Part shown: positions 1-13,293 of the stretch, piece after piece
How the letters are laid out: every line of letters starts with the position of its first letter
Position numbering within the stretch: position 1 is the first letter of the stretch
The notes under the pieces: generated by a model
Told to the model about the DNA's origin: nothing
Seen by the model: the letters and a program-made list of their open reading frames with translations, nothing else
Databases searched by the model: none
IMG/VR virus record: IMGVR_UViG_2563366821_000011
Reading direction: 5' to 3' (one strand)
Length of the DNA stretch: 13,293 nt
Source of the DNA: a virus
Taxonomy: Duplodnaviria > Heunggongvirae > Uroviricota > Caudoviricetes
Translations under genes and position numbers: made by a program

Positions 1-669
1 ATGTGTGGACGCTTTGCCCAATCCCAAACGCGTGAAGATTACCTCGCGTTTCTCGCGGAAGATATTGAACGCGATATTCCCTACGATCCCGAACCTATTG
101 GCAGATACAACGTCGCGCCGGGAACCAAAGTCCTTCTGCTCAGTGAACGTGATGAACACCTTCATCTGGATCCGGTTTTCTGGGGATATGCTCCCGGATG
201 GTGGGATAAACCGCCGCTGATTAACGCCCGCGTAGAAACTGCCGCAACCAGTCGCATGTTTAAACCGCTCTGGCAACATGGTCGGGTAATATGCTTTGCC
301 GATGGCTGGTTTGAGTGGAAAAAAGAAGGCGACAAAAAACAGCCTTATTTTATCTATCGCGCTGATGGACAACCTGTTTTTATAGCCGCGATAGGTAGCA
401 CACCGTTTGAGCGCGGTGACGAAGCCGAAGGAGTTTTAATTGTCACTGCAGCAGCAGACCAGGGCCTGGTAGATATTCATGACCGCCGCCCGCTGGTACT
501 GTCGCCAGAAACTGCGCGGGAATGGATGCGGCAAGACATTGGTGGTAAAGAAGCCTCAGAAATCGCTACCAGAAGCTGTGTGCCAGCAAACCAGTTCATC
601 TGGCACCCTGTGTCGCGCGCGGTGGGTAATGTTAAAAACCAGGGCGCGGAGTTAATTCAACCTGTTTGA
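1..669 (+). CDS. yedK: SOS-response-associated peptidase (SRAP) / abasic-site processing protein YedK, 222 aa
   Basis: ORF opens with MCGRF (the N-terminal Cys2 nucleophile typical of SRAP proteins) and matches YedK of E. coli as I recall it. ATG at 1, TGA at 667-669. Confidence 0.9.
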   Translation: MCGRFAQSQTREDYLAFLAEDIERDIPYDPEPIGRYNVAPGTKVLLLSERDEHLHLDPVFWGYAPGWWDKPPLINARVETAATSRMFKPLWQHGRVICFADGWFEWKKEGDKKQPYFIYRADGQPVFIAAIGSTPFERGDEAEGVLIVTAAADQGLVDIHDRRPLVLSPETAREWMRQDIGGKEASEIATRSCVPANQFIWHPVSRAVGNVKNQGAELIQPV

Positions 670-864
670 TAAGCCTGGAGATTATCTACACCTGGATGGA
701 CATCATTGTACTATGCCCCGTACATGCCCCATCACATCCTCAACATCAAAGTATTAGAGCCTTGCAAACCATTATGCGTCTCAGTTTGTCTCATCTATCT
801 TACGCAAAAAAAATAGAACTAATATCAAGCGGCGCTATATTGCGTATTAAATAAAACCACCTCA

Positions 865-887
865 GGTGATGCTGCCAACTTACTGAT
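865..887. repeat. IS1 left terminal inverted repeat (about 23 bp)
   Basis: GGTGATGCTGCCAACTTACTGAT, imperfectly complementary to 1610-1632. Confidence 0.85.
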
Positions 888-919
888 TTAGTGTATGATG
901 GTGTTTTTGAGGTGCTCCA

Positions 920-1195
920 GTGGCTTCTGTTTCTATCAGCTGTCCCTCCTGTTCAGCTACTGACGGGGTGGTGCGTAACGGCAAAAGCACCGCCGGACAT
1001 CAGCGCTATCTCTGCTCTCACTGCCGTAAAACATGGCAACTGCAGTTCACTTACACCGCTTCTCAACCCGGTACGCACCAGAAAATCATTGATATGGCCA
1101 TGAATGGCGTTGGATGCCGGGCAACAGCCCGCATTATGGGCGTTGGCCTCAACACGATTTTACGTCACTTAAAAAACTCAGGCCGCAGTCGGTAA
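920..1195 (+). CDS. insA: IS1 InsA (transposition repressor / N-terminal part of the InsAB transposase), 91 aa, GTG start
   Basis: Translation [22 protein letters not shown]... with a CxxC...CxxC zinc finger and an HTH. Stop TAA at 1193-1195. Confidence 0.9.
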
Positions 1196-1617
1196 CCTCG
1201 CGCATACAGCCGGGCAGTGACGTCATCGTCTGCGCGGAAATGGACGAACAGTGGGGCTATGTCGGGGCTAAATCGCGCCAGCGCTGGCTGTTTTACGCGT
1301 ATGACAGGCTCCGGAAGACGGTTGTTGCGCACGTATTCGGTGAACGCACTATGGCGACGCTGGGGCGTCTTATGAGCCTGCTGTCACCCTTTGACGTGGT
1401 GATATGGATGACGGATGGCTGGCCGCTGTATGAATCCCGCCTGAAGGGAAAGCTGCACGTAATCAGCAAGCGATATACGCAGCGAATTGAGCGGCATAAC
1501 CTGAATCTGAGGCAGCACCTGGCACGGCTGGGACGGAAGTCGCTGTCGTTCTCAAAATCGGTGGAGCTGCATGACAAAGTCATCGGGCATTATCTGAACA
1601 TAAAACACTATCAATAA
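1114..1617 (+). CDS. insB: IS1 InsB reading frame (catalytic part of the InsAB transposase, made by -1 frameshift at AAAAAAC 1171-1177)
   Basis: 167-aa ORF in the -1 frame relative to insA that overlaps the insA 3-prime end. The A6C slippery motif sits at 1171-1177. Confidence 0.85.
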
Positions 1618-1632
1618 GTTGGAGTCATTACC
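1610..1632. repeat. IS1 right terminal inverted repeat (about 23 bp)
   Basis: Reverse complement GGTAATGACTCCAACTTATTGAT matches the left IR at most positions. Confidence 0.85.
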
Positions 1633-1663
1633 TCTGATCCCATGGTAATTCAGCTGTTATTTT

Positions 1664-2650
1664 CTATTTAAGAATAAAACGGTATTTACTGTCAGGAGTG
1701 CTTTGCTGATCAAGTAGCAGTGAACGACATGGAGCAGTCAAAACCCGAGCATAACTACCATCAGGGCTTATGTTAATGTAACAAACCTTGCCCTTAACAC
1801 TATAATTTTCGGGGACGGATGCCTTTGCTGATACAGTAAATTTAAGGGTATGCCAGCCCGTTTTTTGCTTGTAGCTTGAAACCGAATGGAAATCATCTGA
1901 GTACTTATTTAACCCTGGAAACATGCTGCGCAGTGCGGGGATGGAATCTTCTATTATTTTATCGTTGGTTTTAATGTTAAAAACGCTGGTTTCAGTAGAA
2001 GCTACTGCTTTGGCATTTCCCCATTTACCAGCGAACACAATCATTCCCACGAAAAATATTGCTACAAGAACTAACACTCCCCCCAACACTACTACATGAG
2101 GCTTCCGGCTTCTGGTTGGTACAGTTGCGACTGATTTTGCACCGCTTTCCGATGGAGGTGATAGAGTTTTACTCTCATCACGAATATTCAGCAGATCATC
2201 AAAATAACCAAACACAGCCTGCAACTGCTCTTTGTCTAGGCCTTTAAGATGGGTTGTACCGAAATGCTTCAGACAGTATCTGTCACGGTCAAGACGATAC
2301 CCAGGGTCAGTAAGCGCCATTATTTTGCTGACCAGAAGATTACAGTCCTTCATATTCTGGATCTGTTGTGCATATCTCTGAAGGATCTCAACCGCACCAT
2401 GATAATCAGCCGCAGTCATTTCATTAACTGTTTTGGTATTAAGTTTCGTGTGGATCGTCATCCATAGCTCGCGCTTACTTTCCCCCAGATCAACCAATTC
2501 ATCCATCAATCTGTGTAAATCGCGTTTTTGCAGCAACGAAATTGGTTGCTGGGCCGAAGGAAGTATGTCAGCAGAATAGTTATGAATGGTAACATCACCG
2601 CTGACAACGTTACCCACATCCCCGTTAACTGTTTGCTTCTCTTTACTCAT
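1664..2650 (-). CDS. Hypothetical single-pass membrane protein, 328 aa, translationally coupled to the prophage repressor
   Basis: 987-bp ORF in an AT-rich region (about 37-40 percent GC by hand count). Its ATG overlaps the repressor stop in an ATGA. One strongly hydrophobic segment (VVVLGGVLVLVAIFFVGMIVFAG, about aa 185-207) is flanked by basic residues. The N-terminal motif GDVGNVVSGDVTI resembles the repressor C-terminal tail. I recognise no known family. Confidence 0.7.
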   Translation of the reverse strand: MSKEKQTVNGDVGNVVSGDVTIHNYSADILPSAQQPISLLQKRDLHRLMDELVDLGESKRELWMTIHTKLNTKTVNEMTAADYHGAVEILQRYAQQIQNMKDCNLLVSKIMALTDPGYRLDRDRYCLKHFGTTHLKGLDKEQLQAVFGYFDDLLNIRDESKTLSPPSESGAKSVATVPTRSRKPHVVVLGGVLVLVAIFFVGMIVFAGKWGNAKAVASTETSVFNIKTNDKIIEDSIPALRSMFPGLNKYSDDFHSVSSYKQKTGWHTLKFTVSAKASVPENYSVKGKVCYINISPDGSYARVLTAPCRSLLLDQQSTPDSKYRFILK

Positions 2651-3108
2651 CTTCTCTTGGTATTTTTGTTCATTATTCCACCTGTTCCTATGGTTACGTT
2701 ACCTTTGATAACATTCCCCAGAACATCTCCATGAATAACCTGTTCCGCCCGTTCTCTGGAGGAGCCAGTAGTCAAGGCCGACAAAACTGAACCTTTGACC
2801 TGTAATGGTGCCTGCCGGTAGTGCTGCAGTAACTCCATTTCATCACGTGATAAAGTTATACCTGATGACTCCCCGGTAAGAATGAACTGTACATTGGCCC
2901 CAATTCTTGCAAAGGCTGCAAGTAACTCACCTCCGGGAACAGCAACCCCTCGTTCATATTTCCCCCACATTTCTCTTGAAACGCCACAAAGGGCTGCTAC
3001 TTCAGCCTGCTTGAGTGATAACCGCGAACGCTCAGCTTTGAACCGCGACGCGCAAAGAGAATCAAAATTCACACAAACCTCATTGACAATGAGAACAATA
3101 GTTCTCAT
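2647..3108 (-). CDS. XRE/Cro-C1-type HTH transcriptional repressor (prophage c-repressor analogue), up to 153 aa
   Basis: HTH motif LSLKQAEVAALCGVSREMWGKYERG. Transcribed divergently from the early operon, as for Mu c. The start is uncertain: ATG at 3108 lies inside the operator palindrome and has no SD (possibly leaderless), while an in-frame GTG at codon 13 is preceded by GAGG. Confidence 0.75.
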   Translation of the reverse strand: MRTIVLIVNEVCVNFDSLCASRFKAERSRLSLKQAEVAALCGVSREMWGKYERGVAVPGGELLAAFARIGANVQFILTGESSGITLSRDEMELLQHYRQAPLQVKGSVLSALTTGSSRERAEQVIHGDVLGNVIKGNVTIGTGGIMNKNTKRR

Positions 3109-3111
3109 AAT
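3083..3111 (+). promoter_or_regulatory. Putative sigma70 early promoter (Pe-like): -35 TTGACA (3083-3088), 17-bp spacer, -10 CATAAT (3106-3111)
   Basis: Consensus -35, ideal 17-bp spacing and a 5/6 -10, lying 48 bp upstream of the ner-position gene whose SD is AAGGAG and ATG is at 3159. Confidence 0.5.
3089..3108. promoter_or_regulatory. Putative operator: perfect palindrome ATGAGAAC-N4-GTTCTCAT within the early promoter spacer
   Basis: 8-bp perfect inverted repeat arms with a 4-bp spacer between the -35 and -10 of the rightward promoter. It overlaps the first codons of the repressor ORF. Confidence 0.5.
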
Positions 3112-3158
3112 CTATCACATATAAAACAAACATCATTGCATCAACAAAGGAGACAACA

Positions 3159-3347
3159 ATGACTTCCGAACAAGTTAAAAATCTCTTCCGTCAGCGTGGT
3201 ATCACGTTTACCCGCTGGGCCGAAGAACACGGCTACAGCCGCAATGAGGTCTATCGTGTTCTCAATGGACAGACCAAAGCTCGTTACGGCAAAGCCCATG
3301 AAATTGCCGTAAAACTGGGATTAAAACCCACGTCAAATGCGGCATAA
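3159..3347 (+). CDS. Small HTH DNA-binding protein in the ner position (Ner/Cro-like early regulator), 62 aa
   Basis: Strong SD AAGGAG 7 nt upstream. HTH-like segment TRWAEEHGYSRNEVYRVLNGQ. First gene of the rightward operon, opposite the repressor. Not obviously similar in sequence to Mu Ner. Confidence 0.65.
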   Translation: MTSEQVKNLFRQRGITFTRWAEEHGYSRNEVYRVLNGQTKARYGKAHEIAVKLGLKPTSNAA

Positions 3348-3399
3348 ATTTTCCACATATGCAACAGGTTATCACATATTGCAAAAATGGAAATGTGAC

Positions 3400-3708
3400 A
3401 TGAGTAAAGTAAATATTTCCAGTTCTGGGACCCGCATCCTACGTGTACTCAAAGCTCTACGCGGTCATGCTCTGAACGGTGTTTCTAACGGTGAACTGGC
3501 ATCAGCCCTGGGGGAGTCCCCGGCGAATATCAATCGAGCACTTAATACCCTTATTGAAGAGGGACTGGCCATGAAATTAGAGAACGGACGTTTCGCACCG
3601 GGAATCCAGTTACTACAGATCGCCATGGCTCACAGTCACGAGATGGCGCGTGCACAGGATCGTATTAACGAAATCAACCAACGAGTTATTTCAGGTAGTC
3701 GTTTGTAA
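3400..3708 (+). CDS. Winged-HTH DNA-binding protein (IclR/MarR-like N-terminal domain only), about 103 aa
   Basis: Motif ILRVLKALRGHALNGVSNGELASALGESPANINRALNTLIEEGLAMK resembles an IclR-type wHTH. Start chosen at ATG 3400 (weak SD); an alternative in-frame ATG at 3337 overlaps the upstream gene. Confidence 0.55.
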   Translation: MSKVNISSSGTRILRVLKALRGHALNGVSNGELASALGESPANINRALNTLIEEGLAMKLENGRFAPGIQLLQIAMAHSHEMARAQDRINEINQRVISGSRL

Positions 3709-3718
3709 GGAGTAATCA

Positions 3719-4633
3719 ATGGGACGCACCAAATCACCCGTTAACACTGAACTGAATGTTGAGGTTCCGCTGTCAGATAACATCAATGTCAATTTGAACG
3801 CTATGACACAGCATCGCATGGAAATTATGCAGCAGTTTGGTGATGGACTGCCTTATGAACGTGATCGCATTGTTCACGAAGCACGTTTTTATATGGCGCA
3901 GAGTGCTGAATCTATGCTGGAAGCGGGTAAGCGGCTGATCATCTTAAAAGAAAATGAGCCACACGGTGATTTTACAAACATTTTAGAAAATGAACTCGGA
4001 CTTGCACCACAAGTTGCTCGCCGCATGATGCAAGCCAGTATGAAGTTTTTGGGAGAAGGTGATGAGCCAACAAAACGCTCAACGTTGAGCGTTTTGGGGA
4101 AAGCCAAACTGTACGACCTGATGGTTCTGGATAATGAAGAACTTGATGAATTGGCCGACGGCGGCACAGTTGCCGGCCTGACGCTTGACGACGTTGATCG
4201 CATGTCAGTACGTGAATTGCGTCAGGCCCTGCGCGAAGCGCGCGAAACCAACGCAGCACAACAGCGCGTACTCGCCGACAAAAATGAAAAAATAGATTCA
4301 CTCTCCACCAGACTGGAGAAGAAATCCCGTATTCAGCCGCCTGAGCCTGATGAGGAGGTTAAGAAGCTGCGGGCGGAAGTAACAGCATTAGCGGTTGAGG
4401 CGGAATCTGCTATCGCCGTCCGACTGTCCAGCGCTTTTGAGACGCTGTGCGCATATTGTGCTGAAAACATGATTGATACCCCCAGAGACTTCATGGCAGG
4501 CCTGGTCTGTCAACTGGAAAGCACAGCGCGTAGCCTGCGCTCCACATTTGACCTGCCGGACGAGCCAACAGGCAATGCAGCGCCTTCATGGCTGACTGAG
4601 CCGACGCCACAGATTAACGGGCTGGAGGCATAA
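3719..4633 (+). CDS. Hypothetical early protein, DUF3102-like N-terminal region plus coiled-coil and acidic C-terminus, 304 aa
   Basis: SD TAAGGAG 6 nt upstream of ATG. Motif HGDFTNILENELGLAPQVARRMMQASMKF resembles what I recall of DUF3102. Stop is 3 nt before the transposase ATG. Confidence 0.6.
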   Translation: MGRTKSPVNTELNVEVPLSDNINVNLNAMTQHRMEIMQQFGDGLPYERDRIVHEARFYMAQSAESMLEAGKRLIILKENEPHGDFTNILENELGLAPQVARRMMQASMKFLGEGDEPTKRSTLSVLGKAKLYDLMVLDNEELDELADGGTVAGLTLDDVDRMSVRELRQALREARETNAAQQRVLADKNEKIDSLSTRLEKKSRIQPPEPDEEVKKLRAEVTALAVEAESAIAVRLSSAFETLCAYCAENMIDTPRDFMAGLVCQLESTARSLRSTFDLPDEPTGNAAPSWLTEPTPQINGLEA

Positions 4634-4636
4634 CCA

Positions 4637-6406
4637 ATGAATGCTGCCCTGACTGAACGACTGGTTTATGTCGCCCGCGCGGCACGTGACGCGGGGCATG
4701 GTAAACGCGGTGCAATATACGACGCTGCCTGTGCTGAACTTGGCATGTCCCGCGCCACTCTGCTGCGCAGGCTGAAGGAGGTCTCTGTGACTGATAAACG
4801 CAAAAAACGCGCCGATGCCGGGCGCAGCGCCCTGACCCGCGACGAAGCCGCGCTGATATCTGCCACACTGCGTGAGGCCACCCGCAAGAACGGTAAGCGT
4901 CTCTATTCCATCGCAGATGCAGTGGAAACCCTACGGGCTAACGGCTTTATCACCGCAGGCAGAACAGATGAAACCACCAGTGAGTTTTTCCCGTTGTCTG
5001 AAGATGCCATCAGCCGTGCTCTGCGTAACTATGGCCTGCACCCGGAACAACTGGATGCCCCTGCACCACATACCGAAGTGGCCAGTCTGCATCCCAATCA
5101 TGTCTGGCAGATTGACGCCTCACTCTGCACGCTTTACTACCTGAGCAATGGACATAAAGGGCTGCAGGTGATGGACAGCGCGAAGTTCTACAAGAACAAG
5201 CCCGCTAACCTTGCCCGTATCGCCAGTGACCGCGTGTGGAGTTACGAGATTACCGACCATGCCAGCGGCTGGATTTACGTTGAGTATGTGACGGGCGCGG
5301 AATCAGGTGAGAACCTGTGTTCTGTGCTTATCAACGCCATGCAGGAGCGTGGCGGCGCAGACGTGCTGCACGGCGTGCCGAAAATACTCTATCTCGACCC
5401 CGGCTCGGCAAACACCGCGGGTATGACGAAAAACATGTGCCGCTCACTGGGCATCGACCTGATAGCGCACAAGCCGCATAACGCCCGCGCCACCGGACAG
5501 GTGGAAAAGGCGCGTGACATTATCGAACGCAAGCTGGAGCCGGGGCTGAAGTTCCGGCCGGTTCACAGTCTGGAAGAACTCAACGCGCTGGCCGCGAAAT
5601 GGCGCAGCCACTTTAACGCCACGGCTGTTCACAGCCGCCACGGTAAAACCCGCACGGATATCTGGCTGAAGATTACTGCTGAGCAGCTGAAAAAAGCGCC
5701 TTCCGTTGAGGTATGTCGTGAACTGGCTGTGGCGGCACCAGAACTCCGCAAAGTCACGCCAAAACTTCGTGTCTCGTTCCGGGGCACTGAATTTGACGTA
5801 TCAACGGTACCGGGCGTACTGGTTGGTGAAAAACTGATGATTACCCGTAACCCATGGCGCAGCGATGTGGCACAGGTGGTTCTGACCGGTGAGGACGGCC
5901 ACGAGACGTTCTTCCTGGTCGAAGAGGTCAGAAAGAACGAGTTTGGCTTTGCTGAAGGCGCGGCGGTATTTGGCGAAAGTTACAAAGCCCTGCCGGAAAC
6001 CTCGGCACAGATGGCGGCAAAAGAAACTGAAGCGCTGGTTACCGGTACAGACAACGCTGCAGATGCAGCCGCCGCACGCAAGGCGAAGGCGCTGCCGTTC
6101 GGCGGGCGGCTTGACCCGTATAAACATATCGACGACACCACACTTCCGGCCTATATGCCGAAGCGTGGTCAGGCCTCTGACGTACGCGGGCCGCGCACTG
6201 AACAACGTCCCATGACTCATGTGGAGGCCGCGAAAGCCCTGCGCGATAAGTTCAGCGCCGACGGCCTTACCTGGACGCCGGAACATTACCGCCAGTTAAC
6301 GGCACAGTACCCGGACGGCGTACCGGAAGCTGCACTGGATGAAGTCATGGCCACGCTGACCACGCCGGCACGCAGCAGTGTTATCAGCATTGTTAACGGC
6401 AACTGA
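4637..6406 (+). CDS. Mu-like DDE transposase (A protein), 589 aa
   Basis: N-terminal HTH, then an rve-type catalytic core with D160 (HVWQIDAS), D254 (LYLDPGS) and E290 (ATGQVEKA; D-35-E spacing). Located immediately upstream of the AAA+ B gene. Confidence 0.9.
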   Translation: MNAALTERLVYVARAARDAGHGKRGAIYDAACAELGMSRATLLRRLKEVSVTDKRKKRADAGRSALTRDEAALISATLREATRKNGKRLYSIADAVETLRANGFITAGRTDETTSEFFPLSEDAISRALRNYGLHPEQLDAPAPHTEVASLHPNHVWQIDASLCTLYYLSNGHKGLQVMDSAKFYKNKPANLARIASDRVWSYEITDHASGWIYVEYVTGAESGENLCSVLINAMQERGGADVLHGVPKILYLDPGSANTAGMTKNMCRSLGIDLIAHKPHNARATGQVEKARDIIERKLEPGLKFRPVHSLEELNALAAKWRSHFNATAVHSRHGKTRTDIWLKITAEQLKKAPSVEVCRELAVAAPELRKVTPKLRVSFRGTEFDVSTVPGVLVGEKLMITRNPWRSDVAQVVLTGEDGHETFFLVEEVRKNEFGFAEGAAVFGESYKALPETSAQMAAKETEALVTGTDNAADAAAARKAKALPFGGRLDPYKHIDDTTLPAYMPKRGQASDVRGPRTEQRPMTHVEAAKALRDKFSADGLTWTPEHYRQLTAQYPDGVPEAALDEVMATLTTPARSSVISIVNGN

Positions 6407-6416
6407 GGAGGAAAAC

Positions 6417-7583
6417 ATGCTGGTACTGAAGCAGCAACTGAAAGAGGCCCGTATCCCACAGGCGGTGGTGGCGAGAGCTGTCGATGTTTCTGAGGCCACG
6501 CTGGCCCAGATTGTGAATCATAACGCGTGGCCCCGCACCAGCCCCGGAGAAGTGCGCCGGCGTCTTGCGTCCTGGCTGGAAAGTCAGGGGATTGATACAA
6601 CGAAGAGTTTTGATGCTGTACAGGGCGCAGCCACGCCCCGTACAGCGGGTACCACAGATAAAACGAGCCTCAGTGAGGAAGAGAATATGTTACTCAAAAA
6701 ACAGGTGTTATTTCCAGCAACCAAAAAAGCGTTTGGTCTTTTCCGTGACCCGTTCGCCGATGAAGCCATGCAGGGTTCTGATGATGTGTTCACCACCCCG
6801 GACATTCGCTACGTGCGTGAGGCGTTGTACCAGACAGCCCGTCATGGTGGGTTTATGGCCGTCATCGGTGAGTCCGGTGCGGGTAAATCCACGCTGCGCC
6901 GCGACCTGACTGAACGTATCAACCGCGAGAATGCGCCGGTAATTGTTATCGAGCCATACATCATCGCTATGGAAGACAACGATGTGAAAGGGAAAACCCT
7001 GAAGGCAGCAGCGATTGCCGAAGCCATTATCAGTACCATCGCACCACTGGAAAGCATCAGACGCAGTCAGGACGCCCGCTTTCGCCAGTTGCATCGCGTC
7101 CTGAAAGACAGCAGCCAGGCGGGGTTCAGCCACGTTTTGGTGATTGAGGAGGCCCACAGTCTGCCCATTCCGACACTGAAACACCTCAAACGCTTTTTTG
7201 AGCTGGAGTCCGGTTTCAAAAAACTGCTGTCCATCGTGCTGATTGGCCAGCCGGAACTGGCGACAAAACTGTCTGAACGCAATATGGAAGTCCGTGAAGT
7301 CGTTCAGCGTTGTGAGGTGGTCGAACTTCTGCCTCTGGACAATAACCTTGAAGAATTTCTGACGTTCAAACTGCAACGGGCCGGTAAACAACTGACGGAC
7401 ATTATGGACGCCAGCGCAGTGGATGCCATACGTGCCCGCCTGAGCAATCCGGGAAGTCATCGTAAAAATATGGTCAGCCTGCTGTATCCGCTGGCCGTCA
7501 GTAACCTGGTGATAGCCGCCATGAATCTGGCCGCTGAAATCGGGGTTCCACAGGTCAACGCTGACGTTGTCAAAGGGGTTTAA
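6417..7583 (+). CDS. Mu B-like AAA+ ATPase (transposition target DNA activator), 388 aa
   Basis: SD GAGGAGG directly upstream. N-terminal HTH (QAVVARAVDVSEATLAQIVN), Walker A GESGAGKST and Walker B VLVIEEAH. An in-frame internal ATG with its own SD lies at 6687. Confidence 0.85.
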   Translation: MLVLKQQLKEARIPQAVVARAVDVSEATLAQIVNHNAWPRTSPGEVRRRLASWLESQGIDTTKSFDAVQGAATPRTAGTTDKTSLSEEENMLLKKQVLFPATKKAFGLFRDPFADEAMQGSDDVFTTPDIRYVREALYQTARHGGFMAVIGESGAGKSTLRRDLTERINRENAPVIVIEPYIIAMEDNDVKGKTLKAAAIAEAIISTIAPLESIRRSQDARFRQLHRVLKDSSQAGFSHVLVIEEAHSLPIPTLKHLKRFFELESGFKKLLSIVLIGQPELATKLSERNMEVREVVQRCEVVELLPLDNNLEEFLTFKLQRAGKQLTDIMDASAVDAIRARLSNPGSHRKNMVSLLYPLAVSNLVIAAMNLAAEIGVPQVNADVVKGV

Positions 7584-7585
7584 TA

Positions 7586-7855
7586 ATGAAATCCACCACA
7601 GGTATCAACCAGCAAATCAGCAAAGTGCAGTCAGCCATTATGGCGCTTAAGGCGACGAACACGGATGTACAAAGCATCACCATCAGGGGTAACAAACCTG
7701 TCATCCGCGTTTCCCGGAGTGCGCATTGCATGCGCATGCTTGAGCAGGGAAAGGCCTGTTATCTGTATACCGGACATGACCACAGGGGATATTTCCGTCA
7801 GGGCGTTTTCGAACTGCACGGCTGTCGCGTCGTGTGGCCGGAATCTTTGTGGTAA
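7586..7855 (+). CDS. Hypothetical early protein, 89 aa
   Basis: ATG 3 nt after the B stop, with SD-like AAGGGG upstream. No recognisable motif. Confidence 0.55.
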   Translation: MKSTTGINQQISKVQSAIMALKATNTDVQSITIRGNKPVIRVSRSAHCMRMLEQGKACYLYTGHDHRGYFRQGVFELHGCRVVWPESLW

Positions 7856-7882
7856 TCAGCACAACAGGAGGAGTCATAAAAT

Positions 7883-8413
7883 ATGGCAAAAAGTACAAAA
7901 GGGGCAAAACGTATCAAAGCCGCAGCAGCACTCTGGGTGCCGGGGACACGCGAAGAGGTCATTGAGGGAATCAGACTGCTTGGTGACGCGCAACGTGAAC
8001 TGGTCAGGGCTGAAACAGAAATGAATGACACCATTGGCGACATCACTGCACGTTATGCCCCGCTCACCGAGAGCCTGAAAAAACGCATGGCCGAACTGCA
8101 GTCCGGTATCCAGACATGGTGTGAGGCGCACCGTGATGAACTGACCGGCAACGGGAAGGTGAAGTTCGCTAACCTCACCACCGGCGAGGTGCAGTGGCGA
8201 AACCGTCCGCCGTCAGTCAGCATTCGCGGGGCGGATAATGTCATTGAACTGCTGAGACGTCTGGGGCTTGAGCGCTTTATTCGTGTAAAGGAGGAAATAA
8301 ATAAAGATGCCATTCTGAATGAAAAAGAGGCCGTGAAAAATATTCCCGGTATTTCCATTAAAAGCGACATTGAGGATTTTTCAATAATTCCTTTTGAGCA
8401 GGATGTGCAGTAA
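7883..8413 (+). CDS. gam: Host-nuclease inhibitor Gam (Mu Gam family, Ku-like DNA-end binding), 176 aa
   Basis: Strong SD AGGAGG. Co-linear with Mu Gam as I recall it: MAKxxKRIKxAAAxxVP..., TEMNDxI, WCEAxRDELT, PPSVSIRGxDxV, GLxRFIRxKxEINKxAIL and C-terminal EDFSIIPFEQ. Confidence 0.9.
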   Translation: MAKSTKGAKRIKAAAALWVPGTREEVIEGIRLLGDAQRELVRAETEMNDTIGDITARYAPLTESLKKRMAELQSGIQTWCEAHRDELTGNGKVKFANLTTGEVQWRNRPPSVSIRGADNVIELLRRLGLERFIRVKEEINKDAILNEKEAVKNIPGISIKSDIEDFSIIPFEQDVQ

Positions 8414-8510
8414 ACACACCACGTTAATTATTTAATAAAAACATTTTCTTTTTTATTCCGGCGTCAGCGCCGTGGGCTTCTGCACGCCGGAAACAGAGGA
8501 GAATTAAATT

Positions 8511-8705
8511 ATGATATTTAAATGTATTCAGTGCGAGAGGGATATAACAGCCCTGCGTTTTCACAGCGCCATCGCCGTGATGTCCGGTAAGTATCACATA
8601 CCTGCAGTACGTGTCACCCTGGTCTGCCCGTACTGCAGCCAGCATTTTTCGGCGGACGTGCCCGTCATGGAATTCTCCCGCCCTGACAGGGAGGACGCGC
8701 AATGA
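8511..8705 (+). CDS. Small zinc-ribbon protein, 64 aa
   Basis: SD GAGGAG. Two CxxC pairs (C5/C8 and C39/C42). Its stop overlaps the next start in an ATGA. Confidence 0.55.
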   Translation: MIFKCIQCERDITALRFHSAIAVMSGKYHIPAVRVTLVCPYCSQHFSADVPVMEFSRPDREDAQ

Positions 8706-8974
8706 TTACCCCACAGGAAGCACGACAGCGCACCCGAACCCTTGTTGAACACTATGTCAACGAGTGTGAATGCCGCGACCTCACCGATGTGAATCACGTC
8801 CTGACGGCGCTAATCAGCATGGCCACACAGGCCATTGTGGCGACCAACGGAAAGGAGGCTGCCCTGCAGGTACTGATGAACACACTCACCCACACGGCAG
8901 AGCATGAGGTGCCGTACCGGATGGAAACCACTGCAGAAGGCGGCCTGCACATCACCGTCAGCCGGAAGCACTGA
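8702..8974 (+). CDS. Hypothetical early protein, 90 aa
   Basis: ATGA overlap with the upstream ORF. Codon usage matches its neighbours. Confidence 0.5.
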   Translation: MITPQEARQRTRTLVEHYVNECECRDLTDVNHVLTALISMATQAIVATNGKEAALQVLMNTLTHTAEHEVPYRMETTAEGGLHITVSRKH

Positions 8975-8983
8975 GGGCGCGGC

Positions 8984-9280
8984 ATGACACGAAACACCGA
9001 ACTCACCCGCACCGCCCTCTACCGTCTGGCCCTGCAGCGTTTCGGGCCGGACGCACAGGCCCTGAAACTGGCAGAAGAGGCCGCTGAACTGGCGGCCAGT
9101 GCCGCCCGCAACCTGAACGGACAGGGCAGCGAAAGTGACCTCGCGGCAGAGCTGGCAGACGTGGAAATCATGACAGAGCAACTGCGCCTTCAGGGGATGG
9201 ACCGGCTGATTGACTTCCACAAACAGAAAAAACTGGAACGTCTGGCTGCACGACTGGGCGTGATTTACACGAACGAGTAA
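8984..9280 (+). CDS. MazG-like nucleoside triphosphate pyrophosphohydrolase domain protein, 98 aa
   Basis: Motifs KLAEEAAELAASAARN and AAELADVEIMTEQL resemble the acidic EExxE and E-x-x-D metal-binding helices of small MazG/HisE-like NTP-PPases. SD GAGGG upstream. Confidence 0.6.
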   Translation: MTRNTELTRTALYRLALQRFGPDAQALKLAEEAAELAASAARNLNGQGSESDLAAELADVEIMTEQLRLQGMDRLIDFHKQKKLERLAARLGVIYTNE

Positions 9281-9294
9281 CCGGGAGGCATTCA

Positions 9295-9510
9295 ATGGCT
9301 GACATACTCAGGGAAATCACCGCATGGACACTGATTCTTACTGGCCTGGCGACATGCCTCAGTGCGGGGGCAGCCCTGGCTGCCCTGCTGATGCACATAA
9401 CAACACAGTGGTTATGGGAAAAGCTTAAAGCAGCATACAGCCTGAAAGAGCTGTCCGACGCTGTCCGGGCATGGAAACGGCAGAAAAATACCGGAGATAC
9501 AGAACAATGA
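9295..9510 (+). CDS. Small membrane protein, 71 aa
   Basis: SD GGGAGG. Hydrophobic helix ITAWTLILTGLATCLSAGAALAALLM. Its stop overlaps the next start in an ATGA. Confidence 0.5.
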   Translation: MADILREITAWTLILTGLATCLSAGAALAALLMHITTQWLWEKLKAAYSLKELSDAVRAWKRQKNTGDTEQ

Positions 9511-10190
9511 CAGACCAGAATAAACACATTGAGAAACTGAAAAAGTTGCTGGCGCTGGCCGCATCCGGCAACCCGCACGAGGCCGCTCTGGCACTGCGCC
9601 GAGCCCGTAAACTGATGGATGTTCACGGCATCACACATTCCGACATTGCTATGAGTGATATTGATGAAACCATCAGTCACTACTGGCCGACAGGCAGTCT
9701 CCGTCCACCGCGCTACATGCTGGGCCTGATGAACATCATCCGCGAGGTATTTGGTGTTAACTCCATCATTCACCCCGGCACGCACCCGTCTGTGGGGTTC
9801 TACGGCAACCGGGAACGTGCGGCACTGGCTGCATACACCTGGGAAGTGCTGGCCCGTCAGCTGAAAAAGGCGCGTCAGCAGTATATCAGTGCACAGAACA
9901 AAAGAATAAAAACCGCCACCCGCACCAGCCGTGGAGACCAGTTTGCCGAAGGCTGGGTGCTGGCCGTTATCAGTGAAATACAGTCCTTTGCCCTGACCGA
10001 TGATGAGCGTGAACTGATGCAGCAGTGGCTGGAACATAAATACCCGCAGACGCAAACCACCAGGGCGCGTAAACCGGGAAGAAGCCGCAATGGCGACGCC
10101 TCGCGCTATGCGGGGTTTCGTGAAGGGCAGAACGTCAGACTGCACCGCCCGGTCAGTGGGCAGGAACAACAGAAACTGGAGGCCAGATGA
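9507..10190 (+). CDS. Hypothetical early protein with DUF2786-like N-terminal motif, 227 aa
   Basis: N-terminus IEKLKKLLALAASGNPHEAALALRRARKLMDVHGI matches the conserved DUF2786 motif as I recall it. ATGA overlap with the upstream gene, SD GGAGA. Confidence 0.6.
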   Translation: MTDQNKHIEKLKKLLALAASGNPHEAALALRRARKLMDVHGITHSDIAMSDIDETISHYWPTGSLRPPRYMLGLMNIIREVFGVNSIIHPGTHPSVGFYGNRERAALAAYTWEVLARQLKKARQQYISAQNKRIKTATRTSRGDQFAEGWVLAVISEIQSFALTDDERELMQQWLEHKYPQTQTTRARKPGRSRNGDASRYAGFREGQNVRLHRPVSGQEQQKLEAR

Positions 10191-10417
10191 TTACGCTATC
10201 AGGTAACAGCCGGAAATTAAAAGCCTGCCGAATATCTGCCAGATACCTTTTTGCCCGCGCCTTTTTTAAGAACGTCAGGCCGGGGATCACAATTGGTGTT
10301 ATTGCCGGACGCGAACAGGTTGAAAAATACATGTCAGGTGCATGGTGGAATAACGACCCTGTCATTGCTGCCCGTAATATTCATATCAGTTGGGGGGATA
10401 TTCAGAATGACGGCTGA
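10187..10417 (+). CDS. Hypothetical small protein, 76 aa
   Basis: ATGA overlap with the upstream gene; basic N-terminus. Weakly supported. Confidence 0.4.
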   Translation: MITLSGNSRKLKACRISARYLFARAFFKNVRPGITIGVIAGREQVEKYMSGAWWNNDPVIAARNIHISWGDIQNDG

Positions 10418-10622
10418 ATCTGTTGTATGTGCCCTGTTCTGGTATTGTTTTGTCGGTTGGTGTACTGCTGAACTGCACCGCCGTTCAGGGTTTTATTCAC
10501 GTTACAGTGGTGCCGGCTACTGGATTAGCTGGTCGGTGATGTTCCTGTGCTGGCCTGTGGCGCTTCCTTTATATGTCGATTATATCGGTGGCGCAGGTAA
10601 AAGGAGCAACGATGATGACTAA
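10407..10622 (+). CDS. Small membrane protein, 71 aa
   Basis: SD GGGGGGA 8 nt upstream of ATG. Two hydrophobic, Trp/Cys-rich segments (VVCALFWYCFVGWC and WISWSVMFLCWPVALPLYV). Confidence 0.45.
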   Translation: MTAESVVCALFWYCFVGWCTAELHRRSGFYSRYSGAGYWISWSVMFLCWPVALPLYVDYIGGAGKRSNDDD

Positions 10623-11064
10623 ACAACGTCTTATCCAGCTCATTCATATTGCCCGTAATGAACTGGGTATGGATGAAGACACCTACCGCCAGATGTTACA
10701 GGGGCTGACCGGTAAAGCCTCAACCAAAGGAATGGATACCACACAACTAAACTGCGTGCTGGAATCCATGAAAAGGAAAGGCTTTCGCGTTAAGCCTGCC
10801 AGAAAAGCCAGCTCCGGTTTACCGCTGGATAACCATCCGCAGTCCAGGAAAATCCGTGCGCTATGGCTTGAAATGGCTGCTGCCGGCATTGTTCGTGACC
10901 GTTCAGAAAATGCATTAGCGCGGTGGATCAAGCGGGAAACGGGCATCAGCGCCCTGCGCTGGCTCAATACTGAACAGGCAAGCAGTGTTATTGAGAAACT
11001 GAAGAAGTGGCAGCGCAGAGCTGCGGGAGTAAAACATGAGCGACCTGAATCAGTTTCGAAGTAA
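10612..11064 (+). CDS. gemA: GemA-like protein (Mu gp16 family, DUF1018), 150 aa
   Basis: SD AAGGAG 5 nt upstream. N-terminal motif KQRLIQLIHIARNELGMDEDTYRQMLQGLTGKAS is typical of Mu gp16/GemA-like proteins. Lies immediately upstream of mor, as in Mu. Confidence 0.7.
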   Translation: MMTKQRLIQLIHIARNELGMDEDTYRQMLQGLTGKASTKGMDTTQLNCVLESMKRKGFRVKPARKASSGLPLDNHPQSRKIRALWLEMAAAGIVRDRSENALARWIKRETGISALRWLNTEQASSVIEKLKKWQRRAAGVKHERPESVSK

Positions 11065-11434
11065 AGGGCCGGAACTCCTGGTGGAACTGGCACAGCATAC
11101 CTCTGAGACCGTTCGCGAGATTATTGATATTGAGCCCGCAATTGCCGACCAGATTGGTCAGGCCGTCGCGAACCGAATGATGCAGGTCTGGGGCGGGCAA
11201 AACGTTTATTTCCCGATGGGCATGGTATGGAAGGTCAGTCAGCGCGACCGGGAAATCTTCAGGGAGTTTAACGGACGCAACCACCACGAACTGGCCCGCA
11301 ATTTTGGTGTTTCGCTTCAGTGGGTCTACAGCGTGGTTAAGCGGGTCAGAAAAGAAGAACTGGATCGGATGCAGGGCAGGTTGTTTGATGAAGATCTGCC
11401 AGAGGAGACGAAAGACGTTAACAAATCCAGATAA
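11036..11434 (+). CDS. mor: Mor-family transcriptional activator (middle operon regulator), 132 aa
   Basis: Motifs GGQNVYFP and FNGRNHHELARNFGVSLQWVYSVVKRVRK match the Mor/C family HTH region. Last gene of the early operon. Confidence 0.85.
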   Translation: MSDLNQFRSKGPELLVELAQHTSETVREIIDIEPAIADQIGQAVANRMMQVWGGQNVYFPMGMVWKVSQRDREIFREFNGRNHHELARNFGVSLQWVYSVVKRVRKEELDRMQGRLFDEDLPEETKDVNKSR

Positions 11435-11479
11435 TTCCTGCTTGTTAAAGTCCTTTCAAAAATCTCCTTATTGTATAAG

Positions 11480-11511
11480 AGCACGGTAGACCCTTTACCG
11501 TGCTTTTTTTA
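11480..11511 (+). terminator. Rho-independent terminator-like hairpin (stem AGCACGGTA / TACCGTGCT, 7-nt loop, T-run)
   Basis: Perfect 9-bp inverted repeat immediately followed by 6-7 T, 46 bp after the mor stop. It could also serve as a dyad protein-binding site. Confidence 0.6.
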
Positions 11512-11548
11512 TGCTCTCTATGTAATATTCAGGATGCAGGGAGAAAAT

Positions 11549-12181
11549 ATGTTTGACGTTTCGTTATTAAATCTGCCATGGGCAACACTGGTGACCCTGA
11601 CCAGTGGCTATATTGGGTATTTTATTGCGAATGTGGGGCTGAAGGATCACCACAAACCCATTGAGGTGACTTTTTCTTCGCTGATTTTTGGCCTGACAGC
11701 AATGATGGCTTACCAGGCTGTTATGTGGGCAGGTCTGAATGCCTGGCTGGCAACCCCCCCAGCACTTCTGTGTGCCGTTACATGCGGTGCGTGGTGGCGC
11801 AGGTACGGTCGCAAATGGATGTACAGATTACTGTGGAATAATGATATTTCATGGTCTGACAATACCAGCTCAGCATGGCAGGCAATGTTTGATCAAACAG
11901 GCTTCAGCGTCACCGAGGTCAGAGTGATTCTTCGCGATGGTTCCGGTATGATGTCACGGCTGCCAGGGAACTTTGAAGAGTGGCCTAACGGTCCGTTTAC
12001 CCTGGGAAATAAAGGCGATATGGTTCTTTACGTCACGCACAGCAGCCCTTCAGGAAGTAACGAATGGGAAGAGTATAAAGGCGTGGTTGATAAGTACTGG
12101 GGAGCTCTGGCAACCTATATTCCAGCAGATCAGATTGCCAGAGTGGAGATCAGGCGCGTTCGTGCAACGAACGATGAATGA
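11549..12181 (+). CDS. Hypothetical membrane protein (three N-terminal TM helices plus a soluble C-terminal domain of about 120 aa), 210 aa
   Basis: SD GGGAGA 7 nt upstream of ATG. Three hydrophobic segments in the first 85 aa, followed by RRYGRK. Occupies the position where Mu carries C. No family recognised. Confidence 0.65.
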   Translation: MFDVSLLNLPWATLVTLTSGYIGYFIANVGLKDHHKPIEVTFSSLIFGLTAMMAYQAVMWAGLNAWLATPPALLCAVTCGAWWRRYGRKWMYRLLWNNDISWSDNTSSAWQAMFDQTGFSVTEVRVILRDGSGMMSRLPGNFEEWPNGPFTLGNKGDMVLYVTHSSPSGSNEWEEYKGVVDKYWGALATYIPADQIARVEIRRVRATNDE

Positions 12182-12343
12182 TGTTTATTTTTTCCCTGGA
12201 GCAGGAGCTGCCGGCATAGTGGTTTTATTGGCAGAGGAAGACGATTCTCCTTTTCTACCGGAATCGCGCTCGAACGTCACAATGTGCTTGCTTTTGGGCT
12301 TTTCTGAGTAATCCAGGCTGTCATGCTTATTGTTTTGAGTAGT

Positions 12344-12421
12344 CATTGGAATCATCCTTTTTGTTACGGGTCATGTTTCAGCAAACTCGATTCTAAGTTG
12401 CCAGGAAGGATGATTTCAATG
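12344..12421. repeat. Inverted repeat, 16 bp arms (CATTGGAATCATCCTT / AAGGATGATTTCAATG, 15/16 match) separated by 46 bp
   Basis: Direct reading of the sequence: arms at 12344-12359 and 12406-12421. Confidence 0.5.
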
Positions 12422-12499
12422 CCCGACTTATCTATCGTATAGCGGAAAAGAATTTCAGTTCTGTTCACCAGAACCCATGTTAACCCACTCCAATTCGTT

Positions 12500-12532
12500 A
12501 TTTATCTCACGGATCCCCCTTCATTTATCTCA
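12500..12532. repeat. Direct repeat ATTTATCTCA x2 (12500-12509 and 12523-12532), 23-bp register, next to the dgcQ junction
   Basis: Exact 10-bp direct repeat, each followed by a GATC-containing segment, lying just inside the foreign DNA. Confidence 0.4.
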
Positions 12533-13293
12533 TGTCTGATCAACCAGTAGTTATTACTGTCTACCGGAACACTGACGGTAACCTGCGGTTCAGTATTGCT
12601 GGCGTGTTCCGGTTGCGAAGTGAACCAGCGTACCGCGCGGTGACGATTTTCTCGTTGTGAATGGCCGATAAACCAGGGTTGGGTGACATAGCCGTAATAA
12701 CGCGTTGGTACATTGCGCGTAAACAAGGTCGGCAGCGTCGAAACGTAAAATCCAGCACGCGAGACATACACCGCCTGTTCAACCATCGACGAGGAGTTGT
12801 GCGCCAGTCGCAGCAAGTAACCAACTTCCAGTGCAGCGGTAATTTCATTGTCGAGGCTTTCATTTTCGCGAGACAGGAGATTCCCCTCGCTGACTAATGC
12901 ATCCGATACGCCATTGACTGGCAGGGTGCGCCGTCGGTTGAGTTCGATTTGCCAGGTGTGCTCGTCGCGATGCTGTTCGAACTCGGTTACGGCATTACGC
13001 AGAGAGGTGAAATCCAGTGGCGCCACGAGAGCTTCGCGCATGCCATTACGCAAAAAGATCAGTTTGTCGACGTTATACTGCAAATGCTTATCGAGCGCGT
13101 TGGCTACGTTTTCCAGATGATTACGCTGGCTGGAGATATAGGCATCTTCCAGCACCACCACTTCACGCCAGGTGAGCAAGGTGGAAAAAAGCAATACCAC
13201 GATAAAGCAGAGATTAACGATATGACCAGGCCCCAGGCGGCGTGCGAGTTTTTTCAACCAGCTCTGGTTTTCCATTTTTGTCTCGTGCTGCAC
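12502..13293 (-). pseudogene. dgcQ: 5-prime fragment of a DgcQ/YedQ-like membrane-anchored diguanylate cyclase gene (N-terminal TM and periplasmic sensor domain only; GGDEF domain absent)
   Basis: The ORF starts at the window edge (GTG) and reads [15 protein letters not shown]..., with a signal-anchor TM ([18 protein letters not shown]) and a periplasmic-type domain. It ends after 263 aa with a short unrelated tail ([13 protein letters not shown]) and has no GGDEF motif. Identity is from memory of E. coli YedQ (about 564 aa). Confidence 0.55.

Follow-up and report, generated by a model that had tools for sequence, protein, structure and literature searches.

The window, by which we mean the whole 13,293-bp stretch of DNA analysed here, contains, in this order, yedK, a 195-bp spacer, an IS1 element, the left part of a Mu-like prophage and the first 250 codons of dgcQ (Table 1). 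The yedK gene is 100% identical to the annotated yedK of AF3, Nissle 1917, NU14 and others, its product matches the Pfam family SRAP (1.1e-50), and the sequence is 94.5% identical to that of K-12 b1931 across positions 1-685. Positions 12543-13293 are 97.5% identical to codons 1-250 of K-12 dgcQ, on the minus strand in both. In relatives with 100% identical flanks, the outer gene order is yedD-yedE-yedF-yedK on one side and dgcQ'-yodC-yedI-yedA-vsr-dcm on the other, as it is in K-12. This combination of identity and synteny supports orthology over paralogy and bears out the original prediction that the flanking genes are yedK and dgcQ. The BLAST comparison likewise confirms that both keep their K-12 orientations and, apart from the 195 bp of intergenic DNA, only IS1 and the prophage remnant lie between them, as had been proposed. 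Of the two segments suggested for comparison with K-12 (670-864 and 12544-13293), the dgcQ 5' part matches and so does 670-685, at the end of which the K-12 match stops; 686-864 has no K-12 match and is lineage-specific DNA present in B2-type strains. The match to AF14 extends to 864, and 462 B2-type genomes cover positions 1-864.

Table 1. Features of the 13,293-bp window.
Feature	Position	Strand	Basis and remarks
yedK	1-669	+	complete; SOS-response-associated peptidase, SRAP; K-12 orientation
Intergenic spacer 3' of yedK	670-864		195 bp
IS1 (IS1A type)	865-1632	+	sequence; intact, 768 bp; 100% identical to AF3 copy
insA	920-1195		within IS1
insB'	1114-1617		within IS1
Deletion junction	1632/1633		last base of right IS1 end joined to prophage DNA
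Mu-like transposable prophage, left end	1633-12542	+	10,910 bp; 99.98% identity to AF3
328-aa protein, function unknown	1664-2650	-	phrog_10002, 8e-228
Helix-turn-helix repressor candidate	2647-3108	-	Pfam HTH_31, HTH_3; PHROG transcriptional regulator and repressor families
Mu-A-like DDE transposase, 589 aa	4637-6406	+	Pfam rve; phrog_310 transposase, 3.4e-147
Mu-B-like AAA+ DNA transposition protein, 388 aa	6417-7583	+	Pfam AAA_22; phrog_296, 2.2e-93
Gam host-nuclease inhibitor	7883-8413	+	AF3 annotation; Pfam Phage_Mu_Gam on identical product
GemA (gp16)	10615-11064	+	found on identical product; AF3 annotation
Mor middle-gene activator	11036-11434	+	Pfam Mor, 3.6e-43; also identical product; AF3 annotation
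210-aa ORF, function unknown	11549-12181	+	phrog_12870 / phrog_15726 families (with the 53-aa ORF)
53-aa ORF, function unknown	12185-12346	-	phrog_12870 / phrog_15726 families (with the 210-aa ORF)
Prophage left terminus	12440-12542		sequence; outward reading ends ...TGATCA, i.e. 5'-TG on phage strand
ACCAGT, one copy of 6-bp target duplication	12543-12548		ACTGGT on other strand; phage insertion in dgcQ
Truncated dgcQ	12502-13293	-	codons 1-250 = 12544-13293; translation; Pfam

The gap between the yedK and dgcQ matching points measures 16,761 bp in K-12 (L003 2507-19267) and, in AF14, the closest of the relatives whose fli genes are intact, contains host DNA amounting to 21,075 bp, which makes the estimate of about 20 kb of lost DNA a fair one. 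The K-12 gene list behind that estimate does not fit the lineage: the yedK-fliE interval has none of the yedL, yedN and intG of K-12 and in this lineage carries a porin gene, ybcM, a ybcL fragment, emrE and two ISKpn26 copies. The fliE-fliR genes, moreover, are what we take to be flagellar region IIIb in the Macnab nomenclature. The label region II that they had been given is therefore wrong, and the title of Al Mamun 1997 as cited in PMC9830988, which speaks of 'region III flagellar operons', agrees with this correction.

The element adjoining yedK has the properties of the IS1 family, i.e. a length of about 768 bp, GGTGATGCTGCCAACTTACTGAT-type terminal inverted repeats, and insA and insB' with an A6C frameshift site (AAAAAAC at 1171). 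Both ends, GGTGATGCTGCCAACTTACTGAT and ATCAATAAGTTGGAGTCATTACC, are present and perfect, and the element together with its left junction is 100% identical to the copy adjoining yedK in AF3, which is annotated there as an IS1A family transposase. A target-site duplication of 8-9 bp was not found around the element. Given that the left flank ACCACCTCA and the right flank TCTGATCCC differ, the present position of IS1 is not the result of a simple insertion; rearrangement after the insertion would be expected to leave no duplication, and its absence is no argument against the element being IS1.

The phage DNA to the right of IS1 comprises the left 29% of a 37.5-kb prophage (10,910 of 37,491 bp) that is annotated at full length in AF3, AF14 and strain 2822. 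It contains the repressor operon, the entire early operon and the left end, while the lysis, head, tail and invertase genes as well as the right end are absent from the prophage part of the window; the left end (12542) alone is present, and the remnant is not a complete mobile prophage with both ends. The assignment to the Mu-like phages is based on a DDE (rve) transposase paired with an AAA+ ATPase, on 5'-TG...CA-3' termini with short target duplications, and on Gam, GemA and Mor in the window together with late genes in the copies of the relatives, in which the full prophage encodes Portal_Mu, Phage_Mu_F and Phage_Mu_Gp27. The motif GAGATAAAT(G/A)A recurs in the left terminus and resembles the motifs of the right end, and an identical left terminus is found at another insertion site in strain 2822, where this independent insertion has CGTAGC on both sides of the prophage. 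The ends of the prophage read TGATCA...CATCA, and at least eight different left-flank contexts are found for the same phage. The sequence ACTGGT flanks the AF3 prophage on both sides and occurs as a single copy in K-12; the second copy is located beside the dgcQ 3' part that is deleted in the window.

The nearest isolated phage, Escherichia phage PhiKM (PQ738613.1), matches 73% of the remnant at 95.5% identity. The remnant shares with PhiKM and other Mu-like phages the DDE transposase, the MuB-like ATPase, Gam, GemA and Mor, and with Mu-like phages in general the form of the ends, short target duplications and the use of many insertion sites. It differs from Mu in the length of the duplication, which is 6 bp here and 5 bp in Mu, from Mu-like phages in that the early operon is directed toward the genome end with the repressor located about 10 kb inside, and from all of these phages in the extent of the genome kept in the window. 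The repressor candidate is transcribed divergently from the early operon, and its gene is overlapped by 4 bp by that of the 328-aa protein, for which a hydropathy scan predicts one membrane helix (181-213) and for which neither Pfam nor PADLOC gave a match. This last gene is intact because the endpoint of the deletion lies 31 bp beyond its stop codon. The 210-aa and 53-aa ORFs were likewise without a PADLOC match; the block that holds them (11549-12346) is found in only a subset of the related prophages, most of which match just to 11391 or 11394.

In dgcQ, the surviving ORF encodes 250 DgcQ residues followed by 13 phage-encoded residues and a stop codon, and the remnant is annotated in AF3 as a pseudogene 'missing C-terminus'. 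The truncated protein keeps membrane helix 1 and the whole CHASE7 Pfam match (41-227). By Pfam it lacks GGDEF, whereas K-12 DgcQ has CHASE7 and, at 398-557, GGDEF; the second membrane helix of the K-12 protein is also missing, and the break presumably falls before it, within the periplasmic segment. The original prediction that dgcQ is cut after its sensor domain is thus right at the Pfam level. The cut itself was not made by a deletion: the gene was split when a Mu-like phage transposed into it, duplicating 6 bp of target, and only afterwards did the 3' half disappear.

Comparison with AF3 defines the deletion to the base. Positions 1-1632 correspond to AF3 L002 44863-43232 with 100% identity, the yedK-IS1 junction included, and positions 1633-13293 are colinear with L002 12973-1313 with two differences, both of which are synonymous. 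The missing block (L002 12974-43231) begins at the base directly after the IS1 end and consists of 30,258 bp, namely 3,677 bp of host DNA and 26,581 bp of prophage, with the fliR stub, rcsA, dsrB, yodD, dsrA, yedP, the dgcQ 3' part and all phage late genes. DsrA is recognized in the AF14 interval (Rfam, 102.5 bits) and was not detected in the window. The deletion hence starts at the exact IS terminus, with IS1 and its opposite junction unchanged relative to AF3, and the preserved orientation on both sides argues for a deletion rather than an inversion. The IS1-prophage junction is spanned in none of 5,426 complete E. coli genomes and has no exact match in the genome_contigs or metagenome_contigs collections. 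That fliE-fliR and rcsA are missing from the locus, as had been claimed, is upheld by the closest genomes: in the parts in common with the window they show 0 to 2 base differences, and the DNA missing from it is present in them as a single colinear block.

Five complete genomes, AF14, OZ546911, AF3, MSB1_4I and SCU-172, share the phage-dgcQ junction and form a graded series. In AF14 and OZ546911, the 37.5-kb prophage lies in dgcQ with the duplication ACTGGT, and fliE-fliR, rcsA, dsrB, yodD, yedP and the dgcQ 3' part are all intact. In AF3 (NZ_OZ547117.1), MSB1_4I (NZ_LR898874.1) and SCU-172 (NZ_CP054353.1), IS1 replaces 17.4 kb, from just 3' of yedK into fliR (AF14 L005 2938-20333 in the case of AF3), and yedK-IS1-fliR' is arranged with an identical spacing of 30,991 bp. 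These three genomes resemble the window in having the identical yedK-IS1 junction, the prophage at dgcQ codon 250 and no fliE-fliQ, with 99.98-100% identity in the common DNA; they differ from it in keeping a 90-bp fliR stub, rcsA, dsrB, yodD, yedP, the dgcQ 3' part and the full prophage. None of the five relatives has lost rcsA, dsrA, yedP or the dgcQ 3' part. The search for fli genes elsewhere in the genome that had been recommended, when run on the relatives, yielded matches for the fliF, fliI and fliM probes on the chromosomes of AF14 and OZ546911 and none on those of AF3, MSB1_4I and SCU-172. All five relatives have at least 40 IS1-matching pieces each, whereas the median genome has matches in about 10-12 places, so that the lineage is indeed IS-rich. 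As to the Shigella-like lineages that had also been suggested, the nearest genomes are not Shigella but human blood-culture and commensal-collection E. coli with B2-like sequence at the locus.

Combining these data, we consider it very probable that three mobile elements' actions, one after the other, shaped the locus in an IS1-rich E. coli lineage from human hosts. The graded series in complete genomes indicates that phage transposition cut dgcQ and that an IS1-anchored deletion took the rest. In this scheme, (i) a 37.5-kb Mu-like phage inserted at dgcQ codon 250 with a 6-bp duplication, parting the sensor and catalytic halves, (ii) an IS1 copy was placed 195 bp 3' of yedK, and (iii) the DNA to the right of IS1 was deleted from the exact right IS1 end, leaving IS1 and the yedK-side junction untouched. 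Whereas the first two steps are evident in the structures themselves, for the third the structure is evident and the mechanism is what we infer. The original picture of one 20-kb deletion is therefore replaced by one of at least three events, which also cost the prophage about 26.6 kb. The window deletion extends 47.7 kb from the IS1 end, 30,258 bp beyond that of AF3, and stops in the prophage 31 bp past the repressor operon; the deletion in AF3, MSB1_4I and SCU-172 runs from the same IS1 end into fliR, removing 17.4 kb. The former may be nested, having occurred in an AF3-like genome, or it may be a sibling of the latter, having occurred in an ancestor with IS1 and intact fli genes; either history takes an equal number of events.

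For the third step, the most likely mechanism would be IS1 intramolecular replicative transposition ('adjacent deletion'), in which the IS1 end would attack a target elsewhere in its own molecule, and the DNA between that end and the target would leave as a non-replicating circle. Classical IS1 adjacent deletions were laboratory-selected, on plasmids or in the gal region, and IS1-mediated deletions of this kind were reportedly described by Reif and Saedler in 1975. The locus resembles them in the start at the exact IS1 terminus, the retention of IS1 and of the other junction, the lack of a duplication and the variability of the distal endpoints, two of which arose from one IS1 end in this lineage; it differs in being a natural 30-48-kb chromosomal event, the mechanism of which is read from the product alone. 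Intramolecular target-primed transposition has been described to yield adjacent deletions from the exact IS terminus (review PMC9330008, in which Turlan and Chandler 1995 is the paper cited for IS1). The locus is a case of ordinary IS-driven gene loss, a well-known kind of event.

Alternatively, a second IS1 in the same orientation may have inserted in the prophage at 1633, with RecA-dependent recombination between the two copies excising 30 kb (or 47.7 kb). With about 40 or more IS1-matching pieces in each relative, both new insertions and IS1-IS1 recombination are plausible, and the outcome would be what is observed, one IS1 copy between unrelated flanks, just as after intramolecular transposition. 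This route nevertheless seems to us rather unlikely: the junction of IS1 with prophage site 1633 occurs in 0 of 5,426 complete genomes and no second-IS1 intermediate was found, one event more is required than for a one-ended transpositional deletion, and the second, shorter deletion in the AF3-type genomes borders the same IS1 end, which is typical of repeated adjacent deletions. The same hypothetical copy at exactly 1633, which is unobserved, would be needed for an assembly artefact, in which two IS1 copies of an AF3-like genome collapsed and 30 kb were dropped. The join does pass through a 768-bp repeat with dozens of copies in related genomes, an error-prone situation for assemblies, and the junction is unique among the complete genomes; however, the window is contiguous across a complete IS1 with perfect ends, as in a long-read or finished assembly, and its structure is the exact product of a known biological mechanism, and we regard an artefact as highly improbable.

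We give just as little credence to the idea that the interval was relocated rather than lost, either as a circle of IS1 and 30 kb or as an IS1-flanked composite that reintegrated at another IS1 copy. The many IS1 copies would offer homologous targets, and rcsA, dsrA, yedP, the dgcQ 3' part and the phage late genes would then still be present elsewhere in the strain, but the excised circle would be non-replicating and would have to reintegrate immediately. The precedent in the lineage is one of true loss, because the chromosomes of the three relatives with the first deletion nowhere carry the fli genes that it removed, and dgcQ would still be split and fliE-fliQ still be absent even after a relocation.

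The locus, as judged from the sequence, is without fliE-fliR, rcsA, dsrB, yodD, dsrA and yedP; the half of dgcQ that encodes GGDEF is missing too, as are all late genes of the phage. The physical loss of the fliF operon, with the locus devoid of the fliF-fliR interval, leads to a prediction of non-motility and parallels flagellar loss in Shigella, where, going by the citation of Al Mamun 1997 in PMC9830988, region III fli operons were physically lost, likewise in an IS-rich lineage of the E. coli complex. The locus differs from the Shigella case in its human bloodstream and commensal E. coli relatives, in its breakpoints and in the additional loss of rcsA, dsrA and dgcQ. The prophage remnant still encodes the repressor and the early operon; having a single end and being devoid of genes for lysis and the virion, it is predicted to be able neither to transpose nor to kill the cell. 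The cell itself would be predicted to be without flagella, RcsA, DsrA and the DgcQ cyclase.

Comparison of the window with complete genomes carrying the same flanking DNA suggests that phage transposition into dgcQ and deletion from one IS1 end lie behind the adjacency of yedK and dgcQ. The K-12 annotation has yedK on the plus and dgcQ on the minus strand, as in the window, in agreement with the originally predicted adjacency in K-12 orientations, and it gives the order yedK, yedL, yedN, intG, fliE, fliF-fliR, rcsA, dsrB, yodD, dsrA, yedP and dgcQ, which matches the order given in that prediction. Because relatives with flanks identical to those of the window keep the K-12 outer neighbours on both sides, we consider yedK and dgcQ orthologous to their K-12 counterparts.

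Features of the window, mapped from the ORF list, direct sequence reading and similarity searches
Feature	Position	Strand	Description
yedK	1-669	+	Identical (100%) to yedK as annotated in many genomes; Pfam SRAP match
Intergenic stretch	670-864		First 16 bp still K-12-like; remainder matches B2-type strains
IS1, intact	865-1632		768 bp; both terminal repeats, insA, insB', A6C frameshift motif
Prophage DNA	1633-12542		Repressor operon (-), then early operon (+)
328-aa membrane protein gene	1664-2650	-	Repressor operon
HTH repressor gene		-	Repressor operon
Early operon		+	DDE transposase, MuB-like AAA+ protein, Gam, GemA, Mor
Block beside phage left end	11395-12542		210-aa and 53-aa ORFs of unknown function
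dgcQ, first 250 codons	12543 to window end	-	97.5% identical to K-12
ACTGGT duplication	12543-12548		One surviving copy

The exact prophage-dgcQ junction is common to five complete genomes, which form a graded series. In Escherichia coli AF14 and OZ546911, a full prophage lies within dgcQ and beyond it follow the 3' part of dgcQ, yedP, yodD, dsrB, rcsA and intact fliE-fliR. In AF3, MSB1_4I and SCU-172, the same IS1 lies 195 bp downstream of yedK and is directly adjoined by the final 90 bp of fliR; compared with AF14, 17.4 kb (2938-20333 of the AF14 locus, L005) is replaced by IS1. The yedK-IS1 junction of the window is 100% identical to that of the AF3 type, and the right IS1 end of the window abuts the prophage, the 30,258 bp that intervene in AF3 being missing. 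Of this missing DNA, 3,677 bp belong to the host (the fliR stub, rcsA, dsrB, yodD, dsrA, yedP and the 3' part of dgcQ) and 26,581 bp to the prophage (lysis, head, tail and invertase genes). Compared with AF14, the loss totals 47,655 bp, of which 21,075 bp are host DNA. An Rfam scan detects DsrA in the interval of AF14 and has no match on the window. The core of the original prediction, i.e. that the DNA between yedK and dgcQ including fliE-fliR and rcsA is missing at the locus, is thus supported. Its single deletion of about 20 kb holds for size, the K-12 points that match the window being 16,761 bp apart and the host DNA in AF14 measuring 21,075 bp, but not for the number of events. Over the shared 11,661 bp, the window has two synonymous differences from AF3 and differs from AF14 at ten sites. 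Both AF3 differences, at window positions 4933 and 6058, fall on third codon positions of the transposase gene, in the codons for Leu99 and Ala474.

Two details of the original prediction have to be revised. The "region II" label is incorrect in that fliE-fliR constitute flagellar region IIIb in the standard nomenclature, and the gene list for the yedK-fliE interval does not fit this lineage: where K-12 has yedL, yedN and intG, AF14 (L005 2938-9440) carries two copies of ISKpn26 together with genes whose names belong to the DLP12 prophage in K-12, namely a porin gene, ybcM, a ybcL fragment, a kinase-inhibitor gene and emrE. The title of Al Mamun 1997, 'region III flagellar operons', as cited in PMC9830988, agrees with the region III label.

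The relatives were recovered from human blood cultures or belong to a collection of commensal isolates from humans. Each of the five has at least 40 IS1 matching pieces, against a per-genome median of roughly 10-12 places, consistent with the IS-rich lineage that had been proposed. A table in PMC7407071 lists SCU-172 under MLST 379, in what appears to be the phylogroup F block; we set this assignment aside for the lineage, because B2 strains such as NU14 match the locus at 99.9% identity or more. A literature search on MSB1_4I, SCU-172 and ST379 gave nothing beyond this table entry.

The question of loss versus relocation was addressed in the relatives using a probe in which the lineage-specific junction (window 11400-13293) was joined to 500-bp segments of fliF, fliI and fliM. 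On the AF3, MSB1_4I and SCU-172 chromosomes this probe matched in one place only, the junction, and matches to fliF, fliI or fliM were found nowhere; in AF14 and OZ546911 it matched in four places. Therefore, as judged from the chromosome sequences, the first deletion is a true loss in the closest relatives of the window, as predicted for the fli genes. Loss of the fli region is not rare, as 4.3% of the complete E. coli genomes (234 of 5,426) give no megablast match to fliF-fliI. No match spanning the IS1-prophage junction (query window 1433-1832) was found in these 5,426 genomes, and an exact 42-mer scan of genome_contigs and metagenome_contigs for the junction gave 0 matches.

The IS1 is flanked by unrelated 9-bp sequences, ACCACCTCA and TCTGATCCC, and is therefore not in a simple insertion site. 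The deletion starts at the exact terminus of the intact IS1, the other IS1 junction is untouched and a target duplication is absent, which together point to an IS-mediated adjacent deletion, a process described in the review PMC9330008, which cites Turlan and Chandler 1995 for IS1. The product is most likely that of intramolecular replicative transposition. In this reconstruction a Mu-like phage transposed into dgcQ, generating a 6-bp duplication and splitting the gene, IS1 came to sit at its present site downstream of yedK, and intramolecular replicative transposition of this IS1 most likely produced the adjacent deletion from its right end. The existence of two endpoints, one in fliR and one in the prophage, from the same IS1 end in one lineage fits repeated activity of that end.

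Alternatively, the prophage might have acquired a second IS1 that subsequently recombined with the IS1 next to yedK, giving the same product; no such intermediate is present among the 5,426 complete genomes. An inversion as explanation of the window is excluded because the orientation of the prophage early region is kept relative to both yedK and dgcQ. Within the favored adjacent-deletion scheme, the deletion in the window might have arisen in an AF3-type genome or in a common ancestor with the IS1 and intact fli genes, the number of events being equal in both cases.

In the original prediction dgcQ is cut after its sensor domain. In AF3 the prophage is 37,491 bp (L002 2064-39554), has the ends TGATCA...GCGCATCA and is flanked on both sides by ACTGGT, which is present as a single copy in K-12, and in strain 2822 (ST131; L006 2357-40487), where the phage inserted independently, it has CGTAGC at both flanks; dgcQ was therefore cut by phage transposition and not by the deletion. 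The target duplication of Mu is 5 bp, whereas that of this Mu-like prophage is 6 bp. The prophage ends TGATCA...CATCA carry repeated GATAAAT motifs. The 250 dgcQ codons read into 13 phage-derived codons followed by a stop, giving a 263-aa fusion with a full CHASE7 Pfam match (41-227) and lacking the GGDEF domain, which is at 398-557 in K-12 DgcQ; the cell may still produce a membrane-anchored CHASE7 fragment. Public assemblies contain the exact fusion in 1,176 blocks, one example being the metagenome scaffold ERZ28667311 (L017), which makes the lineage with the phage in dgcQ a widely sampled one; among the matches listed, the sole place continues into phage late genes, its 10-kb flank not reaching as far as IS1. 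Our literature search turned up no report that connects a Mu-like prophage with dgcQ.

The prophage early operon points to the genome end, the repressor sits some 10 kb further in, and the late genes run the opposite way. An inversion within the AF3 prophage was considered for this layout and rejected, as strain 2822 and all full copies listed share it; these copies have proper ends and target duplications. A tail-fibre segment beside a gin-like recombinase is inverted between AF3 (L002 ~37230-37447) and AF14 (L005 24727-24944; 92.7% identity, opposite strands), suggesting that a G-segment-like invertible host-range switch has been active. The block beside the left end occurs in a minority of related prophages, and most matches break off at 11391 or 11394, with different DNA after that point; by this pattern the block looks like a variable cargo (moron) slot. 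The 328-aa gene, which shares a 4-bp overlap with the repressor gene, is intact, the deletion endpoint being 31 bp beyond its stop codon. Its product has one predicted membrane helix (181-213), matches phrog_10002 (function unknown), has only a weak precomputed Flk_N hit and gave no Pfam match in the window scan; identical copies of it are present in 11,828 public-assembly blocks, and the matches listed are all full prophages at other sites. PADLOC gave no match for three prophage ORFs of unknown function.

From established gene functions, several consequences are predicted. Lacking a flagellar basal body and export apparatus, the strain would have no flagella and be H-antigen negative and non-motile; RcsA-boosted induction of colanic acid, DsrA-dependent control of RpoS and H-NS, and DgcQ cyclase activity with its input into cellulose regulation would be absent. 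With one end only and no late genes, the remnant, in which the repressor and early operons are intact, would neither transpose nor lyse the cell.

The junction is new among the genomes searched and the event is an instance of a well-known kind; the locus brings to light neither a new mechanism nor a new gene family. It is conceivable, though we regard it as improbable, that the IS1 end beside yedK repeatedly generates deletions in a widely sampled human-host lineage and that the stepwise losses were selected rather than neutral. If so, the losses would run from the flagellar basal-body and export genes to rcsA, dsrA, the dgcQ remnant and the lethal prophage half, with the repressor operon encoding the 328-aa membrane protein and the early genes retained, and Shigella-like pathoadaptive reduction together with 'grounding' of a prophage would have been caught in three sampled stages. 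The four predicted losses at the locus are useful for reading phenotype and for serotyping, and the locus provides a clean natural case of two deletions, nested or sibling, growing from one IS1 end and of a transposable prophage disarmed by a neighbouring IS.

Follow-up and report, generated by a model that had tools for sequence, protein, structure and literature searches.

An IS1-anchored deletion downstream of yedK truncates a BcepMu-type transposable prophage in dgcQ of Escherichia coli

Results

Organization of the yedK-dgcQ locus

The DNA analysed here, hereafter the window, is a stretch of 13,293 bp which begins exactly at the start codon of yedK (position 1) and ends exactly at the start codon of dgcQ (position 13293), evidently having been cut on gene boundaries. 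At its left, yedK (1–669, plus strand) encodes an SOS response-associated peptidase (Pfam SRAP, E = 1e-50) and is 100% identical to yedK of E. coli SCU-172 and of ATCC 11775. The intergenic DNA that follows (670–864), ending in ACCACCTCA (856–864), is 100% identical to that of ATCC 11775, which is free of IS1 at this site and matches the window perfectly as far as ACCACCTCA, after which it continues with ATTACATTAA. The left junction of IS1 therefore consists of native DNA downstream of yedK. To its right lie an intact IS1 (865–1632, plus strand), a 10,910-bp remnant of a BcepMu-type transposable prophage (1633–12542, minus strand) and the 5' fragment of dgcQ (12543–13293, minus strand).

Membership in IS1 was judged by a length of about 768 bp and imperfect terminal inverted repeats of about 23 bp (GGTGATGCTGCCAACTTACTGAT...), and both were found at 865–1632. 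The element, of the IS1A type, measures 768 bp; its left repeat (IRL, 865–887) starts with GGTGATGCTGCC at 865, its right repeat (IRR, 1610–1632) ends with CATTACC at 1632, and the two are complementary at 18 of 23 bases. The insA gene (920–1195) and the insB' frame (1114–1617) are accompanied by the A6C frameshift site, TTAAAAAACTC, at about 1168. Over all 768 bp the element is 100% identical to the yedK-side copy of SCU-172, MSB1_4I and AF3 (OZ547117), three complete E. coli genomes sharing an identical yedK-IS1 segment, and in SCU-172 this copy is annotated as an IS1A family transposase with a programmed frameshift.

A simple insertion would be recognized by a direct target duplication, usually of 9 bp, and IS1 at 865–1632 lacks one. 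The 9 bp on its left, ACCACCTCA, and the 9 bp on its right, TCTGATCCC (1633–1641), agree at two of nine positions, which is chance level. Moreover, no k-mer of at least 5 bases is common to both 30-bp flanks, so that shifting the boundaries of IS1 recovers no duplication. The initial annotation had already described the two 9-bp flanks as different and had counted 31 bp between IS1 and the stop codon of the neighbouring membrane protein gene, and both observations were reproduced (2/9 matches with no help from alternative boundaries; a gap at 1633–1663 before the stop codon of a minus-strand ORF of 328 aa). Two further repeats were considered and dismissed as chance: an 8-mer, AATAAAAC, occurring at 850–857 and 1673–1680, which does not adjoin the ends of IS1, and an extension of the inverted repeat to 864/1633.

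The prophage remnant belongs to the BcepMu family

The plus strand of the window corresponds to the bottom strand of BcepMu, and tblastn gave collinear matches, in inverted order, to BcepMu gp17, gp16, gp12, gp10, gp09, gp08, gp02 and gp01. The remnant comprises the early arm and the lysogeny region, equivalent to BcepMu genes 1–18, and its gene order is that of BcepMu and of the 37.5-kb prophage lying between the two halves of dgcQ in SCU-172.

Central to the assignment is an intact transposase gene (4637–6406, plus strand; 589 aa) coding for a Tn552-type rve/DDE enzyme homologous to BcepMu gp09. Its only Pfam match is rve, and it is 68% identical to gp09, 99% to the transposase of Escherichia phage PhiKM (Bcepmuvirus) and 93.5% to that of Klebsiella phage KP12. 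Next to it, an intact gene (6417–7583, plus strand) encodes the AAA+ transposition protein, a functional equivalent of Mu B from the BcepMu gp08/ExeA family (Pfam AAA_22; 59% identity to gp08; PHROG 296). Compared with SCU-172, the transposase is unchanged in protein sequence and the B gene shows no nucleotide difference at all. Further along the plus strand are the gene for the Gam host-nuclease inhibitor (7883–8413; Pfam Phage_Mu_Gam, E = 2e-40) and a GemA/gp16-like gene with a Mor-type late activator gene (10615–11434), the last two identified through tblastn matches to BcepMu gp02 and gp01, PHROG 532 and the SCU-172 annotation, and representing the last conserved genes before the phage end. 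Of the features used to define Bcepmuvirus, two were found in this part of the analysis, namely a Tn552/IS1604-type rve transposase with an AAA+ partner (homologues of gp09 and gp08) and the two-arm layout, collinear here from gp17 to gp01 and present in full in SCU-172. Those of Muvirus, a MuA-type transposase and a repressor adjoining a left end with L1–L3 sites, were not.

On the minus strand, nearest to IS1, is the repressor operon. It includes a helix-turn-helix repressor homologous to BcepMu gp17 (2647–3108; Pfam HTH_31 and HTH_3; 38.5% identity) and, as its last gene, in the position of gp18, the gene for a single-pass membrane protein of 328 aa and unknown function (1664–2650; PHROG 10002). 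The latter has one predicted transmembrane helix, matches only PHROG 10002 and, weakly, the precomputed Pfam family Flk_N, and is found in 11,828 indexed blocks of the assembly collection. No similarity to BcepMu gp18 was detectable by tblastn against BcepMu, despite the same position. Co-transcribed with the repressor, it is a candidate exclusion or immunity factor.

In BcepMu, genes 1–13 are on the bottom strand, the lysogeny control region (genes 16 and 17) is at the interface of the two arms, and the lysis cassette and morphogenesis genes follow on the top strand (PMC2771037). Its transposase, of the Tn552/IS1604 type, is unrelated to MuA, and its termini carry CA dinucleotides (PMC2771037; PMC2628397). 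In BcepMu, as in 97 complete E. coli genomes carrying this prophage, the repressor and membrane genes (gp17 and gp18 positions) lie about 10 kb into the phage genome, where the leftward early arm meets the rightward arm of lysis and structural genes. In intact copies, as seen in every contig among the matches listed, what comes after the 328-aa gene is a 193-aa ORF and the genes for a holin and an SLT endolysin. Because the repressor operon is internal in the BcepMu family, no phage end was ever to be expected beside IS1.

This bears directly on the geometry assumed in the initial annotation, in which IS1 had clipped the left end (attL, next to the repressor) of a Mu-type prophage, most of which would remain rightward. 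The repressor operon is indeed directed toward IS1, and 1633–1663 carries no end repeats, both of which such a geometry would explain. However, the transposase has no MuA-specific Pfam domains and resembles gp09, the gene order with its internal lysogeny region is that of BcepMu, intact copies run from the 328-aa gene into lysis and structural genes with the repressor about 10 kb from the nearest end, and a true terminus closes the remnant at 12542. On the strength of the transposase family, the gene order and the intact relatives we reject the Mu-type layout, which we regard as extremely improbable.

One phage end and one copy of the target duplication survive in dgcQ

The prophage interrupts dgcQ, and the fragment left in the window (12543–13293, minus strand) holds the first 250 codons, coding for the CHASE7 sensor part (Pfam CHASE7; aligned to dgcQ of ATCC 11775); in the relatives, too, dgcQ is annotated as partial. 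A single copy of a 6-bp target duplication, reading ACCAGT on the plus strand and ACTGGT in the dgcQ sense, remains at 12543–12548, and both copies are present in SCU-172. When the dgcQ halves were joined with one ACTGGT, the product matched intact dgcQ of K-12, ATCC 11775, O157 and others at 100%, which confirms the positions of the prophage ends and the 6-bp duplication. Aligned to ATCC 11775, the segments of the window overlap by 6 bp. As a side observation, the truncated dgcQ frame reads 13 codons into the phage end (12502–12542, minus strand) up to a stop codon at 12502–12504 and, if expressed, would yield a CHASE7-only product of 263 aa.

An intact phage terminus, TGA-N8-GAGATAAAT-N14-GAGATAAAT, occupies 12500–12542 (minus strand), with two repeats behind the terminal TG which, judged by their sequence and placement, are presumed to be transposase-binding sites. 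The end motif, TGATGCGCCGCGCGATAAAT, had its sole match in the window here, against 0 expected by chance even with 3 mismatches. The same motif is found at both prophage/dgcQ junctions of SCU-172, where the prophage is bounded by TGATCAGACATGAGATAAATGAAGGGGGATCCGTGAGATAAAT on one side and TGATGCGCCGCGCGATAAATGCACTCTATCTTGTGCGATAAAT on the other, read inward, with ACTGGT flanking both; the window has one end and one copy. The ends of the BcepMu record share this architecture in the same register, that is, TGA and then two GATAWWT repeats 23 bp apart. At 1633–1663 or elsewhere near IS1 the motif was absent, with 3 mismatches allowed. The lack of Mu-like terminal transposase-binding repeats noted in the initial annotation holds beside IS1, whereas the conclusion drawn from it, that a left end had been removed there, does not hold for a BcepMu-type phage, and the end surviving at 12500–12542 had gone unnoticed. 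What the remnant retains is the mor/transposase-side end; the tail-side end is lost.

Relatives carry 30,258 bp of additional DNA at the right end of IS1

In a blastn comparison with SCU-172, positions 1–1632 of the window matched at 100%, and the alignment of 1633–13293 resumed 30,258 bp further with 4 substitutions, all silent or intergenic. MSB1_4I and AF3 have the layout of SCU-172 with the same 30,259-bp coordinate offset on the same strand; just 2 substitutions, silent ones within the transposase gene, set them apart from the window. The additional DNA of the relatives begins at the base right after the IRR of IS1, exactly where in the window the last IRR base is joined to internal prophage DNA (1632/1633). 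The missing 30,258 bp fall into a chromosomal part of 3,677 bp (a 90-bp fliR remnant, rcsA, dsrB, yodD, yedP and the 3' 948 bp of dgcQ) and a prophage part of 26,581 bp, two thirds of the element, with all lysis, head and tail genes and the tail-side phage end. The complete lysis, head and P2-like tail modules that the window lacks are found in this prophage DNA of the relatives. Since relatives with the same IS1 and the same left junction carry contiguous extra DNA starting from the end of the IRR, the window represents an IS1-anchored deletion. In this respect the initial annotation, which had taken IS1 for something other than a simple insertion and for the mark of a deletion, is borne out by all three relatives.

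The two positions separating the window from MSB1_4I and AF3, 4933 and 6058, are silent third-position transitions in the transposase gene, at which all comparable copies (the three relatives and seven further prophage copies) have G and C; an eighth further copy, L012, was out of register, and the numbers are too small to interpret.

In 97 complete E. coli genomes, where it occurs at many sites in the chromosome, the 1 kb of prophage DNA around the deletion endpoint is uninterrupted, and the breakpoint sequence is likewise continuous in 9 of 9 places among the contig matches listed for the 328-aa protein. In 27 complete genomes, homology to the side of the 328-aa gene (88.8%) stops 20–23 bp inside the retained side of the breakpoint, i.e. 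at about 1653–1656 of the window (about 16473–16476 of L002), which places a mosaic module joint of the phage family almost at the deletion endpoint.

The junction itself had 0 matches in GTDB species representatives and in metagenome contigs, and was present in none of 5,426 complete E. coli genomes. Among the matches listed, contigs encoding the 328-aa protein showed only intact arrangements. The junction rests on one assembly, joined across a multicopy insertion sequence.

Origin of the deletion

The deletion starts at the terminal nucleotide of the IRR, which suggests an IS1-dependent event. We consider it probable that a single step sufficed, namely intramolecular transposition, abortive or replicative, of the IS1 downstream of yedK. 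In such an event, the transposase would nick the IRR end (1632) of the yedK-side IS1 and join it to a target some 30 kb along the chromosome, within the 90 bp that separate the 328-aa gene from the gene after it in the BcepMu-type prophage of dgcQ. Everything in between would be lost, and IS1 would stay in place with a new right flank and, for that reason, with no target duplication. An abortive or intramolecular transposition model of this kind for IS1 adjacent deletions is cited in PMC10569738. Our comparison establishes directly what the IS1 is, where exactly the deletion begins and ends, how the locus is arranged in three relatives that represent its state before the deletion, to which family the phage belongs and how its ends are built, and that only one end survives; from these we infer the single transposase-mediated step.

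The final sequence by itself fits one-step transposition and recombination between two IS1 copies equally, and the latter had been put forward in the initial annotation. A second IS1 in the same orientation would have entered the prophage spacer, duplicating TCTGATCCC, and then recombined with the yedK copy. This route predicts exactly the junction seen, and partners would be plentiful, as SCU-172 contains at least 40 matching places, mostly IS1 copies. Against it, two events are needed instead of one, and the required intermediate, an IS1 at that prophage site, was found in 0 of 5,426 complete E. coli genomes, where five matches at ≥80% coverage were chance extensions of 84–89%. In addition, the IS1 of the window is 100% identical over 768 bp to the yedK copy, though other copies may be so too. 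The suggestion therefore accounts for the junction but finds no intermediate in those genomes, and we regard it as possible, if doubtful.

An assembly chimera, in which the SCU-172 layout and a separate prophage-borne IS1 were both present and their flanks were joined through a collapsed IS1, is in our view highly unlikely. In its favour, IS1 is multicopy, the window is not from a RefSeq complete assembly, and neither the complete genomes nor the GTDB species representatives nor the metagenome contigs contain the junction. Yet a chimera would still need a new IS1 at this exact prophage site, seen nowhere else, and the contig passes through IS1 with unique sequence on both sides. Furthermore, the flanks are only 30 kb apart and in the orientation of a deletion, an outcome rarely to be expected if any of dozens of IS1 copies had been joined at random.

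The yedK-side IS1 has a history of adjacent deletions

In SCU-172, MSB1_4I and AF3 the right flank of IS1 is already non-matching, being CGTTAATTG inside fliR. Relative to ATCC 11775, these genomes lack 14,999 bp between the region downstream of yedK and the 3' end of fliR, a loss covering a porin gene, ybcM, ybcL, emrE and fliE through most of fliR. A yedK-side IS1 that is devoid of a duplication in the relatives after this 14,999-bp loss points to a copy with a history of adjacent deletions. No ancestor with an intact 9-bp duplication at this IS1 was found, all three genomes with IS1 there having fliR on the right. We infer that the deletion in the window came after the 15-kb deletion of the relatives, as a second loss starting at that IS1 end; on the alternative reading, it would be a single larger loss that arose independently from an undeleted IS1 insertion. 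Given the loss of fliE to fliR, the lineage of the window should be non-flagellate.

Discussion

The arrangement described here is a textbook, well-understood IS1 adjacent deletion that truncates a prophage of known family, and it involves no new mechanism. Its outcome is a defective prophage which keeps immunity and transposition genes. The case is of use in typing strains and curating prophages. Mu-type and Tn552-type DDE transposases require two ends for transpososome assembly. Left with a single end and deprived of its lysis, head and tail genes, the remnant would be unable to transpose or to form particles. The initial annotation had also called the element immobile despite intact A and B ORFs, a conclusion that holds, though owing to the single end and the lack of late genes and not to an end lost beside IS1. 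For annotation, the practical consequence is that a "Mu-like" prophage such as this one needs the BcepMu map and not the Mu map, which would turn an internal junction into a seemingly lost end and hide the real one at 12500–12542.

Seen across the strains, one IS1 copy appears to have eroded the yedK-dgcQ region stepwise in a human-associated E. coli lineage, taking first the flagellar fli operon and then rcsA, yedP, dgcQ and the prophage. Besides the fli operon, which went earlier, the host is now without rcsA, dsrB, yodD, yedP and the catalytic part of dgcQ. It is conceivable, but in our judgement improbable, that the deletion reflects selected domestication rather than neutral decay. The deletion strips the prophage of all that makes it lethal (lysis, virion genes, one transposition end). 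Were it selected, the retained repressor and 328-aa protein could still provide immunity or exclusion against BcepMu-type phages, which are common in E. coli, and the loss of rcsA and the rest of dgcQ would alter capsule and cellulose regulation in a lineage already aflagellate. Under the same assumption, the two window-specific silent substitutions in the transposase gene might hint at continued constraint.

The classical descriptions of IS1 adjacent deletions come from the gal region of E. coli K-12. The present case agrees with them in the intact IS1 left in place, the start exactly at the terminal base of IS1, the nearby target, the absence of a flanking target duplication and a size in the typical range of tens of kilobases, and we see nothing mechanistically different. 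What sets it apart are the endpoints, from downstream of yedK into a BcepMu-type prophage in dgcQ, a combination found in none of the 5,426 complete E. coli genomes.

With BcepMu, PhiKM and KP12 the remnant shares the Tn552-type rve transposase, its AAA+ partner and Mor and GemA genes nearest the end. BcepMu also has the repressor at the arm interface, TG...CA termini and two GATAWWT repeats in the same register, as in the remnant's family, but only genes 1–18 and one end are left in the window. A further difference concerns the tail fibres: BcepMu is reported to be without an inversion system (PMC2771037), whereas the intact E. coli relatives have a Gin-type invertase and an apparently invertible tail-fibre segment. 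At the tail-side end of the SCU-172 prophage (L002, 41229–42999), a Gin-type recombinase gene lies by oppositely oriented tail-fibre and tail-fibre-assembly genes, and this region looks like an invertible host-range segment.

The likeness to Mu (Muvirus) is of a more general kind and extends to replication by transposition, homologues of Gam, Mor and GemA, TG/CA termini and a short target duplication. This duplication is 6 bp long in the present prophage and 5 bp in Mu. MuA is unrelated to the transposase of the remnant, and in the remnant's family the early and late arms run in opposite directions, which is why the repressor does not lie beside a phage end.

Follow-up and report, generated by a model that had tools for sequence, protein, structure and literature searches.

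A matched terminal peptide suggests a link between the repressor of a BcepMu-like prophage and its co-transcribed membrane protein

The prophage repressor in this window (the whole stretch of 13,293 nucleotides that was analysed) and the membrane protein encoded directly downstream of it have a peptide of about 20 residues in common, GDVxGNVxxGxVTI, which lies in the C-terminal tail of the repressor and at the N-terminus of its partner. Related loci carry at least eight variants of this motif, each matched inside its own locus. The match is conserved over many prophages that are unrelated to one another, which points to a physical connection, not previously described, from the lysogeny switch to the cell membrane. 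On balance, we think it probable that the terminal peptides pair directly, which would couple repressor activity to the membrane protein.

Judged by its transposase, which is 68–69% identical to that of BcepMu/phiE255, this transposable prophage is BcepMu-like and differs from canonical Mu. An earlier note on this DNA had set it beside canonical Mu, a comparison that falls away here: the repressor is of the XRE HTH_31 type, and the cassette lies inside a 37-kb intact prophage, for which E. coli SCU-172 is one of the carriers, not at a genome end. The backbone is common to Bcepmuvirus (BcepMu/KS10/PhiKM), with a transposase 99% identical to that of PhiKM, and in KS10 the repressor is likewise internal with hypothetical genes downstream. 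In contrast, the heteroimmune siblings PhiKM and KP12 have different immunity cassettes, in which both the motif tail of the repressor and the partner with an N-terminal motif are missing. The view that the membrane protein gene is accessory rather than a core Mu-like component agrees with its distribution, as it forms only about 24 sequence clusters, throughout in Enterobacterales, and sibling phages with a 99%-identical transposase do not carry it. The module is also AT-rich, as had been described, with a GC content of 0.42–0.46 (positions 1500–3500) against 0.54–0.60 (4250–7250).

In intact copies, the repressor and membrane protein genes are followed by a gene of 196 amino acids and then by the late genes. 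The window has an IS1 copy (866..1632, + strand), the right end of which abuts prophage DNA 31 bp past the stop codon of the membrane protein gene, and the match to the intact prophage begins at 1633, directly beyond IS1. By this comparison, IS1 marks a deletion of the third operon gene and all late genes. The IS1 junction of the window was found in no complete E. coli genome. Of 5,426 complete E. coli genomes, 127 have kept the whole cassette, in every case together with the repressor, a retention that is compatible alike with peptide pairing and with a toxin–antitoxin-like or abortive-infection (TA-like/Abi) module. A search of GenBank phages with the 328-residue membrane protein and a partner of 213 residues returned only phage 520873, in which the partner gene is frameshifted. 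An index of the assembly collection placed one Klebsiella partner sequence in 1,158 blocks; for an E. coli partner sequence the figure was 489. All naming sources call these partners "hypothetical protein", "membrane protein" or a regulator named after Flk.

The repressor is encoded by an open reading frame of at most 153 amino acids (2647–3108, − strand) that matches HTH_31/HTH_3 (HTH_31 E = 4.7e-7). Translation probably begins at the GTG at 3072, for a product of 141 amino acids (2647..3072), because a promoter and palindrome cover the first 36 nt of the longer frame and because homologues begin MNFDSL or VNFSSL. The promoter-like site, predicted from a consensus match (11/12), is TTGACA-17-CATAAT (3083..3111, + strand) and would drive rightward early transcription. 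Between its hexamers lies a perfect 20-bp palindrome, ATGAGAACAATAGTTCTCAT (3089–3108), a candidate operator recognised by pattern match. Since the HTH protein is divergent from the early transposition operon and sits at this palindrome-bearing promoter, we consider it the prophage repressor. In the AF2 model, the HTH (residues 1–65 of the short form) and two more helices (75–101) precede a disordered tail (104–140) with pLDDT of about 40. Some homologues of the HTH protein (P0090, P0091 and P0100) have a Peptidase_S24 domain in place of the tail; in this repressor family, the tail occupies the position of the S24 autocleavage domain of some relatives.

The downstream open reading frame (1664–2650, − strand) encodes the 328-residue membrane protein. 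Its start overlaps the repressor stop in an ATGA, agaagATGAgtaaag (2647–2650, − strand), which implies translational coupling, and this −4 overlap is identical in all IMG/VR copies of this repressor and membrane protein cassette. The overlap upholds the proposal that both genes are transcribed leftward as a single unit, on the message of the repressor. In intact copies, the first terminator-like hairpin lies past the third gene. We also considered a programmed frameshift joining both frames and rejected it as a general mechanism, since other loci have spacers of 2–35 nt and no ATGA.

The membrane protein belongs to PHROG 10002, and its frame, homologues and predicted model describe a bitopic inner-membrane protein. 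A helical domain predicted to be cytoplasmic (residues ~31–158; 2177..2560, − strand; pLDDT about 80–96) corresponds to Flk_N, PF27202 in the precomputed annotation of homologues. The match to NCBIfam Flk NF007987 has E = 2.9e-12 over residues 19–147, and a profile search reached Flk-like proteins at E of about 1e-4. This domain and the PHROG assignment replace the earlier statement that no family could be recognised. The claim of a single membrane pass agrees with the one hydrophobic helix (residues ~186–207; 2030..2095, − strand), which is supported by hydropathy and an AF2 helix at 188–207; the predicted topology is N-in/C-out. Homologue alignment and the predicted model place a periplasmic alpha/beta domain after it (residues ~221–328; 1667..1990, − strand), with invariant cysteines C290 and C308 that could be disulfide-bonded. 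Homologues of this domain also stand alone as lipoproteins or secreted proteins. In related KP12-like phages, the lone domain occurs as a lipoprotein at the same genome position, which hints at an envelope-directed role.

Like Flk (Fluke/RflH), a regulator of flagellar type III secretion specificity, the protein combines a cytoplasmic Flk_N domain with an inner-membrane anchor. However, Flk is chromosomal, is anchored at its very C-terminus and has no N-terminal motif, whereas the 328-residue protein is encoded by a prophage beside the repressor and has an internal transmembrane helix (186–207) followed by a 120-residue domain. Its score of 46.6 bits against a 353-bit cut-off also indicates that it is not a full-length Flk equivalog. 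Beyond Flk_N, scans of Pfam, NCBIfam, PHROGs and PADLOC gave just function-unassigned PHROGs for this protein, and structure comparison gave nothing significant.

When the two complete proteins of the window are aligned locally, the top-scoring match joins RAEQVIHGDVLGNVIKGNVTI of the repressor tail (2689..2751, − strand; a basic end, GTGGIMNKNTKRR, comes after it) with residues 3–22 of the partner, KEKQTVNGDV-GNVVSGDVTI. The partner copy is KEKQTVNGDVGNVVSGDVTI (2585..2644, − strand). This match scores 55, whereas 20,000 shuffles that preserved composition averaged 18.9 and never exceeded 45. The similarity spans about 20 amino acids, with a G/N/V core of 13–17, and both copies lie in regions predicted to be disordered in the monomers (pLDDT about 40). 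Repressor tails end rich in K/R, and the motif is internal to the tail with 10–13 residues after it. Across 18 homologues of the partner, G10, G13–G18, V20 and I22 are invariant, although these proteins are just 44–82% identical elsewhere. On the repressor side, close homologues keep the motif and distant ones have other motif classes in its place. Conservation of the motif, which had been raised as a test of its relevance, is therefore seen both in the partner and in close relatives of the repressor.

Matching between tail and partner extends across the family. For 55 non-redundant pairs of repressor and downstream gene, own-partner scores summed to 2071 against 1253 ± 70 under permuted pairing (z = 11.7; 0 of 10,000 permutations), a signal that is partly due to the joint inheritance of tail and partner in a single cassette, because the loci are phylogenetically related. 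All rare motif classes in this set ranked their own partner first. Matched tails and partner N-termini are illustrated by GKGHRFALGDYHENK and GQEHRIALGDYYEH (locus L091), HIGKVGQIVQADNIETV and KIGKVGQLIQTENIGTI (L108), HGGQFSTGTINNYG and HGGQFGQVINNYY (L103), FNGNIDGQVSAENIYNI and FNHTVGQVAANNIYNI (L070), and GNRVAGRDFNENKK and QNRVAGRDFNENK (L006). A reciprocal test that started from Flk_N partners, located with the narrow Flk_N alignment A4, found a motif-tailed upstream frame ending no more than 90 nt away in 79 of 80 IMG/VR loci. The class-b motif, GNRVAGRDY as against GDVxGNV in class a, occurs in exactly two copies per locus in all 41 loci that carry it. No third motif-bearing protein was found in these loci, nor did the window or the scanned part of an intact prophage yield one.

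One motif class can be joined to several kinds of partner, namely tail-anchored Flk_N proteins, proteins with a Zn-ribbon and two transmembrane helices (2TM), 2TM proteins, and proteins in which Flk_N is followed by a transmembrane helix and a periplasmic domain. All of these architectures are membrane proteins. Docking of both peptides into Flk_N is disfavoured, since partners that lack this domain carry the same motif classes. The matching also has exceptions. Loci L021, L023/L104, L068 and L078 have motif-like repressor tails, but the gene immediately downstream has no match, and in some relatives (Lonsdalea, Pseudomonas) the repressor has no tail although its membrane partner contains a motif-like segment. 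What carries the co-variation argument is how many independent motif classes stay internally matched.

The earlier note had offered two readings of the shared motif, an interaction surface and a recombination seam. Co-variation strongly favours the first, while the codons speak against the second. Among aligned motif pairs, the same codon is used at 40% of 279 identical residues (chance 0.26–0.60 per residue), and in the window pair at 4 of 11. As codons at identical residues agree no more than expected by chance, we rejected a recent gene conversion or recombination seam and interpret the similarity as maintained at the protein level. Ancient gene conversion followed by synonymous drift may nevertheless lie behind it. 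A broader version of this idea is that the similarity has no function and was inherited with the cassette as a local duplication, a gene-conversion remnant or a seam at a module junction. The motif copies are indeed close together (~60–110 bp apart), and cassettes pass on as units whose shared descent inflates the permutation statistic. We nonetheless regard this explanation as very improbable. In addition to chance-level codon identity, it would have to account for a motif that is invariant while the rest of the partner diverges, and for a match kept across unrelated motif classes and unrelated partner architectures and in nearly all loci counted from the partner side.

Under direct pairing, the locus would be an immunity cassette with a matched terminal peptide as the link between the repressor and a co-transcribed, translationally coupled membrane protein. 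The partner would present the motif at its cytoplasmic N-terminus and the repressor a Gly/Asn/Val-rich, beta-prone copy in its disordered tail. The two copies could then pair as a beta-strand zipper, possibly with amyloid-like templating, so that the repressor would be held at, or captured by, the membrane protein. The state of the membrane or periplasm might thereby feed into repressor activity as an SOS-independent input to the lysogeny switch. We infer physical binding, a direction of control (from partner to repressor or the reverse) and a signal; the outcome could be induction, deeper repression or the release of a membrane activity. As the two proteins would be co-expressed in equimolar amounts, the repressor is unlikely to be sequestered constitutively, and the model needs a conditional trigger.

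In a more specific form of pairing, the matched peptides would be a prion-like, amyloid-templating pair, with a membrane or periplasm sensor that nucleates assembly of the repressor tail and so turns the repressor off. We consider this form unlikely. Direct pairing as such has precedents in the contacts of lambda RexA and RexB with CI and in known amyloid signalling motif pairs (fungal HET-S/NWD2, bacterial BASS, E. coli Bab/Agp). These motif pairs likewise have one short motif at the C- and N-termini of adjacent gene products, their classes diversify yet stay matched within loci, and one partner acts at the membrane. Their motif is of ~20 amino acids, rich in Gly/Asn and hydrophobic residues and unstructured in the monomer, features that the present peptide may share. 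Bab/Agp, in which the C-terminus of one product and the N-terminus of the adjacent one have a common amyloid motif, is likewise located in an E. coli prophage, within a defence island, and assembly of its motif, BASS11, was assayed by peptides with ThT/EM or by foci of GFP fusions (10.1101/2024.11.07.622273). The differences lie in the proteins joined. Here, the protein with the C-terminal motif is a DNA-binding repressor, not a pore-forming Bell, HeLo or Bab domain, and its counterpart with the N-terminal motif anchors an Flk_N domain in the membrane, where the known pairs have an NLR/STAND or TPR sensor. Amyloid signalling motifs are ~20–25 amino acids long and rich in G/N/Q and hydrophobic residues, and the core of 14–17 residues here is at the short end of the range. 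An association with HTH proteins or repressors was nowhere mentioned in the amyloid signalling literature that we searched.

The same arrangement might instead be a TA-like/Abi module, in which a toxic or exclusion activity lies latent in the membrane protein, which self-assembles via its N-terminal motif, and the repressor tail is an antitoxin cap. Loss or titration of the repressor upon induction, curing or superinfection would then free the membrane activity. This is the nearest version of the exclusion function first proposed for the locus. Its layout resembles type II TA systems with XRE antitoxins, since the HTH gene leads, the second gene overlaps it (here by ATGA), and the HTH protein ends in a disordered tail that likely contacts the second protein. 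Several partner types are small 2TM proteins, and the lone periplasmic lipoprotein of KP12-like phages occupies a position similar to that of Cor/Llp-type exclusion lipoproteins. The Bab/Agp precedent is itself an Abi system. As in lambda cI-rexA-rexB, accessory genes including one for a membrane protein are on the repressor transcript and would be expressed in the lysogen. In lambda, RexA binds CI, a two-hybrid assay detects contact of CI with the membrane protein RexB, and these contacts bias the switch (10.1101/2021.04.19.439022). Unlike Rex, which has no shared terminal motif, the cassette described here has a single bitopic protein with a matched peptide, and the 328-residue protein has no PADLOC match at E < 0.01 and no Rex match in Pfam or NCBIfam. 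A defence function also found no backing in PADLOC-DB v2, where the best match of this protein was PDC-M19B (E = 0.014, 12.9 bits) and the repressor gave generic HTH matches only. No toxin family was matched in Pfam, NCBIfam or PADLOC, and most partners are tail-anchored with a large soluble Flk_N, unlike typical pore formers. Taken with these points, a TA-like/Abi function seems doubtful to us.

Another possibility is that the two peptides do not recognise each other but are both recognised by a common third factor, such as a protease or adaptor or a phage antirepressor. Both motifs are in exposed, disordered termini, and the K/R-rich end of the repressor tails presumably resembles ClpX C-motif-2 signals such as that of MuA. 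In Mu, the C-terminus of the repressor controls degradation by ClpXP. However, a host factor that stays constant would give the motif no reason to split into at least eight matched classes in the same host genera, and within 3–5 kb we found neither a further motif copy nor an obvious third gene that co-varies. The motif is also placed differently in the two proteins, being N-terminal in the partner and internal to the repressor tail. A shared third factor is therefore quite unlikely, and we retain direct pairing of the two peptides as the preferred reading.

Many P2-like and Mu-like prophage repressors have no RecA-sensitive cleavage domain. The co-varying peptide link is a concrete candidate for an input into prophage exit, or for a membrane effector gated by the repressor, in a cassette that is common in clinically important Enterobacteriaceae. 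It also gives phage-borne Flk_N domains a first context. The logic of the same motif on adjacent gene products, hitherto associated with NLR-like immunity, would be carried over to gene regulation, and the motif classes could be specificity codes that insulate co-resident prophages from one another. If the amyloid-templating reading is true, this pair would be the first among amyloid signalling motifs to govern a transcription factor and a lysogeny decision, and, as E. coli, Klebsiella and relatives carry the cassette in thousands of their P2-like and BcepMu-like prophages, it would represent a general SOS-independent route of induction.

The XRE-type repressor and the membrane protein encoded directly downstream of it share a Gly/Asn/Val-rich terminal motif of about 20 residues, located at the C-terminal tail of the former and the N-terminus of the latter. 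When the two whole proteins are aligned locally, this motif pair scores highest, at 55, a value reached by none of 20,000 composition-preserving shuffles. We found that the motif is conserved in homologues, with matching across the family. In loci gathered via the repressor (31 genomes and 80 IMG/VR contigs), the immediate downstream gene began, locus after locus, with the same motif variant that ended the repressor. Idiosyncratic variants were matched too, including ...HRFALGDYHE with ...HRIALGDYYE and IGKVGQIVQADNI with IGKVGQLIQTENI, and HGGQF..INNY and FN..GQV.A.NIYNI were each found in both proteins of a locus. Across 55 non-redundant pairs, own-partner scores summed to 2071, compared with 1253 ± 70 for permuted pairings (z = 11.7; 0 of 10,000 permutations), and every rare motif class ranked its own partner first. 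From the partner side, a motif-tailed ORF ended at most 90 nt upstream in 79 of 80 loci, and all 41 loci with the class-b motif (GNRVAGRDY) contained exactly two copies of it. Exceptions were L021/L022, L023/L104, L068, and L078, where a motif-like repressor tail is followed by an ORF whose N-terminus does not match; in L068 this ORF encodes another HTH repressor. In these loci the true partner may lie elsewhere or have been lost.

Across the 279 positions at which the aligned motifs agreed in residue, only 40% of codons were the same. Because this is the level predicted from codon usage alone, we interpret the likeness as kept at the protein level, not as recent DNA duplication or conversion. 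Of the two readings offered in the earlier note, the recombination seam is rejected by these codon data, and the interaction surface is strongly reinforced by the family-wide matching of sequence variants within loci. A functionless duplication would also give two similar peptides, and a common third factor could recognize both motifs, but the range of matched motif classes found in the same hosts, together with the codon data, speaks against both explanations. The same motif classes occur on different membrane proteins (Flk_N tail-anchored proteins, Zn-ribbon proteins with two TM helices, small 2TM proteins, and the longer form in the window), which argues that the motif is a portable module and that membrane anchoring is the common denominator of the partners. 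We found no description of this repressor-partner pairing in the literature searched.

The partner in the window (1664-2650, minus strand) has 328 aa. In a profile of 18 homologues, 44%–82% identical and all from Enterobacterales, the N-terminal GDVGNVVSGDVTI was essentially invariant, as were two Cys in the C-terminal domain. The AF2 model comprises a disordered segment (residues 1–30), a confident helical domain (31–158) followed by a low-confidence linker, a TM helix (188–207), and a confident alpha/beta domain (221–328), bearing out the single hydrophobic helix noted previously. We identified the helical domain as Flk_N from the NCBIfam Flk model (E = 2.9e-12, with a score well short of the equivalog threshold) and from PF27202 in precomputed annotation. 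Flk itself regulates the flagellar export switch and is a cytoplasmic protein anchored at its C-terminus (PMC13344023). An exhaustive profile search showed that the halves also exist apart, with many proteins of ~180–270 aa carrying the N-motif, Flk_N, and a C-terminal anchor, and many lipoproteins or secreted proteins of ~130–200 aa carrying the periplasmic domain alone. Flk_N relatives start with the same motif types that end repressor homologues, and in KP12-like BcepMu-type phages a periplasmic-domain lipoprotein lies directly downstream of the repressor. A structure search with the 328-aa protein gave no significant neighbour, and none of the defence-system models searched matched it.

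Our analysis confirmed the XRE HTH of the repressor (2647-3108, minus strand), its ATGA overlap with the 328-aa ORF, and the AT-richness of the module. For the repressor, the GTG at 3072 is the most likely start (141 aa), because a promoter and a palindrome overlie the initial 36 nt of the longer ORF and homologues start equivalently. The promoter is rightward and near-consensus (3083-3111), and the perfect 20-bp palindrome ATGAGAACAATAGTTCTCAT (3089-3108), a candidate operator, falls between the -35 and -10 of this early promoter-like site. On either side of the palindrome lies one copy of a 25-nt direct repeat (3061-3085 and 3114-3138; 76% identical). The repressor tail is predicted to be disordered. 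Tail types among homologues include HGDVLGNVIKGNVTIG, VSGxGNRVAGRDYNE, and (I/V)FHGxVGQ..., among others; nearly all have K/R at the end, and an S24 peptidase domain replaces the tail in some HTH homologues.

In P2-like prophages of Klebsiella, E. coli, Enterobacter, Raoultella, and Serratia, we found the class-b version to be very common, with the genes in the order ~130-aa repressor, Flk_N partner (209–215 aa), small gene, and integrase. Annotations of its partners go no further than "hypothetical protein", "membrane protein", or a Flk-based regulator name. Just one of 50,697 GenBank phage records contains this cassette, the P2-like Escherichia phage 520873 (L033, NC_049344.1), in which an unannotated and apparently frameshifted Flk_N partner gene (2453-3065, minus strand) lies between repressor gp04 (tail GGNNRIAGRDYNETKGR) and the integrase. 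Class-b partners (e.g., L071 3400-4026, P0239, and P0288) carry an N-terminal NR(V/I)AGRD(F/Y) motif, and many with Flk_N have a second related element, ...(F/Y)DGRHT(I/V)NIAIP, between motif and domain, possibly a tandem arrangement like two-repeat beta-solenoid motifs. In Lonsdalea and Pseudomonas loci (L007-L011, L016-L020, L079, L081, L089, L095, and L097), a related repressor lacks the motif tail and has another type of C-terminal domain, which is helical (...VLKLV(I/V)N(H/R)), and the downstream membrane protein has a helix first and then a motif-like segment (ITISVGGDNPGSIHVGSVVNI / IKIKGDYGNINLGTQ), which may represent a different coupling mode.

The element in the window was previously compared with canonical Mu. 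Its transposase shares 99% identity with the enzyme of Escherichia phage PhiKM (Bcepmuvirus) and 68%–69% with those of BcepMu and phiE255, so the element is a BcepMu-like transposable prophage and not canonical Mu. PhiKM and KP12, heteroimmune siblings with the same backbone, have neither the tail nor a motif-bearing partner. The Klebsiella phage KP12 clone KP12_2 record (L034, OM835952.1), filed under Vequintavirinae, holds a BcepMu-like segment with transposase, IclR-like regulator, repressor, and lipoprotein, probably a co-assembled prophage or induced phage and not part of the Vequintavirinae genome. Rightward early genes in the window are a Ner-like HTH (3159-3347), a winged-helix protein, a DUF3102 protein, the rve transposase (4637-6406), an ExeA/B-like ATPase, Gam, and a Mor-like gene (11036-11434). 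Directly after the last, in a lower-GC region, a 236-aa multi-pass membrane protein (11471-12181, plus strand; PHROG 12870) is the final gene before the prophage end; it had no Pfam or PADLOC match and may be a second gene that is expressed in the lysogen or is of the moron type.

E. coli SCU-172 carries an intact copy of this prophage (~37.4 kb, inserted in dgcQ), in which the cassette is internal. To the left of the cassette are a 196-aa membrane protein that has a glycine-zipper-like stretch and, at its C-terminus, a TM helix (L001, the intact-prophage locus, 5360-5950, minus strand; PHROG 12025), then the only terminator-like hairpin, and after it the lysis, head, and tail genes, which run on the opposite strand. 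In the window the prophage is a remnant, its DNA ending 31 bp past the 328-aa gene, abutting an IS1 copy (866-1632) beside yedK (1-669, plus strand), and the opposite end interrupts dgcQ (5' part, 12502-13293, minus strand). Sequence comparison indicates that an IS1-associated deletion took this third operon gene and all late genes. Also lost relative to SCU-172, which has fliR'-IS1-yedK nearby, was the chromosomal segment between prophage and IS1 (the 3' part of dgcQ, yedP, yodD, dsrB, rcsA, and a fliR fragment). Of 5,426 complete E. coli genomes, 127 contained the cassette; the IS1/prophage junction occurred in no complete E. coli genome of the collection.

The simplest account of the matched motifs is that the repressor-tail and partner peptides would bind each other, since a matched, co-varying, portable, disordered terminal peptide is present on two co-translated proteins. 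The cassette would thereby couple repressor activity to a membrane-located protein, whose periplasmic domain, in the 328-aa form, could be a sensor or effector. We infer that coupling may serve as an induction input, buffer the repressor, or gate a membrane activity of the Abi/TA-like kind, the last being the main rival. Amyloid signalling motif pairs, as recently shown for Bab/Agp in an E. coli prophage-borne Abi system (10.1101/2024.11.07.622273), have the same genetic signature, but their partner proteins differ from those here. The nearest functional precedent is lambda, whose CI repressor is bound by RexA and also interacts with RexB, a membrane protein that may keep CI at the membrane (10.1101/2021.04.19.439022). 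The repressor-partner pairing would represent the principle of a matched terminal motif on adjacent genes, here applied to a prophage repressor.

Follow-up and report, generated by a model that had tools for sequence, protein, structure and literature searches.

Early half of a BcepMu-like Escherichia coli prophage, very probably truncated by an IS1 adjacent deletion

The window, that is, the whole stretch of 13,293 nt analysed here (IMG/VR virus record IMGVR_UViG_2563366821_000011), holds the early half of a BcepMu-like prophage whose late arm was very probably lost through an IS1 adjacent deletion after the phage had inserted into dgcQ. Phage DNA occupies positions 1633–12542 (+ strand), which corresponds to 10,910 bp (29%) of a 37,491-bp BcepMu-like transposable prophage and comprises the immunity operon, the early operon, the right-end morons, and the right terminus. 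A preliminary description had placed the remnant at 1664–12181, a span that has to be corrected; it had also missed an IS1 element (865–1632) and the host DNA at the two ends (yedK, 1–864; dgcQ, 12543–13293). The left flank (1–864, +) consists of yedK (1–669) and its downstream spacer and is 100% identical to the yedK regions of B2 strains, for example, Nissle 1917. The right flank (12544–13293, −) is the 5′ portion of dgcQ, into which the prophage is inserted, as annotated in the identical region of strain MSB1_4I.

The IS1 element (768 bp, ggtgatgctgcc...ggagtcattacc; 865–1632, +) is 99–99.7% identical to the IS1 copies in P1, SfIV, and others, and the same element occupies the same yedK site in MSB1_4I. 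Positions 1–864 of the window correspond base for base to MSB1_4I 3045740–3046603, and the identity extends over the whole of yedK and IS1 (1–1632), including the junction between them. Downstream of IS1 (1633–13293), only two differences in 11,661 bp were found, both of them synonymous and both in the transposase gene. Between the bases matching 1632 and 1633, MSB1_4I contains an intervening block of 30,258 bp (3047372–3077629), in which late genes take up 26.6 kb and host DNA, with rcsA and DsrA among its genes, 3.7 kb. The presence of DsrA in this block was confirmed by Rfam; the same search of the window itself found no known RNA family. In the window, the right end of IS1 is joined directly to the intergenic spacer that follows the p328 gene (1632/1633), and the 33 nt across this junction read GGAGTCATTACCTCTGATCCCATGGTAATTCAG. 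The sequences immediately flanking IS1, accacctca and tctgatccc, were read directly and do not form a 9-bp duplication. Furthermore, yedK (+) and dgcQ (−) have the same orientation to each other as in Nissle 1917, which is the native one, and this marks the arrangement as the product of a deletion and not of an inversion. The latter was rejected, as it would place an inverted IS1 and fliR′ beside 1633 instead of yedK and IS1 in their original orientation.

IS1 and its left flank are thus unchanged, the right flank has been replaced by distal DNA in the same orientation, 30,258 bp are gone, and a 9-bp duplication is absent, a combination characteristic of IS1 adjacent deletions. Such deletions have classically been described beside IS1 in the gal region. 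As in those cases, IS1 is retained with one flank unchanged, and the other flank has given way to DNA from further along that side (here 30 kb away), in its original orientation and lacking a target duplication; no notable difference was found. The anatomy of the window, its match to the sister strain, and the absence of the block are observed directly; the deletion itself would have proceeded either by intramolecular transposition of IS1 or by recombination with a second IS1 copy. One-step adjacent deletion, on the one hand, and insertion of a second IS1 followed by homologous recombination, on the other, give the same product.

The join runs through a repeated element (IS1, 768 bp, with at least 40 matching pieces per sister genome), and an assembler mis-join at this place would therefore look identical. 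In this case, IS1 next to yedK and a second IS1 inserted at 1632/1633 of a complete prophage would have had their wrong flanks joined, and the late region would in truth be intact; a late region contiguous beyond the window through an assembly artefact is also what the preliminary description had named as the finding that would overturn its reading. Consistent with a chimera, the junction is unique among all collections searched: it occurs in 0 of 5,426 complete E. coli genomes and is absent from the GTDB species representatives and JGI metagenomes searched. However, a chimera needs both an IS1 insertion at this site and an assembly error, whereas the deletion needs a single event, and an IS1 at this phage position was likewise found in none of the 5,426 complete genomes. 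In addition, contigs reading through a 768-bp repeat into unique sequence on both sides are more typical of long-read assemblies, which would seldom be mis-joined here. An assembly chimera is, thus, considered unlikely.

The phage to which the retained DNA belongs is, by its sequence, BcepMu-like and of the Bcepmuvirus type, not Mu-ordered. Its DDE (rve) transposase (4637–6406, +; Pfam rve) is homologous to BcepMu TnpA (68.2% identity over 98% of the length with BcepMu, NC_005882; 69% with phiE255; tblastn) and shares 56% identity with that of B3, while Mu and D108 were absent among the 69 phage records matched. Kinship of the BcepMu transposase with Tn552 has been described (PMC2771037). In full-length relatives, the genome consists of two arms that diverge from the repressor. 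The rightward one is the early arm, with transposase, B-like ATPase, Gam, GemA, and Mor in this order up to the right terminus; the leftward one, the late arm, encodes holin, SLT endolysin, terminase, portal, head, P2-like tail, and an invertible tail fibre. The late genes lie to the left of the repressor and on the opposite strand in all full-length relatives examined (MSB1_4I, IAI39, ST131 strain 2822, and the Serratia and Yersinia loci), and the window itself represents the early arm only. The published layout of BcepMu, with two divergent clusters and lysogeny control at their interface, agrees with this arrangement (PMC2771037).

The right terminus of the phage (12498–12542, +) ends in ...CTGATCA-3′ and contains two GAGATAAAT repeats, 11–22 and 34–45 nt from the end, which are putative transposase sites; at the left end of the MSB1_4I prophage, mirror-image sites are found with spacing equal to that of the right-end repeats. 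Immediately beyond follows ACCAGT (12543–12548), the right copy of a 6-bp target-site duplication in dgcQ. That the terminus is at 12542 is fixed by an identical phage copy at a different site in ST131, where the phage is inserted in a lambdoid prophage gene with GCTACG at both junctions. The phage thus has TG...CA ends (TGATGCG...CTGATCA) and generates short duplications at unrelated sites; the window keeps the right end only. The preliminary description, assuming the geometry of Mu, had expected 25–30 kb of late genes after Mor. This was not borne out, as the late genes lie on the repressor side and the Mor end is the natural terminus. The late genes of Mu come after mor and C; their absence beyond Mor in the window would also suit a Mu-ordered prophage that has lost them, or a small satellite or mini-Mu-type element that by nature never had any. 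Position 12542, however, is a natural terminus with terminal CA, paired repeats, and a 6-bp duplication, and is the end of the identical copy elsewhere as well; furthermore, the left terminus is missing, with IS1 in its stead, and the segment matches part of a 37.5-kb phage almost perfectly. A Mu-ordered prophage is, consequently, extremely improbable, and a satellite or mini-element was rejected for the absent left terminus and for being part of the 37.5-kb phage.

With Mu, the phage shares the lifestyle of replicative transposition, the Gam, GemA, and Mor domain families, and the terminal CA. It differs in that homology to MuA was not detected (transposase search, 69 phage records), in its Xre-type instead of c-type repressor, in the inverted orientation of the early relative to the late arm, and in its 6-bp target duplication, that of Mu being 5 bp. 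Neither a MuA transposase nor the Muvirus gene order (c-ner-A-B...mor-C-lys-head-tail) is present. BcepMu, phiE255, and the E. coli relative PhiKM (PQ738613), in contrast, have in common with it the AAA+ "ExeA-like" helper and the Gam, GemA, and Mor modules. Across the BcepMu group, lysogeny control likewise lies between two divergent clusters and is followed by genes for holin/SLT lysis, the head, and a P2-like tail; the genomes end in TG...CA and are inserted at unrelated sites. What differs is that here the early arm and one end alone survive. PhiKM, which is classed as Bcepmuvirus, is 95.5% identical in DNA over 3107–11394 and departs from the phage in the window in the immunity module (repressor and p328) and the right-end morons. 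The E. coli phage further differs from BcepMu by a recombinase adjoining the invertible tail-fibre segment, BcepMu having been reported to lack a tail-fibre inversion system (PMC2771037).

The retained segment (1633–12542) contains the repressor operon and 18 early ORFs. The early operon begins with two small DNA-binding proteins, a 62-aa HTH protein (3159–3347, +) and a 102-aa winged HTH protein (3400–3708, +), followed by a 304-aa DUF3102 protein (3719–4633, +), all assigned by Pfam and PHROG. Downstream of the transposase lies the B-like AAA+ transposition helper of the "ExeA family" (6417–7583, +; AAA_22, 3.6e-20; PHROG 296, DNA transposition protein). The middle of the operon (7586–10622, +) encodes p89, Gam (7883–8413), p64, p90, p98, p71, a DUF2786/DUF7168 protein (9507–10190), p76, and p71b. 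It is followed by GemA (10615–11064, +; PF06252, 6.5e-41) and Mor (11036–11434, +; PF08765, 3.6e-43), and a hairpin resembling an intrinsic terminator (14-bp stem and T run; 11477–11507, +) closes the operon. By Pfam and PHROG assignment, eight small ORFs stand beside the domain-assigned early genes. Each ORF that the preliminary description had named is present; its "ner-like" gene encodes an Xre-type HTH protein, and its "A" is not MuA but a BcepMu/Tn552-type rve transposase. Its statement that all early reading frames are uninterrupted was confirmed: alignment of the 18 early and immunity ORFs to the full-length prophage of IAI39 gave no gaps or stops, nor did alignment to phage PhiKM over the shared region. 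The ATGA stop/start overlaps it had reported are likewise real (n = 4; 2647–2650 on the − strand, 8702, 9507, and 10187), and inspection of the gene content verified that the window contains no lysis, head, or tail gene.

At the right end, a variable cargo block (11549–12346) encodes p210, a membrane protein of 210 aa (11549–12181, +), distant homologues of which carry DUF6338, and p53 (12185–12346, −). Matches to Pfam and PADLOC were absent for both. The last rightward ORF starts at ATG 11549; a start at TTG 11471 would take in the terminator at 11477–11507. The block is missing from IAI39-type relatives, the match to which stops near 11394.

The immunity operon consists of an Xre-type repressor of 153 aa (2647–3108, −; HTH_31/HTH_3), 99.8% identical to the IAI39 copy, and p328 (1664–2650, −; PHROG 10002), a single-pass membrane protein co-transcribed with the repressor via an ATGA overlap. 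A candidate early promoter (TTGACA-17-CATAAT; 3083–3111, +), proposed from its match to the consensus at 11 of 12 positions, lies in the divergent control region. No match to p328 was present in the local Pfam copy or PADLOC; the precomputed assignment PF27202 (Flk_N, weak) points to a weakly Flk_N-like cytoplasmic domain. The AlphaFold2 model of p328 (pLDDT 76) contains two confident domains, for which a fold match was not found in the PDB (Foldseek, best E = 0.1). The order of repressor and p328 is conserved in Serratia and Yersinia, and contigs with an identical p328 had the full-length layout in all 31 cases read (24 longest of 11,828 index blocks). The C-terminus of the repressor and the N-terminus of p328 share a near-invariant motif of 20 residues, (Q)-x-[VI]-x-GDV-x-GNV-[VI]-x-G-[DN]-VTI, which is present in E. 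coli, Serratia, and Yersinia. Repressor and p328, the two genes expressed in the lysogen, might form a functional pair, p328 being a membrane-tethered partner or sensor through which repressor activity is controlled, or an exclusion factor, and the remnant a working immunity/exclusion module; this idea is put forward with little confidence.

The preliminary description had offered recent truncation or selection for host-beneficial functions as reasons for the intact early genes. The former was borne out by the two synonymous differences in 11,661 bp from the intact sister prophage; with so few differences, intact ORFs need no selection, and they are presumably intact because the deletion is very recent and left no time for decay. 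Selection, on the other hand, did not hold up, since recency suffices and the truncated form occurs in 0 of 5,426 complete E. coli genomes. An island domesticated for Gam end protection, repressor immunity, or exclusion by p328 or p210 would fit the retention of the lysogenic operon with its repressor and conserved membrane protein, the two retained morons, which could act in exclusion, and the frequency of related phages (∼11% of complete E. coli genomes), against which immunity could be useful. This is, nevertheless, very unlikely. Apart from the near-identity to the intact prophage and the lack of any second truncated genome, the early region was found in 644 and the late region in 643 of the 5,426 genomes, a co-occurrence of almost one to one, and the low dN/dS values of the early genes are a measure of the circulating phage family and not of the remnant. 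Neither recurrent truncated or early-only forms nor purifying selection after truncation was observed.

Rac, e14, and CP4-57 are likewise immobile fragments keeping regulatory and some accessory genes. Those are old, widely shared, and partly decayed, whereas the remnant in the window is private to one genome and, unlike them, ∼99.98% identical to a live prophage.

The most probable history of the locus is as follows. A 37.5-kb BcepMu-type phage with terminal TG...CA would have transposed into dgcQ, generating the 6-bp target duplication, in a lineage that already carried IS1 ∼200 bp downstream of yedK. This IS1 would earlier have deleted the block from a porin gene to fliR. In the genome of the window, its right end would then have caused another adjacent deletion, this one of 30,258 bp. 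With it would have gone the fliR stub, rcsA, dsrB, DsrA, yodD, and yedP, the 3′ portion of dgcQ, and the entire left side of the prophage (26.6 kb), up to the spacer that immediately follows the repressor operon. What is left is the repressor operon, an early operon under repression, the two morons of the right end, and a single transposon end. Two nested deletions in this lineage thus seem attributable to one and the same IS1 copy. The view of a truncated, one-ended, presumably immobile remnant agrees with this, as the left terminus is gone and IS1 is in its place; with one end and without late genes, the remnant would be incapable of transposition or virion production. Some E. coli genomes carry the phage at up to three places, and another full copy elsewhere in the same genome is possible.

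The element is an ordinary, freshly made remnant of a common E. coli transposable prophage, neither unusual nor selected, and its significance beyond correct annotation is small. Where an IS element has only recently cut a prophage, intact ORFs in the remaining fragment are no sure sign of selection. "Mu-like" prophages of E. coli are often of the BcepMu type, and missing late genes should be sought on the repressor side, not after Mor. The remnant probably still confers repressor immunity against homoimmune phages, so that the strain would stay protected from a family found in ∼11% of complete E. coli genomes. Consequences at the strain level rest in the host genes lost (rcsA, DsrA, dsrB, yodD, and yedP), which add to the earlier loss of fliE-R and the disruption of dgcQ and point to altered motility, capsule regulation, RpoS control, and cellulose signalling.

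A megablast search of complete E. coli genomes (5,426) and phage records resolved four blocks in the window: host yedK (1-669) with its downstream spacer (1-864, plus strand), which shares 100% identity with B2 strains (e.g., Nissle 1917); a complete IS1 of 768 bp (865-1632); prophage DNA (1633-12542); and the 5′ part of dgcQ (12543-13293, minus strand), which identical genomes annotate as truncated. Neither tRNA genes nor Rfam families were found in the window. The dgcQ frame broken by the phage extends into the phage right end by 13 codons up to a stop (ORF 12502-13293; overlap 12502-12543), so a truncated N-terminal DgcQ fragment of about 263 aa could be produced. No 9-bp duplication surrounded IS1 (flanks accacctca and tctgatccc).

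In the sister strain MSB1_4I (NZ_LR898874), which carries the intact prophage, window 1-1632 (yedK and IS1) recurs base for base at 3045740-3047371, and window 1633-13293 recurs at 3077630-3089290 with two differences (4933 and 6058), both synonymous (L99 and A474 of the transposase). Between these segments, MSB1_4I has an extra 30,258 bp, which are missing from the window: a fliR stub; rcsA, dsrB, DsrA (identified by Rfam), yodD, and yedP; the 3′ part of dgcQ; and 26,581 bp of prophage with the invertase, the invertible tail-fibre segment, baseplate, tail, head, portal, terminase, and lysis genes, and two cargo genes. Of a full prophage of 37,491 bp, the window retains 10,910 bp (29%), with the right end only. 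The left side of IS1 is unmoved, DNA that once lay at a distance now adjoins its right side without target duplication, and yedK (plus) and dgcQ (minus) keep their native relative orientation, which is evidence for an IS1 adjacent deletion that would have taken out the 30,258 bp, including the late half of the prophage. The product would be the same after recombination with a second IS1 copy in direct orientation; an inversion was rejected because the junction expected from it differs from that found. Searches for the IS1-phage junction were negative in all 5,426 complete E. coli genomes, in GTDB representatives, and in JGI metagenomes. An assembly chimera joining two IS1 copies would be indistinguishable, the join passing through a repeat abundant in the lineage, but is considered improbable because both a further IS1 insertion and an error of assembly would be needed. 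The remnant is most probably a very recent product generated by IS1.

The right end of the window's prophage (12542) is the natural phage end: ST131 strain 2822 carries, within a lambdoid prophage gene, a copy that matches 1633-12542 with 100% identity, and the match ends exactly at 12542. The phage termini read 5′-TGATGCGCC...CTGATCA-3′, and each end carries two GMGATAAAT repeats (11-22 and 34-45 nt inward of the terminus) that may serve as binding sites for the transposase. Duplications of 6 bp border the insertions, ACCAGT at dgcQ and GCTACG at the ST131 site (window 12543-12548; 31044-31049 of L003, the MSB1_4I locus; 29911-29916 of locus L004; and, as reverse complement, in L005, that of ST131 strain 2822). 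Target duplications of Mu, in contrast, are typically 5 bp; 6 bp fits a Tn552-type transposase.

The transposase was 68% identical to that of the Burkholderia phage BcepMu (over 98% of its length), 69% to that of phiE255, and 56% to that of Pseudomonas phage B3, and neither Mu nor D108 was among the 69 phage records it matched. DNA of the E. coli phage PhiKM (PQ738613), classified as Bcepmuvirus, was 95.5% identical across 3107-11394. BcepMu, a phage with terminal CA and a transposase of the Tn552/IS1604 type, has a published layout in which the bottom strand codes for regulators and transposase, the top strand codes for lysis, head, and P2-like tail proteins, and the control of lysogeny lies where the two meet (PMC2771037; PMC2628397). 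This layout was present in every full-length relative examined (MSB1_4I, IAI39, ST131 strain 2822, and Serratia and Yersinia loci); going left from the repressor operon, the minus strand carries one or two cargo genes and then holin, SLT endolysin, spanin-like genes, terminase, portal, head, and tail. In the phage of the window, late genes should therefore lie left of position 1633 rather than after Mor. A serine-recombinase gene adjoins the tail-fibre genes, whose arrangement differs between MSB1_4I (L003 31128-34689) and ST131 strain 2822 (L005 4726-8909). While BcepMu reportedly lacks a tail-fibre inversion system (PMC2771037), recombinase and rearranged fibre genes suggest an invertible host-range switch like the Mu G-segment in the E. 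coli phage. The remnant itself is ordinary, its source is a common BcepMu-like E. coli prophage, and both phage family and kind of event are already known.

Pfam and PHROG assigned an Xre-type repressor (2647-3108, minus strand), a 62-aa HTH protein (3159-3347), a winged-HTH protein (3400-3708), DUF3102 (3719-4633), an rve-type transposase (4637-6406), an AAA_22 "ExeA-family" helper (6417-7583), Gam (7883-8413), DUF2786/DUF7168 (9507-10190), GemA (10615-11064), and Mor (11036-11434); eight scattered small ORFs had no domain. One RefSeq genome labels the 98-aa early ORF (8984-9280) as nucleoside triphosphate pyrophosphohydrolase (MazG-like) family; a local Pfam scan gave no match for it. The divergent control region, still in place, includes a promoter-like sequence close to consensus (3083-3111). 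The start of the last ORF was placed at 11549, a TTG at 11471 being discarded because it would take in a strong terminator-like hairpin (11477-11507). A variable cargo slot after Mor (11395-12542) holds a terminator, downstream of it the membrane protein gene p210 (11549-12181, plus strand; DUF6338 in distant relatives), and, encoded on the other strand, the small p53 (12185-12346) with its own promoter-like site (12419-12390). IAI39-type relatives lack this cargo and end about 160 bp past Mor.

All ORFs listed in the preliminary description were present and open, four ATGA stop/start overlaps were verified, and the window indeed carries no late genes. The earlier view of an intact, early-only remnant therefore holds as an observation, with the boundaries corrected from 1664-12181 to 1633-12542. 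All 18 ORFs aligned without gaps or stops with the full-length IAI39 prophage, and likewise with PhiKM where the region is common. With only two synonymous differences in 11.7 kb, decay had no time to set in; selection need not be invoked for the intact ORFs, and the proposed selection for host-beneficial early genes was not borne out. Among complete E. coli genomes, the early region (644 genomes, 713 places) and a 7.4-kb head-tail segment (643 genomes, 714 places) were nearly equal in number; early-only remnants are thus not a recurrent state. The low dN/dS of the larger genes (0 to 0.25, window versus IAI39 or PhiKM) reflects the circulating phage family, not the remnant.

The repressor gene is ATGA-coupled to, and predicted to be co-transcribed with, that of the membrane protein p328 (1664-2650, minus strand), which bears only a weak Flk_N label. 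Its structural model predicts two confident domains around one transmembrane helix, without a fold match in the PDB. A 20-residue motif is common to the repressor C-terminus (2647-2715, RAEQVIHGDVLGNVIKGNVTIG) and the p328 N-terminus (2585-2650, KEKQTVNGDVGNVVSGDVTI), both on the minus strand (11/21 identities, E = 3e-4; pairwise BLASTP). In Serratia and Yersinia prophages, hardly any residue changes in either copy, whereas the DNA-binding HTH half of the repressor diverges (prophage loci L007 3582-4102 and L008 3519-4102), a hint that repressor and p328 interact or have a partner in common.

As the repressor operon is retained, the remnant probably confers immunity against homoimmune phages, whose family occurs in about 11% of the complete E. 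coli genomes. Since only one end and none of the late genes remain, neither transposition nor particle formation is expected of it; Mor would be left without its presumed late-operon target, and derepression might be harmful.

In Nissle 1917, the yedK-to-rcsA interval contains a porin gene, ybcM, ybcL, emrE, and fliE-R. The yedK-IS1-fliR′ arrangement of MSB1_4I (L003 26604-27458), which lacks the porin gene, ybcM, ybcL, emrE, and fliE-Q, therefore seems to be the product of an earlier deletion by the same IS1 copy. Of two such nested deletions, the first would have left IS1 abutting the fliR stub, and the second, in the window, would have removed a further 30.3 kb. Nissle 1917 has a deletion of its own (L009 15243-17239), with truncated fliR fused to truncated dgcQ and rcsA through yedP gone, which argues for independent losses of the fliR-dgcQ interval in different B2 strains. 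The strain carrying the window should be non-flagellate and lack rcsA, dsrB, DsrA, yodD, and yedP.

What the first reader, a model, noticed from the sequence alone, without database searches (positions are those of the whole stretch)
3083..3160. Compact genetic switch: consensus -35, palindromic operator in the spacer, and possibly leaderless repressor
The rightward early promoter has a consensus -35 (TTGACA), a 17-bp spacer and a CATAAT -10. The spacer holds the perfect palindrome ATGAGAAC-N4-GTTCTCAT, so a dimer bound there would occlude RNA polymerase. The palindrome also overlaps the ATG of the leftward repressor ORF, which lacks an SD. Candidate leftward promoter elements (TTGATG, then TATATG on the minus strand) end about 9 nt before that ATG, so the repressor may be translated from a leaderless mRNA as lambda cI is from PRM.
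Basis: seen in the sequence. Interest (0 to 1): 0.45.

Follow-up and report, generated by a model that had tools for sequence, protein, structure and literature searches.

The report
Prophage early promoter with embedded repressor operator
This is the on/off switch of a Mu-like (BcepMu/B3-type) E. coli prophage, in which the repressor's 20-bp palindromic binding site sits inside a near-consensus early promoter; that is an ordinary design, and the proposed leaderless start of the repressor is probably an annotation artefact.

Summary
The sequence features are all present as described. TTGACA lies at 3083-3088, followed by a 17-bp spacer and CATAAT at 3106-3111. The perfect palindrome ATGAGAAC-AATA-GTTCTCAT lies at 3089-3108.

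Comparative evidence strongly supports the operator reading. About 80 loci were retrieved by repressor protein homology. Most carry the same scaffold: TTGACA, 17 bp, CATAAT, with an inverted repeat in the spacer. The arms are conserved, the central 4 bp vary, and the arm sequence co-varies with the repressor's recognition helix.

The palindrome travels with the repressor, not with the rightward gp16-family ("Ner-position") gene.

The leaderless idea is not supported. The ATG at 3108 is part of the operator half-site and the -10. In 24 of 33 distinct related loci the equivalent ATG is out of frame or followed by a stop. Homologues start at MNFDSL, which is GTG 3072 in the window, 5 nt after a GAGG Shine-Dalgarno sequence. 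The annotated 153-aa protein is therefore probably 141 aa.

The leftward promoter cannot be fixed from sequence. In the related phage Fc02, repressor transcription in the lysogen appears to come from a distal promoter.

Verdict: a real but ordinary new member of a known kind of switch.

The parts
3083..3088 (+). -35 hexamer TTGACA of the rightward early promoter (Pe)
   Evidence: Read directly and found by the promoter scan. TTGACA-like hexamers sit at the same place in most family loci.
3089..3108 (.). Operator: perfect palindrome ATGAGAAC-AATA-GTTCTCAT, with 8-bp arms and a 4-bp centre. It spans about -29 to -10 of Pe.
   Evidence: Present and unique. Arms are conserved and the centre varies in loci found by protein homology. 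Arms co-vary with the repressor recognition helix. It travels with the repressor and not with the rightward gene.
3106..3111 (+). -10 hexamer CATAAT of Pe. Its first 3 bp are the end of the right operator arm.
   Evidence: CATAAT is conserved across immunity types.
3117..3119 (+). Predicted Pe transcription start, inferred as 6-8 nt after the -10.
   Evidence: Inference from promoter geometry only; it has not been mapped.
3148..3152 (+). Shine-Dalgarno AGGAG of the first early gene
   Evidence: The anti-SD duplex energy is -8.7 kcal/mol.
3159..3347 (+). First early gene: a 62-aa HTH protein of the BcepMu gp16 family, in the position that Ner holds in Mu.
   Evidence: TIGR04111 gives 94.4 bits against a cut-off of 34. 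It also matches PHROG 925. It is 87% identical in prophages that have an unrelated palindrome.
2647..3072 (-). Immunity repressor gene as proposed here: GTG start, 141 aa, XRE/P22 C2-like HTH.
   Evidence: HTH_31 and HTH_3 hits. P22 C2 N-terminal domain at E 9e-5. B3 ORF18 is 36% identical and BcepMu gp17 38%. Homologues start at the MNFDSL position.
3078..3081 (-). Shine-Dalgarno GAGG for the GTG 3072 start, 5 nt upstream and next to the Pe -35.
   Evidence: Duplex energy -6.3 kcal/mol. GGAG, GGGG, GGTG or AAGG occupy the same place in relatives.
3073..3108 (-). The 12-codon N-terminal extension in the PGAP annotation (MRTIVLIVNEVC); probably not translated.
   Evidence: The extension consists of the operator, the -35 and the Shine-Dalgarno sequence read as codons. 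It is out of frame or stopped in 24 of 33 related loci. Its substitutions are radical: L>P, I>K, R>G, C>Y/F.
3118..3144 (-).
   Evidence: It matches 8 of 12, has a 15-bp spacer and lacks the -7 T. It is missed by the standard scan. The -10-like element is lost in L031, L032 and L042.
3109..3117 (-). Alternative leftward extended -10, TGaTAGATT; unverified. Its start site would fall near 3102, downstream of ATG 3108.
   Evidence: TGnTAGATT or TGTTATATT is kept in most gp16-type loci. The same bases are also the Pe start region, so this conservation is ambiguous.
1664..2650 (-). A 328-aa Flk_N-like protein gene whose start overlaps the repressor stop (ATGA); part of the leftward immunity operon.
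   Evidence: PHROG 10002. A Flk_N protein sits next to the repressor in L009 and L011. A 318-aa gene with no Pfam hit holds the same position in L013. BcepMu gp18 also holds that position.

Best explanation
The region 3070-3160 is the lysis/lysogeny switch of a BcepMu/B3-type transposable prophage.

The rightward early promoter Pe (TTGACA, 17 bp, CATAAT) drives the early operon. That operon holds the gp16-family HTH protein, an IclR-like regulator, a DUF3102 protein, a DDE transposase, an AAA+ ATPase and, further on, Gam and Mor.

The 20-bp palindrome ATGAGAAC-N4-GTTCTCAT fills the Pe spacer and the first half of the -10. It is the single operator of the leftward XRE (P22 C2/434-like) repressor.

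A repressor dimer is proposed to place one recognition helix on each 8-bp arm. The A/T-rich centre would not be read base-specifically. The bound dimer would sterically exclude RNA polymerase, keeping the transposition and lytic genes silent.

The repressor is translated from GTG 3072 using the GAGG Shine-Dalgarno sequence at 3081-3078, giving 141 aa. It is not translated from the ATG inside the palindrome.

Wherever the leftward transcript starts, it starts inside the operator or has to cross it. The repressor is therefore expected to limit its own synthesis as well.

Shown by computation: the anatomy, its conservation, the co-variation of arms with the recognition helix, and start-codon conservation. 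Inferred: dimer binding, occlusion, autoregulation and the transcription start sites.
For: Promoter and palindrome:
- Both are present. The promoter is the only hit in 2600-3800 and the palindrome is unique in the window.
- The palindrome is also unique in 46 kb of an intact copy of the prophage.

Immunity module boundary:
- Homology to prophages of other immunity types starts at window 3107, the right edge of the palindrome.
- So the repressor, the -35 and the palindrome form the exchangeable immunity module.
- Those other types carry their own palindrome at the same position, for example TTGATA-T-GCTCATAATTATGAGC-AATAAT in JJ1886 and PhiKM.

Conservation in loci found by protein homology:
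- In loci whose repressors are 59-89% identical, the -35, both arms and the -10 are kept. The centre changes between AATA, TATA, TAAA and TTTA.
- In 14 such loci the mean consensus frequency is 0.91 and 0.94 for the arms. It is 0.75 for the centre and 0.62-0.66 for the flanks.
- Across about 80 species-level loci the scaffold recurs. In more than half of the distinct loci 7 or 8 of the 8 arm positions pair (my count from the table); random genomic 25-mers reach that in 1.9% of cases.

Co-variation with the recognition helix:
- GVSRE(M/I)WG(K/R)YERG goes with TGAGAAC/GTTCTCA.
- G(I/V)KRETWSRYESG goes with TGTGATC/GATCACA.
- AETTKKSQIDYEK goes with GGTAACTA/TAGTTACC.
- GGV(K/Q)KQAQLKYEKS goes with GGTACTCA/TGAGTACC.
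- There are also symmetric double changes: ATGCGAAC/GTTCGCAT in L040 and AGAGATC/GATCTC in L033.

The operator tracks the repressor:
- The identical unit lies upstream of non-homologous rightward genes: ribbon-helix-helix-like 63-70-aa proteins and a 145-aa protein.
- The gp16-family protein is 87% identical between immunity types whose repressors are 36% identical and whose palindromes are unrelated.

Homology to known phages:
- The repressor's HTH resembles P22 C2 and 434 repressor.
- Phage B3 has the same geometry. Its annotated GTG start lies 10 nt from TTGACA, and GGTGCAA-TATT-TGGCACC sits in the spacer.

Start codon.
Against: - No binding, footprint or transcription-start data exist for this element or, as far as my searches show, for any close relative.
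- Everything about binding is comparative inference, and related loci are not independent samples.
- PGAP annotates the 153-aa form.
- In the window's own clade (window, L013, L009, L011, L014, L025) the ATG is in frame and open, so a long isoform is not excluded there.
- No convincing leftward promoter was found, so the autoregulation statement is geometric reasoning only.
- The repressor has no S24 peptidase domain, so how repression is lifted remains unknown.
Confidence: 0.72

Rival explanations
1. The palindrome is the operator, and its right arm also supplies the start codon of a 153-aa repressor. That protein would be translated from a leaderless mRNA starting at or just before ATG 3108, driven by TTGATG-15-TATATG, as lambda cI is from PRM.
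For: - ATG 3108 opens the longest ORF and has no Shine-Dalgarno sequence.
- PGAP calls this start.
- The -10-like TATATG ends 9 nt before the ATG.
- The frame is open in the closest clade.
Against: - The ATG is dictated by the half-site and by the CATAAT -10. In 24 of 33 distinct related loci it is out of frame or followed by a stop.
- This includes L016 and L026 with identical arms, and L031 and L032 with one right-arm change.
- 17 of the 27 aligned homologues (28 rows including the window protein) begin exactly at MNFDSL.
- A conserved G-rich Shine-Dalgarno sequence precedes that codon in all group-1 loci, with -6.3 against +0.4 kcal/mol for the two starts.
- Substitutions in the extension are radical.
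- The candidate promoter matches 8 of 12, has a 15-bp spacer and no -7 T, and is not conserved.
- Any RNA that contains the whole palindrome buries the AUG in an 8-bp hairpin of -9.2 kcal/mol.
- In the B3-family phage Fc02, repressor transcription in the lysogen appears to start at a distal promoter, which would give a long leader (PMC9936078).
Confidence: 0.07
2. The palindrome is bound by the gp16-family (Ner-position, Cro-like) protein, either instead of the repressor or in competition with it, as Cro shares operators with CI in lambdoid phages.
For: - Cro-type proteins of lambda, 434 and P22 use the repressor's operators (established knowledge).
- The gp16-family protein is a small HTH protein encoded first on the Pe transcript.
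Against: - The gp16-family protein is 87% identical, with an almost unchanged HTH region, in prophages whose palindrome is completely different.
- The identical operator occurs in prophages that have no gp16-family gene.
- The sequence conserved together with gp16 is CTATCACATAT, downstream of the -10, not the palindrome.
Confidence: 0.07
3. The palindrome is not a protein site. It is either a chance inverted repeat or an RNA hairpin acting on the leftward transcript as a 5' stabiliser or attenuator.
For: - About 2.3 perfect 8+8 inverted repeats are expected per 13 kb by chance.
- The repeat can fold as an RNA hairpin of -9.2 kcal/mol.
Against: - Its position is fixed between the -35 and the -10 in most of about 80 loci.
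- The arms change together with the recognition helix of the adjacent repressor.
- Single-arm variants break pairing on the leftward transcript: GTTCACAT gives an A-A mismatch and ATGAGAAT an A-C mismatch.
- There is no Rfam match.
Confidence: 0.03

Closest known systems
Lysis/lysogeny region of Pseudomonas phage B3 and its relative Fc02 (repc / pC2-pE / ner-like), and BcepMu gp17-gp16
   Same: - The repressor is homologous: 36% identity to B3 ORF18 and 38% to BcepMu gp17.
- The rightward gene belongs to the gp16 family and is about 70% identical in DNA to B3 ORF17.
- The layout is the same short divergent intergenic region.
- In B3 a TTGACA lies 10 nt from a GTG repressor start, with an inverted repeat in the spacer.
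- The early operon holds transposase and ATPase genes.
   Different: - The operator sequence and the recognition helix differ: ATGAGAAC/GTTCTCAT here against GGTGCAA/TGGCACC in B3.
- The host is E. coli.
- For B3 and Fc02 the promoters are predicted and supported by RNA-seq, but operators were not mapped (PMC9936078).
- Whether this prophage has a distal pC1-like promoter is unknown.
434 and P22 C2 repressor-operator systems
   Same: - The closest solved structures to the HTH domain are P22 C2 (E 9e-5) and 434 repressor.
- The operator is palindromic, with conserved outer arms and a variable centre that is probably not contacted.
- The operator overlaps the core of the lytic promoter.
   Different: - There is one operator here rather than three adjacent cooperative ones.
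- There is no S24 autocleavage domain.
- The operator lies in the spacer and not mainly over the -10 or -35.
- There is no evidence for an activated PRM-type promoter.
Phage Mu c / Ner / Pe-Pc switch
   Same: - Both are transposable phages.
- The repressor gene is divergent from an early operon whose first product is a small DNA-binding protein, followed by transposase and ATPase genes.
- The early and repressor promoters probably overlap.
   Different: - Mu c is not an XRE HTH protein and binds multiple operator regions, O1 to O3 (my own knowledge).
- The rightward protein here hit only HTH_31 in Pfam and no other family. It belongs to the BcepMu gp16 family, so it is only a positional analogue of Ner.
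Lambda cI translated from the leaderless PRM transcript
   Same: Only the superficial picture: a repressor ORF whose longest form starts at an ATG that has no Shine-Dalgarno sequence and lies next to the operators.
   Different: - The ATG is not conserved as a start.
- A Shine-Dalgarno-led start exists 36 nt downstream.
- No operator is placed so as to activate a leftward promoter.

Membership tests
B3/BcepMu-type transposable-phage immunity switch | Leftward repressor homologous to B3 ORF18 / BcepMu gp17 | tested here: met
   36% identity to B3 ORF18 at E 1e-15. 38% identity to BcepMu gp17 by tblastn.
B3/BcepMu-type transposable-phage immunity switch | Divergent first early gene belongs to the BcepMu gp16 family | tested here: met
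   TIGR04111 gives 94.4 bits against a cut-off of 34. blastn matches to B3 ORF17 and to genes annotated 'Ner-like antirepressor'.
B3/BcepMu-type transposable-phage immunity switch | Early operon with a DDE transposase, an AAA+ ATPase, Gam and Mor | tested here: met
   rve domain in 4637-6406 and AAA_22 in 6378-7583. Gam and Mor are annotated in the identical SCU-172 copy.
B3/BcepMu-type transposable-phage immunity switch | Overlapping divergent promoters pE and pC | tested here: inconclusive
   pE is clear, at 11 of 12. Leftward candidates match at most 8 of 12 and are mutually exclusive alternatives.
434 / P22 C2-type HTH repressor with palindromic operator | XRE-type HTH domain similar to P22 C2 and 434 | tested here: met
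   HTH_31 at 30.5 bits and HTH_3 at 23 bits. P22 C2 at E 9e-5 and 434 repressor at E 0.02.
434 / P22 C2-type HTH repressor with palindromic operator | Two-fold symmetric operator with conserved arms and a variable centre, co-varying with the recognition helix | tested here: met
434 / P22 C2-type HTH repressor with palindromic operator | Dimer actually binds the site | not testable with these tools
   Needs EMSA or footprinting.
434 / P22 C2-type HTH repressor with palindromic operator | C-terminal S24 (LexA-like) autocleavage domain and tandem cooperative operators | tested here: not met
   No Peptidase_S24 hit. Only one operator copy in the window and in 46 kb of the intact prophage.
Leaderless repressor mRNA (lambda PRM-cI type) | The start codon used is conserved among homologues | tested here: not met
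   9 of 33 distinct loci have it in frame and open. Stops follow immediately in L016, L026, L031 and L032.
Leaderless repressor mRNA (lambda PRM-cI type) | No Shine-Dalgarno-led alternative start | tested here: not met
   GTG 3072 has GAGG 5 nt upstream, at -6.3 kcal/mol. Homologues start there.
Leaderless repressor mRNA (lambda PRM-cI type) | Transcript 5' end at the A of the AUG | not testable with these tools
   Needs 5' RACE or dRNA-seq.
Mu Ner family | The rightward protein matches a Ner-type Pfam family | tested here: not met
   HTH_31 at 24.2 bits is the only Pfam hit at E <= 0.01. The protein is assigned to the BcepMu gp16 family instead. That Mu Ner is covered by a separate Pfam model is my own knowledge; I did not scan Mu Ner itself.

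The most novel reading that the evidence does not exclude
In the E. coli, Salmonella and Serratia clade where the frame is open, the right operator arm could double as the start codon of a long (153-aa) repressor isoform. It would be made from a very short-leader or leaderless proximal transcript. One 20-bp element would then be the DNA operator of Pe, a 5' RNA hairpin, and the translation start of its own binding protein. The 141-aa form would come from longer transcripts.
Probability: 0.07. Interest if true: 0.5.

Novelty: new member of a known kind. Interest (0 to 1): 0.27.

Why it matters
For this locus alone it matters little. An operator inside the core of a lytic promoter is textbook prophage control.

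Three modest points have practical value:

1. The RefSeq protein for this repressor (153 aa) is probably 12 residues too long at the N-terminus. The extra "codons" are the operator, the -35 and the Shine-Dalgarno sequence.

2. The repressor family offers a natural series of different recognition-helix and half-site pairs. All sit in one nearly invariant TTGACA-17-CATAAT scaffold. This could serve for deriving a recognition code or as orthogonal repressor-promoter parts.

3. The window's prophage copy is an IS1-truncated remnant that keeps an intact switch and early (transposase) operon. The repressor-operator pair is therefore what keeps a potentially active transposition module silent in these E. 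coli lineages.

Tried and rejected
- Extra operator copies. I searched for the full site at up to 3 mismatches in the window and in 46 kb of the intact SCU-172 prophage and found only the one site. Single half-sites at up to 1 mismatch are no more frequent than chance. The GTTCTCAA at 3258-3265 is ordinary coding sequence (RVLNG) shared by all immunity types.
- The 25-nt direct repeat 3061-3085 / 3114-3138 (76%). The left copy is not kept in other immunity types or in L009, so I treat it as chance.
- The leftward promoter. A permissive scan of the minus strand over 3060-3420 gave only matches of 8 of 12 or less. The three geometries I considered are TTGATG-15-TATATG, the extended -10 TGaTAGATT, and the mirror -10 GATTAT at 3112-3107. 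I could not separate them by conservation, because the same bases also form the Pe start region.
- Literature. I found no paper describing operators of BcepMu-like or B3-like repressors. The Fc02 RNA-seq paper gives promoters only.
- Rfam: no match in the window.
- BcepMu itself has the TTGACA-17-CATACT promoter but only a weak inverted repeat in the spacer, GGTA...TACC. The design is therefore frequent in the family but not universal.
- The exact-pattern scan of viral contigs required the arms, so it cannot be used as evidence for arm conservation. I used it only for the diversity of the flanks and for the frame test.
Full report
**1. What is there**

- TTGACA lies at 3083-3088, followed by a 17-bp spacer and CATAAT at 3106-3111.
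- The perfect inverted repeat ATGAGAAC-AATA-GTTCTCAT lies at 3089-3108.
- The last three bases of the repeat (CAT) are the first three of the -10 hexamer.
- The promoter scan lists this as the only sigma-70-like site on either strand in 2600-3800, matching 11 of 12 positions.
- The palindrome is unique in the window even at three mismatches. It is also unique in 46 kb of an intact copy of the same prophage.
- A perfect 8+8 repeat somewhere in 13 kb is not remarkable: 2.3 are expected.
- The chance that a given 23-mer (spacer plus -10) holds one is 4.6e-4.

**2. Context**

The window is a BcepMu/B3-type transposable prophage of E. coli.
- From position 1633 onward it is 100% identical to E. coli SCU-172 and other complete genomes.

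Leftward genes:
- An XRE-HTH repressor (HTH_31 and HTH_3).
- Its stop overlaps the start of a 328-aa Flk_N-like gene.

Rightward genes:
- A 62-aa BcepMu gp16-family HTH protein (TIGR04111, 94.4 bits against a cut-off of 34).
- An IclR-like winged-helix protein, a DUF3102 protein, an rve-domain transposase and an AAA+ ATPase.
- Further on, Gam and Mor.

Homologues and nearest structures:
- The repressor is 36% identical to B3 ORF18 and 38% to BcepMu gp17.
- Its closest solved relatives are the N-terminal domains of P22 C2 and 434 repressor.
- It has no S24 peptidase domain.

**3. The palindrome is the repressor's operator: comparative evidence**

(a) *Mosaic boundary.*
- Prophages of other immunity types (JJ1886/PhiKM, ZH063, 2016C-3878, HN68/KP12) align with the window only from 3107 rightward.
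- The repressor, the -35 and the palindrome are therefore exchanged together.
- Each of those types has its own (near-)palindrome in the same spacer, for example TTGATA-T-GCTCATAATTATGAGC-AATAAT.

(b) *Conservation pattern.*
- Some loci were found purely by repressor protein identity (59-89%). They keep TTGACA, both arms and CATAAT.
- Their centre reads AATA, TATA, TAAA or TTTA, and the flanks diverge.
- Over 14 such loci the consensus frequency is 0.91 and 0.94 for the arms. It is 0.75 for the centre and 0.62-0.66 for the flanks. The regex used there fixed a few arm positions, so this figure is descriptive.

(c) *Family-wide design.*
- A genome scan seeded on a peptide outside the HTH returned 80 species-level loci.
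- Most have a promoter matching 9-11 of 12 with a 17-bp spacer, starting 4-10 nt from the repressor start.
- In more than half of the distinct loci (my count from the table) the spacer holds an inverted repeat in which 7 or 8 of 8 arm positions pair. Random genomic 25-mers reach that in 1.9% of cases.

(d) *Co-variation with the recognition helix*.
- GVSRE(M/I)WG(K/R)YERG pairs with TGAGAAC/GTTCTCA, from Enterobacteria to Pseudomonas, Azonexus and Methylocaldum.
- G(I/V)KRETWSRYESG pairs with TGTGATC/GATCACA.
- AETTKKSQIDYEK pairs with GGTAACTA/TAGTTACC.
- GGV(K/Q)KQAQLKYEKS pairs with GGTACTCA/TGAGTACC.
- B3-like ...SKRTQIGWEQG pairs with GGTGCA/TGCACC.
- Symmetric double changes occur: ATGCGAAC/GTTCGCAT and AGAGATC/GATCTC.

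(e) *The operator follows the repressor, not the rightward gene.*
- The exact unit TTGACA-ATGAGAAC-N4-GTTCTCAT-AAT occurs in 16 viral contigs.
- It lies upstream of three unrelated rightward genes: gp16-type, ribbon-helix-helix-like 63-70-aa proteins, and a 145-aa protein.
- Conversely, the gp16-family protein is 87% identical between the window and the JJ1886 type. Their repressors share 36% identity and their palindromes share nothing.

Phage B3 has the same geometry.

The loci are phylogenetically related, so the counts are not independent events. Even so, the combined pattern is what a dimeric HTH operator predicts: arms kept, centre free, flanks free, and arms switching with the helix.

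**4. Mechanism**

- If Pe starts about 7 nt after the -10, near 3118, the operator covers about -29 to -10.
- A dimer bound there would block RNA polymerase from the spacer and the upstream half of the -10. The early (transposase) operon would stay off.
- This step is inferred. No binding data exist for this family as far as my literature searches show.

**5. The leaderless proposal**

The minus-strand ATG at 3108 has no Shine-Dalgarno sequence (+0.4 kcal/mol), and PGAP uses it. However, it is an automatic consequence of the half-site ATGAGAAC and of the CATAAT -10.

Frame test:
- Among 33 distinct related loci with such an ATG, only 9 have it in frame and open. That is about what chance gives.
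- L016 and L026, which have identical arms, read ATG AGA ACT TAA.
- L020 and L029 are out of frame.
- L031 and L032 read ATG TGA.

Conserved start:
- Of the 27 aligned homologues (28 rows including the window protein), 17 begin exactly at MNFDSL.
- In the window this codon is GTG 3072-3070. It is preceded by GAGG (3081-3078) 5 nt upstream, at -6.3 kcal/mol.
- The homologous codon is ATG, GTG or TTG in every group-1 locus, always behind GGAG, GGGG, GGTG or AAGG.
- B3's annotated start is the homologous GTG.

The extension:
- The 12 extension "codons" are simply the operator, the -35 and the Shine-Dalgarno sequence read in frame.
- Their differences between relatives are radical: L>P, I>K, R>G, C>Y/F.
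- An RNA that contains the whole palindrome folds the AUG into a hairpin of -9.2 kcal/mol.

The proposed leftward promoter:
- TTGATG-15-TATATG matches 8 of 12, has a short spacer and lacks the -7 T.
- Its -10 is lost in Pectobacterium and Brenneria relatives that have a near-identical operator, differing at one right-arm base.
- Alternatives exist: the extended -10 TGaTAGATT at 3117-3109, and the mirror hexamer GATTAT at 3112-3107. Both would start transcription inside the operator, downstream of ATG 3108.
- None of the three can be chosen from sequence.

Precedent from Fc02:
- In the B3-family phage Fc02, strand-specific RNA-seq indicates that repressor transcription in the lysogen appears to come from a distal promoter, pC1.
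- That transcript runs antisense through the ner-like gene. The proximal pC2 overlaps pE (PMC9936078).
- By analogy, a long-leader, Shine-Dalgarno-dependent mRNA is the more likely situation here.

I put the leaderless reading at about 7%.

**6. Comparison and novelty**

- The element works like a 434/P22-type operator placed in a lytic promoter. By gene content it belongs to the B3/BcepMu-type switch.
- It differs from lambdoid switches in three ways. It has a single operator, it has no S24 domain, and its first early protein does not share the repressor's operator.
- It is a new, uncharacterised member of a known kind. The family-wide scaffold with swappable specificity is a useful by-product but not a surprise.
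- Interest is 0.27.

Noticed in passing
window 4071-4096: A perfect 26-bp palindrome, CAAAACGCTCAACGTTGAGCGTTTTG, lies inside the DUF3102 gene (3719-4633). It is the longest perfect inverted repeat in the window. It is present in all identical prophage copies fetched. Its exact 20-bp core was not found in any of the other-immunity loci fetched.
   Followed up: partly
window 1-1632: A host SRAP gene lies at 1-669 (yedK by my reading; only the SRAP domain was tested). It is followed by an IS1 with ORFs at 920-1195 and 1114-1617. Identity to intact prophages begins at 1633. The lysis and structural genes that lie on the repressor side in SCU-172 are missing. The window's copy therefore looks like an IS1-truncated remnant that keeps the switch and the early transposition operon. 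The other prophage end is near 12542, next to dgcQ.
   Followed up: partly
window 3112-3124 and 3348-3399: TATCACATAT occurs at 3113-3122 and 3370-3379, and TTCCACATAT at 3351-3360. An imperfect 20-nt inverted repeat (3350-3369 / 3374-3393) fills the gap between the gp16-family gene and the IclR-like gene. CTATCACATAT after the -10, and GGTTATCACATAT, are conserved across immunity types. These are candidate sites for the gp16-family or IclR-like protein. Alternatively they may form a weak minus-strand promoter, GTGATA-16-GAAAAT at 3375-3348, reminiscent of the distal pC1 of Fc02.
   Followed up: partly
window 1664-2650 (-): The repressor stop overlaps the start (ATGA) of a 328-aa Flk_N-like protein (PHROG 10002). 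The same repressor plus Flk_N pairing occurs in an integrase-type Salmonella prophage (L011). BcepMu gp17-gp18 has a membrane protein in that position. This may be a co-transcribed immunity or exclusion function.
   Followed up: partly
L011, L014, L017, L025 (Salmonella and other integrase-type prophages): The identical operator-promoter unit and a 59-64% identical repressor sit in non-Mu-like prophages. Those carry a tyrosine integrase and a ribbon-helix-helix-like first rightward gene. The immunity module therefore moves between phage types.
   Followed up: partly
window 3337-3708 (+): The longest ORF of the IclR-like regulator starts at 3337 and overlaps the end of the gp16-family gene. PGAP, and the PHROG 1368 profile (residues 1-100 of 101), fit a start at 3400.
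   Followed up: partly

Follow-up and report, generated by a model that had tools for sequence, protein, structure and literature searches.

A conserved winged-helix/DUF3102 gene pair in the early operon of a BcepMu/B3-type prophage, with a candidate DUF3102 binding site inside the DUF3102 gene

Two genes lying between the ner-position gene and the transposase gene in a 13,293-nucleotide stretch of prophage DNA (IMG/VR record IMGVR_UViG_2563366821_000011; hereafter the window) are the second and third genes of the BcepMu/B3-type early operon, conserved and already annotated. They encode a stand-alone winged-helix protein (wHTH) and a DUF3102 protein. By analogy with the I-alpha domain of MuA and the Mu enhancer, DUF3102 may be a dimeric, site-specific DNA-binding adaptor acting with the transposase, a proposal to which we give an even chance. 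The gene pair is common: 633 of 5426 E. coli genomes have it (about 12% of complete genomes), as do many proteobacterial prophages, although annotation goes no further than 'HTH domain' and 'DUF3102'. New here, from sequence comparison, are a dyad within the DUF3102 gene, apparent covariation between a predicted recognition helix and this dyad, additional dyad copies, an apparent mutual exclusion of DUF3102 and I-alpha, and prophage repressors with a fused DUF3102 domain. With a cognate DNA site and a specificity code of two residues, DUF3102 would have a molecular function open to testing.

The early operon and its second and third genes

The features of the window are as follows.

2647..3108, − strand: immunity repressor, XRE-type HTH, 153 aa (HTH_31 and HTH_3 matches), divergent from the early operon
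3083..3111, + strand: early promoter-like site, TTGACA-17 nt-CATAAT (11/12 consensus match)
3159..3347, + strand: ner-position gene, BcepMu gp16 family HTH protein, 62 aa (TIGR04111, E 2.8e-27; phrog_925, E 1.3e-32)
3400..3708, + strand: stand-alone IclR-type winged-helix protein, 102 aa, BcepMu gp12 / B3 ORF14 family (HTH_IclR; phrog_1368)
3719..4633, + strand: DUF3102 protein, 304 aa, BcepMu gp10 / B3 ORF13 family (PF11300; phrog_1748)
3815..4252, + strand: DUF3102 N-module, all-alpha domain, aa 33-178
3962..4051, + strand: predicted DUF3102 helix-turn-helix, aa 82-111, recognition helix aa 97-111 with R101 and R102
4071..4096, no strand: 26-bp dyad in the DUF3102 gene, a perfect palindrome and putative DUF3102 binding site
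4271..4561, + strand: DUF3102 C-module, aa about 185-281, coiled coil and helices (follows the transposase lineage)
4637..6406, + strand: DDE transposase TnpA, BcepMu/B3 type, 589 aa (rve and weak HTH_8 match only)
6417..7583, + strand: transposition ATPase TnpB, AAA_22 / ExeA-like, 388 aa (AAA_22, E 3.7e-20; phrog_296; RefSeq start)

The original prediction placed a wHTH gene and a DUF3102 gene between the ner-position gene and the transposase gene, and both open reading frames are present there on the + strand. As it also stated, the DUF3102 gene (TAA at 4631-4633) ends 3 nt before the transposase ATG at 4637. The stop codon of the wHTH gene overlaps the Shine-Dalgarno sequence of the DUF3102 gene (TAAGGAG). 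The site at 3083..3111 is the sole promoter-like site within 2900-4800 and is overlapped by an inverted repeat (3082-3096 / 3101-3115), and a search upstream of the transposase gene detected no terminator-like site. This sequence layout indicates that the wHTH and DUF3102 genes are cotranscribed with TnpA and TnpB from this predicted promoter. The repressor gene occupies the same position as BcepMu gp17 and B3 ORF18. The late half of the prophage is deleted in the window, beside IS1, and Rfam and tRNA scans gave no matches.

The wHTH reading frame is open from an ATG at 3337, giving 123 aa and overlapping the stop of the ner gene. However, homologues in eight phages align from the Met at 3400 (M1 is invariant), the upstream extension is open in some relatives only, and the RefSeq annotation of the gene is 309 nt long. 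The gene is therefore 3400-3708, encoding 102 aa. The earlier description of a stand-alone IclR/MarR-like protein of about 103 aa holds, apart from the start at 3337. The protein matches HTH_IclR (E 1.5e-6, 28.3 bits; cut-off 22), whereas MarR (18.6 bits; cut-off 24.6) and MarR_2 (16.8 bits; cut-off 27) both fall below their cut-offs. Residues 1-100 match phrog_1368 on profile positions 1-100 of 101 (E 1.7e-44). The family profile matches the N-terminal winged-helix domains of the IclR-family regulators TtgV (E 1.7e-5), KdgR, and IclR. Unlike these regulators, which are about 250 aa in full, the window protein has no C-terminal effector-binding IclR domain and consists of the winged helix and a C-terminal helix only. 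It may be a second small DNA-binding protein of the same cassette as DUF3102.

The 304-aa protein had been called a DUF3102-like coiled-coil protein, and its residues 65-173 do match PF11300 above the cut-off (E 2e-6, 28.5 bits; cut-off 24.4). Residues 1-302 match phrog_1748 on profile positions 1-300 of 302 (E 8.4e-141), and phrog_4623 matches aa 165-296. DUF3102 was the sole recurring domain in a Pfam scan of 20 family members. The dN/dS ratios are 0.05-0.08 for the wHTH gene and 0.09-0.16 for the DUF3102 gene, compared with 0.06-0.09 for the transposase; judged by these ratios, both are real genes under strong purifying selection. The window DUF3102 protein has NCBI matches from E. coli at 100% identity. 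In a published E. coli proteome, a protein annotated as DUF3102 was quantified along with its neighbouring HTH protein and Gam; by annotation, these would correspond to proteins of the window element (PMC9927464).

Canonical Mu has ner followed directly by A, as originally stated, and relative to Mu both genes are extra; they are absent from Mu and D3112 alike. Nevertheless, Mu is the wrong baseline. Its A gene encodes HTH_Tnp_Mu_1, HTH_Tnp_Mu_2, DDE_2, and Mu-transpos_C, which the window layout does not fit; BLASTP detected no similarity between the window TnpA and MuA, and the element belongs to the BcepMu/B3 lineage. Specifically, BcepMu gp12-gp10-gp09-gp08 and B3 ORF14-ORF13-ORF12-ORF11 (Bcepmuvirus and Beetrevirus) represent the same four families in the same order as in the window. 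The window proteins are 51-57% identical to those of B3 and 33-40% identical to BcepMu gp12 and gp10 over 86-95% of their length, although BcepMu has a small extra ORF between gp12 and gp10.

The order wHTH, DUF3102, TnpA, TnpB is also kept in phiE255, PhiKM, and a cyanophage, and synteny extends to phiSHP3, Mae-JY22, JBD67, and Bise. The syntenic phages are those of Escherichia, Klebsiella, Pseudomonas, Burkholderia, Stenotrophomonas, and Microcystis. Across 74 genome loci, a wHTH gene lies upstream of the DUF3102 gene in 70 and a TnpA gene downstream in 71, the distance being 30 nt or less in 57. Direct coupling is not universal: in PhiKM another gene separates DUF3102 from A. Both genes keep this position in the lineage, yet neither has a known function: we found no publication that assigns one to BcepMu gp12 / B3 ORF14, and none that studies what DUF3102, gp10/ORF13, or a B3/BcepMu enhancer does.

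The dyad and the predicted recognition helix

The longest palindrome of the window, CAAAACGCTCAAC|GTTGAGCGTTTTG, is perfect and spans DUF3102 codons 118-126, within a peptide linker that is tolerant of change. BcepMu/B3 relatives have a palindrome at the same codons, with the consensus CAAAW-N7-RC|GY-N7-WTTTG. At the homologous position at least 11 of the 13 pairs are symmetric in 47 of 65 distinct segments, as against 1 of 2369 control windows. Palindrome score was used to refine the dyad centre within 12 nt, and the covariation alignment excludes 16 segments that lack a dyad. In this alignment 93.2% of the cells are paired (70.9% in shuffles, 31-45% in slid controls), 131 cells are changed on both sides (42.7 in shuffles), and compensatory changes occur at 10 of 13 pairs. 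The observed values were reached by 0 of 500 shuffles.

Exact, lineage-specific copies of the dyad are found in the intergenic region between the repressor and the early operon of one locus (L071) and elsewhere in three others (L006, L043, and L075). L071 carries two copies in its divergent promoter region and belongs to a lineage with no ner-like gene. No further copies were detected in the window or in 30 kb of an intact E. coli prophage, where there is a single dyad. A 15-mer at 3027-3041 partially matches one arm only and was not counted. A search for an enhancer-like arrangement found no copy of the phage-end repeat TGAGATAAAT close to the operator.

Residues 101 and 102 are the non-trivial DUF3102 columns that covary most with the dyad bases. 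Their excess mutual information is 1.06 and 0.92 bits, respectively, compared with no more than 0.30 bits for any wHTH column. Arginine at position 101 accompanies CG in 15/15 cases and glutamine accompanies GC in 24/25, while His, Ala, Val, or Phe goes with GT or AT. At position 102, lysine accompanies GAAA and leucine GCAA. The wHTH protein was considered as the reader of the variable dyad bases and rejected, as six different dyads accompany identical wHTH recognition helices. Because the recognition helix is encoded only 30-70 nt from the dyad, the covariation could in part be shared descent. This is argued against only by the lower scores of columns 103-116, which lie nearer to the dyad, and by the fact that distant phages have site and residues in common.

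Comparison across relatives thus strongly suggests a two-module DUF3102 protein in which the N-module is a helical HTH domain. A coiled-coil DUF3102 dimer would bind the 26-bp dyad within the gene that encodes it, and its specificity for the variable inner bases would be set by residues 101 and 102. If residue 101 does set specificity, an R101Q variant is expected to move the preference from ACG to AGC, that is, to CAAAAGCG-type sites.

The structural model of the N-module contains helices at model positions 50-60 and 65-79, on which the predicted helix-turn-helix at aa 82-111 is based. The long C-module helices are seen only in the full-length AlphaFold2 model, which is of low confidence (pLDDT 51.6) and was left out of the fold search. 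Fold comparison gave weak ParB/KorB-like matches; Foldseek comparison of DUF3102 with the PDB and BFVD returned nothing significant, and sequence and profile searches of the PDB returned coiled-coil noise only. A stretch resembling the Maf extended homology region scored at chance level (E about 0.1) and was discarded. Long ORFs in L080 and L083 that had appeared to be wHTH-DUF3102 fusions are mere ORF extensions in high-G+C DNA. Three large protein searches yielded mostly close relatives, and the alignments are therefore shallow.

DUF3102 and the transposase

The window TnpA, which is 99% identical to the PhiKM transposase, lacks the I-alpha, I-beta, and I-gamma domains of MuA, and neither the Mu DNA-binding domain nor Mu-transpos_C is present in it. 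A profile HMM of I-alpha, derived from Mu and D3112, matched 0 of the 74 loci. A DUF3102 gene lies beside the transposase gene in 0/30 loci with I-alpha and in 71/74 and 78/78 loci without it, an exclusivity that rests on only about four deep lineages. The same HMM reproduced the homology between the Mu repressor c and MuA I-alpha. That homology is mirrored in prophages of Arsenophonus, Symbiopectobacterium, and Sodalis, where the repressor is a fusion of the DUF3102 N-module with an XRE domain.

Between B3 and JBD67 the N-module gives no match and wHTH identity is 34%, but the C-modules are 48% identical, the TnpA proteins 64%, and the products of the upstream CII-like gene 68%; JBD-type phages retain only the C-module. 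In KS10 gp15 the common part is the N-module only, and it precedes a different, short transposase. The N-module is not specific to transposition, since a phage-plasmid that has no transposase encodes a 243-aa DUF3102 protein, its gene lying directly before that for Mor.

On these comparisons the C-module would face the transposase machinery. Site recognition by the N-module combined with such a C-module would make DUF3102 a separate DNA-targeting subunit that marks an internal site (in some relatives, an operator site) and couples it to TnpA/TnpB. It may therefore fill the role of MuA I-alpha at the Mu enhancer/operator, a domain missing from the short transposases. The original suggestion of extra DNA-binding proteins in early or transposition control agrees in direction with this explanation. 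If the transposase link is true, it would explain how transpososomes are assembled or controlled in BcepMu/B3- and KS10-type phages without the enhancer-binding domain of MuA, as well as the means by which immunity could affect transposition. Nature would then offer a case of a DDE transposase that receives its DNA-targeting module in trans. If the link is false, the finding is a conserved early regulator only. We tentatively entertain a more general scheme, though we lean against it: the transposases of transposable phages may have stand-alone enhancer-binding subunits of a class not recognised before, the DUF3102 proteins, whose C-module recruits or activates an I-alpha-less DDE transposase. 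Protein and site would form a swappable cassette, and in some prophages the repressor would have captured the domain to block the site, recreating the Mu repressor/enhancer logic in trans.

It is possible, but in our view rather unlikely, that DUF3102 (with wHTH) does nothing but regulate transcription of the early operon, as a Cro/Ner-like autoregulator or a roadblock that binds the in-gene dyad and, in some relatives, the operator copies, and so sets the level of transposase and ATPase from outside the transpososome. The location of the dyad within the operon, about 540 bp upstream of the transposase gene, would suit such a role, as would the two operator-region copies in the ner-less L071 lineage, the phage-plasmid DUF3102 gene preceding Mor, and the annotation of neighbouring B3 genes as regulators. 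This reading leaves unexplained why N-modules are exchanged while C-modules remain with their transposase lineage, and why DUF3102 is found only beside I-alpha-less transposases, in two unrelated lineages.

A perfect palindrome in the protein's own gene, with lineage-specific specificity, is also reminiscent of Spo0J-parS, and a ParB/KorB-like pair might position or compact phage DNA apart from transposition chemistry. We regard this as improbable: no ParB N-terminal CTPase-type domain or ParA partner gene was detected, the fold scores are weak, and a partition function is superfluous for a phage whose integration and replication proceed by transposition.

The palindrome lies in a transcribed region and in the change-tolerant linker, as might be expected of an mRNA hairpin for processing or stability, in which case the helix correlation would be genetic linkage and the proteins would have an unrelated early function. 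However, the two pairs at the centre, where a hairpin would have its loop, are symmetric and covary, and G-T mismatches are not enriched (11 versus 43 other mismatches), which argues for symmetry of DNA rather than RNA. Moreover, exact copies occur in intergenic operator DNA, and we consider the hairpin very improbable. Lastly, the original alternative of an inserted cargo module, a moron outside the phage core, is refuted by the synteny: although both genes are missing from Mu and D3112 and their G+C content is slightly below that of the transposase gene (0.44-0.48 versus 0.57-0.59), their position is kept across many genera and phyla (about 70/74 genome loci), they are under strong purifying selection, and the variable genes of the early region lie elsewhere, between the ner-position gene and wHTH.

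Comparison with known systems

The proposed DUF3102 adaptor would resemble ParB-parS and KorB-OB in its predicted helical HTH, for which the fold similarity is weak, its perfect palindromic site, and the possible location of that site in its own gene; ParB and KorB are dimeric, as DUF3102 would be. parS sites occur inside spo0J, and the ParB-parS systems of P1 and P7 differ in specificity. DUF3102 differs in lacking the ParB N-terminal domain, a ParA partner, and sequence-level homology, and its context is a transposable prophage.

Another parallel to the window is the gp15-gp16 pair of Burkholderia KS10, also represented in Curvibacter TJ1 and Ralstonia YO106_4, in which a DUF3102-like gene directly precedes a short, I-alpha-less transposase gene. 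This arrangement was found in 78/78 evaluable IMG/VR loci (hhalign probability 97.2%), and the DUF3102-like genes contain similar CAAAT...ATTTG dyads. In contrast to the window, the KS10-type transposase is positive for Mu-transpos_C, there is no wHTH gene, the C-terminal half of the DUF3102-like protein is different, and the dyad is mostly near codons 25-34.

The proposed resemblance to MuA I-alpha and the Mu enhancer (the IAS, operators O1/O2) is functional only. DUF3102 has no sequence similarity to I-alpha and is a separate coiled-coil protein. The Mu enhancer is an operator array, whereas the E. coli element has a single perfect dyad within a coding region and, unlike the Mu enhancer, 8.4 kb from the nearer phage end. 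Nevertheless, in both systems a DNA-binding module would be devoted to an internal phage site and would work alongside a DDE transposase and an AAA+ partner, and in some lineages the domain is common to the immunity repressor. In both, the specificity cassette appears to be swapped among relatives while the remaining transposition machinery is kept, which is also how Mu and D108 differ.

The prophage and its early operon

The window is E. coli chromosome carrying, in order, yedK, an IS1 element, a transposable prophage reduced to its early half (1633 to 12542) and a truncated dgcQ gene. Strain MSB1_4I (L086) carries an intact copy of the same prophage, with lysis, head and contractile-tail genes on the left. 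These genes are missing beside IS1 (insA/insB ORFs at 920-1633, abutting the prophage at 1633), so what the window retains is the early half alone, adjoining yedK. The prophage end, at 12542, has a terminal 5'-TG on the - strand (window 12491-12560), and two TGAGATAAAT repeats there (12500-12509 and 12523-12532, 23 bp apart) are probably transposase end-binding sites. dgcQ is cut by the insertion and is annotated in L086 as missing its C-terminus.

Genes of the early region
1664-2650, - strand: 328-aa protein gene, downstream of the repressor gene, its start overlapping the repressor stop
3159-3347, + strand: ner-position gene, 62 aa
3337 or 3400 to 3708, + strand: winged-helix (wHTH) ORF, readable from either start
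3719-4633, + strand: DUF3102 ORF, 304 aa
4637 (start), + strand: rve transposase (TnpA), 589 aa

Upstream of the ner-position gene there is a single strong promoter-like site (3083-3111), and from there to the transposase no terminator-like site was seen, so the ner-position gene, wHTH, DUF3102, TnpA and the transposition ATPase TnpB look like one operon. The window has three copies of the motif YCACATAT (3115-3122, 3353-3360 and 3372-3379), all within 265 nt, for an expected count of 0.76; at least three copies were reached in 8 of 200 shuffles. One copy lies right behind the early-promoter -10; the other two fall within the 52-nt gap preceding the wHTH gene. GGTTATCACATATYGCAAAA is kept in PhiKM, and the motif may serve as a binding site for a regulator or as an internal promoter. 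The repressor gene holds in its 5' part, about 40 bp upstream of the early-promoter -35, two copies of a direct repeat, AACCGCGA, spaced 23 bp apart (3019-3049). Between them is a 15-mer (3027-3041) similar to one arm of the palindrome described below at 13 of 15 positions. The 328-aa protein matches phrog_10002, resembles Flk weakly at its N-terminus (46.6 bits, far under cut-off) and contains a hydrophobic stretch, judged by eye from the sequence; its gene sits where BcepMu has gp18, an annotated membrane protein.

Conservation of the gene pair

As originally predicted, the ner-position and transposase genes are separated by two + strand ORFs, the second ending 3 nt before the transposase start codon (TAA to ATG), whereas in Mu ner is followed directly by A. 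Pfam placed the small protein in HTH_IclR and the large one in DUF3102, both above the gathering score, also in agreement with the prediction. Of the two readable starts of the small protein, the one at 3337 did not hold. Its homologues begin at the 3400 Met codon, conservation among relatives does not extend upstream of it and RefSeq annotates a gene of 309 nt, so that the protein has 102 amino acids. It is an IclR-type winged helix only, with an added C-terminal helix. Relative to enterobacterial homologues, dN/dS was 0.05-0.08 for wHTH and 0.09-0.16 for DUF3102, with similar values for the transposase. An E. coli proteome has quantified an annotated DUF3102 protein, the adjoining HTH protein and Gam (PMC9927464).

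The order wHTH-DUF3102-TnpA-TnpB was found in PhiKM, B3, phiE255, BcepMu, phiSHP3, Microcystis phage Mae-JY22, JBD67 and Bise. In the phage collection, 67 records matched the DUF3102 protein and 69 the transposase. Among 74 loci on one-genome-per-species contigs from Gamma- and Betaproteobacteria and Spirochaetia MAGs, wHTH lies upstream in 70, TnpA downstream in 71 (57 within 30 nt) and TnpB is present in 69. The module is also present in 633 of 5426 complete E. coli genomes. The region's variable genes are located elsewhere, between the ner-position gene and wHTH. The suggestion that the pair is inserted cargo is refuted by an order kept from Escherichia to Microcystis phages; the two genes are an ordinary, already annotated and lineage-conserved pair. 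Strict contiguity is not universal: an additional 105-aa gene separates DUF3102 from the transposase in PhiKM (L001 4533-4850), and an ORF of about 70 aa lies between wHTH and DUF3102 in BcepMu (L004 3634-3846) and Mae-JY22 (L006 3744-3962).

Mu proved the wrong element type for comparison. The window transposase had no BLASTP similarity to MuA and matched only rve in Pfam, and the ner-position protein is a BcepMu gp16 family member. MuA and D3112 A carry the Mu DNA-binding domain PF02316.

A dyad in the DUF3102 gene and its predicted reader

The longest palindrome of the window is a perfect 26-mer (4071-4096; the dyad) at DUF3102 codons 118-126. In the DUF3102 protein a well-conserved N-module (aa about 36-178) is followed by a coiled coil and a C-terminal part that varies, and the dyad falls in an N-module linker modelled with low confidence. 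A model of the whole protein was unreliable (pLDDT 51.6); the N-module alone reached 83.2 and is predicted, on weak fold evidence, to be all-alpha with a helix-turn-helix at aa 82-111.

Homologous positions were mapped through the protein alignment and the dyad centre was refined by palindrome score. The corresponding codons of relatives hold a palindrome of 26-30 bp, with conserved outer CAAAW...WTTTG and inner bases that vary yet remain self-complementary. At least 11 of 13 symmetric pairs were found in 47 of 65 distinct segments, 23 of them perfect, versus 1 of 2369 windows in the same scan elsewhere in these genes. In 49 aligned segments, 93.2% of cells were paired versus 70.9% in shuffles and 31-45% in slid controls, both sides changed in 10 of 13 pairs and double-changed cells numbered 131 (42.7 expected). 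The two innermost pairs are symmetric and covarying and G-T pairs are not enriched, making an RNA hairpin less likely and indicating a constraint that therefore probably acts on double-stranded DNA. The dyad-encoded peptide is highly variable, as expected if a DNA constraint dominates. Only one dyad was found in 30 kb of the E. coli prophage. Exact extra copies of the lineage-specific dyad were found in Mae-JY22 (two, 44 bp apart), L043 and L075 (one each) and L071 (two, separated by 43 bp, between the repressor gene and the early operon).

When loci were sorted by dyad, identical wHTH recognition helices were paired with six different dyads, and the DUF3102 recognition helix varied along with the dyad. 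With residues encoded by the dyad itself set aside, excess mutual information between DUF3102 columns and the variable bases peaked at R101 and R102 (1.06 and 0.92 bits). V99, A96 and P97 of the same helix also exceeded most other columns, DUF3102 columns physically nearer the dyad scored lower than R101 and R102, and no wHTH column was above 0.30 bits; wHTH was rejected as reader of the variable bases. Residue 101 is R with CG (15/15), Q with GC (24/25), H, A, V or F with GT or AT, and S with GG. Some distant pairs share dyad and residues (for example, the E. coli window with a Spirochaetia MAG, or B3 with a Usitatibacteraceae MAG), and close enterobacterial relatives differ in both, in a comparison where helix and dyad are closely linked on the DNA. 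Comparison across loci argues strongly for DUF3102 as a dimer that binds DNA at a specific sequence, the dyad being its putative site. The region thus holds a predicted dyad-protein specificity pair, of which no description was found in the searchable literature.

A possible role with the transposase

Between B3 and JBD67, identity is 68% for the CII-like gene, 34% for wHTH, 48% for the DUF3102 C-module, 64% for TnpA and 73% for TnpB, with no hit for the N-module. These values indicate that wHTH, N-module and dyad were swapped as a cassette and that the C-module stayed with the transposition genes. Phage KS10 gp15, described only as similar to BcepMu gp10 (PMC2628397), shares only the N-module with DUF3102 (hhalign 97.2%) and precedes a short transposase of another lineage (Mu-transpos_C positive, without PF02316). 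Across 79 IMG/VR loci of this type, a DUF3102-like gene lies upstream in 78 of 78 evaluable cases, with no wHTH, and these genes hold dyads of the same kind, mostly near codons 25-34.

No DUF3102 gene was found beside transposases bearing I-alpha, the MuA enhancer-binding domain (PF02316-like), in 28 IMG/VR loci, Mu and D3112. The I-alpha HMM also matched the Mu-type repressor, reproducing the known c/MuA homology. The distribution shows DUF3102 and I-alpha as apparently complementary, a clean pattern drawn from few independent lineages. Prophages of Arsenophonus, Symbiopectobacterium and Sodalis have a divergent immunity repressor that is itself a fusion. One part is a DUF3102 N-module that shares 80% identity over 170 aa, with about 100 aa identical, with that of the prophage's own DUF3102 gene; the remainder resembles the XRE repressor of the window. 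The fusion gene contains a dyad copy.

Fusion repressor genes (also in L042, L044 and L078)
L045 2699-3679, - strand
L034 2698-3615, - strand

The best reading is that DUF3102 is a DNA-targeting adaptor of transposition, its role in transposition being the less firmly indicated part. The N-module would bind the dyad, the C-module would face TnpA/TnpB, and wHTH would be the second DNA-binding member of the cassette. The main rival is that DUF3102 is a pure early-operon regulator or roadblock, as the dyad copies at the L071 operator would suggest. An Enterobacter IncFIB phage-plasmid (L084 5899-6630) also favors this rival: it encodes a 243-aa DUF3102 protein, with no dyad found inside its gene and no transposase nearby, at the head of an operon in which a Mor-family activator and tail genes come next. 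A ParB-like organiser is less likely.

The specificity pair and the I-alpha complementarity together make the function of DUF3102 directly testable. MuA binds both ends and enhancer, and B3-like phages encode different transposition proteins (PMC5977238). As an adaptor, DUF3102 would supply the role of I-alpha at an enhancer/operator; in MuA that domain acts at the Mu enhancer/operator, whereas DUF3102 would be a separate protein acting in trans.

Follow-up and report, generated by a model that had tools for sequence, protein, structure and literature searches.

The stretch of DNA analyzed here (the window, 13,293 nucleotides of a Caudoviricetes record) belongs to a Mu-like, BcepMu-type transposable prophage of E. 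coli, and it contained the genes A (rve), B (AAA_22), and gam in this order (Table 1). Gene A was 98.9% identical to a gene of phage PhiKM that is annotated as "transposase." The product of B matched Pfam AAA_22 (E = 3.6e-20) and phrog_296, "DNA transposition protein" (E = 2.2e-93), and shared 50–60% identity with BcepMu gp08, B3 ORF11, and JBD25 gp13 across residues 1–388. As judged from its phrog_296 match, B is the "DNA transposition protein" of the BcepMu/B3-type transposable phages. A prophage copy of B was present in 637 of 5,426 complete E. coli genomes (~12%), where PGAP names it "ExeA family protein." Over the region 6300–7600 of the window, E. coli strain 2016C-3878 was 100% identical. 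Transposition ATPases such as MuB, TnsC, TniB, and IstB control the site and timing of DDE transposon insertion, and the BcepMu/B3/JBD-type family includes Pseudomonas phages that are in wide laboratory use.

Table 1. Genes, initiation regions, and protein domains of the A–B region (positions in the window).
Feature	Position	Strand	Description and basis
Gene A	4637..6406	+	DDE (rve) transposase, 589 aa; ORF list and Pfam rve (E = 9.7e-9)
B-long initiation region	6405..6419	+	SD GAGGAGG 6405-6411, 5-nt spacer, ATG 6417-6419; annotated start
B-long CDS	6417..7583	+	388 aa, 42.9 kDa; ExeA-type AAA_22 ATPase
N-terminal four-helix HTH domain	6417..6590	+	Residues 1-58; AlphaFold2 model
Variable disordered linker	6591..6674	+	About residues 59-86; length and sequence differ among homologues
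Internal SD core GAGGA	6675..6679	+	-12 to -8 relative to the internal ATG; sequence
Internal ATG (Met91), proposed B-short start	6687..6689	+	In frame with ATG 6417, 270 nt downstream
Predicted B-short CDS	6687..7583	+	298 aa, 33.1 kDa; same frame and stop as B-long
A/T-rich codon ramp	6690..6716	+	TTA CTC AAA AAA CAG GTG TTA TTT CCA, 3' of the internal ATG
Walker A GESGAGKS	6867..6890	+	Residues 151-158; columns invariant in alignments
Walker B-like VLVIEEAH	7134..7157	+	Residues 240-247; E245, A246, and H247 invariant in alignments

The annotated start of B is closely tied to gene A. The stop codon of A (TGA, 6404-6406) overlaps the SD of B, and GAGGAGGAAAAC (6405-6416), with an SD duplex energy of -12.1 kcal/mol, stands directly 5' of ATG 6417, which begins 10 nt past that stop. 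Among 25 representative relatives, the stop of A and the start of B overlapped by 1 nt in nine and were at most 15 nt apart in 23. Because of this proximity and overlap, initiation at ATG 6417 is probably translationally coupled to A. An earlier note on this DNA reported a second in-frame SD-ATG about 270 nt inside B, and this is indeed present, with GAGGAAGAGAAT (6675-6686) directly 5' of ATG 6687. The protein predicted from this codon comprises the whole ATPase module and lacks both the HTH domain and the linker. The same note regarded the peptide EEEN as duplicated before both ATGs, which did not hold, since the bases before the first ATG are the stop codon of A and the 10-nt spacer and are non-coding for B; the likeness upstream is only that of two purine-rich SD stretches. 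The two start regions were identical at 12 of 15 nt, and at 20 of 36 nt across -12 to +24. Downstream, MLVLKQQL at the first start resembles MLLKKQVL at the internal one, and in 21 of 28 representatives the internal MLL.KQ.L was the stretch of the protein that scored best by BLOSUM against the N-terminal octamer ML.LK..L. Since these proteins share ancestry, the cases count as a single short consensus resemblance (M, L, K, and L, four of eight positions), so that a systematic similarity of N-terminal and internal octamers in the B family is suggestive only.

The AlphaFold2 model of B was mediocre overall (pLDDT 66) and was used for domain boundaries only. It placed helices at residues 3–10, 15–21, 26–35, and 43–56 (pLDDT 82–86), followed by a disordered stretch at 62–93 (pLDDT 30–37 at residues 69–93). 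The HTH assignment was further supported by weak HTH Pfam matches on the N-terminus of B and by precomputed HTH_3 (PF01381) matches on Serratia homologues. Met91 is located past the HTH domain, at the end of the disordered linker, and Walker A begins 60 residues beyond it and not just after it, as had been stated. A PDB sequence search with B returned P-loop matches only, and Foldseek with the model returned only generic AAA+, Cdc6, and TnsC-like matches (TM up to 0.41).

In the window alone, the internal SD-ATG does not exceed chance. Its duplex energy was only moderate (-6.5 kcal/mol, compared with -12.1 kcal/mol at the annotated start), and approximately 5.5% of the codon positions in B were preceded by an SD duplex at least as strong; with seven internal in-frame ATGs, the probability that at least one carries such an SD is ~0.33. 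The significance of the site therefore rests entirely on the comparison with relatives. A dnaX-type -1 frameshift at CTC AAA AAA C was also considered at this position and was rejected. The heptamer C AAA AAA is non-canonical and not conserved, the A-run is missing in most relatives (CTG CGC AAA CAG), and the region lacks significant structure (z = 0.28).

The comparison covered 93 loci, from 13 phages and 80 bacterial genomes, which represent alpha-, beta-, gamma-, and deltaproteobacteria and their phages, and 43 of these formed a non-redundant set of representatives (<85% identity). The aligned internal ATG was present in 92 of the 93 loci and in all 43 representatives, the sole exception being one cyanophage with a Met six residues later. 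It was likewise found in 118/118 close database homologues that carry the motif, and a Met near the motif start occurred in all 104 motif-bearing representatives from a library of 1.84 billion proteins. An SD core 4-mer preceded the internal ATG in 43/43 representatives, compared with 10.7% at other codons, although the representatives are phylogenetically related and the quoted tail probabilities therefore overstate their independence. The family consensus was A-G-G-A-[G/C]-G-A (AGGAGGA) at a fixed spacing of -11 to -5. In every gene examined, this ATG had the strongest SD among the internal in-frame ATGs of B, and in Burkholderia-type copies the internal SD (-10.3) equaled that of the annotated start (-11). 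The one representative without Met at the site (P0196) contained GAGGAGGATTTTGTC-GTG instead. Alignment with the B proteins of related phages, which the earlier note had proposed as a check, thus bore out the conservation of both ATG and SD. The chance co-occurrence of an in-frame ATG and a purine-rich Glu run in a single sequence, which the figures from the window alone would allow, is refuted by this conservation and can practically be dismissed.

Conservation of the ATG can also be read at the protein level. Met91 lies inside a strongly conserved peptide motif, MLLxKQxLxPxxKKxF, and its invariance alone thus does not separate an initiation site from a protein element. The acidic patch and Met-Leu-Leu-x-Lys-Gln could simply form a conserved peptide that opens the ATPase module and serves, for instance, as a helix to which the transposase or neighboring subunits dock; GAG, GAA, and GAC codons would then mimic an SD by accident. 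Under this reading, the rare A/T-rich codons and the SD-like run would slow elongation at the domain boundary for co-translational folding and have no part in initiation. The motif is far better conserved than the preceding linker, the residues after Met91 were modeled with moderate confidence as short helices (87–93 and 100–105), and TTA and CTA are rare in high-GC hosts, all of which agree with such a protein-level role. Synonymous reshuffling of codons -6 to -1 also gave SDs as strong as those observed (median p 0.41, Fisher p 0.39). The SD signal could therefore be partly a by-product of the conserved acidic patch, because [E/K/Q]-[E/D]-[E/D] combined with host codon usage yields a similar SD strength. 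Tests that are not conditioned on the acidic residues were used in place of the reshuffling.

The residue at codon -4 varied in charge (E, K, Q, T, P, L, and M), whereas the final G was retained: the codon was GAG, AAG, CAG, ACG, CCG, TTG, or ATG, so that the SD core was spelled through seven amino acids, and it ended in G in 41 of 43 representatives against 26.4 expected. AAA, GAA, and CAA were never found at this codon. AGGAG or GGAGG was spelled even in non-acidic contexts, and the core was kept as AAAGGACC in KGPAD, ACAGGAGTA in TTGVDS, AAGGCGG in KKAVD, TTGGAGGC in DLEAL, and CCGGAGGGC in PEGID; in Serratia, the rare Gly codon GGA yields AAGGAG. Furthermore, the spacing between the Met and the downstream K-Q differed among homologues (MLLRKQ, MLRKQ, MIRKQ, and MSILLRKQ), and one subfamily had its Met six residues later (EPEMLS). 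Such shifts would be odd for a packing residue and are expected of a start codon, and they count against a purely protein-level motif.

The codons downstream of the ATG showed a similar bias. Codon +2 was TTA in 26 of the 43 representatives, compared with a usage of ~5%, and in genes with a GC3 of at least 0.75 it was TTA in 10/20 and CTA in 4/20, while elsewhere in these genes TTA accounted for 1 of 918 Leu codons. GC3 was expressed as the deviation from expectation, corrected for amino acid and gene usage; a conservation measure based on pairs with identical codons was discarded in its favor, being dominated by common codons and uninformative. The corrected GC3 reached its minimum for the gene at +1 to +9, the lowest 8-codon window being the one that starts at +1 (-0.30, column sd 0.10), and was depressed at -11 to -5; near the internal start, an excess occurred only at the SD codons. 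The local folding energy (50 nt) had its weakest values precisely over codons -3 to 0 (z > 0 in 43/43, mean z 1.65), and this minimum of RNA structure, centered on the ATG itself, also argues against a role confined to the peptide. Among close enterobacterial relatives, the synonymous diversity around the site was low (0.06–0.09 compared with a mean of 0.163), yet it was not the minimum of the gene. Four tests (the SD core in 43/43, a G-ending codon -4 across seven amino acids, TTA at +2, and the minima of GC3 and structure) point to a start and SD that are conserved beyond the needs of the protein sequence, whereas one, the reshuffling (p = 0.39), was negative.

Evidence that the short product is a usable protein came from Lonsdalea. 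In prophages of L. iberica and L. quercina, a non-coding spacer of 195 nt separates gene A from ATGGAGGCAAGG-ATG-TTA, and the sole B gene of these two prophages encodes 297 aa without the HTH domain, starting at the equivalent of the internal site. This short B matches Pfam AAA_22 and has a dN/dS of 0.076, indicating purifying selection (0.099 for A). The sequences of these genes thus indicate that the short product is viable and selected, and B genes that start at the site are a further argument against the protein-level motif, which overall we consider unlikely to account for the site. Three other candidates for natural short forms starting at Met91 (P0125, P0185, and P0212) were rejected as contig-truncation artifacts, because their reading frames extend without interruption to the contig end.

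The earlier note had offered, as an alternative, that the internal site is the footprint of an ancestral fusion. On this account, a small HTH gene became joined to an ExeA-type ATPase gene that had stood alone, and the old ribosome-binding site and start codon of the latter persist as a functionless relic. As an origin, the fusion fits: stand-alone ExeA-type profiles (TIGR03015 and phrog_2630) begin at about residue 100–114 of B, and the N-terminal regions of relatives, joined to the rest at residues 70–95, are non-homologous, which indicates N-terminal swapping. The metagenomic contig L105 carries the HTH and ATPase parts as separate ORFs; the split is not firm evidence, as it falls at an A9 homopolymer run, where a frameshift or a sequencing error could explain it. 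In contrast, a decaying relic is contradicted by the conservation of synonymous sites. The SD core, TTA, low GC3, and weak structure were kept at 45–55% protein identity and over a GC3 range of 0.43 to 0.91, and the same signatures were found in alpha-, beta-, gamma-, and deltaproteobacterial copies, in which a relic would have decayed. A vestigial site is accordingly very improbable, even if fusion is how the gene arose.

The alternative favored by the earlier note, two isoforms from one gene, is supported by the conserved site, by the synonymous-site signatures, and by the short-only B of Lonsdalea that starts at the same place. We consider it fairly probable that an internal start in B, maintained by selection in hundreds of related phages, yields both B-long (42.9 kDa) and B-short (33.1 kDa). 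B would then contain a second maintained initiation region, made up of the SD GAGGA, ATG 6687, and an A/T-rich ramp free of structure, precisely where the flexible linker gives way to the AAA+ ATPase module. Initiation at ATG 6417 would produce B-long, with HTH domain, linker, and ATPase, and de novo binding of ribosomes at the internal site would produce B-short, the ATPase module only. From these sequence features we infer that B-short is most likely made from the full-length gene, in some ratio to B-long. If so, phages of the BcepMu/B3/JBD type deliberately make both versions of B, with and without the N-terminal domain. This bears on annotation, since every record examined gives B one product, and the internal start was marked in none of the 13 phage records with annotation.

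What the two forms would do is more speculative. B-short might supply the bulk of the ATPase subunits independently of the translation of A, and/or it might co-assemble with B-long and thereby tune whatever the HTH domain does. The two starts may then constitute a device for stoichiometry and regulation, in which B-long is made in step with A, B-short is made independently at a strong, unstructured start of its own, and mixed oligomers with few HTH domains govern target capture, target immunity, or whether the element integrates or transposes replicatively; we put this forward tentatively, as a possibility that is rather doubtful at present. If it were correct, the isoform without the N-terminal domain would be a built-in modulator of the ATPase, as Tn5 Inh is for its transposase, and its existence would amount to a natural experiment on what the MuB-type N-terminal domain does. 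For MuB itself, the function of the flexible HTH domain is an open question (PMC11292022).

In phage Mu, MuB likewise lies directly after the transposase gene A and ahead of gam. MuB and B both match Pfam AAA_22 and share a layout of four-helix HTH N-domain, flexible linker, and AAA+ module (PMC11292022 for MuB; AlphaFold2 model for B). On the other hand, the two proteins have no pairwise similarity (BLASTP E = 2.4), and the Phage-MuB_C domain (PF09077) of MuB is lacking in B. B thus resembles the MuB family in being an AAA+ P-loop ATPase whose gene comes directly after that of a DDE transposase, but not in sequence or in PF09077. The segment before Walker A had been described as longer than in MuB, and Walker A of B is indeed about 50 residues further from the N-terminus; with no pairwise similarity and no MuB C-terminal domain in B, this is a weak comparison, and an insert relative to MuB is not a meaningful statement of homology. 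None of the internal start codons in the B gene of Mu is preceded by an SD that reaches -5 kcal/mol. The B proteins of BcepMu, phiE255, B3, JBD25, and PM105 (phrog_296) are homologues over their full length at the 50–60% identity given above, and they have the same N-domain, linker, and internal SD-ATG. Records of BcepMu/B3-type B proteins and of ExeA/GspA-type proteins annotate a single product, unlike the dual start proposed here.

In the literature, no report of isoforms was found for MuB, TnsC, TniB, IstB, or B, and the one match to an internal start concerned a Mu-type protease/scaffold gene (PMC4378225) and not a transposition ATPase. No published description of a dual-start organization of B was found, whereas dual-start genes as such are already known. 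In-frame internal starts give N-terminally truncated isoforms in Tn5 (Tnp/Inh), IS21 (IstA long/short), T7 (gp4A/4B), ClpB (95/80 kDa), and Mu (protease/scaffold pair I/Z). Unlike the Tn5 and IS21 genes, B encodes not the transposase but the ATPase that partners a DDE transposase, and B-short is predicted from sequence. Unlike for Tn5 Inh, no separate internal promoter was detected, as the plus strand inside B contained no sigma-70-like promoter for a short transcript. In other respects B is like this class, with one ORF, two SD-ATG sites in the same frame, a common C-terminus, and a short form that would be devoid of an N-terminal domain of the DNA-binding type. Like Tn5 Inh and ClpB-80, B-short would keep the oligomerizing core and could co-assemble with the long form.

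The window, 13.3 kb long, comes from a transposable prophage of the BcepMu type (Bcepmuvirus-like), of which it is the early region; it shares 98.9% identity with Escherichia phage PhiKM. Region 6300-7600 gave megablast-level matches in 637 of 5,426 complete E. coli genomes, mostly at 95-100% identity (at least 95% in 621 of the 637), with up to three copies per genome and with 705 of the 706 matching places on chromosomes. The annotation of the matching genomes gives B one product, "ExeA family protein". The ORF downstream of B starts 2 nt past the B stop, and a small ORF lies directly 3' of B in all annotated relatives. One NCBI protein (P0001, 493 aa) is identical to the window B but has its last ~105 residues repeated in tandem; an assembly artefact or a recent duplication is the probable cause.

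Features of the B region of the prophage
Feature	Coordinates	Strand	Description
Gene A	4637-6406	+	rve DDE transposase
Gene B	6417-7583	+	388 aa; Pfam AAA_22 (3.6e-20); phrog_296 "DNA transposition protein" (2.2e-93)
B N-terminal octamer	6417-6440		consensus ML.LK..L
Internal-start octamer	6687-6710		MLL.KQ.L
A6 run	6696-6701		CTC AAA AAA CAG, immediately 3' of the internal ATG
Low-diversity segment of B	7458-7514		codons 348-366
ORF after B	7586-7855		89 aa; PGAP name "HI_1482 family protein" or "hypothetical protein"
Gam	7883-8413		downstream of B

The window sequence contains two in-frame SD-ATG sites within B, as the earlier note described: GAGGAGGAAAAC-ATG, with its ATG ending at 6419, and GAGGAAGAGAAT-ATG, with its ATG ending at 6689. 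A distance of 270 nt separates the two ATGs, which makes the internal one Met91. Two details of that description need correction. The "EEEN" read before the first ATG is not B peptide, because the bases there are the TGA of A and a 10-nt spacer, and the internal ATG does not stand just before Walker A, which occupies residues 151-158. In the window taken alone the internal site is unremarkable: an SD at least as good lies upstream of ~5.5% of B codon positions, and with seven internal in-frame ATGs the chance of one such SD-ATG is about one in three. In 21 of 28 representatives, the octamers at the two starts match each other better than they match any other segment of the protein; convergent constraints on start regions, or an old repeat, may account for this. 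The A6 run is confined to the enterobacterial clade; it was rejected as a slippery site, since the heptamer is not canonical and has no associated structure.

B was compared among 13 phages (PhiKM, KP12, Phi06_2974, BcepMu, phiE255, B3, Ps59, JBD25, PM105, phiSHP3, Bise, Ralstonia YO107_2, and Microcystis Mae-JY22) and 80 bacterial genomes (52-95% protein identity) from Enterobacterales, Pasteurellaceae, Burkholderiales, Rhodocyclales, Neisseriales, Xanthomonadales, Desulfovibrionaceae, and Kordiimonadaceae. B was full-length in all of them. The long distance from the N-terminus to Walker A, previously taken for an insert relative to MuB, is therefore a trait of the family, common to all 93 loci. 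An ATG occupied the aligned Met91 position in every locus except the cyanophage, in which Met lies six residues later. From Met91 onward the peptide MLLxKQxLxPxxKKxFGLFRDPF is strongly conserved, and Met91 and the motif were also shared by 118 close homologues from databases and by the 150 best representatives of a 1.84-billion-protein library, one representative without Met having GAGGAGGATTTTGTC-GTG instead. Coincidence, for which the window alone leaves room, is an extremely improbable explanation of a site kept in this way. A second subfamily (EPEMLS; motif ..EP[ED]-M-L-[ST].. in L011, L098, and L100, the cyanophage Mae-JY22 of Microcystis and metagenomic relatives) shares this Met displaced by six residues and has GGAG/GAGG 7 nt upstream of it, which suggests that the internal start is able to move. 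Outside this subfamily, the distance of Met from K-Q differs by one to three residues in some relatives; a start codon would be expected to shift against the motif in this way, a packing residue would not.

Whether the protein or the start site is conserved was addressed with 43 representatives at <85% identity, and five results on this set point to selection on nucleotides. The family bases at -11 to -5 (relative to the internal ATG) are A-G-G-A-[G/C]-G-A, and the SD core 4-mer was present in 43/43 representatives, compared with 10.7% at the remaining codons of these genes. When the internal in-frame ATGs were compared gene by gene, the best SD was always at the Met91 site; in Burkholderia-type copies it was counted equal to that of the annotated start (-10.3 vs. 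-11 kcal/mol). The SD is encoded through varied amino acids, codon -4 being GAG, AAG, CAG, ACG, CCG, TTG, or ATG (E, K, Q, T, P, L, M) and G-final in 41 representatives (26.4 expected); in the two exceptions, from Serratia, a one-codon shift with a rare GGA Gly yields AAGGAG. The core is also kept in contexts that lack acidic residues (KKAVD, AAGGCGG; DLEAL, TTGGAGGC; PEGID, CCGGAGGGC), two of them in relatives with unrelated N-terminal regions (KGPAD, AAAGGACC; TTGVDS, ACAGGAGTA). Codon +2 was TTA in 26/43 representatives, compared with a TTA usage of ~5%; among 20 genes with GC3 >=0.75 it was TTA in 10 and CTA in 4, whereas elsewhere in these genes TTA accounted for 1 of 918 Leu codons. After correction for amino acid and for the codon usage of each gene, GC3 (8-codon windows) reached its whole-gene minimum in windows starting at +1 (-0.30; column sd 0.10) and was also depressed at -11 to -5, the two SD codons forming the sole positive excursion. 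At the annotated start it was just -0.055, a slight dip that fits coupling of the full-length product to A, given that the stop of A and the start of B overlap in 9/25 representatives and are no more than 15 nt apart in 23/25. Furthermore, local RNA folding (50-nt windows) was weakest exactly at codons -3 to 0, with z > 0 in 43/43 (mean 1.65).

A purely protein-level motif, with the SD and the pausing codons incidental, is an unlikely alternative that draws on the peptide conservation and on one null result: synonymous reshuffling of codons -6 to -1 left the SD no weaker (Fisher p = 0.39). With [E/K/Q]-[E/D]-[E/D] as the residues, a large part of the SD strength follows from the amino acids. 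The argument for a start site therefore leans on the amino-acid-independent spelling of the SD, TTA at +2, GC3, and RNA folding, not on SD energy alone. Elsewhere in B, synonymous diversity at codons 348-366 dropped far below that of any other stretch (0.014 vs. a mean of 0.163 in 13 close enterobacterial relatives); recent recombination over this tract, or an element embedded in it, could be the cause.

The AlphaFold2 model (24 homologues, mean pLDDT 66) contained a confident four-helix N-domain at residues 1-58 (pLDDT 82-86) and disorder from 62 to 93, which places Met91 at the end of the linker; stand-alone ExeA-type profiles begin at about residue 100-114 of B. In prophages of Lonsdalea iberica (L039:2303-2509) and L. 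quercina (L037:2369-2575), the HTH domain has been lost from B, and a non-coding spacer of 195 nt lies between A and a B of 297 aa. The spacer is GC-rich and 91% identical between the species. This B starts with ATGGAGGCAAGG-ATG-TTA-TTG-AAA, matching the conserved internal site, and its dN/dS is 0.076 (dS 0.19), similar to that of A (0.099). The HTH-less ATPase is thus a selected and presumably working protein, for which the internal site works as a start. Other apparent short forms (P0125, P0185, and P0212) were discarded as contig truncations. A metagenomic contig (L105, SRR29693899_13206) encodes the HTH and the ATPase separately, in ORFs of 83 and 317 aa, the latter starting at the conserved internal SD-ATG. 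The frame switches at an A9 run (L105:2444-2452), and the pair was given little weight for that reason; a genuine frameshift, slippage, or an error in sequencing could each explain the split.

Taken together, B probably maintains an internal translation initiation region, predicted to yield a 298-aa, 33.1-kDa ATPase module besides the 388-aa, 42.9-kDa full-length product. The two isoforms proposed in the earlier note thus gain strong comparative support. Its alternative, the footprint of a fusion, is plausible as an origin: N-terminal regions are swapped among B relatives, and an HTH module may have been fused to an ExeA-type ATPase gene. The old ATPase-gene start would, however, have been retained by selection rather than left decaying, and a non-functional relic is accordingly a poor candidate, even less probable than the protein motif. 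The short form might provide ATPase subunits without depending on the translation of A or, alternatively, dilute HTH-bearing subunits in mixed assemblies.

The internal start is unmarked in every annotated record among the 13 phage records fetched, and a full-text literature search found no reported isoforms of the window B protein, MuB, TnsC, or IstB. An internal-start case in a Mu-type protease/scaffold has been mentioned (PMC4378225). MuB has a four-helix HTH NTD flexibly linked to an AAA+ module, and the role of this NTD "warrants further investigation" (PMC11292022). B has a matching domain plan and the same gene position. On the other hand, BLASTP between B and MuB gave E = 2.4 and B lacks the MuB_C domain; judged by sequence, it is not a member of the MuB family, and the Mu B gene has no comparable internal start. 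The mechanism proposed for B would fall within the known class of dual-start genes, which includes Tn5 Tnp/Inh, IS21 IstA, T7 gp4A/B, ClpB, and Mu I/Z.

Follow-up and report, generated by a model that had tools for sequence, protein, structure and literature searches.

The early region of Mu-type transposable phages raises the question of which of the small genes packed between gam and gemA serve the phage and which act on its host. The harm that this semi-essential early region does to the host has been known for decades, and most of its genes are without an assigned function. In Mu itself, the SE region belongs to the long early transcript together with A and B, and its deletion restores the viability of infected cells, the region being harmful to the host (PMC3325207). 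The same literature (PMC3325207) agrees with a previous account of the present DNA, made from the letters alone and called here the sequence-only reading, which had described the Mu region as poorly characterised. In the window, by which we mean the whole stretch of 13,293 nucleotides that was analysed, the corresponding segment (8511-10622) is occupied by seven genes on the same strand, flanked by gam and gemA (Table 1). They constitute a well-delimited and very common Escherichia coli version of the region, found in 640 of 5,426 complete genomes of the species (~12%). We consider it probable that these genes make up the gam-to-gemA segment of one long early operon in a BcepMu-like prophage, and that they form a mosaic of near-core, lineage-wide and cassette genes.

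The host element is a BcepMu-like transposable prophage with genes for transposase, B, Gam, GemA and Mor, 98% identical to the Bcepmuvirus PhiKM. Both Pfam and PGAP place these five products on the plus strand and in that order, and their assignments for the flanks bear out the position between gam and gemA of a Mu-type early operon that the sequence-only reading had proposed. As in the BcepMu arrangement, the early operon of this phage type runs towards the genome end, here at window position 12542. The prophage is truncated by IS1 in this window, so the block genes belong to a defective remnant and might never be expressed in this strain.

Table 1. Features of the early region, in window coordinates
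Feature	Position	Strand	Description
c-like repressor gene	2647-3108		intact
Candidate early promoter (Pe equivalent)	3083-3111	+	before the ner-like gene; TTGACA-17-CATAAT, 11/12 matches; pattern match only
gam	7883-8413	+	host-nuclease inhibitor, upstream flank; Pfam Phage_Mu_Gam E 1.9e-40; 61% identical to Mu Gam
Conserved intergenic element	8434-8510	+	U-rich tract, GC hairpin (arms 8456-8464 and 8484-8492), GAAACAG, then the Shine-Dalgarno motif of o64
o64	8511-8705	+	64-aa four-cysteine zinc-ribbon protein (CxxC...CPxC); first after gam
o90	8702-8974	+	90 aa, no named function; fastest evolution in the block
o98	8984-9280	+	98-aa putative MazG-like, all-alpha nucleoside triphosphate pyrophosphohydrolase
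o71a	9295-9510	+	71-aa predicted single-pass membrane protein with charged C-terminal helix; probably dispensable cassette
o227	9507-10190	+	227-aa basic (pI 10.1) DUF2786 + DUF7168 protein; conserved core gene of the block
o76	10187-10417	+	76-aa basic protein, no named function; mobile cassette, also in P22-like phages
o71b	10407-10622	+	71-aa aromatic-rich protein, two predicted membrane helices; two alleles
gemA	10615-11064	+	downstream flank; Pfam GemA E 7.7e-41; PGAP gp16 family; 36% identical to Mu GemA
mor	11036-11434	+	downstream flank; PGAP Mor family; 31% identical to Mu Mor
Predicted intrinsic terminator	11477-11507	+	14-pair stem followed by TTTTTTT; pattern match

The block is confirmed as consisting of genuine early genes that are conserved and belong to a defective Mu-like prophage often found in E. 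coli. The RefSeq/PGAP annotation of a 100%-identical copy holds exactly these seven genes, and each of the seven proteins matches a PHROG family end to end (E 5e-15 to 2e-77). The dN/dS ratios against diverged alleles indicate purifying selection on all seven, being 0.0-0.4 in six genes and higher in o90 (0.26-1.66 overall, mostly 0.4-0.8). The sequence-only reading had described seven small early ORFs joined by ATGA or other short overlaps. The ORFs themselves stand, as do the overlaps at four junctions (ATGA at 8702, 9507 and 10187, and 11 nucleotides between o76 and o71b at 10407), but at the two other junctions the genes are separated, by 9 nt (8975-8983) and 14 nt (9281-9294), and the term small fits six of the genes but not the one of 227 residues. 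Moreover, it had left unrecognised the MazG-like and the DUF2786/DUF7168 genes, the two in the block that can be named. At its downstream end the block is tied to gemA by an overlap of 8 nt between o71b and this gene at 10615. Its coding density is 98.9%, a Shine-Dalgarno-like motif precedes every one of the seven starts, and the G+C content of the genes ranges from 0.47 to 0.60, the cassettes having no outlying, moron-like composition.

Transcription of the region would occur only after loss of the repressor, starting near 3083-3111 and continuing to 11477-11507, where the predicted terminator probably ends the early operon. No site comparable to this terminator was found in a scan of 3100-11470. 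A pattern scan inside the block gave no convincing promoter or terminator on the plus strand, the site counts being those of shuffled sequence; the only sites recorded there are one minus-strand promoter match (9/12) and a weak six-pair stem at 10547-10563. The seven genes would consequently be co-transcribed, and their translation would proceed as a coupled chain because every start codon and its Shine-Dalgarno motif fall inside the gene before it or immediately downstream of that gene.

The first layer of the mosaic would be o227 alone. Its product carries a DUF2786 domain (42.9 bits, cut-off 23.9; residues 8-44 of the 227-aa protein, numbered 20-56 in the 239-aa ORF) followed by a DUF7168 domain (90.4 bits, cut-off 25.5), matches phrog_421 (E 2e-77) and evolves with a dN/dS of only 0.05-0.12. 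The sequence-only reading had proposed structure prediction for each ORF; models were obtained for two of them, o64 and o227, and neither has a significant fold match in the PDB. The AF2 model of o227 (pLDDT 86) does find 31 matches in BFVD, all of them DUF2786/DUF7168 proteins of diverse phages. A KH-domain-like sub-domain was considered as well, and its weak scores (E>=0.3, probability 0.4-0.66) leave it as a lead only. The genomic context of the gene was surveyed with two peptide patterns, of whose matches the best 80 were kept, a sample biased towards close relatives, which gave 59 loci in different species. Within these 59 loci from the best 80 matches, the transposase was detected at 46 loci, B at 45, GemA at 52 and Mor at 39. 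Again among the best 80 matches, gemA and o227 share the strand at all 63 loci with both genes, gemA being downstream at 61 and less than 700 nt away at 43. The remaining genes of the block are much less constant in the same 59 loci from the best 80 matches (o64 in 14, o71b in 12, o98 in 10, o76 and o90 in one each, o71a in none). Close relatives of o227 in the 59 other species of this sample therefore sit nearly always in a Mu-type early operon, upstream of gemA-mor and in fixed order, and the Mu-like context of an Aeromonas homologue agrees with this linkage.

From these contexts, o227 has the behaviour of a near-core gene in transposable phages and not that of an accessory one, since it accompanies gemA-mor across many of their genera. 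The DUF2786/DUF7168 family is not strictly tied to transposition, as it has members in non-transposable and in virulent phages as well and none in Mu itself. Most likely the protein would serve the early lytic programme, either in replication-transposition or in the control of early genes, and it may do so through binding to nucleic acid or to some host factor. A literature search on DUF2786, DUF7168 and the RefSeq protein accessions of the block found no functional study, only a single TraDIS table entry for a homologue of o98.

A second layer would be formed by two genes that appear lineage-wide in enterobacterial elements, o98 and o64. The match of o98 to phrog_2245, annotated as nucleoside triphosphate pyrophosphohydrolase (E 5.5e-34, PHROG having no curated cut-off), covers only positions 113-211 of the 218-position profile, and PGAP gives the protein the same name. 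Like MazG, HisE/PRA-PH and the small phage MazG-like enzymes, it has about 100 residues, a predicted helical fold and the metal-binding pair of motifs, EExxE (E31-E32-x-x-E35) and ExxD (E56-x-x-D59), which are identical in the homologues of the Klebsiella phage KP12 and of Phi06_2974 B. It differs from the superfamily in scoring under the curated thresholds: no MazG-clan family of Pfam or NCBIfam exceeds its cut-off, PRA-PH, the best match in Pfam, reaching 15.5 bits against 21.3 and TIGR03188 in NCBIfam 14.6 bits against 42.7, and the sequence matched none of the solved MazG structures. The dN/dS of o98 is 0.12-0.32. Its product would most likely be a hydrolase of non-canonical or signalling nucleotides. 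In the ST131 strain EC958, TraDIS insertions in an o98 homologue affect fitness, a single data point (PMC6351738). A paper on 'Sp18/MazG', considered as a source on the block genes, proved unrelated to them.

The zinc ribbon announced by the sequence-only reading for the 64-aa protein gained support, since the cysteines C5, C8, C39 and C42 of o64, forming two CxxC/CPxC knuckles, are invariant in all intact homologues from 50% down to ~30% identity. The protein matches phrog_3401 (E 1.2e-40), its dN/dS is 0-0.22, with 14 synonymous changes and one non-synonymous change against L027, and the gene keeps a constant position directly after gam or DUF3164. Its AF2 model (pLDDT 86) shows an all-beta fold with the cysteines on loops, for which the best PDB resemblance in Foldseek is the zinc ribbon of NrdR (probability 0.9-0.99 and TM ~0.5 on the query, with a non-significant E of 0.14-0.5). 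In the N-terminal ribbon of NrdR, too, a three-stranded sheet carries two CxxC knuckles separated by some 30 residues, but the two proteins lack sequence similarity and o64 is a ribbon by itself, with no ATP-cone attached; zinc ribbons in general may show such a resemblance. An N-terminal zinc domain of the MqsA/YgiT type, with similar cysteine spacing, was rejected after no match to it appeared in Pfam, NCBIfam or the PDB profile search and no MqsA chain among the top 50 Foldseek matches in the PDB; 'Ika' entries found in that profile search were repeat artefacts. The likely role of o64 would be that of a small adaptor that binds DNA or protein.

The third layer would consist of the four genes that are smallest or least conserved. 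They have the behaviour of exchangeable cassettes, being deleted, replaced or sporadic in relatives. Two of them encode the 71-aa membrane proteins that the sequence-only reading had pointed out at 9295-9510 and 10407-10622, for which hydropathy (Kyte-Doolittle) predicts one and two helices, respectively. In o71a, a member of phrog_3958 (E 1.1e-41), a single strong hydrophobic helix spans approximately residues 9-33 (peak of 1.88-1.98). Around 9 of 41 related viral contigs lack this gene owing to a clean deletion that preserves the frame, and an allele with 67-70% identity retains the C-terminal half. In o71b (phrog_6436, E 5.2e-15; dN/dS 0.15-0.26), the hydrophobic segments cover approximately residues 5-21 and 44-60 (1.5-1.65, with peaks of 1.61-1.65), and an alternative allele only 41% identical, present in PhiKM and many contigs, retains both the hairpin topology and an (F)WPVxLP motif. 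Copies of o76 (phrog_3681, E 4.1e-54; dN/dS of 0.17 against KP12) with 71% identity are found in a siphovirus and, among Lederbergvirus phages, within the ea region, and the gene is missing from several related prophages. As for o90 (phrog_3691, E 1.4e-55), relatives are rare, with 27 representatives at E<=1e-3 among 1.84 billion proteins; their alignment reveals a motif M[IV]TPxEAE and invariant D29 and G50, and neither Pfam nor the PDB sequences gave a match. There are thus natural variants without o71a or o76, or with a swapped o71b allele, and PhiKM, which carries the other allele, is deposited as a phage record. Each cassette would be individually dispensable, and most likely they would condition or poison the host through its envelope, division, exclusion or counter-defence.

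Comparison with Mu and its relatives places this mosaic in a wider frame. The Mu SE/SEE region, which lies between B/kil/gam and gemA/mor and includes gp11-gp15 and Mu_54, has the same operon position between homologous flanks (Table 1) and likewise consists of closely packed small ORFs, among them the cysteine-rich, zinc-ribbon-like Mu_6 and Mu_13. When the seven proteins were compared with the Mu early proteins by BLASTP and phmmer, none had a significant match to gp11-gp15 or to any SE protein, only Gam, GemA and Mor matching, so the equivalence of both regions is positional only; Mu also lacks a DUF2786/DUF7168 gene and a MazG-like gene. Among BcepMu-like elements of Enterobacterales, Escherichia phage PhiKM (PQ738613) is 98% identical over 93% of the block and differs in its o71b allele and in the annotation of a minus-strand ORF in place of o64. 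Two Mu-like sequences, KP12 (OM835952) and Phi06_2974 B (KM389306), both share o64, o98 and o71b with the block; of the two, only KP12 has o76, and only Phi06 has o227 and o90. The shared genes have 45-90% identity and keep the gene order and overlapping starts. In KP12, a single 128-aa gene replaces o90, o71a and o227, the starts still overlapping, and DUF3164 takes the place of Gam, which in turn was not detected in Phi06. Such a make-up, with one widely conserved gene and swappable small cassettes, is ordinary for this class of phages, and current understanding would not change unless an experiment revealed a new activity. Sorting the genes into three classes does show which of them to test for the early programme of the phage and which for toxicity or counter-defence.

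A feature that the block does share with Mu is the intergenic element before o64, homologues of which exist in the gam-gp11 gap of Mu, in KP12 and in Phi06_2974 B. Its RNA folds at -31.3 kcal/mol (z -3.55), and a covariance model retrieved 17 viral or Mu loci and 15 GTDB loci. Compensatory changes affect 5 of the 9 stem pairs, and 88.9% of the cells are paired, compared with 31-44% when the partners are slid. Rfam gave no family match in the window, this element included. A role as terminator was rejected, the U-tract being upstream of the stem on the plus strand and fitting neither strand; an anti-Shine-Dalgarno clamp around the hairpin was seen in the minimum-energy fold of the window and was also discarded, RNAalifold across relatives keeping the core stem only. 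We hold as a tentative proposal, possible though rather less than even in our judgement, that three things are jointly true: this element of ~80 nt would be a new cis-regulatory signal gating the variable region, at least one new effector of host takeover or counter-defence would lie in the block (the best candidates being o64, o90 and the (F)WPV-motif hairpin protein o71b), and o227 would be an unrecognised near-core early factor acting with GemA and Mor. The sharing of this element with Mu provides a small regulatory lead that can be put to the test in a classic model phage.

Somewhat more doubtful is the idea that the block is chiefly a counter-defence island, in which several small proteins (o64, o90, o76 and o98) would inhibit anti-phage systems, for instance by blocking nucleases or by destroying immune-signalling or chain-terminating nucleotides. 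The sequence-only reading had noted that small early phage proteins frequently supply host-takeover and anti-defence functions such as inhibitors of cell division and of nucleases. Such roles would be an inference here, with indirect support from the gain, loss and allele replacement of the cassettes, which is typical of arms-race loci. Moreover, the block adjoins Gam, a RecBCD inhibitor, o76 moves among unrelated phage types and lies among methylases in the ea region of P22-like phages, and defence nucleotides might in principle be among the substrates of a MazG-type enzyme. The fast evolution of o90 points in the same direction, but its dN/dS values above 1 appear only where about six substitutions were compared and are not significant, for which positive selection was rejected. 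In addition, none of the seven proteins matched the defence-related families of PADLOC-DB at E<=0.1, NCBIfam gave nothing for the block proteins, the comparison with PDB chain sequences gave nothing meaningful, and the two models had no significant structural match. The strong purifying selection and stable position of o64, o98 and o227 suit housekeeping phage functions.

We judge it improbable that the resident prophage expresses the cassettes, the membrane proteins among them, for lysogenic conversion or superinfection exclusion, a benefit to the host that would explain why the remnant has been kept. Small single-pass and hairpin membrane proteins are indeed typical exclusion factors, and the early region survives in a truncated prophage. 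The fitness effect recorded once by TraDIS for the o98 homologue of ST131 EC958 could also be read in this way (PMC6351738). However, the cassettes lie deep in an early operon under repressor control, their starts overlap, they lack a plus-strand promoter-like site of their own, their composition is neither outlying nor moron-like, and the c-like repressor gene is intact.

Finally, it is very unlikely that some of the ORFs are not genes, either as chance frames or because the real gene lies on the other strand as annotated in PhiKM, where a 92-aa minus-strand ORF is drawn over o64; although long minus-strand ORFs do exist (92 aa at 8424-8702, 161 aa at 8810-9295 and 333 aa at 9168-10169), this reading appears largely refuted by the full-length PHROG families of all seven plus-strand ORFs and by substitution patterns that fit the plus frames, as in o64 against L027. 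We rejected the three minus-strand ORFs as by-products of codon usage: in relatives they gain stops or indels and in diverged homologues they are closed, and the codons of the 333-aa frame are in register with those of o227, a gene from which TTA, CTA and TCA are missing.

The window is a stretch of the Escherichia coli chromosome in which yedK and an IS1 copy are followed by a transposable prophage inserted in dgcQ. The right end of the prophage lies at ~12542, and the dgcQ frame departs from the normal protein near 12540. Several complete genomes contain the prophage portion at 100% identity, five of the listed ones likewise in dgcQ, and its identity to Escherichia phage PhiKM (PQ738613; Bcepmuvirus) is 98%. 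In intact copies the phage extends to the left of 1633 with more phage genes, including those for a holin and a transglycosylase; in the window IS1 and yedK stand in their place, so that the prophage is a truncated remnant, without any late genes and without one end. The junction of yedK with the prophage is likely the outcome of a deletion or rearrangement mediated by IS1. The whole early operon survives in this remnant, and between gam and gemA it carries a block of seven genes, named here by protein length in amino acids (o64 to o71b).

Features of the window, in window coordinates; dN/dS was obtained against diverged alleles, and the last column counts the o227 loci (59 of the best 80) that contain each gene
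Feature	Coordinates	Strand	Product (aa)	dN/dS	Loci of 59
yedK	1-669				
IS1 copy	about 900-1632				
Transposable prophage, about 10.9 kb	1633-12542				
328-aa protein gene	1664-2650	-	328		
c-like repressor gene	2647-3108	-			
Promoter-like site	3083-3111				
ner-like gene, then helix-turn-helix protein gene (retained early operon)					
DUF3102 gene (retained early operon, before transposase A)					
Transposase A	4637-6406				
B	ends 7583				
89-aa gene, directly after B	7586-7855	+	89		
gam	7883-8413				
Conserved ~80-nt intergenic element	8434-8510				
o64	8511-8705	+	64	0-0.22	14
o90	8702-8974	+	90	about 0.3-0.8	1
o98	8984-9280	+	98	0.12-0.32	10
o71a	9295-9510	+	71	0.25-0.41	0
o227	9507-10190	+	227	0.05-0.12	
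o76	10187-10417	+	76	0.17, against KP12	1
o71b	10407-10622	+	71	0.15-0.26	12
gemA	10615-11064				
mor	11036-11434				
Intrinsic terminator	11477-11507	+			
210-aa membrane protein gene	11549-12181	+	210		
56-aa gene	12185-12355	-	56		
dgcQ frame	12502-13293	-			

Some observations were made along the flanks of this operon. The 328-aa protein gene adjoins the repressor gene, and its product, whose N-terminal half has similarity to Flk, a flagellar regulator (NCBIfam PRK10715, E 2.9e-12, well short of the cut-off), holds a hydrophobic stretch, VVVLGGVLVLVAIFFVGMIVF, that resembles a membrane segment. The 89-aa gene occupies the position of Mu kil and the C-terminus of its product (..HGCRVVWPESLW) is faintly like the end of Mu Kil (..NGCQIIWR); the Pfam Kil_protein model does not match it. 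Between the early-operon terminator and the prophage end, PhiKM-type relatives carry other sequence in place of the 210-aa and 56-aa genes, which makes the genome end a second place of variation.

The sequence-only reading had described the block as seven ORFs; these are present, all on the plus strand, and PGAP calls the same seven in an identical copy. Homologue alignments favour the shorter starts at 9507, 10407 and 10615 over the longest ORFs. The claim that the ORFs are joined by overlaps holds for four of the six internal junctions (three ATGA overlaps and one of 11 nt) and fails for two, which are gaps of 9 and 14 nt; the remainder of that description stands and the observation as a whole was confirmed. 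At the downstream border, o71b overlaps gemA by 8 nt. A Shine-Dalgarno-like motif lies 5-12 nt before each of the seven starts, and every gene has its own PHROG family, matched near full length (7/7, E 5e-15 to 2e-77). In comparisons with diverged alleles from 41 viral contigs, Klebsiella phage KP12 (OM835952) and Phi06_2974 B (KM389306), dN/dS was well under 1 in six of them. On these sequence criteria the seven ORFs are real genes. Long antisense ORFs of 333 aa (9168-10169), 161 aa (8810-9295) and 92 aa (8424-8702), all on the minus strand, are not open in diverged relatives and were rejected; the 333-aa frame is codon-aligned with o227, from which TTA, CTA and TCA codons are absent. The GenBank record of PhiKM annotates a minus-strand ORF over o64 and omits the zinc-ribbon gene itself, probably a mis-call, since long antisense ORFs close in diverged relatives. 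The block is present in 640 of 5,426 complete E. coli genomes, and all its proteins are already in RefSeq as hypothetical, DUF or NTP-pyrophosphohydrolase family entries. Our literature search found no functional study of any of the seven, the only trace being one TraDIS table.

The gene with the widest spread is o227, whose product carries DUF2786 and DUF7168 domains, each over the Pfam cut-off. In a confident AF2 model (pLDDT 86), a helical hairpin forms the N-terminus, accompanied by a small alpha/beta unit, long helices and a C-terminal tail that is flexible but conserved; no significant PDB match was found. Its 31 matches among predicted viral proteins come from widely differing phages, and none of these proteins has been characterised. 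We searched with the o227 profile, using one genome per species, and took the best 80 loci, 59 of which had >11 kb of sequence. Among these 59, transposase was detected in 46, B in 45, GemA in 52 and Mor in 39, and the order A, B, o227, gemA, mor is kept in nearly all. In all 63 loci that have both o227 and gemA the two share a strand; gemA lies downstream in 61 of them, abutting o227 in 13 and separated from it by 150-700 nt in 30. The hosts comprise Enterobacterales, Gilliamella, Pasteurellaceae, Aeromonas, Vibrio, Rhodocyclales, Neisseriales and acetic acid bacteria. Given this fixed order and linkage to gemA-mor, the o227 subfamily is a near-core early gene of transposable phages, a status and linkage that are new here. 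Two exceptions are Mu, from which a DUF2786/DUF7168 gene is absent, and a Komagataeibacter homologue in whose locus no Mu-type genes were called. The short interval between o227 and gemA is a slot that accepts small genes, occupied in the window by o76 and o71b.

The other six genes are narrower in spread than o227, and the small ones behave as cassettes, which is also new here. About nine contigs of close E. coli relatives lack o71a through a clean deletion (e.g., viral contig L029, about 5600-6006) that fuses the final six o71a codons (..GVMYTGDTEQ*) to the end of o98 and preserves the ATGA overlap with o227; a second o71a allele, at 67-70%, has most of its differences in the membrane helix. 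In these close relatives o71b has two alleles and o76 is missing in some, and in KP12 a single 128-aa gene replaces o90, o71a and o227. Neither o90 nor o76 matched Pfam, the PDB or a defence library. The o90 family is small, with 27 representatives of ~80 aa found among 1.84 billion proteins, and P22-like phages also carry o76, at ~71% identity, in their ea region, beside methylase and TraR-like genes. The two small membrane proteins proposed earlier are borne out, o71a having a single strong predicted membrane helix followed by a charged C-terminal helix, and o71b two hydrophobic, aromatic-rich segments flanking a positively charged loop, a pattern kept in its alternative allele (41% identical). 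Distant Mu-like prophages repeatedly carry, in their variable early region, ~70-aa membrane proteins that have two helices and an (F)WPV motif (L114, 1662-1874; L115, 2212-2424), in both cases directly 3' of the hairpin element described below; they may form one superfamily with o71b.

The double CxxC of the predicted zinc ribbon was likewise correctly recognised in o64. All four cysteines (C5, C8, C39 and C42) are kept without exception by intact homologues at 50% identity and persist, together with a CPHCxQxY motif, in those of Serratia, Xenorhabdus and Erwinia (~30% identity). The o64 model (pLDDT 86) consists of a three-stranded sheet whose loops bear the cysteines, and the nearest solved folds are NrdR zinc ribbons, with non-significant E-values. 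The MazG-like assignment of o98 and the DUF2786/DUF7168 assignment of o227, two families overlooked by the sequence-only reading, are new here. For o98, the match is to the PHROG "nucleoside triphosphate pyrophosphohydrolase" (E 5.5e-34), and relatives keep the EExxE and ExxD motif pair of MazG-type enzymes; the protein falls under the thresholds of Pfam and NCBIfam. In a TraDIS study of ST131 strain EC958, insertions in an o98 homologue (WP_001295929, locus 02987) were ~four-fold depleted (logFC -1.96) under colicin plus EDTA, for which the source offers no explanation (PMC6351738).

The closest known system is the semi-essential (SE) early region of Mu, and the earlier interpretation was right on position and architecture, with the same place, flanks and packing. 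In contrast, the Mu SE proteins have no homology to any of the seven, so that what makes the block an SE-type region is where it lies and how it is organised, and not which genes it carries. Such a mismatch is usual for this region. Other authors note that no part of Mu-like genomes is less conserved (PMC4553209). In Mu, the 14 ORFs of this region are expressed with A and B in one long early transcript, and its deletion restores the viability of infected cells (PMC3325207). The signals of the window mirror this pattern: a pattern match places a near-consensus promoter-like site (TTGACA-17-CATAAT) before the ner-like gene, and the sole convincing plus-strand intrinsic terminator lies just past mor. 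Within the block no convincing plus-strand promoter or terminator was found, site counts equalling those of shuffled sequence; the sole features in it are a weak terminator-like stem of six pairs (10547-10563) and a minus-strand 9-of-12 promoter match. On this pattern the block is most likely the gam-to-gemA part of the early operon. Its expression would begin only on derepression, and translation would be handed on from gene to gene. In this scheme, o98 may hydrolyse nucleotides, the basic o227 and the zinc ribbon o64 could bind nucleic acids or partners, and the membrane and cassette proteins might serve envelope-directed host conditioning, exclusion or counter-defence. Altogether, the block is an ordinary accessory early region of a Mu-type phage, whose interest would grow if any of its proteins had a new activity.

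At the entry to this region, a hairpin element common to the prophage and Mu, also new here, lies within the 97-nt gap between gam and o64. It consists of a U-rich tract, a GC-rich hairpin with a conserved loop (arms 8456-8464 and 8484-8492), GAAACAG and the o64 ribosome-binding site, and folds better than shuffled sequence (z -3.55). The gam-gp11 gap of Mu has the same layout and is alignable, with 47 invariant columns (L046, 6343-6426); further copies occur in KP12 (L044, 3993-4074) and L045 (3993-4073). A covariance model locates the element at 17 viral or Mu loci, as well as in 15 enterobacterial genomes, positioned 3' of gam or DUF3164. Five of the nine stem pairs change on both sides and stay paired, and 88.9% of cells pair against 31-44% in slid controls, in an alignment that, being fitted to the model, favours structure. 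It has no Rfam family and no annotation in the Mu record. A role as a terminator was rejected in either orientation. The genes that follow it vary (o64 family, Mu gp11 family, a lipoprotein-like gene, FWPV two-helix membrane proteins), and the element may regulate translation or mRNA processing where the variable region starts; alternatively, it may be a conserved recombination linker.

Upstream of this junction, a DUF3164 protein of ~205 aa fills the Gam slot in KP12 (3381-3992) and in an Aeromonas Mu-like prophage (L048, 5567-6187), which suggests that this one position can be taken by either DUF3164 or Gam; in Phi06_2974 B, too, Gam went undetected. The KP12 record is classed in Vequintavirinae despite its Mu-like sequence.

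Follow-up and report, generated by a model that had tools for sequence, protein, structure and literature searches.

The window analysed here, a stretch of DNA of 13,293 nucleotides, carries the early region of a transposable prophage in which a gene on the + strand (8984..9280) encodes a protein of 98 residues (MTRNTELTRTALYRLALQRFGPDAQALKLAEEAAELAASAARNLNGQGSESDLAAELADVEIMTEQLRLQGMDRLIDFHKQKKLERLAARLGVIYTNE). Sequence comparison places this protein in the MazG/HisE/dimeric-dUTPase superfamily, where it groups with small single-domain MazG-like proteins, apart from canonical MazG and HisE. We consider it probable that the product is a single-domain all-alpha (d)NTP pyrophosphohydrolase expressed early, whose role would most likely be the conditioning of the dNTP pool for replicative transposition. 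The protein is identical to WP_001295929.1, which is named "nucleoside triphosphate pyrophosphohydrolase family protein" in recent RefSeq and "hypothetical protein" in older annotations; its membership of a well-known enzyme family is already known. The family, its chemistry and the occurrence of MazG-like genes in phages are all well established, and the assignment has little import beyond correct annotation. A literature search found no paper on a MazG-like gene in Mu-like or BcepMu-like transposable phages.

Gene signals and position in the early operon

The open reading frame starts with ATG and ends with TAA. A Shine-Dalgarno-like GAGGG (8973..8977, + strand) can be read 6 nt 5' of the start codon, where it overlaps the TGA stop codon of the preceding ORF (8702-8974), and the following ORF, preceded by a GGGAGG of its own, starts 14 nt past the stop codon of the MazG-like gene. 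Such tight packing on both sides is expected inside an operon. In comparisons with 52 diverged nucleotide homologues, substitutions are in excess at the third codon position (e.g. 18/14/52) and dN/dS is 0.08-0.24, indicating that the + frame is truly coding and under selection. Two antisense ORFs that overlap the gene (8810-9295 and 9168-10169) were ruled out as real genes; they are by-products, since the third-position substitutions and the dN/dS values mark the + frame as the selected one.

The gene belongs to a co-directional early transcription unit (3159..11434, + strand), which was delineated using Pfam and PHROG assignments and RefSeq annotation. The unit begins with genes for a ner-like HTH protein (3159-3347, + strand), an HTH protein and a DUF3102 protein, followed by the rve-type transposase A (4637-6406, + strand), the AAA+/ExeA-type B protein (6378-7583, + strand), small ORFs, Gam (7883-8413, + strand), further small ORFs and the MazG-like gene. 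Downstream of the latter are a small membrane ORF, a DUF2786/DUF7168 gene, small ORFs, and the genes for GemA (10573-11064, + strand) and Mor (11036-11434, + strand), while an HTH repressor is encoded divergently (2647-3108, - strand) ahead of the unit. The preliminary description had put the gene in the early operon of a Mu-like element, and this placement holds: it is on the same strand as the other early genes, in the slot between B and GemA/Mor. The operon has the architecture of the semi-essential early region of Mu (kil, gam, E-genes, gemA, mor) and of gp07-gp01 of BcepMu, with the gene in the slot from B/Gam to GemA/Mor, which in BcepMu is occupied by SSB and HU genes.

A consensus scan identified a candidate early promoter, TTGACA-17-CATAAT (3083..3111, + strand), which lies between the divergent repressor and ner-like genes and matches 11 of 12 consensus positions, the total of promoter-like sites in the region being not above chance. 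Its position matches that of the annotated Pe promoter of Mu in the c/ner intergenic region, and it may function as a near-consensus sigma-70 early promoter. At the other end, a terminator-like hairpin with a 14-pair stem followed by a T run (11477..11507, + strand) was found by scanning, 43 nt past the Mor stop codon. A terminator is predicted at the equivalent place after mor in Mu, and the hairpin is likely the end of the early unit. When a BcepMu-like phage enters lytic growth, the MazG-like gene would be transcribed from the early promoter together with the transposition and replication genes.

Several other ORFs of the region deserve mention. The B-type AAA+ ORF has a GTG start at 6378, giving a 29-nt overlap with the transposase gene, while the RefSeq product is shorter (388 aa), with a start near 6417. 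The ORF at 8511-8705 (+ strand) encodes a 64-aa protein whose two CxxC pairs (CIQC...CPYC) suggest a small zinc ribbon. It matches PHROG 3401, of unknown function, and 57 of the 80 related loci conserve it; in the homologue P0036 an ORF of this type forms an in-frame fusion with the MazG-like domain. The DUF2786/DUF7168 protein (9471-10190, + strand; PHROG 421, of unknown function), encoded just 3' of the MazG-like gene, is conserved in 59 of 80 related loci and is an early-region protein, as yet uncharacterised, that Mu-like phages commonly carry. Two ORFs are in moron-like positions flanking the early region. One, at 1664-2650 (- strand; PHROG 10002), adjoins the repressor, and its 328-aa product is predicted to have a membrane segment; the other, at 11471-12181 (+ strand; PHROG 12870), encodes a multi-pass membrane-like protein of 236 aa (210 aa in RefSeq) after the mor terminator. 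Neither matched a defence model of PADLOC.

Family assignment and metal-site residues

Assignment of the protein to the MazG/HisE-type NTP pyrophosphatases was originally proposed from two acidic helices, EEAAELAASA and AAELADVEIM. These strings correspond to residues 31-40 and 54-63, and they are not there by chance, E31, E32, E56 and D59 being invariant among close homologues. The first metal-binding motif, EExxE, is formed in helix 1 by codons E31-E32-A-A-E35 (9074..9088, + strand) and aligns with LTEEMGEL of the Bacillus MazG 5ie9; the second, ExxD, is formed in helix 2 by codons E56-L-A-D59 (9149..9160, + strand) and aligns with EEELGDV of the same protein. Both motifs were delimited from conservation. 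In an alignment of 69 diverse relatives with 31-68% identity (alignment A2, described below), E31 and D59 do not vary, and E32, E35, E56, K83 and R86 reach at least 90% conservation; position 35 is K instead of E in the close homologue P0015. Alignment of the metal-binding residues yields E32-x2-E35-x20-E56-x2-D59 plus E31, which is the four-carboxylate pattern of the superfamily and is in register with 5ie9. The superfamily motif is defined as EEXX(E/D), and the corresponding residues are E119/E122/E138/D141 in the four-carboxylate Mg2+ site of Mtb MazG and E46/E49/E74/D77 in the C. jejuni dUTPase (PMC10014863).

Direct searches with the single sequence gave sub-threshold scores. In Pfam, the protein scored 15.5 bits with PRA-PH (E 0.023; cut-off 21.3) and had no MazG match, and the NCBIfam HisE model (TIGR03188) gave 14.6 bits, under its cut-off of 42.7. 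Among PDB sequences nothing significant was found, either by phmmer with the protein itself or by hmmsearch with the profile of its close homologues. The PHROG database gave an unambiguous result: PHROG 2245, "nucleoside triphosphate pyrophosphohydrolase", covers the whole protein with an E-value of 5.5e-34, and the second to fourth matches are also NTP-PPases or MazG-like proteins.

The profile of the close homologues (alignment A1) was also searched against 1.84 billion representative proteins, which recovered 10,443 relatives at E<=1e-3; the 69 sequences of alignment A2 were drawn from these. Within A2, 19 members match Pfam MazG (PF03819), three match MazG-like (PF12643) and three match PRA-PH, all of which are models of all-alpha NTP pyrophosphatases. 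A further connection is provided by the relative P0178, found at E 5.7e-16, which scores 25.1 bits with Pfam MazG, above the curated cut-off of 22, and shares 35% identity with the protein by BLASTP (E 3e-17). The A2 profile weakly matches the solved NTP-PPases 5ie9, 2q73, 2q5z, 2gta and 1vmg with both acidic motifs in register; the best of these PDB matches, 5ie9, has an E-value of 0.012, which is not significant. Thus, of the expected profile match to the MazG superfamily, the direct part failed in Pfam and NCBIfam, while the part that runs through PHROG 2245, P0178 and the PF03819 matches stood. Many records are still named "hypothetical protein" because the subfamily is too diverged for a direct Pfam or NCBIfam call.

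A Foldseek search with the first structure model returned nothing at E<0.5. Re-modelling based on A2 gave a pLDDT of 96.3, with at least 95.3 in all five models, and in the predicted protomer two long helices (residues 9-44 and 50-90) form a hairpin, an all-alpha fold that can be superimposed on solved members of the superfamily. The profiles, the intermediate sequence P0178, the conserved tetrad and the predicted fold together support the family originally proposed. Generic helical proteins also turn up in fold searches with this protein, and this, along with its very small size, the simplicity of a predicted two-helix hairpin and the sub-threshold matches to curated models, would suit a small helical regulator or protein-binding factor that keeps a mere MazG-like shape and lacks catalysis; we regard such a protein as very improbable.

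By family analogy, two or four of the 98-residue hairpin chains would pack into the typical helical bundle. Tandem duplications of the domain occur in the relatives P0052 (209 aa) and P0057 (239 aa), which consist of two small MazG-like domains in tandem. This arrangement suggests that a dimer may be the working unit, as in two-domain MazG, and the hairpin shape of the protomer lends indirect support to a dimer or tetramer. The N-terminal copy of P0052 is devoid of EExxE (AIRHLSKL instead) and resembles the degenerate-plus-active arrangement of E. coli MazG. Some enterobacterial homologues, such as P0012 and P0031 (169 aa), have about 70 extra C-terminal residues (...LPxRELLEDWCGAVPNSAFIGA...) after the MazG-like domain, which may have arisen by fusion to a second domain or by reading through into the adjacent gene.

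The canonical E. coli-type MazG was rejected as an identity for the protein, since hhalign comparison of A1 and A2 with the E. coli MazG sequence gave a probability of <1%. The E. coli enzyme (3CRA; PF03819) has 263 aa in two tandem domains and is encoded downstream of relA-mazEF, whereas the protein described here has 98 aa in one domain and is encoded in a prophage early operon. The sub-threshold PRA-PH and TIGR03188 matches bring to mind a HisE orthologue, i.e. a phosphoribosyl-ATP pyrophosphatase of histidine biosynthesis, but both scores are far under the cut-offs, no his genes are nearby, the gene is phage-borne and lies between transposition and regulatory genes, and family members matching MazG outnumber those matching PRA-PH by 19 to 3. 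This identity was rejected as well, and its likelihood is negligible.

Among solved proteins, the nearest in kind are the small single-domain MazG-like enzymes, namely, Sulfolobus SSO3215 (1vmg), integron iMazG (2q5z/2q73), Bacillus BcMazG (5ie9), B. subtilis YpjD (2gta) and A. fulgidus AF0060/AF1178 (2p06, 4qgp). Their identity to the phage protein is about 17-26%, with no significant pairwise or profile E-value, and they are cellular or integron-borne, unlike this phage early gene. At this level of identity to characterised enzymes, substrate preferences are not transferable and the substrate is not readable from the sequence.

Distribution, gene neighbourhoods and proposed function

A gene identical to the one in the window is present in Escherichia phage PhiKM, classified as Bcepmuvirus, and the element is of the BcepMu type. 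A 3.7-kb block around the gene was found in 640 of 5,426 complete E. coli genomes (~12%), and the gene is a stable fixture in the early operon of this prophage lineage. The wider context was examined in the 80 best-matching IMG/VR loci, selected for carrying the gene and extending down to 46% identity of its product. GemA is encoded downstream in 79 and Mor in 76 of these loci, while TnpB and TnpA are found upstream in 69 and 66, respectively. Six-frame translations of the early regions of Mu and BcepMu contained no homologue (the best profile match, in a search space of very limited size, had E 0.14), and tblastn detected homologues in only 4 of 50,697 phage records. The gene is thus accessory to an enterobacterial sublineage rather than a function shared by all Mu-type phages.

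The predicted reaction follows the chemistry of the family. Mg2+ would be held by E32, E35, E56 and D59, aided by E31, and the phosphates probably by the conserved K83 and R86. The bound Mg2+ would activate a water molecule, and the alpha-beta phosphoanhydride of a (d)NTP would be cut to produce (d)NMP and pyrophosphate. Early in the lytic cycle, this activity could condition the DNA-precursor pool, for example by the removal of dUTP, dCTP, or a modified, oxidised or otherwise non-canonical or unwanted dNTP.

A role in dNTP metabolism is suggested by the neighbourhoods of more distant relatives. In 80 non-Mu viral loci (L084-L163) carrying relatives of P0178, recurrent neighbours are genes for a C5 DNA methylase (24 loci), a ParB-N6/N4 methylase (13), ThyX (11) and a YqaJ recombinase (11). 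DUF1599, the "nucleotide modification associated domain 1", is encoded in 13 of the 80 loci, in 12 of them directly upstream. The occurrence of DUF1599 and ThyX together with C5 or N6/N4 methylases near the relatives suggests a recurrent nucleotide-modification or precursor module, and the wider-family neighbourhoods lean toward DNA precursors. The relatives in question share about 35% identity and belong to phages of other types; nucleotide-metabolism genes are absent from the Mu-like operon itself.

Experimental precedents exist for two kinds of substrate. The MazG of cyanophage S-PM2, a lytic T4-like phage, is regarded as a bacterium-derived auxiliary metabolic gene; its pyrophosphohydrolase activity has been demonstrated and read as conditioning of the dNTP pool, with a preference for dGTP and dCTP and with no activity on (p)ppGpp, its long-assumed substrate (PMC6850273). 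It was not among the relatives of the protein in any homology search run. On the other hand, Atd1 of Pectobacterium phage PcCB7V, a single-domain MazG-like protein, hydrolyses ppGpp with an apparent Km of ~50 uM, reduces (p)ppGpp levels in the cell and protects from TIR-STING toxicity (bioRxiv 10.1101/2022.06.09.495361). Like the protein described here, Atd1 is phage-encoded and has one catalytic MazG-like domain, although it lies beside nucleotidyltransferase and anti-defence genes in a different phage type and not in the early operon of a transposable phage.

By this precedent, hydrolysis of (p)ppGpp early in lytic growth might dampen the stringent response as well as abortive infection mediated by toxins (e.g. 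by MazEF downstream of TIR-type defences). The shared single-domain, phage-encoded form is consistent with such an activity, as is the position of the gene in the semi-essential early region beside that of Gam, an inhibitor of host nucleases. The gene also turned up in more of the 80 best-matching loci than gam did (80 against 42, in a set biased toward the MazG-like gene by selection for its presence), which would be explained by a counter-defence role. Against this, the cyanophage enzyme neither binds nor hydrolyses (p)ppGpp (PMC6850273), no closeness to E. coli MazG is detectable, and the distant relatives have DNA-metabolism genes as neighbours and not anti-defence genes. An alarmone hydrolase similar to Atd1 is the main rival, but an unlikely one. 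The broader proposal of a factor for counter-defence or host takeover that is specific to the lineage of enterobacterial BcepMu-like phages, acting like Atd1 on (p)ppGpp or on another pyrophosphate-containing alarm or precursor nucleotide, is likewise a minority possibility, hardly stronger than its narrower form. Conditioning of the dNTP pool is ranked as the most likely role.

A direct destroyer of defence signals, namely, the cyclic oligonucleotides of CBASS, type III CRISPR, Pycsar and Thoeris, is suggested by nothing other than the early-region position and the general precedent of phage enzymes and sponges that act on such signals. Cyclic oligonucleotides contain phosphodiester bonds only. 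All-alpha NTP-PPases cut the alpha-beta phosphoanhydride of linear triphosphates with a metal bound by Glu and Asp (PMC10014863), and cleavage of the cyclic signals would be unlikely because they offer no phosphoanhydride bond to attack. Moreover, we found no paper that ties the NTP-PPase family to cyclic-nucleotide cleavage, the neighbours contain no related domain, and PADLOC models were not matched; destruction of these signals is very improbable. The same PADLOC scan, covering the gene and eight neighbours, led to the rejection of a prophage-encoded defence-system component.

Should (p)ppGpp or some other alarm nucleotide prove to be what the enzyme hydrolyses, the counter-defence idea put forward for Atd1 would extend to transposable phages.

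The prophage remnant and its junctions

The prophage in the window is a remnant. On its left side (1-1650), yedK (1-669) precedes an IS1 element (insA/insB-like ORFs, 920-1617), which runs straight into the early region of the phage at about position 1633. On the right side (12400-13293), the phage end near mor abuts a dgcQ gene without its C-terminus. About 16 kb separate yedK from dgcQ in K-12, an interval that contains yedL, fliE-fliR, rcsA, dsrA/B and yedP. Compared with K-12, the yedK-IS1-phage-dgcQ arrangement implies that a deletion associated with IS1 took away the lysis and late genes of the phage along with the flagellar fli region. The same prophage in strain SCU-172 instead extends leftwards into holin, SLT and spanin genes.

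The transposable phage is inserted within dgcQ, which encodes a cellulose-regulating diguanylate cyclase, with the junction at 12502-12542. In genomes with the same junction, dgcQ is annotated in RefSeq as a pseudogene missing its C-terminus. The ST131 strain 2822 carries the same phage block up to position 12542 in a different context, where it adjoins lambdoid lysis genes.

What the first reader, a model, noticed from the sequence alone, without database searches (positions are those of the whole stretch)
11440..12181. Membrane protein gene after mor, in the position of the Mu C gene, behind a terminator-like dyad
In Mu, mor is followed by the Mor-dependent middle promoter and the late activator C. 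Here mor is followed by a perfect 9-bp hairpin with a T-run (11480-11511) and then a 210-aa protein with three N-terminal TM helices and an unrecognised soluble C-terminal domain. The dyad is centred about 40 bp upstream of a possible -10 (TGTAAT, 11521-11526) with no good -35, the layout expected for an activator-dependent promoter. The hairpin may therefore be both the early terminator and a Mor-binding dyad. The gene could be a Mor-controlled accessory gene, such as a toxic abortive-infection effector.
Basis: partly seen in the sequence, partly recalled or inferred. Interest (0 to 1): 0.55.

Follow-up and report, generated by a model that had tools for sequence, protein, structure and literature searches.

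The report
Two-gene prophage cargo cassette after mor
The membrane-protein gene after mor is one half of a small, widely travelled two-gene cargo cassette (a membrane protein plus a tiny proline-rich protein) that sits at the very end of a Mu-like prophage, also occurs in bacterial anti-phage defence islands, and is probably an uncharacterised phage-defence or conflict module rather than a Mor-dependent "middle" gene.

Summary
The sequence features are real: a 210-aa ORF (11549-12181), a perfect 9-bp hairpin with T7 (11480-11510), and three N-terminal hydrophobic helices. The framing is wrong. This prophage has the divergent layout of PhiKM (classified Bcepmuvirus). Its early operon runs outward to the phage end (12542), it has only one Mor/C-type gene, and no late genes follow mor. 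The hairpin is a conserved intrinsic terminator: 5 of 12 pairs show compensatory changes, and G·U pairs are tolerated. Its stem does not track the Mor protein, so it is not a Mor operator. The gene is half of a ~0.95-kb insertion that near-identical phage PhiKM lacks. Its partner is a convergent 53-aa Pro/Lys-tailed ORF (12185-12346) with a conserved sigma-70 promoter. The two stop codons abut in 40 of 44 distinct loci across gamma- and alpha-proteobacteria. The pair occurs in other prophage types and next to Thoeris, type I R-M, TerY-P and AriA/PtuA-like genes. The protein has three TM helices and a cytoplasmic Sm-like barrel, is distantly related to DUF6338, and matches no known defence family. 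Most likely it is a new membrane-acting conflict or defence module. That function is inferred, not shown.

The parts
11036..11434 (+). mor, the last gene of the early operon and the only Mor/C-family regulator of this phage type
   Evidence: Pfam PF08765 Mor, E 3.6e-43. It is the only Mor-like ORF in the intact prophage L024.
11445..11464 (+). Weak copy of the late-leader motif (TTAAAGTCCTTTCAAAAATC), directly after the mor stop codon and 5' of the hairpin. Possible activator site; status uncertain.
   Evidence: The late leaders of intact prophage L024 share TTAA-N5-TTTAAWATC: 7 matches at 2 mismatches or fewer against 0.87 expected, including three exact copies and one 2-mismatch copy in late leaders, all on the late strand. 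A PWM built from them ranks this site 2 of 26,478 in the window, 1 of 25,128 in L010 and 4 of 25,140 in L005, but only 22-58 in other loci, and scores are 12-14 bits against 27-31. As an ungapped pattern it needs 3 mismatches, which is chance level.
11480..11510 (+). Intrinsic terminator of the early operon: 9-bp perfect stem (extendable to 12-14 pairs), a 7-nt loop as a 9-bp stem (3 nt in the extended fold), then T7
   Evidence: It is conserved upstream of the homologue in diverged Mu-like loci with different stems: 94% of cells paired, 5 of 12 pairs with compensatory double changes, 0 of 500 shuffles reaching the covariation score. The stem does not co-vary with Mor.
11549..12181 (+). X210: a 210-aa inner-membrane protein with three TM helices (predicted N-out/C-in) and a cytoplasmic Sm/LSm-like beta barrel, a distant relative of DUF6338
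12185..12346 (-). Convergent 53-aa hydrophilic ORF (MTTQNN...PAAPAPGKK), the conserved partner of X210. Its stop codon lies 4 nt from the X210 stop (3 bases between them).
   Evidence: RefSeq WP_001571575.1; PHROG 15726. An HMM of the family gives 53 hits among 15,857 six-frame fragments, all in this position and none elsewhere. It is recognisable in 40 of 44 distinct loci.
12390..12419 (-). Sigma-70 promoter of the small ORF: TTGAAA-18-TAGAAT (10 of 12), followed by AAGGA and the ATG
   Evidence: The same promoter is conserved in seven diverged loci: window, L005, L006, L008, L010, L056, L058.
12457..12475 (-). Terminator-like hairpin on the - strand, just inside the phage end. It may block read-in from the disrupted host gene dgcQ.
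   Evidence: Consensus scan only; not examined further.
12499..12542 (.). Terminal region of the transposable prophage. It holds two GAGATAAAT repeats (12523-12531 and 12499-12507) and ends ...TGATCA at 12542, followed by the ACCAGT target duplication (12543-12548).
   Evidence: In ~110 E. coli genomes the similarity stops at window 12542-12552, with a different host gene beyond in each. Both termini of the intact copy begin TGAT and carry two GATAAAT repeats 23-24 bp apart, and ACTGGT is duplicated at the two junctions.
12543..13293 (-). 5' part of the host gene dgcQ, interrupted by the prophage insertion

Best explanation
SHOWN. The window holds the early arm of a transposable Mu-like prophage with the divergent layout of PhiKM (classified Bcepmuvirus). 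An IS1-adjacent deletion has removed its late genes. In this phage type the early operon (ner ... A, B, gam, gemA, mor) runs outward and stops at a strong intrinsic terminator (11480-11510). About 1 kb further on lie the terminal transposase-binding repeats (end at 12542). The stretch in between is a cargo cassette (a moron) that the near-identical phage PhiKM lacks. It holds two convergent genes whose stop codons almost touch. One is X210 (11549-12181): three TM helices, predicted N-out/C-in, plus a cytoplasmic Sm-like beta barrel. The other is a 53-aa disordered-looking protein with a Pro/Lys tail (12185-12346), driven by a conserved near-consensus sigma-70 promoter. The same gene pair, in the same geometry, recurs in gamma- and alpha-proteobacteria. 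It occurs in Mu-like prophages (always right after mor), in HK97-like prophages, beside integrases and invertases, and in chromosomal islands next to Thoeris ThsB, type I R-M, TerY-P and AriA/PtuA-like genes. INFERRED. The cassette is a self-contained conflict module, most likely anti-phage defence of the abortive-infection or exclusion type. The small gene is expressed constitutively in the lysogen. With no terminator between the genes, its transcript should run antisense into X210, and its Pro-rich tail (PxxPxK-like) may also bind the SH3/Sm-like barrel. Either way it would keep X210 silent. X210 has no conserved sigma-70 promoter of its own and sits behind a terminator. It would therefore be made only when that balance is disturbed, for example by read-through, by activator-dependent transcription from the weak late-type motif at 11445-11464, or by loss of the labile small protein. 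It would then oligomerise through its barrel domain (Sm-type barrels form rings) and damage or gate the inner membrane with its holin-like three-helix domain. The confidence of 0.5 is for the whole statement: about 0.9 for the shown anatomy (terminal two-gene cargo cassette behind a terminator) and about 0.4 for the inferred defence/conflict function and its regulation.
For: Layout and terminal position. IS1 deletion. Terminator. Insertion relative to PhiKM, whose phage end lies ~165 bp after mor. Lower G+C in the cassette (0.46-0.50) than in the early operon (0.54-0.60). Synteny after mor in all Enterobacterales loci, although A is only 45-60% identical. Coupling with the small ORF: all 53 HMM hits among 15,857 ORF fragments lie in the abutting convergent position, and 40 of 44 distinct loci carry it. 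Conserved sigma-70 promoter of the small ORF in 7 loci, and none for X210. Other prophage types. Defence-island neighbours: confirmed with PADLOC (ThsB 2e-46; REase_I E = 0; TerY 8e-130; STK_OB 1e-182; AriA 5e-41). Fold and topology. Independent experimental hint: proline-rich microproteins ending in PPPPKK, encoded next to a DUF6338 gene in P. stutzeri, were detected by mass spectrometry with 44-114 PSMs (PMC10433244).
Against: No function has been tested, and defence-island association is only guilt by association from three chromosomal loci. One locus (L076) has ordinary metabolic neighbours. Four symbiont-type loci (L009, L011, L023, L053) lack the small ORF. Three of them keep an intact X210 ORF, while the L023 copy is frameshifted. 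So X210 alone is tolerated, which argues against a simple 'essential antitoxin' relationship. The X210 helices are only moderately hydrophobic (mean Kyte-Doolittle 0.96-1.34). The holin resemblance is weak (Foldseek E 0.01-0.8). There is no match to any PADLOC model. The P. stutzeri microproteins are not significant hits to the small-protein HMM, and they are co-directional with their DUF6338 gene, not convergent.
Confidence: 0.5

Rival explanations
1. X210 is a Mor-dependent gene whose promoter uses TGTAAT (11521-11526) as its -10, and the hairpin dyad, centred about 40 bp upstream, is the Mor-binding site as well as the early terminator.
For: The geometry in the window is as described. Mor-type activators are known, from established work on Mu Pm, to bind dyads centred near -43.
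Against: The stem sequence is uncoupled from Mor. Mor at 31-37% identity goes with almost the same stem, and Mor at 85-87% identity goes with unrelated stems. The stem tolerates G·U pairs and always has a T-run after it, which is RNA-terminator behaviour. The half-site GCACGGTA is absent from the late leaders, which share a different motif. TGTAAT and its spacing are not conserved in L005, L006, L010, L046 or L048.
Confidence: 0.05
2. X210 is controlled by Mor, or by early read-through, through the late-leader-like motif at 11445-11464. It serves the phage's own lytic cycle, for instance as an accessory holin/antiholin-like lysis-timing protein or another late membrane function. This would be analogous to the C-dependent mom gene at the end of Mu.
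For: The motif site ranks 1-4 of ~25,000 positions in three diverged loci. The predicted start, ~50 nt from the TTAA, falls in the hairpin loop in the window (~11494), which would bypass the terminator. X210 lacks its own conserved sigma-70 promoter. The N-terminal domain has weak holin-like fold hits.
Against: Motif scores are 12-14 bits against 27-31 for the real late leaders, and the rank is only 22-58 in L006, L007 and L009. In L005 and L010 the predicted start lies before most of the hairpin, so the terminator would not be bypassed. The intact phage already has a complete lysis cassette of holin, SLT endolysin and spanin. PhiKM is a phage without the cassette. The same pair sits in unrelated prophage modules and in non-phage islands, where no Mor exists.
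Confidence: 0.17
3. The cassette is a non-toxic superinfection-exclusion or lysogenic-conversion function. X210 is made in the lysogen and blocks DNA entry, or alters the envelope, without killing the cell.
For: It occupies a terminal cargo slot of a temperate phage, encodes an inner-membrane protein, and is retained in a defective prophage remnant. X210 without the small ORF is tolerated in symbiont genomes.
Against: There is no recognisable constitutive promoter for X210, and a strong terminator lies in front of it. The convergent, constitutively promoted partner gene suggests that X210 is held down rather than expressed. The defence-island neighbours are mostly abortive-infection or restriction types, but this does not discriminate strongly.
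Confidence: 0.15
4. X210 is a holin-like exporter or membrane partner for the proline-rich microprotein, which would be the active product (for example a proline-rich antimicrobial-type peptide), as the authors of the P. stutzeri study speculated for their peptides.
For: The tight coupling of the two genes. The P. stutzeri microproteins are abundant (PMC10433244). The fold hits to holins.
Against: The convergent orientation with overlapping 3' ends argues for antagonistic expression, not co-expression. The small protein has no signal peptide or hydrophobic segment.
Confidence: 0.08

Closest known systems
Morons of temperate phages (extra genes inserted between conserved phage genes, as defined for lambdoid phages by Hendrix and colleagues; from my own knowledge)
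   Same: It is present in some, and absent from other, nearly identical phages (PhiKM lacks it). It has lower G+C than its surroundings. It sits between a terminator and the phage end. It carries at least one promoter of its own. It moves between unrelated phage types.
   Different: It is a two-gene convergent unit, not the usual promoter-gene-terminator unit. The larger gene has no recognisable promoter of its own.
Phage Mu mom/com at the right end of Mu (a late, C-dependent accessory operon; from my own knowledge)
   Same: An accessory function placed next to a terminus of a transposable phage, possibly under a Mor/C-family activator.
   Different: There is no sequence or fold relationship. 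It lies at the early-operon end, not the late end. Activator dependence is not shown. The product is a membrane protein, not a DNA-modification enzyme.
Two-component membrane abortive-infection or toxin-antitoxin-like prophage systems (for example lambda RexAB; type I/II TA modules; from my own knowledge)
   Same: It is prophage-borne. It combines a small inner-membrane protein with a holin-like helical bundle and a second small partner that is expressed constitutively. It is found in defence islands.
   Different: It has no homology to RexA/B or to any PADLOC model. The genes are convergent rather than co-transcribed. The putative effector is tolerated without its partner in some genomes. Toxicity is untested.
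Pfam DUF6338 (PF19865) and the P. stutzeri DUF6338 locus with three proline-rich microproteins (PMC10433244)
   Same: The size is similar (about 200 aa). 18 of 34 homologues give weak PF19865 hits, and NCBI names some of them 'DUF6338 family protein'. Adjacent microproteins have an MTKK-type start and a PPPPKK tail.
   Different: The window protein itself does not hit PF19865 at E <= 1. In P. stutzeri the microprotein genes are co-directional and in three copies. They are not significant hits to the small-protein HMM.
MscS-type channels (three TM helices followed by an Sm-like beta domain that forms a heptameric ring; from my own knowledge)
   Same: The same order of parts: three TM helices, then a cytoplasmic Sm-like barrel.

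Membership tests
Mu C / middle-operon gene | Product is a Mor/C-family HTH transcription activator | tested here: not met
   X210 has no Pfam hit, whereas mor hits PF08765 at 3.6e-43. phmmer with Mor against all ORFs of the intact prophage finds only mor itself.
Mu C / middle-operon gene | Lies between mor and the late (lysis, head, tail) operons | tested here: not met
   The phage end is 361 bp downstream. The late genes lie on the other side of the repressor, on the opposite strand.
Intrinsic (Rho-independent) terminator | G+C-rich stem-loop immediately followed by a U-tract, at the end of an operon | tested here: met
   A 9-bp perfect stem with T7 lies 46 nt after the mor stop codon.
Intrinsic (Rho-independent) terminator | Structure rather than sequence is conserved | tested here: met
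   Six distinct stems: 94% of cells paired, 5 of 12 pairs with changes on both sides, G·U pairs tolerated, 0 of 500 shuffles reaching the score, and the slide controls reach only 35-61% paired.
Intrinsic (Rho-independent) terminator | Actually terminates transcription in vivo | not testable with these tools
   This needs RNA 3'-end mapping.
Mor operator (activator-binding dyad) | Site sequence co-varies with the activator and recurs at the other promoters it controls | tested here: not met
   The stem does not track Mor identity. The half-site is absent from the late leaders, which share TTAA-N5-TTTAAWATC instead.
Moron | Present or absent between otherwise near-identical phages | tested here: met
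   In PhiKM, gemA is 97% and mor 90% identical and A, B and gam are 99-100% identical, but the phage end comes ~165 bp after mor with no cassette.
Moron | Own promoter and terminator; deviating base composition | tested here: inconclusive
   The small ORF has a conserved sigma-70 promoter and the G+C is lower. No promoter was found for X210, and no terminator lies between the two genes.
Pfam DUF6338 (PF19865) | Match to the family HMM at its gathering score | tested here: inconclusive
   The window protein gives no hit at E <= 1. 18 of 34 homologues hit weakly, best 1.4e-6. Precomputed hits are marked weak or faint.
Known anti-phage defence systems (PADLOC-DB v2, 2023) | Match to a model of a described system | tested here: not met
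   No hit at E <= 1 for X210 or for the small ORF.
Anti-phage defence system (generic) | Enrichment next to known defence genes | tested here: inconclusive
   Three independent chromosomal loci lie among ThsB/TIR, type I REase + TerY-P, and Avs2/AriA/PtuA-like genes. One locus does not. No genome-wide statistic could be computed.
Anti-phage defence system (generic) | Protects against phage when expressed | not testable with these tools
   This needs plaque assays.
Class I (3-TM) holins | Three TM helices, N-out/C-in, about 70-150 aa, encoded in the lysis cassette | tested here: not met
   The predicted topology fits and weak fold hits exist. But the protein carries a ~110-aa barrel domain and lies far from the lysis cassette, which has its own holin.
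MscS channels | Sequence or profile homology to MscS TM3 plus beta domain | tested here: not met
   hhalign probability 0.15%.
Type II toxin-antitoxin | Co-transcribed bicistronic pair; the toxin is not tolerated without the antitoxin | tested here: not met
   The genes are convergent. An intact X210 ORF persists without the small ORF in L009, L011 and L053.

The most novel reading that the evidence does not exclude
X210 and its Pro/Lys-tailed microprotein found a previously unrecognised, widespread two-gene anti-phage defence family (at least 395 protein clusters at 50% identity). It is carried both by prophages of several types and by defence islands. In it, a holin-like three-helix membrane domain is gated by a ring-forming Sm/SH3-like cytoplasmic barrel, and the convergently encoded proline-rich microprotein acts as the brake, by antisense transcription and/or by its PxxPxK-like tail binding the barrel. 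The DUF6338-associated proline-rich microproteins seen by mass spectrometry in P. stutzeri would then be the same principle in another arrangement.
Probability: 0.35. Interest if true: 0.75.

Novelty: new variant of a known kind. Interest (0 to 1): 0.6.

Why it matters
If the cassette is a defence or conflict module, it adds a compact, experimentally tractable system (about 0.95 kb, two genes) with an unusual design. The design is a membrane effector with an Sm-like barrel, paired with a convergent, constitutively expressed microprotein that most gene callers miss in many genomes. It would give a first functional handle on the DUF6338-like family, which has no assigned function. It would also explain proline-rich microproteins that proteomics has already detected but that were thought to be species-specific. 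For phage biology, it corrects the reading of this prophage type: there is a single Mor-type activator, no C gene, and the slot between the early-operon terminator and the terminal repeats is used for cargo. The work also yields a candidate late-promoter motif (TTAA-N5-TTTAAWATC with a -10-like hexamer 19 bp downstream) that can be tested directly with Mor.

Tried and rejected
1. Mor-binding dyad: rejected. The stem is uncoupled from Mor identity, its half-site is absent from the late leaders, and it shows RNA-type covariation.

3. A promoter upstream of the hairpin (TTCAAA / TATAAG): the spacer is only 13 nt, so I rejected it by inspection.

4. A weak promoter across the hairpin (TAGACC-17-TATGCT, 8 of 12): present in the window and L006, not in L005 or L010. 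Left open as unlikely.

5. MscS homology: rejected.

6. Sequence search of solved structures: only noise, E >= 0.67.

7. Foldseek against PDB: only Sm/LSm hits, E >= 0.07. AFDB50 was not available.

8. Rfam on 11300-12600: nothing meaningful.

10. Homology of the P. stutzeri SEP1 and SEP2 microproteins to the small-protein HMM: not significant. I kept only the motif-level resemblance.

11. Literature searches for the accessions, PHROG ids, accessory genes of BcepMu-type E. coli prophages, and proline-rich small proteins in defence islands: nothing relevant apart from PMC10433244. No supplementary text is held for two recent defence-discovery papers.

12. The PhiKM 'Fe2+ ABC transporter permease' ORF after mor, first taken as alternative cargo: it lies beyond the phage end and is flanking host DNA.

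13. Kyte-Doolittle segments at a threshold of 1.6: none found. The helices are only moderately hydrophobic.
Full report
**1. What is in the window**

The ORF map and comparison with annotated E. coli genomes give the following layout:

| Window coordinates | Feature |
|---|---|
| 1-669 | yedK |
| up to 1632 | an IS1 copy |
| 2647-3108 (-) | repressor of the Mu-like early arm |
| 3159-3347 | ner-like gene |
| 4637-6406 | transposase A |
| 6378-7583 | transposase B |
| 7883-8413 | gam |
| 10573-11064 | gemA (gp16) |
| 11036-11434 | mor |
| 11549-12181 | the gene in question, called X210 here |
| 12543-13293 (-) | a truncated dgcQ |

In the closest complete genomes, the yedK-IS1 junction lies about 41 kb from the prophage end. 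The window therefore comes from a strain in which an IS1-adjacent deletion removed the late half of the prophage.

**2. Checking the observation**

Confirmed:
- The ORF has 210 codons. Its ATG is at 11549, one base earlier than implied, and it has a good RBS.
- The hairpin is exactly as described: AGCACGGTA at 11480-11488 pairs with TACCGTGCT at 11496-11504, followed by T7.
- The folded region is more stable than all 200 shuffles (z = -3.4).
- TGTAAT is at 11521-11526, with no -35 hexamer.
- The protein has three N-terminal helices and a C-terminal beta domain (AF2, pLDDT 84). It has no Pfam, NCBIfam or PADLOC family, only an unannotated PHROG.

Not confirmed: the positional claim.

- About 110 E. 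coli genomes carry mor, X210 and the next ~360 bp. Similarity always stops at window 12542-12552, and a different host gene follows each time (gudD, zraS, yfiB, mdfA, ptsP and others). That point is the end of a transposable element.
- Intact copies (L001, L002, L024) are ~37.5-kb prophages. Holin, endolysin, spanin, terminase, portal, head and tail genes lie on the other side of the repressor, on the opposite strand.
- The related phage PhiKM is classified as a Bcepmuvirus.
- The two termini both begin TGAT and carry two GATAAAT repeats 23-24 bp apart. ACTGGT of dgcQ is duplicated at the junctions.
- The intact prophage has only one Mor/C-family gene.

So nothing here corresponds to 'the position of the Mu C gene'. 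After mor come a terminator, about 1 kb of cargo, and the phage end.

**4. The hairpin is a terminator, not a Mor operator**

- Wherever a homologue of X210 follows mor in a well-preserved locus, a hairpin with a T-run lies ~70 nt upstream of the ATG. The stems differ: GCACGGTA/TACCGTGC, GCACGgTGG/CCAgCGTGC, ACACAGTGG/CCACTGTGT and GCGCAAtGG/CCtgTTGCGC.
- On an alignment of six distinct versions, 94% of cells pair, 5 of 12 pairs carry changes on both sides, several G·U pairs occur, and neither shuffles (0 of 500) nor slid registers (35-61% paired) come close.
- The stem sequence is unrelated to the Mor protein beside it. Loci whose Mor is 31-37% identical to the window's keep almost the same stem. 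Loci whose Mor is 85-87% identical have entirely different stems.
- The half-site does not occur at the late-operon leaders.

**5. A candidate late-promoter motif, and a weak copy in front of the hairpin**

- The four late-operon leaders of the intact prophage share TTAA-N5-TTTAAWATC. Three copies are exact and one has two mismatches. All are on the late strand and all are intergenic. In total there are 7 matches at 2 mismatches or fewer, against 0.87 expected.
- Each leader has a -10-like hexamer at positions 38-43 (GATGCT, CAAACT, CATACT, AATACT) followed by G.
- Mor is the only Mor/C-type protein, so it is the obvious candidate activator. That is an inference.
- A related sequence, TTAAAGTCCTTTCAAAAATC (11445-11464), follows the mor stop codon. 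A PWM built from the four leaders ranks that site 2 of 26,478 in the window, 1 of 25,128 in L010 and 4 of 25,140 in L005. It ranks only 22-58 in other loci, with 12-14 bits against 27-31 for the leaders. As a plain pattern it is at chance level.

Mor-dependent expression of X210 is therefore possible but weakly supported. If it exists, it uses a site 5' of the hairpin, not the hairpin itself.

**6. X210 is half of a two-gene cassette**

- Directly downstream, on the opposite strand, lies a 53-aa ORF at 12185-12346: MTTQNNKHDSLDYSEKPKSKHIVTFERDSGRKGESSSSANKTTMPAAPAPGKK. RefSeq lists it as WP_001571575.1 and it belongs to PHROG 15726. Its stop codon is 4 nt from that of X210.
- It has a near-consensus sigma-70 promoter, TTGAAA-18-TAGAAT (12419-12390), and an RBS. 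The promoter is conserved in seven diverged loci.
- Positional counterparts exist in almost every locus that encodes an X210 homologue, in both gamma- and alpha-proteobacteria. They are 40-60 aa long and hydrophilic. They start M-T/S-x-K/N, contain one to three [DE]xKx[YF]xxP or [ST]Y[TRK]P motifs, and end in a Pro-rich, usually basic tail such as PPPPKK or PPSPKKK.
- An HMM of these sequences finds 53 hits among 15,857 six-frame ORF fragments from all fetched loci. Every hit is in the abutting convergent position and none is elsewhere.
- Of 44 distinct loci with enough downstream sequence, 31 score at E < 0.01 and 9 more carry recognisable diverged copies. Sphingobium L020 has three in tandem. 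Only four symbiont-type loci (L009, L011, L023, L053) have lost it.

**7. The cassette is mobile cargo**

- PhiKM shares a 97-100% identical early region, with mor itself 90% identical. Its phage end lies ~165 bp after mor, with no cassette. KP12 has an unrelated 109-aa gene in the slot.
- The cassette has lower G+C (0.46-0.50) than the early operon (0.54-0.60).
- In Enterobacterales the homologue always follows mor, even where transposase A is only 45-60% identical.
- In alpha-proteobacteria the same pair sits in other phage types:
  - between the head-tail adaptor and head-closure genes (L016);
  - between the prohead protease and the capsid gene (L075);
  - between the small terminase and the tape measure (L021);
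  - beside a DNA invertase (L013) or a phage integrase (L078).
- In chromosomal islands its neighbours are known defence genes, confirmed with PADLOC:
  - L070/L071: Thoeris ThsB (2e-46) with a TIR effector and SLATT;
  - L073: a type I restriction enzyme (E = 0) with TerY (8e-130) and STK_OB (1e-182), plus HipA;
  - L068: Avs2/Aga-like and AriA/PtuA-like ATPases, with a PRTase-DprA pair.
- One locus (L076) has ordinary metabolic neighbours.

**8. The protein**

- The family is large: 395 clusters at 50% identity, almost all full-length at ~200-220 aa. All members are unnamed, or named 'DUF6338 family protein'.
- 18 of 34 homologues give weak PF19865 hits. The window protein gives none.
- The AF2 model has helices at 11-27, 37-60 and 65-97, and a beta barrel at 119-205.
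- Loop charges across 135 family members give mean K+R counts of 0.3 (N-terminus), 1.9 (loop 1), 0.3 (loop 2) and 4.5 (after TM3). This fits N-out/C-in, with the barrel in the cytoplasm.
- Family-wide conserved positions are G20, Y21, Y24, G30, H35, D39, F47, W83, R84, G131, G153, G156, Y161, G185, T189, P192 and R202.
- The order 'three TM helices, then an Sm-like barrel' recalls MscS, but there is no profile similarity (0.15%).

**9. Outside evidence**

The only paper mentioning DUF6338 (PMC10433244) reports three novel proline-rich microproteins next to a DUF6338 gene in P. stutzeri, detected by digest-free mass spectrometry with 44-114 PSMs. Two of the sequences are:
- MVSSPGSGVQTNGANPPAPANVRPAMAPTAPPPPKK
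- MTKKIGGNPGSPVQGGVNKETTSQRPSAPPSAPPPPPKKGG

The authors considered them restricted to P. stutzeri. They share the MTKK start and PPPPKK tail with the family found here. However, they are co-directional with the DUF6338 gene, and they do not score significantly with my HMM. I treat them as a parallel, not as members.

**10. Interpretation**

Shown:
- The cassette's anatomy, its terminal cargo position and its mobility.
- The terminator nature of the hairpin.
- The tight coupling with the microprotein gene and its conserved promoter.
- The defence-gene neighbourhoods.

Inferred:
- The pair is a conflict or defence module, with X210 as a membrane-acting effector.
- The microprotein gene restrains X210, by convergent antisense transcription (no terminator separates the genes) and perhaps by its PxxPxK-like tail binding the SH3/Sm-like barrel.

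Against a simple toxin-antitoxin picture, X210 persists intact without its partner in three symbiont-type loci (L009, L011, L053). How X210 is transcribed is unresolved.

**11. Verdict**

The finding is real and more interesting than an isolated 'hypothetical membrane protein', but for a different reason than proposed. It is not a C-position gene behind a Mor-binding dyad. It is a conserved, unannotated two-gene cargo module at a phage terminus, with defence-island associations. Novelty: a new variant of a known kind (a prophage-borne accessory or defence cassette). Interest: 0.6.

Noticed in passing
window 1-1632 and 1633-2650: yedK is followed by an IS1 copy whose right end (1632) joins directly to prophage sequence just downstream of the 328-aa gene. 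In the closest complete genomes the same yedK-IS1 junction lies ~41 kb from the prophage right end and carries a fliR annotation. So this strain has an IS1-adjacent deletion that removed the late prophage genes, the 3' half of dgcQ and the intervening host genes. The lineage also appears to have lost most of the fliE-R region.
   Followed up: partly
window 1664-2650 (- strand): A 328-aa ORF overlaps the stop of the repressor gene, and is probably co-transcribed with it. It has an N-terminal region resembling the flagellar regulator Flk (NCBIfam NF007987, 2.9e-12, far below cut-off), a hydrophobic segment around residues 185-205, and PHROG hits that include a 'moron ... membrane protein' family. 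It is a second candidate lysogen-expressed cargo gene of this prophage.
   Followed up: no
L024 12691-12708, 20083-20100, 26000-26017, 32351-32368 (intact relative; the region is deleted in the window): The four late-operon leaders share TTAA-N5-TTTAAWATC, with a -10-like hexamer (GATGCT, CAAACT, CATACT, AATACT, each followed by G) exactly 19 bp downstream. This is a candidate binding site and promoter architecture for the single Mor-type activator of this phage group.
   Followed up: partly
window 8984-9280: The early operon encodes a 98-aa MazG-like nucleoside triphosphate pyrophosphohydrolase, according to the RefSeq annotation of the identical gene in L002. Such enzymes in phages are sometimes linked to counter-defence or nucleotide-pool control.
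   Followed up: no
L024 34803-35475 (tail-fibre gene of the intact relative): The octamer GCACCGTA recurs five times at exactly 168-nt intervals. This indicates five tandem 56-aa repeats in the tail-fibre protein.
   Followed up: no
L020 2008-2423 (Sphingobium cyanobacteriorum): Instead of one small partner ORF, three consecutive Pro-rich small ORFs on the convergent strand follow the X210 homologue. They end ...PPPPPPSR, ...PPPPPPPPSR and ...PPPPPPSKRAS. This echoes the three proline-rich microproteins next to the P. stutzeri DUF6338 gene.
   Followed up: partly
L013 6789-7313, L022 6782-7252, L025 8802-9272 (Afipia and Bradyrhizobium): In this subgroup a conserved ~156-174-aa ORF (M.(L/I)D(F/L)PG......DD(V/L)PLGGFFM...) lies immediately upstream of the small ORF on the same strand. 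It may be a lineage-specific third component.
   Followed up: no
L003 6622-6966 (PhiKM record PQ738613.1): The ORF annotated 'Fe2+ ABC transporter permease protein 2' lies beyond the phage terminus (...CATTTATCTCAAGTCTAATCA at about 6589). It is therefore flanking host DNA in a record labelled 'partial genome', and the tail-fibre genes that follow it suggest the record is permuted or joined across the ends.
   Followed up: partly
window 12457-12475 (- strand): A terminator-like hairpin just inside the phage end, oriented to stop transcription entering from the interrupted host gene dgcQ. It overlaps a subterminal element (GAAAAGAATT...) that is conserved near the end in relatives.
   Followed up: no

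Follow-up and report, generated by a model that had tools for sequence, protein, structure and literature searches.

Tandem 23-bp repeats at a dgcQ junction as the very probable native terminus of a BcepMu/B3-like transposable prophage

The stretch of viral DNA analysed here (the window, 13,293 nt, IMG/VR record IMGVR_UViG_2563366821_000011) carries the yedK region, a complete IS1, a segment of a Mu-like prophage and the 5′ part of an interrupted dgcQ gene, in this order (Table 1). The best match to the window is strain SCU-172, which contains a complete prophage of 37,491 bp inserted in dgcQ, and window positions 1633-12542 are colinear with this prophage, without a gap and at 99.96% identity. 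In the SCU-172 annotation, a Mu-like early operon on the + strand spans from the genes of two small DNA-binding proteins to that of a 210-aa hypothetical protein. The full order is an HTH repressor on the − strand, the two small DNA-binding proteins, a DUF3102 protein, an rve transposase, an ExeA-like ATPase, Gam, gp16/GemA, Mor and the 210-aa protein, after which follow a 53-aa hypothetical protein on the − strand and the truncated dgcQ. On the other side of the repressor, and oriented divergently to the early operon, SCU-172 has its lysis, head, tail and invertase genes, which are followed by the 3′ part of dgcQ. The immunity region of these prophages is mosaic: the window (1664-3108, − strand) and SCU-172 carry a 153-aa HTH repressor and a 328-aa protein (phrog_10002), whereas the sister prophages (loci L004-L007) have repressors of other kinds, a DNA adenine methylase and another set of small genes.

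Table 1. Coordinates of genes, repeats and other features in the window
Feature	Position	Strand	Remarks
yedK region	1-864		left of IS1
IS1, complete, 768 bp	865-1632	+	abuts the junction 1632/1633
Surviving prophage segment	1633-12542	+	nt 26582-37491 of the intact 37,491-bp prophage
DDE (rve) transposase, B3/BcepMu type, 589 aa	4637-6406	+
AAA+ (ExeA-like) transposition ATPase	6417-7583	+	TnpB equivalent
Mor-family late activator	11036-11434	+	last conserved gene of the early operon; PF08765, E = 3.6e-43
210-aa predicted membrane protein (phrog_12870)	11549-12181	+	accessory, between Mor and the end
53-aa ORF (WP_001571575.1, phrog_15726)	12185-12346	-	hydrophilic, reads inward from the phage end; good Shine-Dalgarno
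Inverted-repeat arm, 16 nt	12344-12359	-	over Shine-Dalgarno and AUG of the 53-aa ORF
Sigma-70-like promoter, TTGAAA-18-TAGAAT	12390-12419	-	upstream of the 53-aa ORF; hexamers conserved in diverged relatives
Partner inverted-repeat arm	12406-12421	-	overlaps the -35 box
Block 84-112 nt from the terminus	12431-12459		candidate packaging or host-factor site (putative function)
Inner 23-bp repeat unit	12497-12519	+	second candidate transposase site; core ATTTATCTCA at 12500-12509; family consensus
Outer terminal 23-bp repeat unit	12520-12542	+	candidate transposase site; core ATTTATCTCA at 12523-12532; end defined by five insertions
Conserved 3′-CA	12541-12542		final phage bases, end of the outer unit
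Target hexamer ACCAGT in dgcQ	12543-12548		one copy of the 6-bp target-site duplication; partner copy deleted in the window
dgcQ, 5′ part	12543-13293	-	first 751 nt of 1695, interrupted by the phage

An earlier note on this sequence had placed the end of the dgcQ similarity somewhere between 12505 and 12545, and the breakpoint does fall inside this range: when 12100-13293 was compared by megablast with 5,426 complete E. coli genomes, more than 5,300 of them showed homology to dgcQ from 12543 onwards. The last foreign bases (...ATTTATCTCATGTCTGATCA, ending in TGATCA) are those up to 12542, and the apparent continuation of the ORF to 12502 is fortuitous and lies in phage DNA. Just inside this border, the 10-nt sequence ATTTATCTCA is found as two exact copies (12500-12509 and 12523-12532) whose starts are 23 nt apart, with a GATC 3′ of each copy (12512-12515 and 12538-12541), so that the positions and the register given in the earlier note were confirmed. 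The two 23-bp units around these cores agree at 14 of 23 positions, i.e. at the 10 nt of the core and at four more. The terminus is made up of two tandem, imperfect 23-bp repeats, with the core TGAGATAAAT when read inward, and of a conserved terminal CA that follows them.

Besides the SCU-172 prophage, we retrieved four more full prophages, located in gudD, a DUF4153 gene, kefF and clbG/H. All five of these independent full-length E. coli copies run 5′-TGATG...TGATCA-3′, starting with TGATGCGCC... and finishing with ...CTGATCA, and around each of the five the target is perfectly duplicated over 6 bp (ACCAGT, CCATGT, GCAAGC, ACAGGA and CCGCGC for dgcQ, gudD, the DUF4153 gene, kefF and clbG/H, respectively). 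The hexamer ACCAGT, which stands on both sides of the intact SCU-172 prophage, is present as a single copy in uninterrupted dgcQ, and the repeats are absent from uninterrupted dgcQ. The suggestion that an element terminus has survived here is thus borne out by five different insertion sites that share the same end sequence and, at dgcQ itself, by a break at 12543 next to a target that is duplicated around the intact copy, and the repeats turn out not to be native dgcQ-proximal sequence.

The two ends of the intact phage mirror each other. A search of both strands of its 37,491 bp gives four copies of G[AC]GATAAAT and no more, two per end at nt 12 and 35, those of one end being inverted relative to those of the other. 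At both ends the 10-nt core occupies nt 11-20 (outer) and nt 34-43 (inner) from the terminus. Read inward, the early end is TGATCAGACA-TGAGATAAAT-GAAGGGGGATCCG-TGAGATAAAT and the late end is TGATGCGCCGC-GCGATAAATG-...-GCGATAAATG. The two GATC sequences, one overlapping the terminus (TGATCA, 12538-12541) and the other between the cores (12512-12515), are a property of the early end only. As the late end and the termini of most relatives lack them, we rejected GATC as a functional trait of the family. Control of the early end by Dam is a lineage-specific possibility only; many sister prophages encode a Dam-type methylase.

The 361-bp end (12182-12542) was found at full length in 118 of the 5,426 complete E. 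coli genomes and at many different loci, and the many loci that carry the element with intact duplications show its recent mobility. A blastn search with the same 361 bp against the phage collection gave no match; the deposited phage nearest to it, Escherichia phage PhiKM, is represented by a partial genome that lacks the ends. A 144-bp relic of the phage end lies on plasmid NZ_CP059908.1 (locus L010, 4001-4144), where it is unannotated. It corresponds to window positions 12389-12533 with 89.7% identity, both repeat cores being intact and the last ~9 nt diverged. The relic is also present at ~105 other plasmid places (ColV-type APEC plasmids) and on chromosomes (such as locus L011), and it adjoins an IS3-family fragment and a LysR/ankyrin/DUF2877/fdrA island.

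The conservation of this terminus was assessed on loci that encode related transposases. We scanned 80 such loci, taken from one genome per species, for the pattern [core]-N12-14-[core]-N9-CA and found it exactly once in 51 of them, in Enterobacterales, Burkholderiales, Neisseriales and Pseudomonadales, always 2-8 kb downstream of the transposase gene and on the transposase strand. On the opposite strand, which served as the control, there was one match in 1.58 Mb. The remaining 29 loci had no match, some of these contigs being truncated. The matches represent 44 distinct termini with the consensus TGa..aGg..TGAGATAAat-N13-gaGATAAtt, and the terminal bases of these 44 related termini are TG. 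The transposase itself shares 99% identity with that of PhiKM, which its depositors assigned to Bcepmuvirus, 93% with the enzyme of Klebsiella phage KP12, 68-69% with the BcepMu and phiE255 enzymes and ~57% with those of Pseudomonas phages JD18, Fc02 and H71. In Pfam, it matches the rve core only, with no MuA-specific domains, and in NCBIfam it shows a sub-threshold similarity to the IS481 family. No Mu phage was among the 69 phage records matched by tblastn with the transposase, and a search of plasmids returned only IS481-family relatives with ~25% identity.

The terminus is of an ordinary kind that has already been described for BcepMu/B3-like prophages. Imperfect direct repeats of 23 bp at the ends of phiE255, similar to those of BcepMu, were presumed to be transposase sites (PMC2920897), and TG...CA termini are characteristic of BcepMu-related prophages (PMC2628397). 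With BcepMu and phiE255, the prophage studied here shares these termini, the two 23-bp imperfect direct repeats per end, a related transposase with an ExeA-like ATPase partner and an early operon that reads out to this end with Mor as its last gene. The agreement with BcepMu extends to the layout of the ends (TGA-N8-G[AC]GATAWWT-N13-G[AC]GATAWWT, with cores at nt 12 and 35), those of BcepMu reading TGAAGAGAGGT-GAGATATTTC-N13-GCGATATTTC and TGAAGCGCGGC-GCGATATTTC-N13-GCGATAAATT, and to the position of Mor (gp01 of BcepMu), which is 364 bp away from the end there, with divergent late genes (cf. PMC5977238). There are differences as well: the core is GAGATATTTC in BcepMu but TGAGATAAAT here, the E. 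coli lineage has additional 210-aa and 53-aa genes between Mor and the end, and the terminal bases TGATCA include a GATC that is not conserved in the family. The B3-like phages have an inverted early operon (PMC5977238), and a 6-bp duplication is the footprint of B3/Tn552-family transposases (PMC8705779). Judged by published descriptions, Pseudomonas phage B3 and its relatives share with our prophage this operon orientation, a Tn552-related transposase, the 6-bp duplication and TG...CA ends (PMC5977238, PMC8705779), whereas the late genes and the morphology here are of the BcepMu/P2-like myovirus type.

The earlier note had compared the repeats to the direct sites by which Mu-family transposases recognise element ends. 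As far as the arrangement of the sites is concerned, this comparison is apt. Phage Mu attL and attR, too, carry a terminal CA and, close to the ends, direct repeats of ~22 bp as sites for a DDE transposase, and Mu shares replicative transposition with an ATPase partner as well as the Mor/Gam/GemA early genes. It does not extend to the enzyme, which is a B3/BcepMu/Tn552-related rve protein with Pfam rve only and not MuA with its specific domains, nor to the duplications, which are of 6 bp (5/5 insertions) and not of 5 bp as in Mu. Furthermore, Mu has three MuA sites per end (L1-L3, R1-R3) in contrast to two here, and its late genes lie downstream of Mor/C on the same strand and run to the right end, whereas here they are divergent and beyond the repressor and the genome layout, early operon included, is inverted relative to that of Mu. 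The transposase of Tn552 footprints two directly repeated 23-bp motifs per end, and its duplications are of 6-7 bp. Tn552, from Staphylococcus aureus, has a transposase of a related family (PMC8705779; the BcepMu record's own note) but is a transposon and not a phage, and its relation to our prophage is drawn here from the transposase family.

Taken together, we consider it very probable that 12497-12542 is the native terminus, on the early-operon side, of a transposable (Mu-like) prophage of the BcepMu/B3 type that entered dgcQ by transposition, and that the repeats are the sites of its transposase. The proposed role of the repeats is based on analogy with Mu and with the two footprinted 23-bp repeats per end of Tn552, and on the published proposals for BcepMu and phiE255, from which we also infer the binding of the transposase and its stoichiometry. 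In such a scheme, each 23-bp repeat would bind one subunit of the phage DDE transposase, and the two repeats at this end would assemble with the two inverted ones at the other end into a four-site transpososome. The transpososome would nick at the 3′-CA, and the ends would be joined with a 6-bp stagger to target DNA captured by the AAA+ partner. With the partner end deleted by an IS1-associated deletion, the window would retain an intact but functionless half of a transposition substrate, and this copy, being one-ended, is presumably immobile.

From the window alone, one could argue that the repeats are a chance duplication or host sequence that belongs next to dgcQ. The number of 10-mer matches within the window is indeed insignificant (two compared with 0.64 expected, with at least two in 25 of 200 shuffles), and other, unrelated 10-nt repeats are found in the same 600 bp as the ATTTATCTCA pair. 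We nevertheless take the repeat as real because it is arranged as a mirror image at the other end of the intact copies and is conserved across the family. Given that uninterrupted dgcQ lacks the repeats, that the same end is found at many other loci and that the motif recurs across genera, there is next to no chance that coincidence or host sequence explains them. It is also improbable that the repeats, though real and terminal, are there for a protein other than the transposase, for example as a site for packaging (pac) or as an operator to which the repressor, Ner or Mor would bind. In BcepMu-type phages, packaging begins at the early ('left') end and a packaging site has been reported there (PMC2920897), which would suit a pac site, but a motif that is present at both ends, inverted and at equal distance from the CA, is what is expected of a transposase and not of a one-ended pac. 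An operator is difficult to reconcile with the distribution of the motif, of which no copies were found in the repressor/early-promoter region or elsewhere in the phage.

A further question concerns how the transposable prophage in the window lost its late genes. The earlier note had reasoned that, if an element terminus survives here, an internal deletion and not truncation of an end took out the late region, which on our reading would place that region formerly between Mor and the terminus at dgcQ. The gene order of phage Mu, in which late genes follow Mor and C, speaks for such a deletion, as only ~1.1 kb separates Mor from the end here. However, intact 37.5-kb relatives carry an identical Mor-to-end segment, and the gapless colinearity of 1633-12542 with the SCU-172 prophage means that nothing is missing between Mor and the end. 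In BcepMu, too, just 364 bp separate Mor from the end, and the late genes belong on the other side of the repressor, where the window has IS1 and yedK. We therefore give an internal deletion practically no credence.

Instead, the comparison with SCU-172 indicates that the late genes were lost by truncation of the opposite end, through an IS1-linked deletion, and not from the dgcQ side. In SCU-172, the same yedK-IS1 arrangement is found past the far end of the prophage, at a distance of ~3.7 kb, and rcsA, dsrB, yodD, yedP and the 3′ part of dgcQ lie between that IS1 and the prophage. Relative to this strain, ~30 kb are missing from the window, i.e. all late genes, the late-side terminus, the 3′ part of dgcQ, yedP, yodD, dsrB and rcsA, and the left-end sequence of the phage was not found in the window. 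From its position, the missing stretch looks like an IS1 adjacent deletion. The junction of IS1 and phage was not found in any complete E. coli genome of the collection. We also considered whether the window could be SCU-172 with the late genes just outside, and rejected this as the sequence to the left of 1633 differs (IS1 and yedK).

The 360 bp that separate the early operon from dgcQ had been described as an uncharacterised spacer. It is only in part a spacer, since 12185-12346 on the − strand is the annotated 53-aa ORF (phrog_15726), and outside the terminal repeats it forms an accessory and regulatory segment that holds this gene, its promoter and a covarying inverted repeat. The 210-aa gene (+) and the 53-aa gene (−) are convergent accessory genes whose presence is confined to this lineage and some relatives, such as Citrobacter braakii and IMG/VR contigs, and neither protein had a match in PADLOC, Pfam or NCBIfam. 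Most enterobacterial relatives are without the 53-aa gene, and in most the 210-aa gene is missing, their Mor gene ending ~150 bp from the terminus. An ORF of ~50 aa that shares a (D/E)(Y/F)SE.PK motif is open in Citrobacter braakii, a diverged E. coli copy and most diverged IMG/VR variants of the terminal module.

A scan of the region for promoters and terminators gave counts at chance level. We retained the TTGAAA-18-TAGAAT promoter upstream of the 53-aa ORF despite this because both of its hexamers are conserved in relatives, and dropped a terminator-like hairpin at 12475-12457, which is not conserved. The block at 12431-12459 (TGCAATAACCTTACAGTATGTGAAAA in relatives, diverged in the window) has a fixed position and is conserved in enterobacterial relatives only. 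Across six diverged variants, the inverted repeat over the start of the 53-aa ORF and the -35 box is 16-17 nt long, with 90% of the cells pairing and compensatory changes in two pairs; the pairing score was equalled by six of 500 shuffles, and the covariation is suggestive only. An Rfam scan of 11900-12700 at E ≤ 1 gave no match.

One tentative explanation, which we regard as possible but not likely, is that the spacer contains a small insulated expression unit in which the inverted repeat folds back and silences the 53-aa gene on host transcripts that read through. Transcripts entering from host DNA would carry both arms and the ORF would be silenced, whereas those from the phage promoter would be without the upstream arm and the ORF would be translatable. 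A candidate host source of such read-through would be dgcQ, whose reading direction is inward, on the strand of the 53-aa gene. A fold-back device that confers 'protection from outside activation' is present in IS10 and IS50; we know of none for the end of a transposable phage. Alternatively, the two arms may be inverted copies of a protein operator.

The finding leaves the current understanding of transposable phages unchanged. The IS1-linked deletion corrects the reconstruction of how the copy in the window decayed. Furthermore, the exact boundary is now fixed for a common E. coli prophage family, and the signature TG-N9-TGAGATAAAT-N13-G[AC]GATAAWT, in combination with a 6-bp duplication, serves to delimit such prophages family-wide.
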